This document shows, in pieces, positions 1 through 64,000 of a stretch of 64,000 bases of DNA. The notes under the pieces are model-generated. The model saw only the letters and a program-made list of their open reading frames with translations. It had not been told where the DNA came from and ran no database searches. The DNA is from Cycas panzhihuaensis. Its lineage: Eukaryota > Plantae > Cycadophyta. Each line of letters starts with the position of its first letter. Positions within the stretch are counted from its first letter, which is position 1. The stretch covers positions 59,775,741 to 59,839,740 of the forward strand of contig CM041465.1 of NCBI GenBank assembly GCA_023213395.1. Reading direction: 5' to 3'. Position numbers and translations under genes: made by a program.

Positions 1-730
1 AGTATTTGAAGTTCTATGTTTTGTAAAGAAATGGTTGTGCCTAACTTCCTTCCTCCATGTTAATCCATAGTTCGTCCAGAAGGGGTTTGTTGATCCTAAC
101 CAAAGCGCAGAACCTAGCATTTATGAGTCTGCTTCTATTCTTGGTCACCGAGTTTATGACTAGAAGAGGTCCCATAGCTTTTGCAATACCTTTTAGCACT
201 TCGAGGTTCCAATGATGTAAAGGGAGACCCAGCAATTGAATCCATATAGGTGCTTATTTAATTCTGGGGATAGAAGGGTCAAAGTCCCTATGCCATTTTT
301 CTAGGATTAAGGCTTTCCTTCCAAACATCTAAGGAGCCCTTAAGAGTATATTGGTCATATCCTCATAGGAAAGAAATTTAAATAAGACGCATCCCTTTGG
401 CATAGCAATCACTTCCACATTGCCTACCATTTTCCATTTGAACCTTATCCAACTTCTGATGGTTTCCAACCCAGGTCTAGGACCGGAGAATCTGCCGACA
501 AGTCAATTCTCCCAATATTTCTCTGTTTTCTCCACTAAACCCTGGGGAATTTTTAGTTTGACCTTATTATCTTGTATAACAGGTATTAGATTGTAGGTTT
601 CTTCATCATTTGCTCTCAACACTTTGGAGTAAGATCTCCCCTGGGTAGGGTTTAGGTTCTGGTTTTGAAATGACAGTTCCTTTTCCATGCTTAAAAAACT
701 AAAAGAAACAAATATAAAAACCACATACAA
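1..730 (-). pseudogene. Plant L1-type LINE ORF1 remnant (DUF4283-type region), running off the left edge; the LINE 5' region probably extends to ~1550
   Basis: Minus-strand peptides VKLKIPQGLVEKTEKYWEN and PIWIQLLGLPLHHWNLEVLKGIAKAMGPLLVINSVTKNRSRLINARFCALVRINKPLLDELWI are typical of L1 ORF1; the frame is interrupted by stops. Confidence 0.85.
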
Positions 731-1554
731 GGCTGAATGGAGCTTACCATTGTCGTAGGTTCTCCAAACAAAGCCCCAGAGTCTACCCTGCTTTTTGGCT
801 TTAGTACCTGCTCTTCTCCCTTAGTTGAATGAGCCTGAGAGAGGCCTCTCCTCCCCGCCGCCTGGTTGTTTTCATGTTCGGGCGATCTCTTGAAGTGGCC
901 TTTACTATGCTGGAATGAAATAGCTTATCCCTCTTTGCCTTATTGGCCTCCATCTCTATCTTACTTCCACTGTCTATAGGAAAGCAGTTTATTCCTATCC
1001 AATCAAACTTGAGAAAGGACATTAAGGTGTAGTTGTCCTTTATCCTTTACTCTCTCAGCCGACTCCAACTCCTGCCTTCAAGTGTCCTCCATCTACGATC
1101 TAACTCTTTGAAGTGTATCCAGGCAAACCCCGGAGAGGAAACCCCTTCTATCAATTTATGCCCTGTCTAGCTATGTCTTTCCAAGTTTGATTTGTCTCCC
1201 AAGATGAATGAGAGAGCACTATGTAAGGCAATCATGGTATCCCTCATTCTACTACCTTCTATCTCTCCAAATCTCGCCAAGTCACCAGCTTGGTCTGAGT
1301 TAGACGACTTTCCCTGTCATGGAGAACTTAGCCTCCTATTTGAACTCTTCACACCATCAAAGATTACATGACTATACTGCTGGAGGGGAACATGCCCCCA
1401 CACTTCTCTATGCTTCCTCCCTGGGTACTCCATAGCCACCTCTATGAAACCCTAGTCGTTCATAGTCAAACGCAATCGCTCAATGCTCCTGTAGCCCTCT
1501 GGCTTTTGCTTATGTTGGATGGCATCTATAAGGTTGATTTTCTTAGAGGAAACA

Positions 1555-2972
1555 CTCTAATAGGTATCCTTCTAAGCATTTATTTATGACTTCCATTTGT
1601 CTATCTATTTATGGGTGGTACACTGTGTTTATAGATAGTTTTTTCCTAGTTAATTTGGTCATCTACTCATGAAGACCCAGGCTTAAATCCCAACTAATTT
1701 AAATAAGTCCTACCAGAAATGACTCATAAAATTTAGATTACCATCGTTGACTATAACCTTGGAAAGATCATGAAAGTGATGTATTTCTTTCATGAATGTT
1801 TTTACTACTTGACTTGCCTTAGCCATAGATTGTATTCCCCTAAAATGTGCATACTTTGTAAGTTGATCAATAACCACAAAATAACATCTTTACCTTCTGA
1901 CTTTGGTAGACCTATGATAAAATCCATAGAGTTTTCTTCTTATTTCTGTTGTGGGATTGGTAAAGGTTTGAGGAATTTGGGACTTTTTATATTCCCACTT
2001 TTATTCTTTTAAAAAGAGTTACATTTTACTACAAATATGAGAACAATGGCTTTTATTCCCTTCCAAAAGAAACAGCTATGTATCCTACGATAGGTTTTAT
2101 TAATTCATGTGTGTCTTGCACTTAGGATTAAGTGGGCTTCCTCTAGCAACTTCTCTTTTGGCTTAGAAGAGCTTGGAATAGGTATTTTCTCCTTCTATGG
2201 AATTAAATCTCCCCGTAGCACATACTTGGTATCTTCCTAGTTCTTAATCTACTTCAATATCTTCTAGGAGAGAGGGTCACTTTGGTAGTTATGGATTAGT
2301 TTACTTATCTAGGTAGGAGTAACTACTGACATTTCCTATAATGATATTTCTCCTCTATTGTCCTCTAGCATCTATGATAATGCATCTACAATAACATTTT
2401 CCTTCTCTTTTTTGTATACAATGCTGAAATCAAATGTCTAAAGCTTGTTAAACCATTTTCATTATTCATCTGAAATATTTTTCTGGTTGAAAAAATACTT
2501 GAGGCTATCATGATTCATTTTAACTATGAATTTATTACCAAATAAGTATTGATGCCATTAGTAGATGGAATGCATAATTGCAAGCATCTCTTTATCATAG
2601 TTAGATTTCATTCACTCCCTACTATTTAATTTTCTACTTTTGTATGTTAGTGATCACTTATTTTGAAGGAGGATTTCCCCTATCCTTATTCCTGATGCAT
2701 CACACTCTAAAGTGAAAGGTGAGGAGAAATCTAGAATTTCTAGCATAGGGATAATAATCATTACCTTTCTGAGATCTTGAAAAGCATTCCCTACAATGGA
2801 GTTCTAACTGAAAACGTCTTTATTAATTAGATATATTACATGCAATGCAATATAAGCCTAACCTTGAATAAATTTTTGGAGAAATCTCATTATGCTTAGA
2901 AAATCTCAAAGCCCTGTTATATTCTTAGGGATCGGCTAATTAATGATAGATTGAACTTTCTTGCGATCCATC
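1555..2972 (-). mobile_element. Ty3/gypsy (Reina-like chromovirus) pol fragment: RT thumb, RNase H, integrase; decayed and truncated at both ends
   Basis: Decayed motifs in gypsy order: KKVQSIIN*PIPKNITGL, DFSSPFTLECDASG, YDKEMLAIMH, HDSLKYF, KENVIVDALS, SMDFIIGLPKSEGKD, YHP*IDRQMEVINKCLEGYL. Confidence 0.9.
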
Positions 2973-2973
2973 A

Positions 2974-4229
2974 TATTGAGAAAACTAGGTCCCATTAACC
3001 AGAAACTACTACCAATATCTAAACTATTTTGTAACTACTTACAAAAATTGAAACTAAAATTTAACATATAAGTTCTTAAACGAGAGATAATACATTAAAT
3101 AGATCAGAAAGCTAAAGTATCATATATACACTAGATATAATATGATAAAACCCTAACAGTGTGCTAAGGAAACATCCACATATGAAAGGTATTAATCACT
3201 ATTATCCAAGAATGGAGAAATGTACATAATCTGTAGTAAAACACTCACAATAACAATAACAAGTTATCATACTCCTCATAGTACATCAAATACCATCAAC
3301 ATGATGAAAAAACACCCTAAATTAGACTATATGAGAGAGTCATAGAAGACACAAATCTTGACCATAGAATCTAGGGTATTTTAAATGAATGGCCTTGATT
3401 CTCTTTACAATTTAGTATGTTTTACAACACTAGCTTCTTGGGTTAAGGGATACTACCCATGAATCCCCTCTTTATGGGGGGGGTTCTAACACCCCCTAAC
3501 GAATGAGGCTCTCGCCTCCCTTAGATCCCCTCACTGAAGTTTAGAGGGGAAACTACACTGCCAATCTATCAAAATTTTTACCTCCAAAATATTATTGTCA
3601 TATTATCTAACAATCTCTACCTTAACAACAATTTACCCGATACCTTTCTTAGACCATTCATCACCTTTTTTGTAAACCAAGAGAAGTTAAACACTATTTA
3701 AATTTTTTTAATAGTATTAGTTTTATGAATATATCAGCATAATTCTATTTTGTATTAACCTTCTCAAGTGCCACTCCACCTACTTCCATAACCTATCTAA
3801 CAAATAATACTTAAGAGTAATATGCTTTATGCTACTATGATAAATTGGATTCTTTGCTAAGTAAATGGAACTTTGACTATTACAAAATACCTTTACCTTT
3901 TTCTATTTCCTTCTAAGCTCAACTAATAGACCCTATAACTAGATTGCTTCCTTACAAGTATATGTTGCAACAACATATTCTGCTTCTGTAGTTCATAATG
4001 TAATTGTACACTATAATTTTGACATCCAACTAACTAGGCCATTTGTAAGAATAAACATATAACCTGAAGTAAACCTTCTCTTATCTAAATCTCCTACAAA
4101 GTCAAAATTAACATATCTATAAATATGATTATTTGTGCCTCTAAAGGTGATGTAATAGTCACTCATGCCCTTCAAATACTGAGCATCCATTTCATTGTTG
4201 CCTAATGTTCCTTTCATAGATTTGCCACA
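2974..4229 (-). mobile_element. Tnt1/Tork-like copia 3' remnant: RT end and RNase H (~3660-4229), PPT (~3613-3623), probable 3' LTR (~2974-3612) inserted into the gypsy RT
   Basis: [30 protein letters not shown] and later RNase H motifs; minus-strand aaggtagagattgtt at the PPT/LTR junction; gypsy homology stops abruptly at ~2972. Confidence 0.75.
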
Positions 4230-7252
<3,023 letters not shown>

Positions 7253-8337
7253 GTCTTAGCATTTACTCATAGCTTAGATTTGGTGGCTTCATTCAATTTA
7301 ACACTTATGTTACATGCATCTTAAGCTATTGTATATTGGAGAGGATTATAAGGTAATTTAGTCTACCCTTTAGAAGGGTTTCCATGCTAATTCTTATAAG
7401 TTTTAATAGTGTTCATTATTATAGACTCATACACTAAAATAGGTAGTGACGTTATATACTTAAGCGTGTAGTGATCCCAGTACTTAGATGAAAATTGCTA
7501 AATAGAAATACCATAAGATCAAATATTAGATTTTGATATAACCTTACCAAAGATGCTATGAATAGGCAATGAAGGTTATGCCTAAATGTAACAAATGAGA
7601 TAACACAATTACACAACATACGCCAAAGTTGAAACATTCTCAAGGAGAACATCACTACTATACAAGTAAAGAGTGGTAAGTTTGTGAATTGGGCACCACA
7701 TCAACATAGCAAATGAAGAAGATGGTCAAAAAGAAGCTCACATGTTAAAGCCATTATTAATGGAGTTATCAAATAGAGGCAAAAGAATCTAAATCGATTC
7801 ACAATCAATGAATTGAATCAAATAGATGCAAGAATCATATAATGCATGTGGCATTTGGAAAATACAGTATCATAAATATACTTAGACTTAAAAAAATTTT
7901 AAACTTTTATATTCCTATAGCATTAAATTATTTTAAATTTTTTATTAGAGTCTGCCAATTTAGCCCATTTAGTGATAGCACTTGGACACATAGCTTGAAA
8001 GGTGTTAAGGGCTCTTTTGGCTCATTAAGTAGCCTAATCAAAAAATAGAGTTTCCATTTTTTAAATATTTTTTTATGCTTTTTCTTTCTAGTATAGTCAC
8101 ATGGTGAAATTTCTGCTCTTTTCATGGTGACCAAGGAATTTGTATTTTGTCAATACTCTACATAATGAAAGTGGATTCCACATAGTTCATATTTTAATAA
8201 TAAAATAATATATGTTATGTCAAGGCTATATAACACCTATTTTGTTGTGGTTTATTATGTAACCTTTTGTAAATTTTATGCTTTAAAGGGGTAGAAAATC
8301 GTTTTTCTCCCATTCTAAAAAGTTACCCCAGAAGACC

Positions 8338-11300
8338 TACCATAACTACAGTAAACTAGGTCATGTCAAGAGAAAATATAAGTTATGTAGGCTAAGTAGT
8401 AGTAACACAAGAGTATTTAGTGGCATTTAGTTAGTTAATAGAATATGGTAGTTCATCAAATAGGTTGTAGTAATGTCTAGCACATTGATTCAGGCACTTC
8501 TATATATATGACAAGCAAGCTTGACTAGTTTAGGCACATGTGGCAAGTAATAGGATATACTATAAACTTGGGAGACAATAACATCTTAACTATTAAGGGC
8601 ATAGGGGAATTCCCAATCATAACTCTAAATAGAGAAGATTATTATATGGAGGATGTGTTTTCCATGCCTAAGCTGAAGAAGAATCTAATTTCTATTAATA
8701 AAATGAAGGACAATAATACGAGTGTTCTCTTTAAAGATGAAAAGGCCATTATGAGTTATCATAAAGGGAAAATGGTTGCAAAAGGTGTAATAAAAAACCA
8801 TCTTTATAAGCTCTTAGGTAGTTCAGTAAATCAAAGAGCATTAATTGTAAATGTATCTAGTAAAATTTAATTGTAGCAACAAAGATTAGGGCATCGACAC
8901 TTCCATGGCCTATGCTTGATGAATAAGTTAAATATGGTATATGGTCTCCCAAAGTTCAAGGCTAAAAAGAGTATTTATAAACCCTGCATTTATGGGAAGT
9001 AATATAGAGAGAACTTTCCTAAAGGTAAGGCTTGAAAGGCAACTGAAAATTTGAGCCTAATCCACTTAGATATATATGGTCCTATACTAACCACTCTGCT
9101 TAATGATGTAAGATCATTCTTTACCTTTATTAATGGTTTTTTTATGAAGCTCTAGGCATGTCCTGTAAGGAAGTATTCTTAGGTATTTAATATCTCCAAA
9201 GAGTTTAAAGTAAAGGTTAAGAATGAAAGTGGCCAAAGGATAAAGATATTTAAATCAAATAATGGGGGAGAATATACCTTCAATGCCTTTGTCTAGCTTT
9301 ACAAGTATAATGCCATTAAAAAAAAATTGACAACAAGATACATCCCATTACAAAATGGTGTAGTTGAGAGGATGAATAGGAAATTAATCAAAAATTCCAA
9401 GTCAAAGATAAAATCAAAAAAATCTCTTAGATATTTTTTGGGTTGAAGTTATTTATGTAGTAATGTACCTAATTAATAAGAGTGTTATGAAAGTTGTATG
9501 GAATAAAACACCTAAAGAAGCATGGTCAAGATGTAAACCTATAATGAGCCATTTGAGAATATTAGAAGCATGATATATATGCATGTTTTTAAAGATAAGT
9601 GATAGAAATTTGATGATAAAAGTTCCAAGTGTATCCTTTTAGAATATAATAAAGAAAGCAAAGCACACCAAGTATATGAGTTGGCAATTAGGAAGGTACA
9701 CACAACTTAGGATATCATCTTTGAAGAGATTGATAAATAGGTTATAGATTAGGATTAGAACCTATGCACTTTGAAGATTTAGCAAGATAAAGGAAAATAA
9801 AATAAGAAATGACTTGAATGTAGTTCTTTAAGACAATAATTTGTTGAACCCAAAACTGAGCCAAAGTCAGAGGAGAAGGAAGAAAAACTTGAGGAGGAGG
9901 AGTATGAAGATGCATAGGAAACACAACTAGAAATGTAGCTTGAGCTCACTCCACATATCAAAAAGTTTTCTAATTAGTACCATTATAAAAGCTTATTTGC
10001 CTGAGATGAAAGGAAAACGAAAATTGAGTATGAGACTTAACATAATCAATTTTGCTTTAATAGTAGATGCATTAAATATATAATAGCCTTTAAGTTTTAC
10101 GGAGACTAACCAACAAAAAAAATAGAGATCAACAATGGATGTTGAAATATGAGCCATTGAGTAGAACAAAACTTGAAACTTCATTGATTTACTAGTAAAC
10201 AAATAGGTAATTAGATATAAATGGGTCTACAAGACTAGATTCAAATCTAATGGCTCTATTAATAAGCATAAGACTAGATTGGCGTCCAAAGGATTTTAGA
10301 AAATAGAAGGTTTATATTACTAATAAATATTCACTTTAGTAAACAAGATGATGATTATTAAATTGATATTAGTGATAACTACTTAATTTAAATGTCAATT
10401 GTATTAGCTTAATGTTAAAAGTGTCTTTCTTAATGGAGGTCTTATAGAGGAAGTCTATATGGAGCAGCCACTTGGTTATATTACTAAAGGTATAGAACAT
10501 TTAGTATGCCACTTGAAAAGGGTTTTGTATGGCCTAATGTAGACTCCAAAAGTATGGTACTCTAAGATCAATTAGTATTTTCTAGATAAATAGGTTTGAG
10601 AAATCGTCAAATGATCCAAACTTGTATATCAAGATTGAAGGGAATTCAATAATTTTTAAAGTGTTTTATGTAGATGATCTTATGGTCATAGAGAATAATA
10701 TCTCAAAGGTTGATAACCTAAAGAATGGTCTGAAGAAGACATTCAAAATGATAGATCTTGGATTACTCCACTACTTTTTAAGAGTGGAAGTATGGCAAAA
10801 TCCTGGGAAAGTATTTATTTCAAATGCTAAGTATACATGGAAAATTATAAAGAGATTCAAAATAGAGAAAGTTAAACCTATATATGCCCCCACAAATATA
10901 GATTTAAAGTTGATATCTCTCAATAATAATGACTAAATAAATGGCTTGATGTCCATATAACTAGTTGGTAATTTAATCTACTTAACTATGACTAGGCCTA
11001 ATATTTCCTTTAAAATTAGTATGATGTCAAAGCTCACGACAAAACCAAAACAAAGTCATTAGAAATATGTAAAGAGAATCTTGAGGTATTTGTAGGGGAC
11101 ATTGCAATTAGCATTGAAGTTCACCCAAAATTATAATTTCTAGCTAGAGGGATATTCAAATTATAATTAAGTTAGATGTGTAAATAGCAGAAGGTCTACT
11201 TTAGGATATTGATTTAATTTGGGTTCTATTGCTATTATTTGAAGTAGTAAGAAATAGCCTAATATTATATTATCTTGTACTGAGGTAAAGTACAAAGTTG

Positions 11301-11901
11301 TTGTTACAACTACTTATAAATCCATCTAGTTGAAACAAATGCTTGATGATTTGGGACTTCATTAGGATGAGCCAACTAAACTATATTATAACAATTAAAG
11401 TACATTAAAGATTACTAGACATCTAGTGTTTTATGCTCACACTAAACACAGTACATCATTATTCTATTTGAGAATATATCGAGAACAGAGAGGTAGAGCT
11501 TATATACAAACTAATAAAAAAATAGCTAGTAGATACATTTACCAAACCATTAACTAGAGACAAGTTTGCCATGGTATTAAAGTCAATGATTTATATATTA
11601 AGGGGGAGTGTTGGAGATTAATGTTTATATATGATAGATTTGAGCTTGATGAGTTATTAGGAGGTATACAACCCTTAATTAGTTTGTGACATGTATTAAG
11701 GCAGTTACGAGTTTCTATTTGGATTGTTACTATCCACTTGTATTTATATATGTATAACGTTATATTGTAACATTACACTAAGTCATACCTAGTGAATGAG
11801 TATTAGTTTTTTAAGGTAAATTAATTCTATTAGATAAACCTATATTCAATTTTGTGTTTGGTTTTTATTCAATCTATTAAATTTATAAAAAAATATTAAC
11901 A
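8338..11901 (+). mobile_element. Heavily decayed Ty1/copia element: zinc knuckle, PR, INT, RT, RH, PPT (11600-11608) and 3' LTR (11609-~11901); no 5' LTR or gag recognised
   Basis: IDSGTS protease; IHLDIYGP, SNNGGEY and NGVVERMNR integrase; YVDDL RT; aagggggag|tgttgg junction; many transition-derived stops. The LTR end is tentative. Confidence 0.9.
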
Positions 11902-14900
11902 AGTAACTATCATCTCTTTAATATCCATTGCACCACTATGATGTCATGCCCTTTTAGTTGTCAAAGAAGATTAAAATCATCAAAACCCTGGCTCTTACTA
12001 ATGCTACCAAGTAACCTTTGATTTTATTACCTTCACACAACTATAGCCTCAACTACATATATCTATTCAACTCTAACACTATATGAAGAAACATAAAATA
12101 TATATTCTAAATAGGATCTTAATCATATATAAGAAGTAAACATCATAGAGAAAAATACACAATATATAATTTTTATACAGAAAAGCTTTTTAGTAAAAAA
12201 CCCACTGGAACAATAAAAATATTATATTGATTTTACACTTTATCACTTGATATATCATTGCTTAATTATTTTACGATGGATTAAGAGTTCCTTTACAATC
12301 TCCCAAATAATATATCTAACCTATTGATTGTGGCTCTTTGATATTCGTACATTTTAGCTTAACATTAACTCACCACCTTTAACATTAATTATATGGTTTA
12401 ATATTAACTACCACATTAGTATATATACAAAAATCTTCCTAATAAACTAATAAGAACAATAACTAGTTATCCACATAACCTTGTTGATAATTGCTCTTAT
12501 ATATGAGTAGAATCAAATTTATTAAAGAAAAGAAGAAACTACATTTGGAAGAGAAAATAAAATGGCAAAGTATGAATGCATGTATTGACAATTTTAAGCT
12601 TAATTATTGGATTATCAAATGATAGAAGAATTAATAATTATTTCATTAATTAATCAAGACCTTCTATATTATTAATGTAATGGTTGTATATGTTTTATAA
12701 TGAGGGCTTCATTTATGTAAATAGGTTTAGTCATGATAAAATATAGGATCTCAAAGATTGCCTTTGAAACTGCAATGAAAGTATTAATCAAAATTATGAT
12801 ACAAGTATGAGGCATGAAATGATAAAATACTAAATGAAATAAATGAAAGTTAAAATAAGTACAATGCAAAGAACAACAAAGAAATAGAAAATGATCATCT
12901 TCTAAATTATTCTATTAGGCATGAATGCATACTTATAGTGCATTTAACCTCATACTTGACCAATAGGATGAAAGAGCCCTTAAGTCCACTAATAGAAACA
13001 TTTACATGAATATGTGTGCTTCACACACATACATCACAATATCACAATTTTAAAAAATAACTATGAAAGTTAAGGGAGACACTTAACTAAACATATAAAT
13101 CAACATTAAATATTATGTTTTAACACCCACCCCTATAATATTTAATATCACATTTATATATTATATAGAAATCTATTGAACAAATGAAGATTAGCTCCAT
13201 ATGTCACTCGATGTATCTACAAGCTATAAATGAAATCTATTGAAGTCCATATGAAGGAAAGTCCATCTACCGAAATGCATTGGTAACCAGCTACTACAAC
13301 TGTCAGTTGAATAAGAACCTCCTTCAAATATATGGTTCAATCAAATAGTCAACTTTATTTCAGAAATAAATCTACCTTGCAAATGAGTTGAGTAGCTATA
13401 TTCATAATTAAGGCAACCAATTTATGGTTCCTTCATTCTCCTTTGAGGTAACCAATTTGTGGGATCTTCAAAAATAAGAGTAAGAAATACACTTATATGA
13501 AGTATCATCTGCTAAAAATCAATAATAAAGCTACCAACAAGCAAATAATAGATGTGATGTTGTAAAAAAGAACTCCCATAAATATAAGGGATTCTTGAGA
13601 GCCTTTAAACTATAAAAAATAAGTATTTTTTACTTAAATTTAAACCAAGCATGCTTATTCTTTTACCATCTTATAAAAATAATATTTGTAACAAGAGTTA
13701 TGACCCTTTTAAGAAGGGTTTATCCTAAGGTTTTAGACTCAAAAAACACCCTCTAATAGAATGATACTAATCTTTTAATCATACATTTGATTGATCTAAA
13801 ACCACTTCCATTGAAAATTAGATTAAAAATTGCATATAATAAAAAAAAAAAATTTAAGGTTAATCAGATACTTATAACTAAAGTTATAGTTATTCAAAGT
13901 TTAGGTACCAAATTTGTCTTCAAGATTGGTGATGAAAAATAGGCAGAAATTAAATCTGCTATAATCCTTTCTTTATAGCCCTAAAATATGGAATTAAACC
14001 ACTTAAGCTTTGTAAGACGAGTTAATTCATTTCAAACTTGCCATTGTTTCTTGAAAACTTTTTTGGTATACGTCTTCAAACCCATCTACTTACTTGTGAA
14101 ATGATTATATACAAGAGAAACTTGGCCCAAAGTTGATTAATAGGATCCTCACCTTACCATAATGGCTTGGATTCAACTCTACTCTCATACCATGATAAAA
14201 TATAAGGTTTTAAATATTGCCTTTGAAATTATGATGAAAATAGTAATTAAAATATAAGTATGAGGTATTAAATAATAAAATAGTAAATGAAACAAATGAA
14301 AGTTAAAGTACATATAATGCAAAATATAATAAAGAAATAGGAAAATGATTACCTTCCAAATTATTACATTATGTATAAATACACACTTATAGTATATTTA
14401 ACCTTATACTTAACCAATAGGATAAAAGAACCCTTAAGTTTACCAATAGGGACATTTATATGAATATGTTGTTGGGGTTAATGCTCATCACCTAACCCCC
14501 ACCTTATGTGCATACAACTTAAAGGTAAGTTAACGATAAGTTAAGTTTGTTTATTTTATGCTTTATATTATTTTAATGTAATTTGAATTTAAGGTTGAGG
14601 ATGGTTCATACCCTCCTCCTAAATATTTATGCTATGGGGTTGTAAACCCTGGTGTTCATTAACACCACCTCCTTAACAGACATTTTGTAATACTCTATCA
14701 AAGATAGATTGAATACAAAGATTATTATGTTTATGCTATAATAGATTGATTACTTGATGTATTGCTCTACTTTATCTCCTTGATTTAAACATTAATTTAG
14801 TATTAGAGCCAGGCTATGACAAAGATACGTAAGATATATTTATTTTTTTAATAGTTCATACTATAGTTTATTGAAATATTTAAGTGTTCTTATCTATAAA

Positions 14901-15804
14901 GCATTAATTCTTTAGTTTTTTAGTTGTTTCTAGAATCCAGTAATATTGCATATAACCCATAACATATTTGGGGAATTATACTAGCCTTTTCATACATTTT
15001 TATAAAGTTTTAATCATTTACGTCAATTTTTTTTAAGGTTCTACTTGGTCCTAGAACTTTGATAGTTTGGTACTCACTCTATAGTCTATAAAACCTCGGT
15101 ATATGACTATTCATTTGAATCATCATTGAACTAGCTCTGCAACACATTTTACAGATTAAAAAATTATCACCTCTACTTGGAGATCTCCCTCCCAGAAGTA
15201 AGGGTACTCGTTCTAGCAGTGAAACCCCCATTGCCTCTCCCCTCATTTAGTCGTTATGGCTTTGTTTTCCACCTAAGATCTTCTATGACTATGGTGTAGA
15301 CCTAATACAAAGTAGAATAAGTAATCTTTGAAGTATTATGGGCTCTCACTAAGTCGTATGGCCTCTATGCAATCTGTACATCCTCTGCGACCTTCCTGAG
15401 ATCAATCATTTTGTTCTCTCTCTATGATCATTAAATCTTTATGAAATTTTATAGATGACTCTATAGTAGGGATATCTATCTTTGTATAAAATTTTATCTT
15501 AATCTGAGTTGTGTACGAAGAGAACAAACTCCATGAAGTTTTATCTGTGTGCACGACATCTACGTGTTTTTTATTTTTAAATTTATATATGTTTTAACTA
15601 ATCTTTTATAAAGTTAAATTTTATAAATTTAATTTAATTTATTTTAATAATATTTGAGGTCCTAGAACCCTTCTTCAGATGGCTAGTGGTTATGTTGGTC
15701 TCCATGTGACCAGGATTTTTTTTCAAAATGAGCTTATTAAAACCCTTTTCTAATTTATTTTTTCATAATAAGCTATTTTGGTTATTTCACTTATAACTTT
15801 TGAT

Positions 15805-16290
15805 CTAGGAGCCCATTTTTCAAATGACTAGATCCATTGGGAAGTTTCTTTTATTCTTTACATAATAGTATATTTTTTAATCTAATTTGAAGCTATTTTT
15901 TAGGGTTTTAAAGCTAATAAAATTGAGGTAACTAATTTGTCTTAGTTCACTATTTTTAACAATAATAAATTAATATTTTCTGAGTTTCTTTAGCTTAAGA
16001 CATAATAAGGGATCTCTAATCTATATATGATTATTTTTATATCATTCTACAAAATTATAATTTAAATTTTATAGTATTTAAGCCTTGTGGCTCCATTTTA
16101 ATTCCTTGAAAGGGTCCTCATATATATTCATTAATATCTTGAACTCTAGGAATCCATTTTCCAAACGGTTGGATCCGTTGGAAAGAGTTTTTAATATCCT
16201 TCATATTGGAATAAGTTTTACTTTAATATGACATTATTTTGTAGCTCTTTAAAGTAGTTAAAGTTAAGGCTCCTATTTGGTCCTAATTAG
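15805..16290 (+). repeat. Diverged direct repeat (period ~340 bp) in the leader of element B
   Basis: ctaggagcccattttt...gatccattgggaag versus ctaggaatccattttc...gatccgttggaaag; similarity continues beyond these anchors. Confidence 0.6.
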
Positions 16291-17152
16291 ACATATTTTT
16301 AAATATTTCAAGCAAAATGTTTCTCTAACTCAACATATTTATTTATCATTGAGATACTAATTAGTTGTTAGTAGCTTTTGCTTATTTTAGAATCTTACAA
16401 TTAAGTTTTTATAAATATTAAACTCAATTTCAACCTCCTAAAGAGAAGGAGCCCCCTTTGGATCAAAAACATCAATATAGTACACTCTAACCTTATTCTA
16501 AAGCTTTCATTTTATTCTTTAGCTTATAAATTTGATTCTAAAGCACTCTTAAGGCCTATTCATTACCTATTTAAGGTCATTTTACTCTTGTGAAGCATTT
16601 ATTTACGAATCATATTTTAATATTATTTTATAAGTATATTTGCATCCTTCTTTGATTTAAAAGAGCTCATTTGATGGTTATTTATTCTTAATAAGGAATT
16701 AAAATTAAAGAATCTTTTTTTATCCATTTTAATTTTAAAAAGTTTTCAAAGCACTTTAAAGAACATTTATCATTCTCAACTCAAAAGGACATTTGATTAT
16801 ATATTTACATGTATTTTTTTTCATTGTTAAAAAGAAATATTTTTCCATCTTATTTTTAGTCATTGATTTACCAAGGCATTGATTTAAAAATCATATATAT
16901 ATTTCAAATTATCTTTGGCTCGCTTTATCCCTTTACTGTTAAAGTTTACATAAAATCATTAATTGATTTAGTTCCATCCTAAAGTAAAGCATTTGTCTTA
17001 AAAAGATATACATTTTATCTCATTACTTACCTACATTGATTAAGGGATTTTTGTTAGAATTTGTTAAAAAACATTTATTGCCTACTTTATGTTATTCATT
17101 CATTAAAGTCTTTCATCTATTCATTTGGATTCATGTACTAAAAATTTTATAA

Positions 17153-17880
17153 ATGGCAACTTATATAGATGATGTGTTAATTCCCACATTTAATGAGACT
17201 AATTTTCATATTTGGAAAGACCTGTTAAAAATATATCTTAGTGCAAATAACCTTTAAAAAATTATTAAATATGGTTACCTAAAAGATGAACAAAATTTTA
17301 AAGAACACTTAAGAAAGGATAATAAAGTCATAGTGTTAAACTTTAGCACAATAAATGATGATGTATTCATTAATATTAGTGAGTTAACTACATTCAAATC
17401 TATTTGGGATACTCTAAAATTAATTTATGGGGGAGAAACCTTAGATTTGAATGAATTTAACTATGTTGATAATGTTATACATGTGAGACAGATGATAGAG
17501 CAGGTGTTTTATGTTGAAAAAACTAATATTGATAACTTAAATAAAATAAATGATCTTATTGTTACACTTGATGATGTTGTATATACCTGTGATTTGATTG
17601 ATTCTTATAAGATAAAGGATCAAGAAGATAAAGTAAAAGATGAAGCCACTCTTCTCTATTTGAAGCAAGCCACACCTACTTGGAGATCACTTGAATCATA
17701 CTATGTTGAAGGAAACTACTTTGCAAAGATAATGATATAGGTTAATGATCATATCAAGGAAGATGAAGATAAAGCTAAAGGACATGTGTTCAATCACTCT
17801 CTCAAAGTTTTCCTCAAGTACATGTACCACAAATTCAAAAAGAAGTTAAAGATATATGTGATGACCATTATGGGGGAGTA
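17153..17880 (+). pseudogene. Copia Gag N-terminus (DUF4219/UBN2-like) plus acidic extension of element B
   Basis: MATYIDDVLIPTFNETNFHIWKDLLKIYLSANNL*KIIKYG...RKDNKVIVL...INDDVFINISELTTFKSIWDTLKLIYGGE; one frame with two stops, continuing to the PPT. Confidence 0.85.
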
Positions 17881-18325
17881 TGTTAGGGTTAATACTCGTC
17901 ACCTAACCCCCATCTTAAGTGCACACAACTTAAGGGTGAGTTAACGATAAATTAAGTTTATTTATTTTATACTTTATATTATTTTAATGTAATTTGAATT
18001 CAAGGTTGAGGAGGGATCCTACCCTCCTCTTGAATATTTATGTTATAGGGTTGTAAACCTTGGTGTTCATCAATACCATCTCCTTAATAGACATTTTGTA
18101 ATACTCTCTTAAAGATAGATTGAATACAAAGATTATTGTATTTATGCTATAATGAATTGATTACTTGATGTACTGCTCTGCTTTGTCTCCTTGATTCAAA
18201 CCTTCATATATGTGCTTCACATATACATATCACAATTTAAAAAATACTTATAAGAGTTAAGGAGGACACTTAATTAAATACATAAATCAATATTAAACAT
18301 TATGTTTTAACAAGCCACAACTTAA

Positions 18326-21300
18326 TGTTGTAAACCTAATTGTATGGTATTATATTTTATCCTTATTTATAATGTCTTAAGTTAATGTAATCATGCAAAG
18401 TTCCAATTGTCACATTGCATGGTCCTATGATTCATATTCCCTTAGCACTTTATAACAACCTCTTTTTATTTTATGTGCAAAGCTTTCATATAATCCTTCA
18501 TTATATTATGTACTTTGAATTTATAATATAAGTTATTAGTAATGAAATAAACATGCTTTAGAGCATTTGATTATGCTTTTAATTTTGTTTAATGGGTGAA
18601 TATTTTGAGGATGTTTTGAGTCTCAAACCTAGGTTATAAACCTATAGACATCTATCCTCTTTCACTTGGTATCAAAGCTAGCCTCTACCAAGTTTATCAA
18701 TCAATCTCTCTCTCTAGTATAGCTCTCATCAATGGTCACATTATGTTGAATGAAAAACTATTTATTGAATGCTTTATGACTTAAACAAACCTTTTACTAA
18801 CTACTTTTTAAGATCTATAATTTGATTGTATCATCTAAGTCTATTTTCCTTAAACCCGTGCTTCATAGCTTTAAACTATGATTTGTTGGATGTTGTTTTA
18901 AAGTTTGATCATTAAACATTTGTCATAACTGCTAAAATGATTTTAAGTTGTATTATTTAAAAATATGAACATTATATGGTTGTTTTTGAACTATATGATG
19001 ATTATTGGATACGGGGCGACCTTCGTTTGAGGCGTATTTACACTTGTGTTGACTGGGCAACCTTCATTGAGTCATATTAATATATTTATCTTTGTGTTGA
19101 TCAAGTAACATCTGTTTGGCCATTTTTTAATCCCTTTGTGATCTTCTTTTGGACTTATTTAATCTCTAGGTAACTCTATTGATTCTTGCATGGCTTATCT
19201 CTATTTTTAACCATTGCATAGCTTGTGTACATAGTATGTTCAATTTGTTGGCCTCTATTCAACCTGTGCAATCTCTATTTTTTGTTACCACACTTACACA
19301 TTAGCATTTTTCAATCTCATAGCTATTTAATAATTATAGATTGGATGTATTTGATTTAGAGTGATATTTAAAGGGAAACATAAGTGATTATAGAGGAATT
19401 CATGTTCCAATTCCTTTGATTTATAGTGATCTGAGGATTGAGATAGTATTGTTGATTTTATTTCACTCTTACACATAGTTGGATGGATTAAAATATGGTA
19501 TATGACTACTCAAACTGACCCTGACTAAGTTATCCTTGTAGTGAAGAAGACAAATTGAGATTCTATTACCTTTACAGAGAGATTTTGCTTCTCGTGTTTA
19601 CTCTATTCAATCATTTTTTAAAAATTTTGTCACCCAAATTTAGATTTTATAAAGTTGAAATACCTTTAGGTTATATAAATTAGCATATCATTAGAATATT
19701 CTATTTTTAATATAGGGCATAACCTAAAGTTTCTTTTTTAATCATTTTTTAAGCTTTTTAAGGCCTTGTTAAAATTTGTTTTAGGCATTTTTTAAGATTT
19801 TTTAAAAGTTTTTTTCTATTTTTTTGCTTAAAACATTAAAATGAATCTATTAATTACTAAATCTTTTTAAAATCAATAAAAAATATTAAAATAATAAAAA
19901 CTAAAAAAACCACCTAATTACTAACCTTACAAGGGGAATGATTAGGACCCCTGAAGTTACCACTCCGTACACACTATTAGTCCTTTTCAAATTCTATAGA
20001 TATTAGAGAGGTCATTTAGCTATCAGGTGTAACAAGTGGTAAGCTAAGATGTTTATATCTAAAACCTTAAAGTTTGGAGACTAGGTTAAACCTAAAGAGG
20101 GTGAGCTCTATGGTTGTAAGTGCACCCTTAGACAAGAATTTATCTTTTAGGCTATAAATCTAGTATAAATGGGTCAATAATATTAGGGAGAAGGCTAAGT
20201 CTTTTGTACTGCCTACATATCTTTGGGTATATTAGATCCCTAAGCTAGCACTTATGAGCAGGTACACCATAAGACAGGACCATCTTAATTACTAAGGGTT
20301 ATTTAAGAGTGGAGCTACTAAGACTTAGATCTTAATTTAGATCAACCTTTTTAGGTATACAGGACATATATTAGACACTATGGTACTTCAAATGATTATA
20401 TCTAATAATACTAAATTATCTAGCAATGATAACTTCTTAGTTTGAAAGAAATAAGTTAAGAATATTCTGATCATAAACAAACTTTGGCCTTATGTTTCTA
20501 GAAAAATTCCCAAGCTAGTTCTTGTTCAAGATCATACTGATTCTAATAACCTTATTCCACCTGATCCTAATGAAGTAGCTACCTTTACCAAGTTTGATAA
20601 ACTTTCCCTTTTTTTTCTTCACTTGTCCTATGAGGATAATATTAACCAGATTATAGAACTTGCTTCTATCTTTATAGAATCTTGGAACATCATCTATGCA
20701 CTCTATGAGAGGAAGGACAATGTTAGGGTAGTGATGCTCAAACCCCAACTTTTCGCCATTTCATTTGTAGGATCCATAGTGGCTTACTTATCCCAGATTA
20801 AAGTGATTAAGAACCAGTTTATAAGTATGAGCTAACCACCAAAGGGCAGTGATCTTATATCATACATTATTAATGTTTTGCCACTTGGTTATAATGCCTT
20901 CATATCTAATCTATCAAATATAAATTAGCTAGCTACCATTGATTTTAATACATTTGAGGGTTTACCACTCTAGGAAGAATGCATTTTAAACCATTCATGG
21001 AATTTAGATACTTCCTCTTCTACACCAACATTTGTAGTCAGACATAAAGAAAGACCTCAACGTTTATAATTAACACATCAATTTAGTTCAGTGAATTTAA
21101 ACTAGTAGCCTTATTAGCAACATAATCAGTCATTATATCAACCATATCAGCCTCAACTATTTTATAATCATCAGGTTATTTGTTACTATTGTGGAAAACT
21201 TGGAAACATAGCACTAGACTAAAAGAAAAAGAGAAGTTAACTTTCAGTAGTAACAATGTTAGAATCGCCTTGTTATGCAAGGTAATCAAACTTATAGGCA

Positions 21301-23985
21301 TGGAAACTATCAAGGACCTTAGAGATAAAATTAGCCAAACTATGAAGGACTAAGTAGACAAAATTAAAATGCTTCTAAGAGGAACTAATAGAATAAAAAT
21401 TACAACCAAAGATAGAACTAAGAAGGCTATATGGTTGACTCTTAAAACCTTTTCTTTGTTGCTTTATTATTTCATTATTCTGACATCTCTTGGTTGATCA
21501 ATTTGGGTACTTTTCAAGACATAATAAATTTGGAAGAACTCCTAACTGATATAAGACTAATTAAGGATCAATTTGTTACCTTTGGAGATGATGATATACT
21601 AGAGGTTTCCAAGATTGGTAATGTTCCTATCTTATTGAAGAATTTGAACACTCCCCATCATCTCAACAATGTGTTCCATGTACCTAACATGACACGTAAC
21701 TTACTTTCATTTAGCCAGATAAATTAAAAAGCTTTGATATTTTATTTAGCCATCTTAGAAAACGCCTAATTATAAATTTAAATAACAACTTAATTGCCTT
21801 AGGATACAAAGATCATAGACTCTATAAGCTTGATGTTATGACCAGACCATTGATCTACACACCCAAATTTAGTTCTTGTAGCAATTCAACTTCAATTCCT
21901 AATTATTCTACTTCCTAATTATTCTACTTCAACATCAAATTCAAATGATCAATTTGCTTCTCAAATGTATGTTTCTCCTAAGATTCTAAAAGACTAGTTA
22001 TGGGGTCAATGCCTTAGTCACTTGAATATGACCAGCCTTTATTTGCTCTATAGATTAAATATGGTACATCGCATACTGAATATAAAGGAGGCTAAGTGCA
22101 TTTGTGAGGTTTGTGTAATGGGAAAATGCCATCGGACTCTTTTCAGGTCAAATGGGAGAGCTTGACATGCTAAGGAACCTTAAGGCCTGGTACATTTAGA
22201 TATATGTGGGCCCATGTCTCAAGCATCCTTTGGAGGTTATCACTAGTTTATCACATTTATTGGTGATTACTCAAGGAAAGTATGGGTGTATTTCATGAAG
22301 AAAAAATCATAAGCTCTTGATAAATTTAAAGTATTTAAGCATGGCACAAAAATTAAATCTAGAAGGCCATTAAAAATTCTTTATTATGATACTAGAGGTG
22401 AATACATATCAATTTACTCAATTCTGTGAGGATAATGGTATCAAATGGTAGTCTTTTTCCCCCATATATCCCTCAATAGAATGGAGTCATTGAGCAAATG
22501 AATTGGACCTTGGTTAACAAAGGCAAACCCATGCTTGCTACCAAGAGTTTAGGACTCTAATTCTAGGATGAAGCCCTTCATACAATAGACTATCTCACAA
22601 AGAAAAGTTCTACCAAGTTTATGTTAAACATTAGTCCTAAGGAGACCTGGTCAAGTTAAAAACCTACAGTCTAACACTTAACATACTTTTGGTTTTATAG
22701 TGTATATACTTATACCAAAAGAATAGAGGAAAAAGTTAGATGATAAGAGTAGGAAATGTATCTTTATTAGTTATTAACCTGGCTACAAAGTATATAAATT
22801 ATATGATCCTACCACCAACCAAATGTATACATCTTGGGATGTCATATTCTTATAAGAGAACTAGGATATGGATATTAATCAAATTTCATTCTCTGATGAT
22901 CAATCACATAAAGCACCAATTACTCCTCCTGCTTTATAAGATATTTCTCTAATACACATGCCTCTAACATCAATATGTACTCTTAGTTCCATGTATGCTC
23001 GACCTACCTCTACATCTATATCTTCAACTATTAGTCATTCAGAGGATATTCATGATAAGGCTAAAAACAATTGCCTAAATTATACATGTAGACGATCTCT
23101 TCTACTCTTTCACCACCACAATAAGTGAAGAGACAATCAAAATACAGGTCATCCACTAACTTCCCCTTAATAGCAATAGTATTGTCAACTCTTTAATCCT
23201 CTACTTTTAAGGAAGTTATTATAGATCCAAAATGGCAAGTAACAATGGCTAAAAAAATGGATTCTATCCTACAGAATGATACTTGGGAGCCTATTGAGTT
23301 GTTTGAAAATAAGAAATCAATTGATTGTAGATGGATTTATAAAATAAAATTTCATGCATATGGCTCCATTCAATGACATAAAGCTCATTTGGTTGCTAAA
23401 GGTTTCAAAAAGATTAAAGGTATTAACTATGATAATGCATTTACACCAGTTACCAACATGACCATTGTTAGGATTATTTTGGAACTTGTAGCTTAATTTA
23501 AATGCCCTATATACTAGATGGATATAAAAAGTGCCTCTTTAAATAGCTACTCAAAAGAGGAAATCTACATAAATCAGCCTCATGGCTTTGTTGTTCATGG
23601 AAAAAGCACTGAGTCTATAAATTAAAAAAGTCATTGTATGGCCTTCAACAATCACCTTGTACTTGGTATACAAAGACTAATGATTATTTTCAAAAGCATA
23701 GACTTAACCCTTTATCTTCAAATTTAAATCTGTATATCAGAATCTATAATGATTTGATCACTCTGGTCATACTTTATGTCAATAATTTATTTATAATTAG
23801 AAATGACACATAATTGATTTTATATCTCCAGGGAGAACTAAAAGGCGGCTTTGAGATGATTAAACTTTGATTACTTTATTATTTTCTTAGTATGAAAATT
23901 TAGTAGAAGCTAGGCCATATTTTCCTTTTATGGTCAAAATATATAAAGAAAATTCTTTAAAAACACATAATATTTGAATATAACC
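18326..23985 (+). mobile_element. Decayed Ty1/copia element C: 5' LTR 18326-18664, PBS 18667-18678, ~1.7 kb leader, gag-pol ~20380-23985, truncated in RT by element D
   Basis: PBS tggtatcaaagc; gag LYERKDNVRV; knuckle CYYCGKLG; integrase VHLDICGPM; RT HKAHLVAKGF and MDIKSASLN. Confidence 0.9.
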
Positions 23986-24071
23986 TATTAAAATATTCAA
24001 TAGAAATATGTAAAGAAAATTCTTTAAAAACACATAATATTTGAATATAAACTATTAAAATATTCAATAGA
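23944..24071 (+). repeat. 67-bp tandem duplication spanning the C/D insertion junction
   Basis: taaagaaaattctttaaaaacacataatatttgaatataa...tattaaaatattcaataga occurs twice. Confidence 0.9.
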
Positions 24072-26430
24072 GATCATTCAATATCAGGAATAATAGAATA
24101 AGTATCATGAACATAATGAAGATAGCATTAACTTGTAATTACAATGTCTACAGCATAATGACACTATAATAATAACTCCATAATAATCTCCACCTTAACT
24201 CAATGTGTACTCTACACTACCCACTCATTTATACACCACAATTAAAAATATATAGGATGAGATGTGGTATATATGGGACTATTAACCTCTAACACAATTA
24301 ATAATATATCACCTACTAATTAACCAATAACTTATAAACCACCTACTTACACAAATGTGCATTATATTAGTATTATAATATTAATCCTCTAAAGTCTAAT
24401 ATCTCTCTTTAATGTACATTTGGGGAATCCTTGAATTTACAATACCTTATTCTTGAAGATGATGCATTTAGTTTGATCTTCACCTTTATTTCTGTAATGA
24501 TGTCTTTATAATAGTCTTCGAGAGTAATGATTTTTAAACTTGATTGTACTCATCTTCATCTGTAACAATGAGTTCTTTATCATATAAAAGGTATAGTAGA
24601 TCATGGTTGGTCTAATTTAAGCTTGATATAGATCTAGTAAGTAATCTTGTAGGTAATCATCAAAGGCATCTTGAAGTTTGAAGTGTATATTAAGCATGTC
24701 TTCAATCATTATTTAAATCATCACCTACTTGCCTTTATTTTCTTTACCATGTGAATAATCATCATCTATTGAGCCAATATCACAATTTGAAGATAAGACA
24801 TCAAAAGAGGAATCACCATCACTTGAAAAATAAACATCAATAATTTGTATAAGTTCTTCCTTTTGACTAGCATGTCCAACAATAAGTTCTTCATCTTTTG
24901 GAGAAAAGTCTTTATCAATTTTTTAACAATTTAAATTTAAACCAATAGTCAAATTAGAAATTAAGTTTGTATCAACAAATTTATCTTTAATAGGACAACT
25001 AGATTCAAATTTATCCTATTACTTAATCACAATCATTTGTAGTTGGTTCAACATGCTTAGTATCTCATTATATTCAATAATGCATTCAATAGTAGTTTCT
25101 TCACATTCATCACTAGTCTCATCAATTTCTTGGCATACTTTTTCACCCATATTAATAATACATTTTTCATCATGTTTACCTGTATTACAATCATTAATGA
25201 TTTTGTTTACTTTCTCAAGAATCTCTTGCACCCCTTTAGGGCTCTTTTCATACACATCCTTCAAAAGATGCCAAGCTTCTTTAGTAGTATCAATATTATG
25301 AATTGTATAAATGAGAAAATGATACGAAGAATGAAGTTTATCTTCATCAAACGTAGCAATAATAACATCAATTATTATTTTATTTATTTTTCTAAAAAGA
25401 AATTCCCCTTCTACATCAATTAAGATAACAACATGTCTATTAATGATAAATTTCTATAACCATTTGTACATAAATATACTTTATATTTTTATTGCCTAAT
25501 ATCAAAAATTTATTATAGTGTACTTAGGTAAGGGAAAAGGAAAATATATTAGCCAATACTCATTCCTCTTAGGCACAAAAATAGTGATGCCGTCCAACTC
25601 CATGATATAAGAATGAGTTAATTAAAAGTATATTATATAAAATTCATGCATCTAATTTAAACTAAAATAACTCAATCAAATCAATAACAAATACCTTCAA
25701 ATTATATGCCAAAATGGTTATCTCTAAAATATGATTCCAACACTTCAGACAATTTGCAAAACGGATGCCTAGTTGAGGAGATATTGAGAAAACTATAACA
25801 TAACCCCTTATGAAAAATTAATTAAGATCATTAAAGTTTTAGCCCATTTAATGAATTAGCAATAGGTCATATTAAGGCTCTATAAGATAAAATGCTAAAC
25901 CAATAAGGGCTAGCAGATCCCAAATTATATTCCAATCTAATTTATTCTAAATTCGAATTCGCAAAAAAAAAAAAAAAATCGCCACATTCCCATTTAGTGC
26001 CTACAAATTAAAGTAACTTTCAATATAATTAAATTAAATCCAAAACTTTGAAAAATAATTAACCTTCACCTACGCGTACTTATAGTAATCTATGATGTCT
26101 CGATGAATTTGATGAACCCTCGATTAAGTAATCATCTTCTATCCATTCTCTGAGAATACTCCACATGCACGGTTTCTTAGCCATTGATCTACAATTATGT
26201 ATTTGATTTTAATTAGGGTTTTCTTATTCAAAAAGTTTTATGGACAGCTCCAGAGCTATTTCAATCAAATATTTACTCTAGTTTTTATTGTGGTTTTATC
26301 TTCTTCATGTATAATGATTGAGTTGGTCGCAAAGATGGTACAAATGTCTATTCTCCTCAGGACTTTGCTCTCTTTTTATGCGAACAACTCTTCCATGGTT
26401 GGGTTGTCTTTCATGGCAAGGCAATGAACT
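24054..26430 (-). mobile_element. Gag-only element D: 3' LTR ~24054-24401, PPT, Gag-cargo frame ~24440-25603; 5' LTR missing
   Basis: MELDGITIFVPKRNEYWLIYFPFPLPKY...TKEAWHLLKDVYEKSPKGVQEIL is homologous to the ORFs of F and G; the LTR resembles G's LTR. Confidence 0.8.
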
Positions 26431-27729
26431 TAAGTTCTTCACCTTATGTATCAATTAATCATATCATGCAGATAAGTGTTTCACCTTATATATCAAGTAA
26501 TCATATCATATCAAATGATGTATGTACATATTTATAAGTTCTTCACCTTATGTATCAACTAATCATATCATATAGATATATCAACCAATCACATTACATA
26601 TGTAAGAAACATTTCATATTGACCAATGACTCTTTGACTTACTGATTAAATATTACATCAATATTCATAAAATTGAATATTCTACTACTCCCTACTTCCC
26701 CTTAATGTTTAATTTGAGCCTTCAAACATCTTCATTTTCATGTCTTTATCCTATATCTTTATGTTGTATCTTTATACTAAATCACCTACTCATCTATGTC
26801 CTAGTTTTACTTCTATCACTTATAAATATCATCCATCAAACATGTCTTTATTGCTTGTTCACGTACAAGCAACACCTGTTATATCATAGCTCACTACTTG
26901 TAAACCTCAATCAATCAAATATAACTCATGACTCTCAACTCATCATGATATATGAAAATTTTCTAATAACTTGATATCTTCATATGTAAGTTATAAAGCC
27001 AAACTTATCAAGTCATCAATTAACCAATTCACTAATGTCTATGTAAAACAACAACCATCTACCGAAATACATAGAAAACCAACTATTGTATGAAATATTT
27101 TTTATATGTGGTTCATCAATTTCATAAAACAAAAATATAACATACTAATATTAGTCAAATATATTGTATAAGAGTAACTTATAAATCTTTCTCACTTCTT
27201 GCTTATAAGATAAACATGCATTGTCTCCATCAACAATTCTATACATATCTATAACTTTATTAGCAACCAATTTCATTAAACTCAATTCTCAACCCATTGA
27301 CTCTAGGAATAGTACATACCACCTAGCTTACCATGCTAGTTAAAATAAGGTAACATACAATAATATTTTTTCATTCCTCATATCATACATGGCTATCAGA
27401 TTTTTTACTAAAAAACACATATCAATTGGACTTTTCAATAGTTAAACCGAGTTTTATGGATAATCCGTAACCATTATTGTTAATTTATCGATAACACTTA
27501 TGAGACCACTCCCTTATCTTATATCATGTGAAAACTCTTCAATATCATAAACTCAACCAATTCTCAAACTCTCAAATAATAATAATCCAACTTCAACCCA
27601 TCCAAACAATATCAAACTCATAAATAATCATGCAATTTCAAATGTGTCATCATTCAACCAAATCATGTAATCAAATCAAGTGGTTTATTCTTTATTCCAT
27701 CAATTTATATCAAATTCATTTGATTAATG

Positions 27730-27901
27730 GTGCACTTCATTATATCAAATGTATTTTATGCAATTTGAGAATTAATTTATCATGTCCAACATGTCTCTCT
27801 TTCATCGCTCCTTGATTCATAGTGCACTTCATTGTATCAAATGCATTTTAGGCAATTTGAGAATTAATTTATCATGTCCAACATGTCTCTCTTTCATCGC
27901 T
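27730..27901. repeat. ~92-bp tandem duplication inside element E
   Basis: gtgcacttcatt...gcaatttgagaattaatttatcatgtccaacatgtctctctttcatcgct occurs twice. Confidence 0.9.
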
Positions 27902-30100
27902 TCTTACGTATGCTTCATTTTTTAAAATTAAGCCATAAATGTGTGATAAATGAGCCTTAAATGTGTTTTTTTTGTTATTTTTCAACTAACCAAGTATCAA
28001 AAAATATTATCATACATCAATTTGCATCATCATGCATTTAAGAGCCTTTAAAATCACCAAAATTTACCTAATCATAACTCAAGTTAGTAAAAAAATAAAC
28101 CTTTTAACATGTCAAAAATTGTTTACTCAACTTTGTTAATTAAAATTTCTATCATGCAAGTTTTAAAATAGACCTTACAACTAGTCATTGTGTCCATCTT
28201 TTAGTCTTCTTTCCAATGCAATTGACAGTAATTGATTATAAGTCCATATGATATAGTTATGACAAAAAAACTAATGATGTCTTTCAAAAATGAAAAAGCA
28301 AGTTAAAATGAATTAAGAACTCATCTTTTAGCCCATTTTTCACAATTCTTCTCCATGTGATCTATCGCTGACTGAAAGGAGGCTTTATAGATCTCAAAAT
28401 TCTTTCCAATTCAATTAAATATAAAAATATAATTTTACCAAATAATTTCACCATTTCAAATTCCCTGGTAGGATTTAGTCTGTAAAGAATGGCGATTAGT
28501 ATTTCTACAATTTGGGCATCAGGCAAATTTGTTTGTGTTTTCTATGGATTTGTTATAAATATCAATGGTATATGACTGAGGGCCAATAGTTTTAGGGTGA
28601 TTCTTCATTTAACAGGAGATTCCCTGGCATTTTATGTTTAGGGAACATGGTAATGGAGCTATATTTGTAATCTTTTATTGTCTTTGCAATGTTCAATTGG
28701 CACTTGCTTGATCTCTATTAGTTGCATTAGGCAATTATCTTCACACAGTTAACACCATGGGTTAACTTGATGTGGTTTTCTTCAATGGGCAAAGAAATGA
28801 ACACTTAATCGGGTGACTAATAAATCAAATCTGAATGTGGCTTTTTCGTGTGTAGACTTAACGATAAGATATATGCATTTGGCTCTATTTTGTCATGGCA
28901 GTTGATGCTTCACCCTACCATGACTAGGTTATGTCATCCACACAAGCTTCCTCCTATAATAGTGAATATCGAACTCCTCTACAATCTACAAGGTCTCTAA
29001 TCGCATGCCCTCCAAACTACCTTTATCTAGGCTCTGTTTTCTTAATTGTTCAATAATCTTCTTCTATTCATGTGCCAGCAACCACAAATATTTAATATAT
29101 ATCTATCTCACAATCATCATGCCAGTAAATTGTCTACGAATAATAAGCCTCTATGTATGAATACTTGAAACTTTGTTAATCACTCTTTACCATGATGATG
29201 TTTACGAGTAACATATCATATTATCATTACACAACCAACTAAATGGATGATAAAACCATGCTCACTATTTGTCACATACATAAATATCAAAGCCCTTGTT
29301 TCCTTATATGCAAAATCCTTCAAATTTACCAAACCCTAACCAGTCATATGTCTACTTCAAAATCTTTATCTTTCAATTATACATGTCAATCTTTTCATCA
29401 TGAATAATAGCAATTTGTCTCAATAGTTCAACAGTGAAATAACACACCCTTGTAATAAACCCTTTCATGTAAAACTATCAAATAAATGTAATGATACCTA
29501 TTTCTGTAGGAAATCTTGGTATCATACCATACACAAAATTATTATGAACATAAAACAAAAATTATTCATTGAATATGATCTTCTATATTAAGGTGATTTA
29601 CATGACTACATATTTATACTTGGTCACCTCTTAATCAACCAATTACATGTTGTGACCATTACAACCACCACTACGCACACACCTTAATAACGTATTTTAA
29701 TATTCCTGAATGTGTTAAGGGTGACCCCTTAACACTAACATTTTCACCACTTTCTAATACTAATATTATCCTTAGACCATTCAACATTAGACCCCATAGA
29801 CATTACTCCCGAAATATTAAACATCATTTCTAACACCCCACTATAATGTTTAATTTCTAAACAAGACACTTCCAAACTATATATTAAGAATAGACTTCTA
29901 ACTAACAAACAGATCACAAACCACCTAACTTTATGGCATCAACATCCCTTCTTTAATGTATATTTAGGGTCTTCTGAATTTGCGGTGCCTCATCCTTAAA
30001 GATGTCTTGAAGATGGTATCTTCAATTTGTTCTTTAGTTTTAATCCTATGATGATGTCCTTAATGTAGTCACTCTCTAAAGAAATGATCCTTTCTTAAAG

Positions 30101-30421
30101 CCATACCAAATCATCAAAAGCAATACACTTTCTCTTATCTAGAGAACCTCCAGATATGGGTGCTAAAATAGCATAAAACATGCCCAGATCTACTTTGCCT
30201 AACCCAATTTTATTTAACAGGGTCAATAGTCTTTCATTCACTGCCTCATTAAGTTGAGTGTTCCAGTGATTAAAGCATATGGAAAGCACTTTTCTATACA
30301 TCTTCATAGCTTTTTTATAAATGCCCACATCTCTAAACAAGCTCCCAAGATTATATAAAACATCCATGTGATCAGGCTTAAGCTCTATGGATTTTTGAAA
30401 CTCTTATATAGTTCTTTCATC
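30101..30421 (-). pseudogene. Captured, internally deleted fragment of a plant EF-hand/TPR protein gene (At1g05150/At2g32450-like)
   Basis: DERTI*EFQKSIELKPDHMDVLYNLGSLFRDVG...NHWNTQLNEAV|NERLLTLLNKIGLGKVDLGMFYAILAPISGGSLDKRKCIAFDDLVW matches two separate parts of that family as recalled from memory; not database-checked. Confidence 0.8.
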
Positions 30422-30717
30422 CATTATTAAATAAGAATATGAGCTAGAGAAATGACATCCAAATAACCACATAAGATCTTGAAGAGAGAAGAAAATATAG
30501 AATGATTCCTCTTTATAGTCATTGAAGCTTATTAATGCTACTAGAACGTGTTCTACTTCCACAATATAGTCCTTGATCATCAAATCAGTTCCCTCTATAT
30601 CCTTCAAGGGTACTAAAGTCCATGCATAAAGAAGATCGGTGCGTATTATAAATGTGTGAAATCTTTCTTTTACAAAAATAGCCATGGCAGCATTTGCTAT
30701 ACCAAGTGAACTCTTGA

Positions 30718-30830
30718 GGATCATGGTGTAAACAACCTTTCTATTTGTAATCATGGATTCAATCAAAGATGAAATCTTAAGGATCGTGGTGTAAACAACC
30801 TTTCTATTTGTAATCATGGATTCAATCAAA
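30718..30830 (-). repeat. Frame-preserving 63-bp tandem duplication (LIESMITNRKVVYTxILK twice)
   Basis: Visible in both the DNA and the ORF track. Confidence 0.95.
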
Positions 30831-33800
30831 AATGTGACTTCTAAGTCATTTGCCATTAATGCAATGCTCCTTCTTTGGTTAAATAAAAAAATTTGTATCT
30901 CCAATAATAAAATTTATTTGAAGACATGAGATACTTAAATATCAACTTCTTGTAATTTGACCAAAGTAGGTCTAGACTTATCATCTATTCCAAGGCTAGG
31001 ATTCATCTTCCCAGGCTTTGGTTCATATGATGTGTTATGATCAAGAATTGATAAAATCATTCCCGCTGTGTCTATCATGCAACTTGCTTCAACTTTAAAC
31101 TCTAAATGATTTGATAGAAGTGAATTATTAGACATATCTACAATTTGCTTTTCAGTAATAATGCATTCAAATTCACTTTCAATTTCTTTTGCAATAATAA
31201 AATGAGGAATGCATGATGAATCTTCAATATCTTGAGTTACTTCATTACAATCACCAATGATTTCATTACATTTAGCATGTTCATCAATTGTCTTAATAAT
31301 CCATTTAGTAGATGCATATTCAACAATAATTTCTTTATCAAATTGACATTCATTTTCATTGTCTTCAATACAACATTCATCAATAGTATTTTCTTCATCC
31401 TTTCTTACTTCAGTTTCAAATTCTTTATTACTTGTTTCAGAAATCTCTTTAGAAGCCTTTTTAGATGCATCTTTCAAAATGTTTCAAGGTTCTTTAGCAA
31501 TACTAGGATGACGAACTACAAGAATAACAAAATGATGTGTAGAAAAAAGAGCATCTTTATTTAATGCAACAAGAATAACAACAATTACTGTACTATCATT
31601 CTTCTTAAACTTTTCTGTTTCTTCATTATCAGTAAGAACATTATATCCATTAGTAACAATTTTCCATAACATTTTGTACAAGAATATACTTTTCATTCTA
31701 ATTGCTCAACAAAAATAGTTTGTCTCTTTGTACTTAGGTAAGGGAAAGGGTAAGTCCTTTAAATAATACTCGTTCCTTTCATGTATAAATATGACTACAT
31801 CCTCCTCCTCCATGGTTGTAAGTATGAATTACTCAAAAATGCATACAATAACTTAATCAAATCGACAACTCTCAAAACTACATATAATCAGATAACATCA
31901 GACAATTTGTGATATGACCTCTTTTCACCTTCAGTCTCACAATTTTGAACTTACCTTTCCTTTTTCTGACAAGTTTCAATAAACTTGAAAGTAATTTGTG
32001 ATAATTGACTTTCCTGAAACAACCATACAACTAGGAGAACACATGAAACGGTAGTTTGAAAATAGTAATTGAACATAAATTCAATGCCATCTTCTAATTG
32101 CTATATTAGAGCAACATTAAGAGTCCTTACTATAGTTGGTACCTTCCTATTGTGTCTAAAACTAGTATCTATTTTGCATCGTTTCCTCAAAGTTCTTATT
32201 GTCACCTTATGTAAGCCTTCCTCCTATTGGAAATCATTCCCTACAAACATCTTTCACTTCATTAGCCATGATGCTATTGAATTTTGGTTGTCCATGAGTT
32301 GTTTGGGCAGATTGCAACTTCTCACATGCTACAAAAAAATGTTATTGTTCTAGGATGAGACCAGGCTATTCAAAATATATACAAAGATGCCACCATAGGA
32401 AAAAAACTTCTTCTAAATGGGCCACACCTCTCAAAGTCACAAAATTAATAAGGCTACTAATATGTGGATTTTTAGCTAATCATACCATAGGAAGAGTCAT
32501 CTTTGACTAATAAAAAAAGGAAAGACTTGATCTGTGCTCATCAAGGAGCACCTAATTTGAGGAAAAATATCATTCTAGATAGCAACTCATCAGAGACAGT
32601 ATAAAAAGGGCATATCCAAGCACCACAAACATTTTACTCTAGAGAAAAGAAGATCAAGATCTGAACTTAGAAACCAACTGGCACCAATCCACATTGAGAG
32701 AAAAAAAACCTAATAGAACAATCCCACTCTAGTTGCTACTATAGAAAATGCACTGCTCTGAAGCAAACAACGGATCGAAAAATACCATTTAATCTCTAGA
32801 CTTCTTGAATCTTCAATGGTTTGACACCCTAGTTGCTCTTTGAGTCATATCCTAGCTTTTGGTCCTTCGCCACTATTTGTGCATATACAATCTGTGGTCC
32901 TGCCCTATTTCATTGTCTTTTCATCAATCTCCAATGGCCTCTACTTGTGTCCCAAATCGAAAACCCCAACTAGGCTATTTTAGTCCCTCTTACACATCCC
33001 AAATGGGCGTTGTCCTATCTCCCAACACGTGTACTGTCTTTTAGAGAACAAGAATGAGTAGTGTTCTAAATTCACCAGAGTCTACAAACTAACTTCAATC
33101 TTCCATGTTCATACTCCCTGCGCTCGCATTTTCACATGATAATTACTTGCCCTTTTTTAGCGATCTCTATTCTATCTCTCTAAGCTAAGGGAATGAATTG
33201 CCCTTCCAACCTTTCATCATGAAACCCTGCAAATAAACCTCAGAAGTGAAACCCAAACGAAAACGAAATGCTAACAAGCCACGATTCTTCAAAATTTTAC
33301 AAATCGTTGTAGAAACTTGAATAGGGACATATATGCCACTGGCTGTGTTGATTCGAGGTCCAAACCAGTTGTCTCAGCCTTCAAAACCCTTTATCGCCTT
33401 GGAGATTCATCTTTTTGAAGCCATAGATTTGTTTTCACAAAGGCTTTAATACCGTGTTGGAAATCTTAATATCATACCATACACGAAATCATTGTGAACA
33501 CAAAATAGAAATGAGTCATTGAATATGATCTTCTACATTAAGGTGATTTACATGAGTATGTATTTATACTACTTGGTCACCTTTCAATCGACCAATTACA
33601 TGGCGTGACCATTACAACCACAACTATGGGTACATCTTAATAATATATTTTAATATTCTTGAATATGTTAAAGGTGACCCCTTTAACATATTCACCACTT
33701 TGTAATACTAATATTATCCTTAGACCATTTAACATTAGACCCCATAGACATTACTACTAAAACATTAAACATTATTTTTAACAATTTTATGGTTCATAAC

Positions 33801-36800
33801 AAACCCTCATTTGTCGCTCAATACTTTGTCCAATTTAATTTCTTCAAAATTTTATCCATAAAATTTATGTCAATAGTATAAAAAGTAAAAATCAAACTTG
33901 AGAATCATGAGGCATTACGGTAGTGAATCCCCACTAAGCTACTCACATTAGACTACATAAATACACATGCATCACAATATCTACAATACATCCATATACA
34001 ATAATCTACTTTCCATTCACTTCATGTGTTAATGGGCTTTCATACATGAATTCAATCAACAATATCTTCCCCTATCATCAACCTTAGTAAACTCATTAAA
34101 TGCCTACATATTCATAAAAGATGCATGCTACATGCATAAATAACATACATAAAAATCAATCATTAATAAATCACACAATTGATTTGACATTCAATTATTG
34201 TTGGTCAATATGCCCTTGTATGCAATGACTTCTCGTCATAATGGTTCTTAGCTCATCAAATCAACTTCATACTAACTCCTAATACTATGGTTCATACAAG
34301 CTCTCACCATGCATGCATGGATAATCCTCGGATAGAGAAAATTGTCACCACATGCATGTGGTCTTCAACCTTTGTCCTATCAACCTACTTCTTGCTTCTA
34401 TTGGACAACTCTAATTTAATGTCTCACTAGGATCTTCTTTTATCTATTTTCTGAGGTTTTGACCTTCACTTCCTTTACATTACACCTCGACCATAATATC
34501 ATATTAAAATTTATTGTACAAAATAATATATTAAAACGGATAAATATATGAAACATTCATGAATATGAAATTGTAATGAATAATAATGAAGTATAAATAT
34601 TTATAAAATATTTATTATTATAAGTATTCAAACATAATTAATGAAATATGTACATATCAATATAACATAACACTCACAATACAAAAATCATATGAGACAA
34701 TAAATTTATATGTGAAAAATCTGAGATAGAAAAAAGCACAAGAGAAGGGTGAAGCATAGTTCTACATAATTTCTCAATTATTCAAATGGTGTATGTATAT
34801 ATTTATAAATTCTTCACCTTATATATCAATCAATCACGTCATGTTGATATATAAACCAAATACATATATAAGAAATCTTTTACGTTGACTAATGATTACT
34901 TGATTCACAAATTAAACATTACATCAATATTCGTAAAACTAAATATTCTAACACTCCAACAAAGAGAAGATTCAGAAATGAACCACTAAATAAATTTACA
35001 CTAATTAATAAAATAACAAGAGTCTTGTGTAAGATATCTTAATAGTTAATCATACATAACCCCTCTCATTGGACTACTTTTGAAATATCCTTAGATGAAA
35101 TCCCCTTTATATTAAGAAAAAATACATGTTTAAAAATTGTTCTCCCTCCTATGTAATATATTATGTCCTCCCAAGATATTCATCTGTATCATGAGGGCAT
35201 CACTCCTATGCATTCCTCTTGACCTTTGCAATATGTGCGAAGGACCTTTATATACTCCCCAAACATACCATCAAACAACCCACCTCTATTTATTAAACCA
35301 ATTACTCAAATCAATTACCAATAAGTACTCCAATATAAACCTAGTGATGTAATTAAAAATCATTTTTCCTGCTTATGTGGAAGGGTCATATACTGTCACC
35401 TACTATTTACGTAACTTGTCATACTTTTGATGTCAAAGTCATTTATCTAATCTAAACATGCAGGCACCCATGTAAATTCCAAATCAAGACCAAAGTTCTA
35501 GAGTTATTTTGATTGATGACAACTTGCTTTCACCTTGCATGTTGTCTACTAATTCAATCATCAACTCAATCCTAGCACTCTAATTCATTTTTAGTATACA
35601 TTAACTTATTTTAGCCTCACAATTGAGTCATATCAAAGTTCAAATAGCAAATTAGTGCTTCTTCACATCTCCAAGATATCAAATTTTGCACATGTTCAGC
35701 ATTACTAGGATATGTTGCCAATCTTAATGCCCAAAGAGTTTTTTGTTAAGTTATTTTTTAGTACCTACAAATTCCAAATACCAAACAATCATATTTGATA
35801 TTAATTATGGCACATGGACATATGCATTTATGTGATTTTAGGCAACTATTTAGCCTTCTTAATACATTTGTCATACTACACCACCTTTATGTCGTATACT
35901 ACTAGACACACATTCTGTTTACATGACCAAGGGTCAATACTTAGTTATCTTGGCTAGTACCCAACTACCTAACCTATTCCCATCTAATATATAAATTATG
36001 TAAAATTTTAAGAGAAATGAGAGGCTTGAATGGACTTCTTAGACCAAAAGAATTTGGGGTGGATATTGTTTTGCAAATAATTTTTTCATTAGGATGGACA
36101 ATACTACTATATTAAATGAGTGAACATTCTATGTTAAAATTGTGAATGTTCTAAAGGCAATCCATTAGAGAGCACACCACCTATACAACTACACCATGGG
36201 CAAACTATGCTTTAAAGGATGCAAGTAGAGTGTGATGACAACTGCAATAGTGCACAATATTCTATTCCATTTTGTTCATTCTATTCCCCTCCCAAATTGT
36301 AAGCAAACATTCTTCATAAATCATTTCTAAATACTACAAGGTTGCATTTAGTTTTTATGTTGTTGACTACTTTGAATAAGAATAGAATTCTCAACCAAAC
36401 AATATCACATTTAAAAGCTAAATTAAATTAGATCATAAGAGAAGACTAAAACAAGAATCTCAGACATTCACACCCACCACCTTTCAATGTACAATTTCAA
36501 TGGAAATACAACACTCATAAGTGAGTAGGTTGTATTAAGAAGGGGGAAAAAAAGAAAAAAGATGACCTATCAACTATAGATAAATAACACGGATGTCTAC
36601 CAATATCAAAGAGAGAACATCCCATAAATAACCACAATGGTCATCTGCAAAGGCAACAATCATGCAAAATACTCAAGTGGCTTTGGATTCACATCTTCCA
36701 TTTTTCCTTTTTTGGTATGCTTCATCATGAAACTAATGAGCCTCTCCCTATTCAATGGTATGTACAGTATCACAGTTGCTTTGATTTCTAATCCATGTCT

Positions 36801-39800
36801 GCCTAAAGGCAACATTTATACACACCATAATCCCCAACAAAAGGACTAGCCAAACCTAATAGGATAACCCATATAATTGCACATCCAAATTTTGTTTCGT
36901 GTTAGCTTCTGACTCATACATGTCATGCTCTCTACCATATACGAAAGATTTCCCATCATTTTGCTTATAACATTTGCCTCTACAAGTGTCTTCTTATTTT
37001 CTATTACTAAAAGTAATGGCATATTCACCTACTTCTAAGCATATGCCTCACATAACCAATAGATGTTAAGACTACTGCCACATCTTCCTCAGTTTGTAAA
37101 TATCAACCTCTAATATAGTTATCAAACACCCATGTTGCAACATTTGATGCGCACTCCAATGCTTCAACTCATCCCACACCCTGCATACTTTCAACTTGAA
37201 GAACTCGTCAAAACACCATGCCTATGGTAGCTTGGCTCTTATGCTGATCACTAGCTCCTTATATATGGTTGAGATCTCTCGTATGATTGTCTAAGAATGC
37301 ATGTAAAACATGCATGAATACAAAGTTGCAACAATAAGAAACAAAAATAAAAATAAAGCACAAAATAAAACCAATTTATATTGAAGTCTCTAATATTCCC
37401 AAGGTTTGAAGAGAGTTTTAAATTTCTTCCTCCCTTCCAAGTGACCCATATGTTTGATATTCAAAATAAATGATTTCCTCACTGAATGAAACTTTCAATG
37501 TTAATTTCATATTTATGACATTAAGTGAATTAGGTAGAGAGATTTGAGGATTAATATCTTGTAATTGTTTATAGATCTTATTAAAATACTATTTGGGATT
37601 AAAAAATTGTGCTTTACAAATGCAATAAATGTTATATTTTCTTTACATGAATTAACATTCTCATTCCTGTTTATCTTTCTTATTTTTTATTAAATTATTT
37701 GCCGCAAAACATATGAGCATAAAGATACCTTATATGCCAAATACATGAGAGCAATTCAACTAGTTACTTAAGCAACCTTAAATGTGGTTTTATATCAAAT
37801 ACAAGTGTCCCCGTGAAATAATGAAACATTATGAAAGACAAATTTCAATCAATAAAACAAAATTCATCATTCTAAAGTATCCATTTCAAATTTAATTTGT
37901 TTTATATACAACTTAAACACATTCCGAAATTAAAGCTTTGGAAAAAAAAAGCGTAAATATTCAAGACACGACAAACATCATATATTCACAAAGCAAGCAA
38001 CGCCAAGGCTTCAGCAAAATGAAAGCAACTGAGGAACTATGGAACAAAGTAGGAAAAAGCACGGGTTCAAATAAATGATGAAATCACAATGTCCTAGATA
38101 CCCTCGCCTTTCAGCCCTTTCAAGTTTCTAGAAAGGATAAATAAAACAATCCCTTTTCATTTCCATGCTTCAACAAACAAGAATAAATGGTTTTCTTTTC
38201 CTTTTGATTCTTTATTACGAGTTGTGTCTGCAACACTTGAATGAAACCACACCCCCAGATACACATTTGACATGGACAAGACTTGAAACCACAATTTTGA
38301 CACATTCAAATACACTCCAGGCACACCCTAGCTATAAAGCCACAATTTAGACAACTTGTAAATATGCTAATGAAAACTTCTAAAATGTTGGTCAAGTCAA
38401 CTGTCAACTTCTTTTCCCTTGACATACAAGGATCAAAAGCAGTGAGGCTGCGACACTTTCTTCACCCGCAAACAGGCATGATTCTCCAAAACTGTCTTGA
38501 CAAATGTGACTTAAAGCTTGACAGCGGAACTCACCATTGAGTTGTTTTGTATCAAGACTAGTAAAAACTTACAGACAGCTTTCAACAGACATACACGGTA
38601 AGATTAATCACAAATATTGTGTCAAACGTTACCCTGAAATGGAATTGAACTCATCTTGTGACAACAGGTCCTTATTCCACTAAACTACCTACCTTTGGAT
38701 TTATGCTGTGTAGTCAAGATCTAATTTCATGAACAATTTAATAAATATTATAAACTACTGCACTTTCACATTGGAAGTAAATATAGTTTGATTGACCGTG
38801 TGTGCCAACTGCCAAGAGGCTGGGCAAGAAATCAAGAACTACCTTGGCATACTAGTTATTAGTTATCCAATTCCAGTATCTACAAATGTATCCAAGATGT
38901 ATAGTGCCAGTTACACAAACAGCTCAATTAATCAACTTACAGCCAAAAATATCCTGCCCCATAGTTCACTACATGGTCAACTTCATTAAATAGAATATTG
39001 GGAGGCAACCTATTATCATAGATTAATAATCACTTCTTAACATCACTGTCTTAACAGTTTTCCCCCTTTCTGCAAGTAGAATTTGTTTAGGAGACCGCAA
39101 TATCCAAGTGCCTTGTTGAAGTGGTATGCTCAGAAACAAAAAAAAAAATTAGGAAGAAATTTGTTGATTTTTGCTTTCCACGCCATACACAGGAAAATAC
39201 CAAACATGGAATCAATCATAAATTAGAAAGGAAGATCCCTGACTTAAAGAATCTGGCCAGTATGCATAGTTATAATAGGATAAAGAAGCTACCATCCATA
39301 CATACTTCCATGTTAAACCAAATTTCTGTAATACATTCATCTTCCATGTTGATGACATAACCACATTAAAATTCATTATATTTTTAGTTATGTTCAGTTC
39401 ATTGAACCATTCAACCTATAAAAATTATCATGCGACACTATCTCCTAAGCTCACAAAAGGGTTTTTATTTGGACCAGGTTCAGCATAACTACTCAACTCA
39501 CTCCAGTTAACACATTCTAGCATGGAACCACCTTACACCAAAAATACAGGTGATTGTCAACCATGGCCACCTCTACTAGATTAGATTTAAATTGTTGCCA
39601 GAAAACAATTGTGACAGCTATGGTCACTCATTTGATCTTCTGCTTCCATATTGCTTCCACGATGGGAATGCTATGGAGGCAGTGGCACATATTTACAGAA
39701 AAATGATCCCAAGGAGGAAATCTTAAGAGATAAAGCAATGTACCTGAAGCCTTGTTTTAAAACAGACTGTTCAACGAACTTAAACATGCAAGACAAAACA

Positions 39801-40737
39801 TTTGAATTTAAAACCTATCCATAACATCAACACACCTCCCATATTCCTGATCGCAACTCGAGAGGCTATCCCTCACTTTGCCAGTGCCTCTGGAAAACAG
39901 ACACAGCTAGCCGGAAAAAAAGAGGTCATATCCTGATGTTACCATAGGAATTTGCACTGCCAAGTTTCATAACAGAATATAAAATAGCATATAACACAAA
40001 AGGTCTATTTCCATAACTTTTATCAATTTATCCAATAGCTTTCAGTTCCCACCGAACAAGGTAGGCTTCAAGAGGAATTGTAGATATTTGTAACATTGTG
40101 TCATTTTTCAATTTATCCGTAAGCTTTACTCAGCTCTTCAAGACACTGCTAAAAGCAACTGCATTCCTTTTTCTTGCCTTTTGCATGGATTCTTTTAATC
40201 ATTGCATGTCAAGAAAAACAAGGCTTTGCAACCATAACATTTTGGCAGCAGTGGGAGCCTAACCAAATATATTCCTGTTTACAGAAAAACACGAACTCAA
40301 CCACACATTCGGATGTAGTACTCAGACTTGATGTATGTAAATTGCCAACCAAAGAACCCTGGTTTCTTCTGGGAAAGAACATTGTTGCCAAGAACCACTC
40401 TTATTTACTGAGATTAGATACAAACTCACACGTGCCTAATTTTAATACATCTGAGGAGTTTCCCCCATATGACACATCAATCATAAAACAGGGATTGCAT
40501 TGCTGTTTACCACCGAGAGAAGAGCAGCAAATGTGTTCCCTGCTTTAAAAAAAAAAGTTCAAAAAAAAAAAAGAAAAAAAAATGATAACCTTTAGCTGTA
40601 AGTTGGACCAAATCTAACCAGAGAATCTTGATGTAAGGCATAAACTTATAAAAATGGAAATTTGACTGCCTCAATGTGCGCCGGTGGGAAACTAAGACAA
40701 CATCAACCTCCTCCATGCTGCTAGTAAGCACAGAAAT

Positions 40738-40954
40738 TTATGCCACTTTTACTCCACTTGGGCGTTTTCCTTCCATAGCATCCTTCTTAAGTCGACAATC
40801 TACACAAAGAAAAGGACCTTCCCAAGGCCTGGTACTGGTTGAGAAGAAAGAACCAGTATGAACAGAGATCCCTTCACTTGGTGCTAGGTCTGCCTGGCAA
40901 ACAGCACATGTGAATAATCCTGACGTTGCCCGTACAGATGCCTTTGATCCTAAC
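40738..40954 (-). CDS. Terminal coding exon of a host gene; C-terminal CxxC...CxxC putative zinc-binding motif
   Basis: Acceptor ctgcag|g at 40955; 217-nt open exon encoding LGSKASVRATSGLFTCAVCQADLAPSEGISVHTGSFFSTSTRPWEGPFLCVDCRLKKDAMEGKRPSGVKVA*; no decay; lies in a TE-poor, GC-richer island. Confidence 0.85.
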
Positions 40955-41344
40955 CTGCAGTTGCTTGTTCAATTAGCTATCCAGTCATAGCAAATCCTCA
41001 CATGGCACAATAACAACCACCCAATCTATAACTAAGATCATGATCTTATATTAGGATCCCTCTAAATTGTGGAAACATAAATTGAGTAAACAGGTTTTGA
41101 TCTCTCATCCAAGACACATTGAACACCACCATGAAGGGAAAATGTATTAATCAATTCTCTTATATCATAGCCAAATGGAATCAATGGAAACAGTCAGGCA
41201 TCACTTAACAAAGTTTCTATTGTTATCCAAACTAAAATTTATGGGGGTCAATAATGAGTCAGGAATCTCATCACAATATCTTTACACATATTGGGAAGGA
41301 CTGCAGAAAACAGTTAGAGGCATGAAATTGTGTGGATAAGGCTG

Positions 41345-41680
41345 GATTAATCTAGTTTAACAGACCAACAACTAACAGTGCCCAACTGACCATGAGAATG
41401 TTTGCTTGAGATTGTCCTCAACCTAAATAAATACTTGCCTGCAAACGCTGTTTGTTAATTTCAAATTTTAACTAGCAACTAAATCCAGAGTACTTGCAAT
41501 ACCTTGCCAGATAGTAAGCCAGATTAATCTAGTTTTTAAAACAAACAATTTATACTGCCTGATTTACCATAAGAGTTCTGACTTTAGATTCTCCTCAACC
41601 TAAATAGATACTTCCATGCAAATGCTGTTTGTTACTGTTACATTTTAATTAGCAATTAAATGCCAAGTTCTTGCAATACA
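41345..41680. repeat. Old diverged tandem duplication (period ~177 bp) in the intron
   Basis: gattaatctagttt...tcctcaacctaaata..tactt...gcaaa.gctgtttgtta...ttgcaatac occurs twice. Confidence 0.85.
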
Positions 41681-43637
41681 GCGCAAAATACTAGGCAATA
41701 ATGGAGTTCACAGATAGAGAACAATGATAAAAGGCAGAAGCTCAATAACATCAGTGAACGGTAATATATTGCTTGTCAAAGTCTACAGAATGTTACAAGA
41801 TTAAGAAACAAAATTAATGTTGAGGCATTAGAAAAATACAAATATTTAGCAGAGACACCCTTTGGAGACATTATGTCAATTGGTTTGTAAAAGCGGCAAT
41901 CAAAATGTTGAGAGTTAAGATATCACAACATGTTGATACAATCCAGATCACCTGCATATTCATTTTTTTTCACAGCCTACCTCACAAAGAACAATCACCT
42001 CTTTCTTCCAACAGATAACCCCGATCTGCGAGAAGCAAGCATCCCTTGTGTTTGCTTAGAAATCAGTGTACAGAGACAGTGCCCTCTGACATGGATGCAG
42101 AGCACTAAGGGGACCAGCCCTAGGGGAAGGGGACCCTCTCAGAGACTATGCAGAGAATCCCCATCACAAGATTTTATCCACCACAGGACAGGACATTAAG
42201 AATAAGCCCAACCTGGAGGTCCTTAAGATCGTTGATGAGGGATACTGGGCAGCTTAGAAGCCCTGCTCTACCTAGATCCTGTGGTTGCATCATTTTTCTC
42301 ACCTTTCAGCTGAACAGTCATTATCACGGAGAGGAGTTTTGCTGGACTAACACTCTTTTCAGTGAATACAGTTGTTTTTGTTTCTAATGTACATATATTG
42401 TACACCAATATTTCCCTCATAAACAGAATGCACTACACTAATTAGACTTTGATGCTGGGAAGGCACTAGGCACCCCTACTTTATGTTTGATTTGTGATGT
42501 ACACACTACCCCTTTCACCACTTTAAGTCTTGAGTGGCCATTAATAAAATTTCTATTTGTACTTCATACCTCCCTCCTAAGAACCCTTTGAAATATTGTT
42601 TCTTTACTCTTTTTATTGCAATTTAAAGTTTTGTGCACACATCAAAAGCGTGATGGCCATATTTCGAAGTTCCTATTTTAATCCCCAGTTAGTTGTATTT
42701 TAGAGGGTGCATTGGCTGCTGCTATTTAATTTTAGCCAAAGGGTATATCATATACCAGTTATGATGGACCCTCGAATGATTTTTCAGCATACAGGAGGAT
42801 AAGGTGGGGGTACTTTTGACGATTGAAGATGCAACTATGGCAAATAAATGAAGGCTAAATTCCCAAATCAAGAAGGAAATGACAAGATAGGGCCTAGAAT
42901 TAGAAAGAGGGAAGCCATGCAATAAGTACACTTCGTGTGCGAGCTATTTCTGGCCATTCTCACATCCCCTACATTTAGTGGTTTCTTAGAGTACGTTAAG
43001 ATATCTGTGTTGCTTGGCTCGGCTCTATGTGTGCAGAGAAATTGACTCCAGAACGCTTGGGAATAATCAAGGACATTTCCAGAAATGGTCTTCACAGGAT
43101 TCAGTGCAAAGTTGGTGAAAATCTAGTATGGCAGAGTTTTGGAACAGTTGGGACAGTTGCAGGTCAGAAAACAAGCTCTTGGAGAATGGTTCTGTTCATA
43201 CAATGAAACAGTTCTAAAACGGTGAATGCTTTATAGGGGATGGTTATGTGCCAAATTTTCTAGATAGAGATTATACAGCTGTACGAACATTCAAAAATAC
43301 ATCTTATTATCATTAATTAAGGTTTTGCATTGTCAAAGGTCAAAAGCTATGTTGTAAAGTTGCATCCTTTCAGGTTACAGGGTATAAATAGGCCACTGCT
43401 CCTGTTGGTTCAACGGTGAAAGCCAAGTAATTGAGTTGTATATCATACTCTCTAGGGTAAGAGCCAAACAAACCATTTGATGTAATACTCTAGAAAGTGT
43501 ATTCACTGTTGATTGATGAAATAACATGATGAGTTGTAATTGTTGGTTTTGCATTATGAAAGGTCAAAAGTTATGTTGTAAAGTTGCACCCTTCCGGATT
43601 ATTGGCTATGTCAAAAGGTATAAATAGGCCACTCCTC

Positions 43638-46600
43638 TGTTAAATTTTAACATGGAAGCATTCAACATCAAAACACTATCAACAGGGTCAATGAATAAAG
43701 CATAACTTATATTAATTCAACATAAGCAGATTACATCAAAACACTAAAGCACCATAGACTCAACATGAGTCTCCATGATGACTTTCTTACATACTCTACC
43801 TCAACCACCTATTTATACAACATAGGTGGGAGACAATACAAGAGATGTGACACGTGGGACAAATACCTCTGACCTAACCAATAACACTTCACCAACCTAT
43901 TAATCAATGACCTTCTGACTTCCCACATAACATTATTATAATGCATGACCCTTAGACCCTAATACCTAGGACTATAACTCTATTGACTATAGGACACACT
44001 TTACATAGAACATATATACATTAAACATTATATTCTAACACCTCCCCTTAATGTTTAATGTTGAGACAACAAGAAGACTAAGGACAACATGACACCTAGT
44101 GCTAAGCACTGACAAGACTGACACAAACCGGACATAAGACTTGACTTGAAGAGTTGTTTGAATTTCCAATGCTTGAGTTTTGGAACTTTCCTGAAGATGA
44201 TGTTACAAGCCTGATCTTCAATCGAAGTGCTGTAGAACCTATATGTGGAGCACATTCTGTTATCTCATGCTTCTTGTTTGGTGACTCCTCCTGCATATTC
44301 CAACTGCGGGTGTGGTTTCCCTTGATTTTTGTTTCCTAAATCAAATGAGATAACATCTATCAAAGGAAAGGAATCTTTCTTGTTTGTCTTTAAATCTGTC
44401 AAGATGATCAACTCCTCAAGCCAATGAGTACTTCCTTGAAAGGAAAGGAGGAACAATGATTCCTTTCCTAACTGCACCTGTGCAGGACCATATCCAGAGC
44501 CAACAAGATGCTTTGTGCTCTCTAAATCATCCAAGAAATTCTTTGTGCCAAATATGATGAAGATTTCCATTATGACTTCATGCACATATTTCCCAATTAT
44601 GGCTACACAAAGCTAGAACATCACTTTGACATGATTGAATTTCATGGTTAAGTAGCCTACCCAAAACACACAATGATCTTGATGTACAAGATTTTGATCA
44701 ACTGAAATTCCAATTATGTTATTTCTTCCTTTGAATGAATATTCTAAGTTCATTGCAGGGTATGCTAACATAATTTGGATTCTTTCAAAAATAAGAACTG
44801 AAAATGCAATTGAATTGAATGTGATCATAGAGAGTCTCATGCATGTGCAAATAACCATATGTCCTAGCATCATTTAAACCCTGGCAACAAATCTATCACC
44901 ACAAATTAAGGTAATATTGCCCACATTTTCCACTAAGGTACCTGTGTCTCCATGAAGTACCACCCGGTGTTTGAAATCACTTTCGAATTTTTCAACTTTC
45001 ATACTTTCAGCAATTTCCAACGCAATCTTTCCTGTCATTATGCCGAGGTTCAAGGTGATTGATGAGATCAAATCTTCATCATATTTTAAGTGAAAATCAT
45101 CAGACCCCTTTCCAGGGAAAGGTTCATGCAACCCTTCATGAATATCAAATAAGTCTTTATCGGAGTTAAATTGATTTTCCCCTCTTACTTTCATCTTCAG
45201 TTTCTTTTTCTGGTTCTTTGTCTTTCTGATAATCTTTTGTACTTCTTCAGGACCCTTTTCATGCACTTCCCTTAACAAATTCCAAGCCTCTTTAACTGAA
45301 TCAATGTTTTGAAGTGTATGAATAAGGAATTGATAAAAAGGAGGAATGTTTTTCCTATCAAATACTGCAAACATTACATCAATAACAATTCTATTCCTTT
45401 TTCGGAAATTTTCCTCCCCTTCTTCATTAATTGATGTAGGATCATCAATAATTTCTCATAATTTTTTAAACACAAATATGCTTTCCATTTTAATTGCCCA
45501 AAAATGGAAATTTGTTCGTATATACTTAGGTAAAGGGAAAGGAAGATCTATCAATCAATATTCATTTATTTCTAATACAAAAACAATAATGTCTTTCAAC
45601 TCCATGATGTGAGAGAGAGTTGAGCAAGAGAACATTACCCAAAGTTTAAGTGTCCATCCAACATAGTCAGATCAAAGTCACTTACCAAGGTTTACTTTCT
45701 TTCTTTCCTGCAACTCAAGTATCTCTACCAAATAACTTGTCCTTCTTGCCCTACTGTCAATCAATGAATCTCAATATTGACACTGATAACTTTAATTCAA
45801 AGCTTTCCCTTACTTGCCCATTACATGCAGAAATATAATCACCTTGTATCACCATTGAGACATTACTTCATCACCAACAAAAGAATCATATTCACTTTGA
45901 AGAAATACTCATAAAAATCACTTAATGGACCAACACCAAAGGTAGTAATCCTTAAACAAAATGAGAAGTTATAAAGGGCTAGATATATCAAATATCAATA
46001 TCCAAACATACCAACCGCGCCTTAATATCTTAATTATGATTAAAGGGGGTGAAATTCTCCTTGTTGGTTCTGTTGCGGACCCAACCAACTCATTCACCCT
46101 AATTAAATTTGATTCCAACCTTTAGAAAAATATCGAGGCATTCCAATTCAAAACCCTACCAATTATGAGGCAACAGTTGAAACTCTCGATCGACGAATGG
46201 TGAGGCAACGTCAGCAATTCTTCGATGGTACCTGCACGCACCAAATACAGATCTCGTGGTCTCTTCGACTCAGGACAGGCGGAGGGCGCAGAACTGTTAC
46301 AGGTGTCACAGTCAATGGAAGAGCAAGCTCGAGATTATAAGAAGTGGCTACCAGCCGAATTTGCACACACAGAACTGCACAATAATTTACAAGCCTATCC
46401 CATTCAGGTATGTCAACTCCTCCTCTGGTTCTATGTTCTCTATCCAAGGATTCCAATGTTAAATGGCTTTGGGGTGCTCTCCCAATAAAGAGACAGAGAT
46501 TGTTGAGAACCCTTTACCTTGTAAACTAGTGGCAGGAAGACAAGTCTCCTTCCAAGACTCCAAAACAGAAATGGCAATTTTTTGGTGCACTACGCATGAT

Positions 46601-47942
46601 TCATCCATGTCTAACATCAATGATTCAAAGACTCTATCGCAAGACTTTCACAAAGGTGGCACAGATTCGTCTTGCAACTCTAACAAGGGAAAGGGGCAAT
46701 GGATCCAAAAGCTACAAAAGGTTGATTGGTTGGATGCAATTCTTGAATTCTCAAAGAGACAAAAACCTTGGACAATACTACGGGCTGGACAACTATTATT
46801 CAGATTATGTTTCTTTGGTTCTTTGCTTTCTGGTTTGTCAGATCCTGGATAAGTCCTTTTGTGGCTCGTGTTATTGGTTTCAGCAAAGATTCTCTGACAT
46901 ACAAGGGCCAAGCTTTGTACAACCTTGTGACAGATAGTGCAAAAGAATAGAAGAATTGTGATAGACGAAGCTCCGGGAGGACATCAATTCAGTAGGCAAT
47001 TTCTCATCTCAGGCACTGGCTCTCTTACTTCACAACTCTAGACAAATCTCAAGCGGTTTCAGCTTATGTATATTGTTCTTCATCTCATTCACAAAAGGAT
47101 CAGGGTGCATATCTTACCATGGACAACCTCCTTTTCCATGCATAACTTATGGCAAAATTTCTGAGAAACAATATTGAATGAATTTGGTAACTACCTCCCA
47201 ATTTAACCAATTAACTCATCAACAAACCCTAACAGGTTTCAGATCTTTACAGAATTCCACAACATTACTTTCTTCATATCACCCGTAATTTCAGTCATCT
47301 ATCACAAACTTCATCATCTTTTCCTTATAACTAGCTAAGGGAACAATATTACCCAATTCATATTTCTGTCATCCCAATACTTTGGCACACCTTGTATTAA
47401 TGATGACCTGAAACTTCACCTTCTCAATTCAAATCTTCAATCTGGCAGCCATCCTAATAGAGTCATCTTCCTCCCTTATCATAGAGGTAGCAAACCTGCA
47501 CAACTATAGCCTTAACAAAAAAACCTGCTCTGATACCATGTTAAATTTTAACATAGAAAGTATTCAACATCAAAACACTATCAACAAGATCAATGAATAA
47601 AGCATAACTTGTATTAACTCAACATAAATAGATTACATCAAAACACTAAAGCACCATAGACTCAACATGAGTCTCCATGATGACTTGATTACATACTCTA
47701 CCTCAACCACCTATTTATACAACATAGGTGGGAGAACATACAAGAGATGTGACACGTGGGACAAATACCTCTAACCTAACCAATGATACTTCACCAACAT
47801 ATTAACCAATGACCTTATAACTTCCCACATAACATTATTATAATGCCTGACCCTTAGACCCTAATACTTAGAACTATAACTCTATTGACTCAAAGACACA
47901 CTTTACATAGAACATATATACATTAAACATTATATTCTAACA
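43638..47942 (-). mobile_element. Gag-only cargo-carrying LTR element G: LTRs 43638-44040 and 47539-47942
   Basis: Paired ~403-bp TG...CA LTRs; perfect iMet PBS gctctgatacca (47527-47538); PPT aaggggagg; perfect TSD tcctc/tcctc. Confidence 0.97.
44055..45605 (-). pseudogene. Gag N-terminus plus mosaic extension of element G
   Basis: MELKDIIVFVLEINEY*LIDLPFPLPKYIRTNFHFWAIKMESIF, one frameshift, then ...DSVKEAWNLLREVHEKGPEEVQKII; ORFs ending at 44874, 44613, 44265 and 44055 are all in one frame. Confidence 0.8.
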
Positions 47943-50900
47943 TCCTCTTGTTGGATCAATGGTGAAAGCCAAGTAATTGAGTTGTATATCATACTCTCTA
48001 GAGTAAGAGCCAGACAAAACAATTAATGTAATGATTTAGAAAGTGTATTCATTGTTGATTAATGAAATAATAAGTTATGAGAAAGATCTTGTGCAGTCTT
48101 TGTGAATGATGATTGTGTTATGTTTTATGTTTGAGAATGATGCATATGTGATAAATGTTGCATATATCATAAATTGATTTAATGTGCAGCTGACATCAAG
48201 GAATAAGGGGACACAAAATGACTACATTACCAGGCAGTGTCAGGATGTCAATGTGCTAACCGGTTATCAACATTGGTTCCGTTGCTAAATCCCTTGAGTA
48301 GAGAAAGAATTCAAGGCTCGGAAGCAAGAGTGAGTGCATTTTAAAGGATTAGAAGACCTTGGTTGTCATCGAGATGGCAATTTCTACCTAAACCGCGACA
48401 GCCAAGACGCCTTTTGGTGCCACCTATAAAGCCTTTGGGTAGTGGAGTATCGGAGTCAAGCTATTTGAGAGTAATATGTCGGGCAAAAGAAAACAAATTA
48501 AGAAAGGTGCATAAAAGGAGCACAACACCAAAAGGAGGAACTAAGGAGAAGTCCGTTAAAGTATGAAAGAAAGGGGTTAATAACATCCCAAACAACAATA
48601 AGTAAAGGAGAAGATATTGTAACAAAAACAACACTCAACATATCTAACCCAGAGGATATTATGACAATAAGTGGAGATTTTAAACTAGAGAAAAGCCAAA
48701 AGGAGCATAACAGCAACAAGGAAAAGGCAGAAGAAGGTGTTGAGGCAGTTGGGGAGAATTATTTCATAAGAAAGTTGTTCAATACACCACCAAAACTAGG
48801 AGACATAAGGACACAATTAGCAATGCAGATACCAAGGGGGAAGAGGAAACAATCCAAGTGAAAGCTCCAAAGAATAACCCATTGTCTAAGGAGGAAGCAG
48901 AGACAACACGGAAGGAAGGGTTGTCACCAAAAGTTAACATAGTAGGAGGAGGAATGCTGAGACCAAAGACACCTCCCAAGATGGCATCTTCAAGTTGTCC
49001 CAATGAAAGTGCATTTAATCAACTTATATTTGATGGAACCATAGATGTTGTTGAACACTTGTATCTATTTAAGAATATGATTGACATCAAGGAATCATAG
49101 ATGAGAAAGATATCAAAGGAAGATTTGTGTGCACATTAAAAGAAGTACCATTGTTATGGTACAAGGAGTTGTATGCACAAACCAAAACCTAAGAGCGAAT
49201 TTCCAATGAATTCCAAGAGAGGTTTCAAAAGTTACATACCAATGAGGCCATTGTACAAACATTGGAAAATCTCAAACAACAACCAAAGAATCAGTGTTGG
49301 ATTACTCAAGTTGTATGTTCATCATTGTAGCAAATATTACAAGTGGAGAGCACCTTCCAAACATTTTGTTGAAAAACTATTTCATGAATGGATTATGGTG
49401 CAAGTTAAGGAGTGCATTAAAACGACATCCAAACAAATCATTAGCAAAAGCTAAAGAATTAGCCACAACATTTGAGAAGGAGTTGGACTTAGAAGAATTG
49501 GGAACACAAAATAATGTGTTAAAGATGTTGCATAAAAAAAACCAAGGAACTGCATGTGGAGAAACCATAAGGCAATGATGAGAGAGCAATCATTAGAAGT
49601 AGAGAAACAAAGGGAGGAAATTTCACGATTGAAGCTACTAGCCAACTAGAAGAAACCTATGAGGATAAGCCTAAAGTAGTAGAAGAATTGGCACAAGTCT
49701 TGAACCAAAGTGGTGCCATATTTGTGAACAAGAGACGCATAGAACAAAAGAATGCCATTTATAGCCAAAAAATAAGATAACTAAATAATCAAAATGTTGC
49801 CACATTTGTGACATAGCTATGCATATGACAAATGAATGTTTTTATAATAAAAAACAAATAAAAAAAGAGCTAAAATGATGTCACATATGGAACACAAATA
49901 CACACACAACAAAAAACTACGATCATAACTCCAAAGGGAGAAATGATCAAAGAAGAGGTTGAGATAAAGGAAAGGGCTACCAACGCATGTATAACACAAA
50001 AACAACTATAGAAAGGACAAAAAGCTTAAAGATAGCCCCAATGAGTAGGTGTATGTTTTTTTGGGGGGTTTAGGCATTAGTGCTCAGATTGCTCTTATGA
50101 AAAAGCTAGAGACAATAGCACCCATGAATGTGAAATTTGTGGACTATGTAATCACTCTTTAGTAAATTGCTTGCTAAACGTGAGAAAAAGCAACCTTATG
50201 TCAATTGTGCCTCTCACACTCAAAGTCGAAGGATGAGCCAAATTGTTCAAAACCTAAGATGGAAATTGACCGCTTTGTCCCGAGTAAAAAAGGCATTGGA
50301 GGAAACAGCCAAGGAAGTAGAAAAGAATTGCCCCACCTTACCCAAGCCAAAGGTGAAGCAAGTGTATAAAAGAAGAGCATCTCCAAACTAGAGTGAGGTC
50401 ATTGGAGTAAGGAAACCACAAGCAATTGAGACCACACATATCGATGTGGCTAATTTATTCAACAACATTCCCTTGGAAGAAATTTTATAGGTGTTGAGAC
50501 CATTGGAGAATCTATTAGAATAACTAAAGCTAACCATTCCATTGTCATGAGTGATCAAGTGGCTAAAACTCAGAGTATTTGAAGGAGCAAATAAGGTTGT
50601 AGAAGAAATAATGGTAATGAATAACTCCATGAACAAGAGCCCAACCAAGAGTTATGAAAAACTAGAGCGAAGCTTGAACTCTAAAGGTAGTGACAGAAAT
50701 TCCTGCGTACAATTGGTTGCAAAAAACATATGCAATAAATGCACCAAGCACTAATTGTTAAAATATGAAAACTATTCCCAATATGAATCATAATATGGAA
50801 TTTGGAAAACACAAATGATTATTGACAGTGATGAATATTTAAGCATAAGTAGTACTCAGGACTTTTATACTAGTATAGATGAAGCAAAATACAAGGATGA

Positions 50901-51410
50901 ATATTCTAATGCTAACAACAACTTCAAGGAAACTTGCTCTGACAATGGGAAAAACCATAAAGGAAATCAAATGCATGATGCTCACAATTCTACAAGTCAT
51001 AGTGGCAAAGGGAAAGATCAATCAAGGAACAAAAATAAGAAATTAACAAAGCAAACCATAGCGTGGAAAAGGTAGAAAACGGCATGGCACGACTGCCATG
51101 TCTAGGCATTGTATTTCAAAATAGGTAATCAAGTATGACAATTTGACAATAAATCCCAAACATACCAAGTAAAATCAAAGATATGCTAGAAAGGATTGTA
51201 CATAATTAAAGAGGTCCACAAAAATGGCATTGTCCAATTGAGGGAAACGACATGCCAACTATTGCCTGAAATGGTCAAGGGCAACAAACTCAAACGTTGC
51301 CCTAATCAGGGTAGGGCAAATTCACTAGAGGAATCAACCGATTGTACCATAAATGTGTTGCTTGAAATTGAGGACTGATAATGTTCATGTTTTATGCTAG
51401 TTAAAGTTAG

Positions 51411-51440
51411 TGTTAGAATCTCCTTAACTAAGTTCACTTA

Positions 51441-51475
<35 letters not shown>

Positions 51476-53255
51476 AGTTGTGCATCTTATTGTACTCCAA
51501 AAAGGTGGTGACATGTGACTCTCTCCTCTTGGGCCACTTTTGTATTCTTGATGTATAAGTATGTAAAAAGATTCATTCATGTAACGTAATGTTGATCCAA
51601 GTTATTATCTGTTGTCTCTCTTATTTTTAACATAGTATCAAAGCAAGCCTAAAGGGACCAAGATTAGAGGTTTCTAGGTACTGTTTTAGTGTGCAACTAA
51701 AGGGACCACCCAGTGGAGGCTTCAGGGAGTTGGTTTGAACTATACAATCAAATACAGAAGGTCGTGCAGACTGGTATGGAGGCATACAGGTGCCTAAAAT
51801 TCAAAGTGCTCATAACAAAGAAAAATTTTCACAAATTGTGCATCTCATCAAGGAGATCATTTTCTTCTAAAGGCTTGACTGCAAATTCTATCTGCATCAA
51901 CAAGAAATTGAGAAAATTTGAAAACGTGGGTTTGGAGGCTTATCTGCTCTTTTCATTTTGTCTGATCATTTTCTCTTAATAAATCAACATGCATTCTCTT
52001 GTTCTCTATTAGAGCTTCCTTTCAAGTATAGAGTTGATGGATTTAGTCTCAAATTTAGAAAAGTATCAATGTATTTCATTTTCAAACCCTAGTCACCCAC
52101 TGGCATTTCGAAGTTGCTTTTTCTCTGCTCAGATCTAAGAGTGAAAAACTAAACACAGAGCTAGATAGGCAACTAAAAAATCTACATTTTGAGATCCCCT
52201 TCCCCCTAGTCTGCATTAATTTTTTATGTACAATCATATGGTCATAAGGATCCGTACGGTACATGTTGTCAGTACCTCGTTCTTATAGATCACATTCACC
52301 AAATGGCCTCCATCTATTCTCTCTCAAACTCTAATAAATTAATTAGAGCAAATTATATAGGATGGAAAATCGAAATGGAGGACATAGAAGAGGATGAAAA
52401 AGATACAAACTTGTTTACTACACTAGCCTCCAACACTCGATCCAATGAAGGTTGGTTTATAGATTCTGGAGCTTCTCACCATGTGAGTGGTAGGAGAGAC
52501 TGGTTTGAAACACTTCGTCCCGATCTTCTCAATGATTCAATGGAACTCAAAGATAACTCTACCCTCAACGTTGAGGGAGAAGGCACCATTGCAATAAATA
52601 TAAAAGGTGAAATCAAAAAAATTGGTCTTATTCCATTGGTACCAATTTTGAAAAATAACCTTCCTTTTGTATCTCAATTGACTAAAAAGAAACTAAGTGT
52701 AATATTTGATGATAACAATGTTACATTTGTGATAAACAACAGAACAATCTTGTAATTGCAAAAGGTGTGGAGTACAACAAATTATAAACTATATTCTCCC
52801 CTCCTCTAAATTAGTCTCTTTCTATAAGCAACATTTAGCCTCGTATTGTTGAAAATATTGATTAAATCTGGCATTCATGGTATGTATACATTGCAAATGA
52901 TAGACTAGAAAAGTTGAATAAATTGAGTATGGTAATTAGACTTGCAGACATCTCTTTCGAATCAAAAATTTATGAAGGGTGCATGTTGGGGAAACAACAT
53001 AGAGCAAAGTTCTGCTAGTCCACTTGGAAAGCTCATGATGCATTGGAATTGGTACATAGTCACTTATGCAAACCCATATCTCCAAATTTTGTTAAAGGTG
53101 TTAGGTACTTGCACAGTTTTATAGATGATTTTAGTAGGAAAACTTGGGTGTATTTTATTTAGAAAAAAATTGAAGCCTTTGTTATCTTCAAAGAATTTAG
53201 AGCTTGCATTGAGGGAGAAAGTGGAAAAAGACTTAAAGTTCTCAGAACAAATGTG
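51411..53255 (+). mobile_element. Ty1/copia element I (5' part): LTR 51411-51632 with a (CT)n tract, PBS 51633-51644, gag-deleted PR-INT, interrupted by J
   Basis: tgttag...ttaaca followed by tagtatcaaagc; WFIDSGASHH protease; FIDDFSRKTWVYF...KVLRT integrase. Confidence 0.9.
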
Positions 53256-53260
53256 AAAGG

Positions 53261-56200
53261 TGTTAATGCCTAAGGTCATTTGAATTAGAATTAGATTAAT
53301 AAGAGTCATTTCATAACTTAGAAAAAGTGAATCTAATCTAATGCTATAATGCTCACTTAAGTGAAATGCACTTTATATGCATCTATGTAATTTCACTCAA
53401 GTTTCATGTGAATTTGTTTTGGTAAGAAAACCCTAATCAAGTTCTTTTATCAATAAAAGGTGAAATCCAAAGGAATGAGTTAGTGATCTCATCTCCTCTT
53501 TTGAGCCCTCAAATTTGCCTCCTGTATCTTGAGTGCATTCTTGCTCTTGTCTCCATTCATGTTTGCCATTGTGAAGTGTTAAGAGTGGACAACCCAGATC
53601 CATTGCTCCAATAAGTGGTATCAGAGCTTTGTTGTGTTGCCTCGCCACACTCACTTGCAAGAAGACCAAGAAGCAATTTCCTCTCCTTCACCTCTTTATG
53701 TGAAGTGAGAGTTGAGTATTATTTTTTTTTTGCAAATATTTACATGCAAAAGAGCTCTTGTTTTTTATAGAATCTACAAATATTTCTTGTATTTCCCTCA
53801 TATCCAAGTGCAACATTGCAAGTACAGCAAAAAGAAAACCTTGTGCATGCTTTCAGTTGTACATGGAAGCTGATTTAAGGCTAAAATCAGCCAATTTTCA
53901 ATATTTTTTGTAGATCTAAAGAGTATTTGGCACAAAAAGTCAAAAAAAAATCAAAGCGTTCAAATTGCTGCCAAATTTTACAAGTGAAGTAGACTCTGCA
54001 CAGTGATCATTTTTCACTACTAGAGCGACACGGGATTTCGAAGTTAAAGGGGTCAAACAGCCTGTTTTAGGCAGCCATTCTTAAATCTCTTAGGACTATT
54101 TTTCTTGTTGTAATACATGTTTTCGCATCTCCTTGCCCCGATCTATCATTTGGGACAAGTCTCACGCGAATCTGGTGCTCCGTTATAAGTGTTTTTGGGT
54201 TTCCCAATACATTTTGGCCGTGAGCTAAAACATGTCTTTTTGCCTGTTTTTGATAAAATTTTTCAAAAATTTTTATATATTTGTGAAGTCCAAGTGAAGG
54301 GCAACAAACTGAAAATTTTTTATTTTTTAAAATTTTTTAAAATTTGTGCCATACAGCGATACAACAGACGGTACAATCTGCCCAACAACAAACTTGACTT
54401 ACTAAAAATTTGACTTTTCAGCGTACATTGTATTTCTAAAATTTTTATTTTTTACCCTTCATTTCAAGAAAAGAAAAGAAAAAAGAAAAAAAGGGGTTTT
54501 TAATCATTTTTAGGCATTTTTTAAAGGCATTTTTAAAGCAAAAAATGCACAAATATTTTTATACTACCACATCATCTGGATCGGAGCAATATCCAATGAT
54601 GTGGCATTATTCATGTGCATTATTTTTGACACACATGCAAGCTTTTTAAACACATCATCAAGTGCCACATAAGCACTAAGGAGGACACTTCATCATCAAA
54701 AAAGAAGACGCAAGCAAGCACAAAAGTGAAGCATTTATTTTCAGTTGTTATTTTCATACAAGCAAGCGATAACATTGAGCATTATTCCCTAAAATGAACA
54801 CATCTATGCTCGTTTTTTACTGCCACTTAGTGCATGTTTACACACTTGCCTAGGTTGAAAGACCTAGGTTGGCCAAATTCCGGGTCCTAAGGGAGGTGTG
54901 GATTTTTAAATGGGACTAGTCATTAACCGGAATATTGGTGGAGGGACAGGTTAGCCATACCTACGGCCTCCAATCAGAGATTATCTTAATAACCAACCGA
55001 AACAACTGAAACCTTAATCAAGATTAAAATTGGATTGATCCAATATCCGTCATAGCTGTGGGATATGCACGTACCACTCTTCGAAGTAGGTATATCGTTG
55101 CTCATGGTGAACAGGGTGAGGATTGACAATACCTAGGCTCCACGTTGTTTCGGCAGCGGTGCGGGTATCGTAGGTGAAGGCCATTAATCGTTATTACTAG
55201 CAACCCCCCTTAGGCGTCGTAGAGCACCTCACTGACCATGGACTCAAGTTGATGTTAGTGGATTGCACACATCCTACACATATAGTTTACAGTTGTGATT
55301 TGCACCCCTCTTTGCCTGGCAGCTACATAGGCCATATCTTGATTATTTATTTGTACACATCATCATTTTTGTGTATCATATGTGCTTCACACTCACTTTA
55401 TATCCCTATTGCGACAAGTGTACTAGCCACAAGTGTTGGTGGCAAATTTCATTTGCTTGCATATCATATAGACTTCCTTTCTTCATTTCTCATATCCCTG
55501 TTGCGATAAGAGACATTGCCACAAGTGTCTGTGGCTTATTCATTCTCATAGAGCTTGCATCACATTCTCTTTCTTCTCTTCTTCATACACATCACCACTA
55601 TGTAGTCCAACTTCAAACAAAATGTGAATTGCATGCTAAAGGGCAAGGACAACTAGGGCATTTGGTATACAGGCATCAAAAATACATCAAAGTACCAGGG
55701 ACTCTAGATGGATCAAATGGAGCTCACACCTATCGTACCTATTACTGCCACTATAGCACAAACAGGAGGTACTCCACCAATTGCTCCAACAGACCCAGCA
55801 ACTAGACGACAATGGATTCTTGAAGACCAAAAGCTACAAGTACGCATACTATTAGTCACAAACTACTATTTGCATAACCTGATCTACAGCACACAACATG
55901 ACACTGCATATAAAGTTCTCAAAGTTCTAAAGAGAAACTTTGATACTCGATCAGACTTGGAATTTGTTCACATGGTCTTAAAAATAAATAAGATGAAGAT
56001 GCAGAAAGGGAAGGCACATGAGACGGTCGATGCTCTTCGCCCAATCAAACAAGCTATCAACACAGACTTCAAAACACAATACATCACATGGCCGTTCCTG
56101 ATCCAGTCATCACTCCATATACTTGACAACAAAAACTTGTTGGGGAATCTTCAGTGATCTGCCACACTGAAGACATTAGACTTTAAGGCTTTTGCAAAAT

Positions 56201-59200
56201 AGTTCATCGAACATAACAAGACCTTTGCAACAAGCTTCCACTCATCTAATCCACTTCCTGATGTTGCCTTTGAAATCGAAGTGGACGAGGAAGCTTGCTA
56301 TTCCAAACAGTAAGGACAATCAGCGCGTGGAAGACGAAACTCACGTGGTCATGATCAGGGCAAGAACCAAGGACAAAGGCAACAACAACAGAACCCCCAA
56401 AATTTAGGAGGAAAACAAACATTTAACCAAAGATAGTATGGCACTCCCAGCACATCATATGGGACATTAAATCAACCCCTGATATGTGAACGATGTCATT
56501 GTAAAAGACACTTTGCCAAATATTGTCGAACAACTTTTCATAAGCTCAGCAGAAATCGACAACGGCACAATGCCCACAACGTTGATGCAGAAGAAACCTT
56601 TGGTGGGACCCTGTTTACTGAAGCATGCTTGCACAACACAAGGAAAACCAGTTCTTCCACTTCATCAAAAAGGTACATTGAGGCACATTGTGGCTATGCC
56701 ACTTGTCATGTCAACTCCATTATGCCTCAACCTCTTGGAGTAGCAAACACTGCCACAGTCCATTCCTCCACATGGATCATGGATATCGGTACCACACAAC
56801 ACATGACATGTCACCGAGACTACTTTCAAGCCCTTGATACAAATGTCACTGGTCTTGTACATATCGCTGACAAATCAAGCCAACCTGTCGAAGGTATGGG
56901 CACGGTTTGCCTAACACTCCCAGGCTTTTACCAGATTTCAAACTACTTGATGTTTTGTATATTCCCTCACTGAAACAAAACCTTCTCTCCTTATCCACAT
57001 TGGTCTCCCGTGGGTTTGATCTGAGTGTAACAACCAATAACAAAACCCTTCAAGTCATCCACCCTCCTCCATATTCAATGGTGATGACAGGCAAGCTTAC
57101 GGGAAAACTCTTCCACCTGACTGGCACCTCATATGCTACAGCCAATCATGCTCATGATTTTTGTGTTGAACCAAAACTTGCCTATAATGTTACCCTAACT
57201 CACCATAAGTTGTCCAAGGAAGCACTTTGGCATGCGTGAATGGGGCATATCAAGTTAGATAGACTCAAAGAAATCTACCATTACACTCTCGGTTTACCCA
57301 GATTTTCTTCAAAGCCCTTCAAGTGTGAAGCATGTATCATTGCAAAATCCCATCGACAGCCCTTCCCACGGAGTTAATAGAAAGCCAGTCAGCCCCTCCA
57401 GCTTGTCCACTCAGACATATGCGGCCCAATGCCTATACCATCCCTCACCAGGAAATGGTACTACATAACATTCATAGATGACTTCACTAAGAAGGTATGG
57501 GTAACCTTTCTAAAAATAAAGGATGAAACATTCTCAAATTTTCTGACATTCAAGGCCCTGGCAAAGAAGGAATGAGGTTTTCAAATCAAATGCCTTCAAA
57601 TAAATAATGGTGGAGAGTATACGTCTAATGAATTTGAAGACTTTCTTTGCATGCATGGGATAAAACATCAAACAACAATTGCAGGTACCCCTCAACAGAA
57701 TGGAGTGGTTGAACGAATGAACAGAACCATCATGAACATGGCACGAACAATGCTTGTATATAAAAATGTACATGCATATCTTTTGGGCCAAGGCAATCTA
57801 TACAGCAGTCTACTGCCTAAACAATGTAAGTCCATCTCAGCTCGGCCCATCTCCAAATGAGAGATGGCCAGGACAGACCCCTATTGTCAACTACTTTAGA
57901 ATATTTGGCTCTACCTGTTATGCTCATATTCTGGATGAGCATAGAAACAAGCTCCAGCCGCGAGCTTTGAAAGGCATCCTTGTAGGGTACCCAATGAACA
58001 AGAAAGGGTACAAGGTCTTCGTACCAACTCTAAAGAAGATTATTATTTCACAGGACATGGTCTTTGCACAAACAGAATAACATCTCTTGCAGCTTTATTC
58101 CAAAGCTCCCACTCACCGCTACAATGATGTCCAAGAATATGATGTGTAGATTCCAAAATTGGTGGGGGGGAGACATGGAAGAGATACTCAAAATGTTGGA
58201 ATCTGACAATAGAGCCATGGAGGACACAGATTCAACACCAATCAGCATTAATCCAACTCCTTCTTTGGAGAACAACCTTGATTACAAAGGCAAAGGAATT
58301 GCTGAAGGACCCTCGTCACCTTCTTCAGTGGCAGGACCATCGTCCCCAACAGTATCAACGTCCTACATTCCTCAAAACTCTTATGACCATTCCAGGATTA
58401 AAACAAGGACCAAGAAGTTGTGGAAATGAGAACTTCATTTCCAACTAAAGGTTTTCGTGAAGCCTACCTGTTGAACAAGGATCTAAGACCTGATGAGGTA
58501 GGCAAAATCGGCACCCGAAGTGGTGCCCTAAAGGCAAAGGAGCAGAGCACACTTCCCACAGAACTTGAACCGATAGAATTGCACCTTGCCAACAATGAAG
58601 AGCCTCTCACACACCAAGAAGTTGTAAAACATGCAGCTTGGAGAAATGCAATAAACGAGGAATATTAATCCTTGATCAAAAATGGTACTTGGGAACTCAA
58701 AGATCTACCTTTGGGAAGAAAGGTAGTAAGAAACAAATGGGTGTTCAAAAACAAATACAAATCTGGCGGCACCCTTGACACACACAAGGCGAGGTTGGTA
58801 GCAAAGGGATTCACCCAAAAGGAAGGCATTGACTACACTAAGGTCTTTGCACCTACGACTAAATGGCCCACAATCAGAACTCTTGTGGCCTTGGCAACTC
58901 AACAGGGCTAGAAGATTCACTAGCTCGATGTAAAGATAGCATTCTTCAATGGGGATCTTGAAAAAAAAATCTACATGGCTCAGCCTGAAGGATATGAGAT
59001 TGTTGAACAAGAGCATAAGGTGTGTAAACTCATGAAGTCTTTGTACGGCCTTAAACAAGCCCCTCATGCTTGGTTCACCAAGTTGTCAAAAAGAATGAGG
59101 CAACTTGGATATGAGGTTTGTAACTACCAAGATATTGATGCAACATTGTTCATCAAGCATGGAAAAGATAGTCACTTACCTCTTAATCTTTGAGGACGAC

Positions 59201-59441
59201 ATGCTTATAATGGGTAACAGTGAACAGGCAATCAACCAGCTAAAGAACGACTTGGCAAAAACGTTTGAATTGTCTGACCTTAGGTTGATCAAATACTACT
59301 TGGGGATTGAGGTTACTCAAAAAGATGGCCAAATCTTTCTTTCTCAACGATCTTTTAACAAGATTTAAATTGGAAGATACTTGACCAATAGCCATTCCAA
59401 TAGAACCAAACGTCAAACTAATAGCTGATGGCAATGATCGA
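53261..59441 (+). mobile_element. Ty1/copia element J: 5' LTR ~53252/53261-53613, PBS 53616-53627, ~2 kb leader, gag-pol ~55599-59441, interrupted in RT by K
   Basis: Perfect PBS tggtatcagagc; WIMDIGTTQHMT; VHSDICGP; TPQQNGVVERMNRT; KARLVAKGFTQKEGIDY; LYGLKQAP. Confidence 0.95.
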
Positions 59442-62400
59442 TGTGAAAATAGGCCAAAGGATTAGAGTGCCTAAGACCTACAAAGCCAAGATCTTGAAGA
59501 TAGTTCACCTCTAGTTCTAAATGACATAATAGCAAAAACAAAGATAAACAAGATCAAGGAAGCAAGATGATACCAAGATGTGAGGAGAAGGAATTAGTCC
59601 TACTCCAAAGAATACCAATTGATTAGCAAAATGGCAGCATAACATTACACATCAACTCTACATGTGAGACATAAGGAGAGATCTCAATATATAGAGTAAC
59701 TGAGGTTACCTAACACCGTTGGATGTTTGCCAAGTGGCACTTGGCAAATATCCAAGGTACATGCAATGCATGGCTTGCATGTCATGCATGAGGGACAAGT
59801 GTCCATTAGGCTCTCAAGTGAGCAAAAATGCATAAGGGTCCATTTGACCCTTTAGTTACAATGTTATGTCACTAGAATGAAAGTAGGTGTGCACTTTATC
59901 ACTTAAGTGATTAGTCACCCCATAAAGTACAAAATAATGAATGAATGAATAAAGTACATACTTAGCATGTAAACATAAGGTTTAACACCCCCCTTACTGT
60001 TTACAATGTTAAGTCGGCCGCCAAGACCATCTCTGAATTTTACAAATTTTTCTCTACCAAGAGGCTTGGTAAAGAGATCTGCTGTCTGCTCCTCTGTAGG
60101 TCTATACTGGAGGTAGATCTCACCATTCTGCACACGCTCTCTGATGAAGTGATGATACACCTCGATACGTTTGGTCCGTGCATGAAAAATTGGATTCTTG
60201 GCTAACTTGAGTACACTTTAGTTGTCACAATATATCCTGGTGGGGTGATTTTGCTCAAGTCCAAGCTCCCCAAGAACCCGTCGTAGCTAGATAGCCTCAC
60301 AAGCTGGGCTGACAGCAGCTTTGTATTCTGCTTCAGTGGAGGACAAGGTAACATTGGATTGCTTCTTGCAACTCCATGAAACAGCTCCTGAACCAAGAGT
60401 AAAGCAGTAACCCGAGATGGATCTCCGGCTATCCTGACAATCTGCCCAATCAGAATCTGAGAACCCTTCCAAGACAAAGTCCTTATTATGTGCATATTGA
60501 AGACCATGTTGCAATGTTCCTTTGATGTATTTGAGTATGTGTTTTGCTGCATTCCAATGTTTCTGAATGGGTTGAGACATGTATCAAGAACAAATCCCAA
60601 CTGCAAATGAAATATCCGGTCGAGTGTTGGTGAGATAAATGAAGCTACCAATCAACTGTAGGTAAAGAGTGGGATCTACAGATTCAGCTTCCTCATTAAG
60701 AGTAAGCTTTGTTCCATTCTCCATAGGTGTTGGTGCTGATTTGCAATCATGCATCCTGAATCGTTGCAAAATGTCCCAAGAATATTTTGTTTGGGATATG
60801 AAGATAGATCTGGGTTGTTGCCACACCTCAAAGCCTAGAGAATAATGTAGTAGTCCAAGATCTGTCATCTCGAAAGTTTTCTTCAAATCATCCTAGAGAA
60901 TGTGTATCATCTTAGTGTCATTACCAATGATTACTAAGTCATCAACATACAAGACAATAAAATGGCATGGTTTTTCTCAACTTTGATGTACAAGTTGGGG
61001 TCTAATGTGGATCAATGAAAACCATGTTTCGAAAAATAATCCTCGATTTTGGAGTACCATGCTCGAGGAGCTTGTTTCAAGCCATACAAAGCCTTTTTCA
61101 GACGATAAACCAAGTGTTCCTTGCCTTGTACTTTGTAACCAAGAGGTTGTTCCAAATATACCTCCTCTTGAAGATCGCCATTGAGAAAGGCACTCTTCAC
61201 GTCCATCTAATATGCGGGCCATTTACATTGAGCAACTAAAGCCAAGATGAGTCTGATGGTGTTCATATTAGCAACAGGTGCAAAAGTCTCCTCATAGTCA
61301 ATGCCTTCTTTTTATTTGAACCCTTTTGCAACAAGTCGCGCCTTATGGCGCTTCAGTGTGCCATCATAATGGAATTTGGTCTTGTAGACCCATTTGCAAC
61401 TGATTGTTTGTTTATGCTTAGGCAATTCTACCAAATCCCATGTTCCATTCTTTTCAATAGAATGGATTTCTTCATCCATAGCAGTTTTCCAATTAGCATT
61501 TTGAGATGCCTCCTCAAAGGTGGAGGGTTCATCAACACAAAGTACATTAGCCATGAATGCATAATTGGTTTGCTGCCTATATTTTGATGGACGCTTTCCT
61601 TCAATAGTCTGACCGTCTTGAGCAATTGAAGTAAACCCTTTTGGCAAATTTTTAACTGATGTGACTTAAACCTCAATGTCTTCTAGTCTGAGTGATGGAT
61701 CAAAAGACGATGTGCTAGGATCAAGTGGAGTAGTATTTGCTAATGTAGACGGTCCAACTGGTGAAGATGGTGTACATGATGTGGAAGATTGAAAGGAAAT
61801 GAAGTACTCAACAATCTTCTTACCTTTATCAAGAGGAGGTTGAAAGGATGCAATTTCCAACTCCTTACGCTCTTCTTCAGCAAAGATTACATCTCTTGAG
61901 AGATACATTTTTTTTCCAATGGGATCATACAACTTGTAAGCTTTACTATGAATGGCATAGCCTACAAAGATGCATTTTAGACTATGTTTGTCTAACTTAG
62001 ATCTTTGTTGATCGGGGATGTGCATGTATGCAATACACCCAAATGTCCTTAAGTGACTGACAGTTGGCTTCTTACCAGACCATGCTTCTTCTAGTGTGAT
62101 GTCGGCGACTGCTGAAGTAGGACTCCAATTTGTCACATAAGCAGTTGTGCGAAATGCTTCTGCCCAATATGCTCGTATGAGTCCTTTTGCATGCATCATT
62201 GCTTTGGCTTTGTTTTCCAAAGTCCTATTCATACGTTCAAAGACTCTATTTTGTTGAGGAGTATGAGGAGTAGTGAGTTGTCTTCGAATGCCATTATCCT
62301 TGCAGAATTAAGTGAATTCACCTCCATTATCTGACCTTAGTATTTTGATTGTATAGCCAAATTCATTCTCTACTTCAAGCTTGAATTCCTTGAACTTCTG

Positions 62401-64000
62401 CAATGCTCCAGATTTTTGTTTAAGGAAGTAAACCCAAATTTTGTGAGAGAAATCATCTATGAAGGAGATATAGTACAATGCACCAATCATCTATGAAGGA
62501 GATATAGTACAATGCACCTCCAAAAGATGTTGTGGACATAGGTCCACATAAATCAGAATGTATCAGCTGCAAAGGATATGATGCACGTCATGCTTTGCCT
62601 TTAGGAAAAGGCAATCTATGTTGTGTCCCCATTATACAAGCTTCACAAAGGCATTCAAAACCATATAGCTTGCGAGGTCCATGCACCATGTTCTTGTTTA
62701 CCATCAACTTGAGATTGTCTAAACTCAAGTGGCCTAGACGATAATGCCAAAGTTGTATCTTTGTTGATGATGTTGCGACAGAGTAAGCAGAATCAGAAGT
62801 TATGTTATTTGCATCCAACTTATAAAGACCATGGTCTTCATGACCAATGGCTACAATCTGATCATGCTTGTCACTGATAACACATTTTCCATTTTTAAAC
62901 AAAATGCTCATCTGTTGCTTGTCCAATTGGCTAACAGATAGCAAGTTCTTCTCCATGGAAAGAATGCAGTAGGCATCACCACTGGGAAATGTTAAAGAAG
63001 GATTTGAAGAAGAATGAAATGAGGCAACTTTGCCTATACCAGAGGTCTCCACTAATTCATTGTTGCCAAAACTTGCTGATTTACCATTTCCTTCTTTGAT
63101 GTCTTGAAGAAGTTCTTCACTTCTAGTCATGTATCGTGATGCCCCTGAATCGATGATCCAAGTTTGATCAAAGTCTGAAGTATGATAAGCACAACGTAGC
63201 TTATCCTCTGCTGCAAACTAATTTGTGTGGTGTTGATTGCCACCTCTAAAACCCCCCCTTCCTCTTTGACCTCCTCGATATGCACCTCAATTTGGTCGAA
63301 AGGGATATTGTTGTTGTTGAAACCGATGATGTTGTTGGAATTGCTGACGAGGCTGCTGTTGTCTCTGATGTGGTTGTTGTTGTTGTGTATGTTGAAGATC
63401 CGCTTTCTTCTTTCGAAAATCAGGAGCAATGTGGCCAACCTTGCCACAATAATGACAAATAGCATTGGCTTTTGAAGTGTCAATATTCATATTCCCAAAT
63501 TGTTTTGTAAGTGAAGGTTTGGGAGTTTAACCTTCAATTTGGCCGTGAAAGCTCCTGAAATTGATGCAACATTATCATTTTCTTTGTCATAGATTTGCTC
63601 CTCTTGAAGTAACAAACTCTCTAATTGATTAAAGGTCATTGTAGAAAGAGAGCCATCTCGAGTATAGATGAAATGAAGCCATTGAAATCTTTAGGCAAAG
63701 CTCAAACAGTAGTGGTGACAAGTTCATCCCTTGAAGCAGGTTTGCCTAAAGTATTCAATTCATTACAAATTTCTTTAATGGAAGCAAGAAATGCCGACAT
63801 AGGCTTTACATACTTTATTGAATAAAGTTTTTCTTTGACAAACAAAATGCGAACTTCATCTCGTCTTTCATACAAGGGGAACAAAGTGTCCCAAGTTTCC
63901 TTAGAAGTTTCAACATTGGCAATATTTTGATCATCATTTACATCAATAACCATATGCAAAAATGCCAAGGCTATTTCATCCTTGGCTTCCCAAGAAGCGA
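59442..64000 (-). mobile_element. Ty1/copia element K: 3' LTR ~59442-59987, PPT 59988-59995, gag-PR-INT-RT-RH ~60000-64000 with stops and frameshifts; runs off the right edge
   Basis: CHYCGKVGH; WIIDSGAS; LRSDNGGEF; [10 protein letters not shown]; [11 protein letters not shown]; SDSDWA; QTADLFTKPL. Confidence 0.97.
62451..62518 (-). repeat. 34-bp tandem duplication frameshifting the integrase core of K
   Basis: aatcatctatgaaggagatatagtacaatgcacc occurs twice. Confidence 0.95.

What the first reader, a model, noticed from the sequence alone, without database searches (positions are those of the whole stretch)
54849..55240. ~390-nt densely paired, possibly pseudoknotted RNA domain in the leader of copia J
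Seen: a GC-rich island with a GAAA-capped hairpin (cctaggtt-gaaa-gacctagg, 54849-54868) and two TTCG-capped hairpins (taccactc-ttcg-aagtaggta ~55072-55092; gttgt-ttcg-gcagc 55144-55157), each one transition from cUUCGg. There are also short hairpins at 55014-55066 and a long-range stem cctaagggagg 54886-54896 / ccccccttagg 55204-55214. catggt..gtgagg (55103-55121) is complementary to cctcactgaccatg (55227-55240), which crosses that stem. Inference: stable tetraloops plus a pseudoknot suggest a selected large RNA structure (IRES, packaging/dimerisation element or ribozyme) of unknown class.
Basis: partly seen in the sequence, partly recalled or inferred. Interest (0 to 1): 0.75.

Follow-up and report, generated by a model that had tools for sequence, protein, structure and literature searches.

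The report
Twin-loop RNA core in copia leader
In the long untranslated leader of a dead plant jumping gene, three short blocks are shared by far more related sequences than the DNA around them; they are predicted to fold into hairpins that likely help the element's RNA get recognised and packaged, but the proposed pseudoknot is unproven.

Summary
The named hairpins and complementary arms are at the stated places, 1.2-1.6 kb behind the primer site and 360 nt before gag of a decayed plant copia element. In this single copy the 392 nt fold no better than shuffles (z -0.7), and the two long-range pairings are matched by 9-10% of shuffled arms. Contigs from six public runs change the picture. Three blocks (54928-71, 55038-77, 55158-89) lie 82-256, 38-47 and about 8-9 times deeper than neighbouring leader. 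Two carry a UAGCCRU heptamer in a hairpin loop. Most copies in four of six runs close the first UUCG loop as cUUCGg. Against this, a matched single-allele folding test was null. The GAAA loop is nearly private to this copy, the second UUCG cap is subfamily-specific, and most pseudoknot arms are neither extra-conserved nor covarying. There is no Rfam match, and type IV IRES and ribozyme tests were not met. Best reading: a selected cis-acting leader RNA, likely for packaging or dimerisation (0.40). IRES and DNA-level elements remain open.

The parts
53262..53615 (+). 5' LTR of the copia element (left end inferred from a TGT start; no second LTR in the window)
53616..53627 (+). Primer-binding site TGGTATCAGAGC (initiator tRNA-Met type; type recalled, and given as the common copia type in PMC6317226)
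54567..54604 (+).
   Evidence: z -3.7, 0 of 200 shuffles; picked from the scan
54849..54868 (+). Hairpin whose two arms are both the palindrome CCUAGG; 7 stem pairs show no majority change, the loop and closing pair differ in most copies
54872..54939 (+). Nested helices, register uncertain: the MFE register is broken by 3 majority alleles; an 8-pair register 54880-87/54912-19, chosen post hoc, is improved by 2 of 2 but keeps 2 mismatches
54928..54971 (+). Conserved block 1: stem GGAGG/CCUCC with inner hairpin GGU-UAGCCAU-ACC (loop 54952-58); deepest part of the leader
   Evidence: 82-256 times the flank median in 4 of 4 runs; fold
54973..54990 (+). 6-bp hairpin, decayed in this copy; 3 of 3 majority alleles turn two mismatches and a wobble into Watson-Crick pairs (register chosen post hoc)
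55038..55077 (+). Conserved block 2: hairpin 55043-66 carrying the second UAGCCRU heptamer (55053-59; this copy has U at 55057, 61-95% of depth has C)
   Evidence: 38 and 47 times local base in 2 of 2 runs
55072..55092 (+). Hairpin with UUCG loop, closed by C-G in 29-96% of depth; CUC-UUCG-GAG is also kept in copies whose stem differs
55097..55204 (+). 6-bp helix 55097-102/55199-204; candidate two-sided change U-A versus C-G at 55098/55203 (43-61% and 50-78%; unphased)
55121..55189 (+). Long irregular arm with conserved block 3 (55158-89) and a subfamily-specific cap (second UUCG hairpin 55144-57)
   Evidence: block about 8-9 times base; the bin is 0.3, 16, 11 and 3.6 times the flank
54886..55214 (+).
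55103..55240 (+).
55600..59430 (+). gag-pol, broken by stops and frameshifts: gag (start inferred), protease barrel, integrase, reverse transcriptase in copia order; cut by an inserted minus-strand element

Best explanation
Three short blocks in this copia leader are shared by many more related sequences than their flanks, and they likely fold into a cluster of hairpins on the element's RNA that likely serves as its packaging and dimerisation signal. Shown: position between primer site and gag; extra conservation; two hairpin-borne UAGCCRU heptamers in the two deepest blocks; a cUUCGg loop in many copies. Inferred: selection acts on RNA pairing; Gag binds the repeated loops, or two RNAs kiss through them by their central GC, as the twin GACG loops of Moloney virus do; palindromic hairpin arms then extend the dimer. 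Speculative: a donor-like site at 55113-19 and an acceptor-like site at 55535-52 could let the translated RNA lose part of the domain, so that only genomic RNA carries it whole.
For: Depth 82-256 times the flank median at 54928-71 in 4 of 4 runs, higher than the first gag bins (0.6-13 times). Blocks 2 and 3 at 38-47 and 8-9 times in 2 of 2 further runs. Loose ends on both sides of block 1 are diverged but alignable leader sequence, so the depth comes from relatives. CpG is retained. The cUUCGg closure is a motif of the sense strand. Hairpin 54973-90 is improved by 3 of 3 majority alleles. Candidate U-A/C-G change at 55098/55203, and A.C to G-C at 55126/55181. The second UUCG cap is replaced in other copies by sequence that by eye forms another hairpin (loose ends). 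CCUAGG palindromes form both arms of the first hairpin, as Ty1 PAL1/PAL2 form SL1 (PMC6844567, passages). Moloney leader: about 380 nt, two palindromes and two identical self-kissing loops (PMC7357161, passages). Barley BARE is said to have conserved dimerisation and packaging signals (PMC3735527, passage).
Against: The matched single-allele folding test is null: 26 domain alleles rank 0.476 (z -0.43), 17 flank alleles 0.506. Majority alleles break 4 pairs of the MFE helices and the closing pair of the first hairpin. The favourable registers were chosen after seeing the alleles. Most differences are methylation-type transitions, and 55098 and 55203 both sit in a CWG context, so independent decay could mimic the double change; neighbouring decay runs at 9-31%. 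No alleles are phased. The palindromic hairpin lies outside the deepest blocks and its 5' arm is not palindromic in some copies (loose ends). The domain is 1.2 kb from the primer site, farther than the Ty1 signals (first 380-560 nt). TAGCCAT is common here: 13 exact copies on both strands of the window. No binding or dimerisation data.
Confidence: 0.4

Rival explanations
1. The domain is a translation element (IRES-like or shunt) that lets ribosomes reach gag past a 2-kb leader; the UAGCCAU loop would touch the 40S subunit as the hepatitis C virus domain IIb loop does.
For: 20 ATGs lie between primer site and gag in this copy. The block-1 loop is letter for letter the HCV IIb loop UAGCCAU (PMC2760816, passages). 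A pyrimidine tract precedes the gag start. The crossing arrangement resembles in order the HCV pseudoknot core (recalled, not tested).
Against: The domain ends 360 nt before gag, with 2 more ATGs between, and the ATG at 55238 opens only four codons. No invariant apical GGG, no invariant GA[U/C]A tetraloop, no loop E under the UAGCCAU loop. No Rfam IRES model hits at E up to 10. 2 of 13 TAGCCAT copies in the window sit in such a loop, one of them on the minus strand at 62853.
Confidence: 0.18
2. The blocks are DNA-level elements (internal promoter, enhancer or protein-binding sites, TAGCCRT twice), and most pairings are incidental.
For: The conservation is of primary sequence in short blocks. 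The allele test is null. Both strands of the 5' third fold about equally. An earlier unchecked note reports a promoter-like module in another copia leader of this genome (e1-10650802).
Against: The cUUCGg loop, hairpin 54973-90 and the swapped cap point to RNA shape. The blocks coincide with hairpins.
Confidence: 0.18
3. A structured nuclear-export element for unspliced genomic RNA, like the MusD transport element.
For: [quoted passage not shown] Splice-like sites lie in the leader.
Against: No sequence likeness was tested or seen, the pseudoknot here is unproven, and splicing of this leader is not shown.
Confidence: 0.12
4. No selected structure: the depth peaks come from another abundant repeat that shares short words, and the folds are chance.
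For: Whole-domain folding and helix counts equal shuffles. The tool warns that contig depth is no copy number.
Against: Three collinear peaks recur over six runs, and loose ends continue as diverged homologues of the flanks.
Confidence: 0.08
5. A self-cleaving or self-splicing ribozyme of a new class.
For: Size, stable tetraloops and a possible pseudoknot; a loose likeness to a twister ribozyme recalled from memory.
Against: No Rfam model. No hammerhead CUGANGA. The would-be twister cleavage-site adenines are missing and vary among copies. Cutting genomic RNA between primer site and gag would destroy the template (inference).
Confidence: 0.04

Closest known systems
Moloney MLV/MSV dimer-linkage and packaging region (PAL1, PAL2, SL-C/SL-D GACG loops; PMC7357161, passages)
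   Same: About 380-390 nt of leader before gag; palindromes; two hairpins with one repeated loop motif holding a self-complementary dinucleotide.
   Different: Loop motif AGCC, not GACG; the two loops are 100 nt apart and differently closed (7-nt and 4-nt); plant copia; no test of kissing or binding.
Ty1 5' cis region (PAL1/PAL2 hairpin SL1, long-range pseudoknot; PMC6844567, passages)
   Same: Copia-type element; a hairpin made of two palindromic arms; a proposed long-range pseudoknot.
   Different: Ty1 signals lie in the first 380-560 nt and overlap gag; here they are 1.2-1.6 kb past the primer site, wholly non-coding, and the pseudoknot is unproven.
Type IV (HCV-like) IRES (PMC2760816, PMC7354566; passages)
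   Same: UAGCCAU hairpin loop as in domain IIb; about 390 nt; crossing helices near the 3' end.
   Different: No invariant IIId GGG loop or IIIe GA[U/C]A loop, no loop E below the loop, gag start 360 nt away, no Rfam hit.
MusD transport element (PMC5767303, PMC12786077; passages)
   Same: Large folded cis element of an LTR retrotransposon with long-range contacts.
   Different: Mouse element that uses NXF1 export; no sequence relation shown.
Barley BARE leader signals (PMC3735527, passage)
   Same: Plant copia with an untranslated leader and predicted dimerisation and packaging signals.
   Different: No structure was given in the passage seen; the sequences were not compared.

Membership tests
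Ty1/copia LTR retrotransposon | Protease, integrase, reverse transcriptase in that order | tested here: met
   Pfam Pol_BBD, gag_pre-integrs, rve, RVT_2 in order
Ty1/copia LTR retrotransposon | Primer-binding site behind an LTR; two LTRs and a target duplication | tested here: inconclusive
   Primer site at 53616; no second LTR in the window; the 3' end is cut by an insertion
Retroelement packaging/dimerisation signal | Lies in the 5' leader between primer site and gag | tested here: met
Retroelement packaging/dimerisation signal | Conserved stem-loops with covariation | tested here: inconclusive
   Conservation met; one unphased two-sided change; matched allele test null
Retroelement packaging/dimerisation signal | Conserved self-complementary palindrome or kissing loop | tested here: inconclusive
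   CCUAGG three times, in paired stems, and one varies; the AGCC loops offer only a 2-bp GC contact
Retroelement packaging/dimerisation signal | Gag binding, RNA dimer, selective packaging | not testable with these tools
   needs bench work
Type IV IRES | Domain II hairpin with UAGCCAU loop | tested here: met
   54949-61; a variable feature of the family
Type IV IRES | Invariant apical GGG (IIId) | tested here: not met
   Seven GGG runs, in stems, internal loops or linkers; the only apical candidate (54898-902) reads GAG in abundant relatives (loose ends)
Type IV IRES | GA[U/C]A tetraloop (IIIe) | tested here: not met
   The only hairpin-loop candidate (55062-65) loses a base in 30% and 26% of depth in X13 and X17 (12% or less) and lies inside a competing stem
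Type IV IRES | Pseudoknot placing the start codon directly | tested here: not met
   The adjacent ATG gives four codons; gag starts 360 nt later
Known ribozymes and introns (hammerhead, HDV-like, twister, group I/II) | Match to the family's covariance model or catalytic core | tested here: not met
   No such hit at E up to 10; no CUGANGA; a decayed copy can be missed
RNA export element (MTE-like) | Kissing loop and pseudoknot needed for export | not testable with these tools
   needs bench work

The most novel reading that the evidence does not exclude
Gymnosperm copia elements carry a 400-nt pseudoknotted ribosome-entry RNA, shared across families, that has converged on (or taken) the UAGCCAU ribosome-contact loop of the hepatitis C virus IRES and shows it twice: a structured IRES in a plant retrotransposon, of which my ten paper searches found no report.
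Probability: 0.08. Interest if true: 0.85.

Novelty: new member of a known kind. Interest (0 to 1): 0.42.

Why it matters
Retrotransposons make up most of large plant genomes, yet the RNA signals that get their genomes packaged, exported or translated past kilobase leaders are hardly mapped; a 2025 review's export passage draws its cis-element examples from mouse retrotransposons and cauliflower mosaic virus (PMC12786077, passages). A compact core shared by very many copies gives defined hairpins and a repeated loop to probe and mutate in vitro. Ten paper searches listed no description of this element; that library lacks most subscription papers.

Tried and rejected
No whole genome is held, so no alignment of full copies and no covariance model could be made; no second copy lies in the window. 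Pattern scans: viral contigs gave 0, 2 and 0 loci, metagenomes 3, prokaryote genomes 0 and 0. The 5 loci share only the 12-16 pattern bases and short chance matches with the domain. A reverse-transcriptase query in viral contigs found no relative among 7 candidates. Protein relatives: top hit 44% identical, 51% at most on partial cover, so the copia lineage was not assigned. Rfam: nothing at gathering level, chance-level hits only; no tRNA. No RNA holder was listed among 24 runs, which says nothing on expression. The DNA motifs were not found in paper texts or in the 5 supplement files held for PMC6317226; its sequence files and bioRxiv supplements could not be seen and may hold relatives. A likeness of the 3' end to the HCV sequence before its start codon (recalled) vanished once other copies' letters were seen. 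A twister likeness (recalled) was rejected. A 9-of-10 match to the initiator tRNA anticodon arm (tRNA recalled) is expected by chance on a hand estimate. My scripted register for the 55014 hairpin was off by one, so that 5-bp A-U hairpin is untested. Earlier findings held no look-alike.

Full report
Setting. The window is 32% G+C and full of decayed retroelements. The finding lies in a copia element: LTR about 53262-53615, primer site at 53616, a 2-kb leader, then a broken gag-pol from 55600 with protease barrel, integrase and reverse transcriptase in copia order. A minus-strand copia has inserted into the reverse transcriptase. The top protein hit is 44% identical. An earlier unchecked note calls the host a gymnosperm, likely a cycad; I did not test this. 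No assembly was available.

Observation. Every quoted stretch is there. The island is mild: 46% G+C, CpG ratio 0.76. In this copy the 392 nt fold like shuffles (z -0.68, 23 of 100), and so do the helix counts. The 5' third does better (4 of 200 on either strand), and two tetraloop hairpins are unusual (12 of 2000). The two long-range pairings are matched by 90 and 98 of 1000 shuffled arms. On one copy alone, the claim is weak.

Relatives. 20 of 24 listed runs, under 14 organism labels, hold part of 54500-55600. I laid 6 of them, all contigs: four on 54400-55700 and two on 55030-55262. The tables are cut: 40 of 251 differences and 24 of 691 loose ends; 40 rows ending at 55224 and 12 of 57 loose ends. 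Alleles are unphased and depth is not a copy number. Relative depth is still clear. Against the median of 16 flanking leader bins, 54928-71 is 98, 229, 256 and 82 times deeper, 54972-55103 is 3-26 times, and the first gag bins are 0.6-13 times. In the finer call, 55038-77 is 38 and 47 times, and 55158-89 about 8 and 9 times the local base. Short arms in variable context could be invisible to this method. Loose ends beside block 1 are diverged versions of the same flanks, so the core is likely shared across subfamilies or families (inference).

What the core contains. Block 1 is a GGAGG/CCUCC stem capped by GGU-UAGCCAU-ACC, with none of the 40 listed differences between 54936 and 54977. Block 2 is a hairpin with the same heptamer, UAGCCRU, decayed at one base in this copy (61-95% of depth has C). 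The first UUCG loop is closed by C-G in 29-96% of depth, and CUC-UUCG-GAG persists in copies with a different stem. Hairpin 54973-90 gains three Watson-Crick pairs from its three majority alleles. Helix 55097-102/55199-204, found in the single-copy scan, has U-A here and C plus G alleles at 43-61% and 50-78%. The GAAA loop is nearly private to this copy, and the second UUCG cap is replaced in other copies.

Results against. I tested 26 domain alleles one at a time: 20 and 6 further ones at 40% or more in both runs. 55076 and the minor alleles were left out, and three gag rows were left out of the 17-allele flank control. They stabilise the local fold no more than the same changes elsewhere (mean rank 0.476 against 0.506). 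The test cannot see cooperative repairs or pairs beyond 60 nt, but it gives no general support. Majority alleles break 4 MFE pairs and the closing pair of the first hairpin. The good registers are post hoc. Methylation decay can mimic the double change. The pseudoknot has one wobble change and a rival partner, 54893-99/55224-30, improved by one allele. I put the chance of a selected RNA structure at about 0.7 and that of the pseudoknot as drawn at about 0.3 (judgement).

Mechanism. A conserved hairpin cluster between primer site and gag, with a repeated loop and palindromic arms, matches the anatomy of the Moloney dimer-linkage region (PMC7357161, 4 passages) and of Ty1 SL1 (PMC6844567, 12 of 33 passages). 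I therefore favour a packaging and dimerisation signal (0.40); every functional step is inferred. The 20 upstream ATGs demand some way round scanning. The UAGCCAU loop equals the HCV IIb loop (PMC2760816, 2 passages), but the defining type IV features (PMC7354566, 12 of 44 passages) are not met and the heptamer occurs 13 times in the window; IRES 0.18. Splicing to an acceptor-like site at 55535-52, with no ATG before gag, would solve translation without an IRES. A DNA-level element (0.18), an export element like the MusD one (PMC5767303, 5 passages; PMC12786077, 6 passages; 0.12), chance (0.08) and a ribozyme (0.04) complete the list. PMC3735527 (4 passages) and PMC6317226 (12 of 18 passages and 5 supplement files) gave context only. 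All other papers were seen as listings.

Verdict. A real, strongly conserved and undescribed leader core in a plant copia element, probably an RNA structure, of a kind known from retroviruses and Ty1. The pseudoknot and any claim to a new RNA class await an alignment of natural copies. Interest 0.42.

Noticed in passing
window 54567-54604: A 14-bp hairpin upstream of the finding (z -3.7, 0 of 200 shuffles), stronger than any inside it.
   Followed up: partly
window 53680-53920: Folded stretches directly behind the primer site (z about -3 in two of three consecutive 120-nt windows).
   Followed up: no
window 55400-55453 and 55492-55544: A tandem 54-nt duplication (78% alike), each unit with a GCCAC..GUGGC hairpin, between the domain and gag.
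   Followed up: partly
window 55113-55119 and 55535-55552: Donor-like GGGTGAG and U-rich acceptor-like site ending CATAG, with no ATG between the latter and the gag start; a possible leader intron.
   Followed up: partly
window 4200-7250: A 3-kb (AT)-rich microsatellite array, 2-4% G+C in its core.
   Followed up: no
window 59435-64000: A second copia on the minus strand inserted into the reverse transcriptase of this element; its purine tract and 3' LTR begin near 59990.
   Followed up: partly
window 52340-53260: The studied element itself sits inside the integrase region of an older copia.
   Followed up: no
window 43638-47947, 14470-18210, 29505-33783: Three further elements bounded by LTR-like direct repeats of 330-410 nt (93, 89 and 86% alike); none holds a copy of the domain.
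   Followed up: partly
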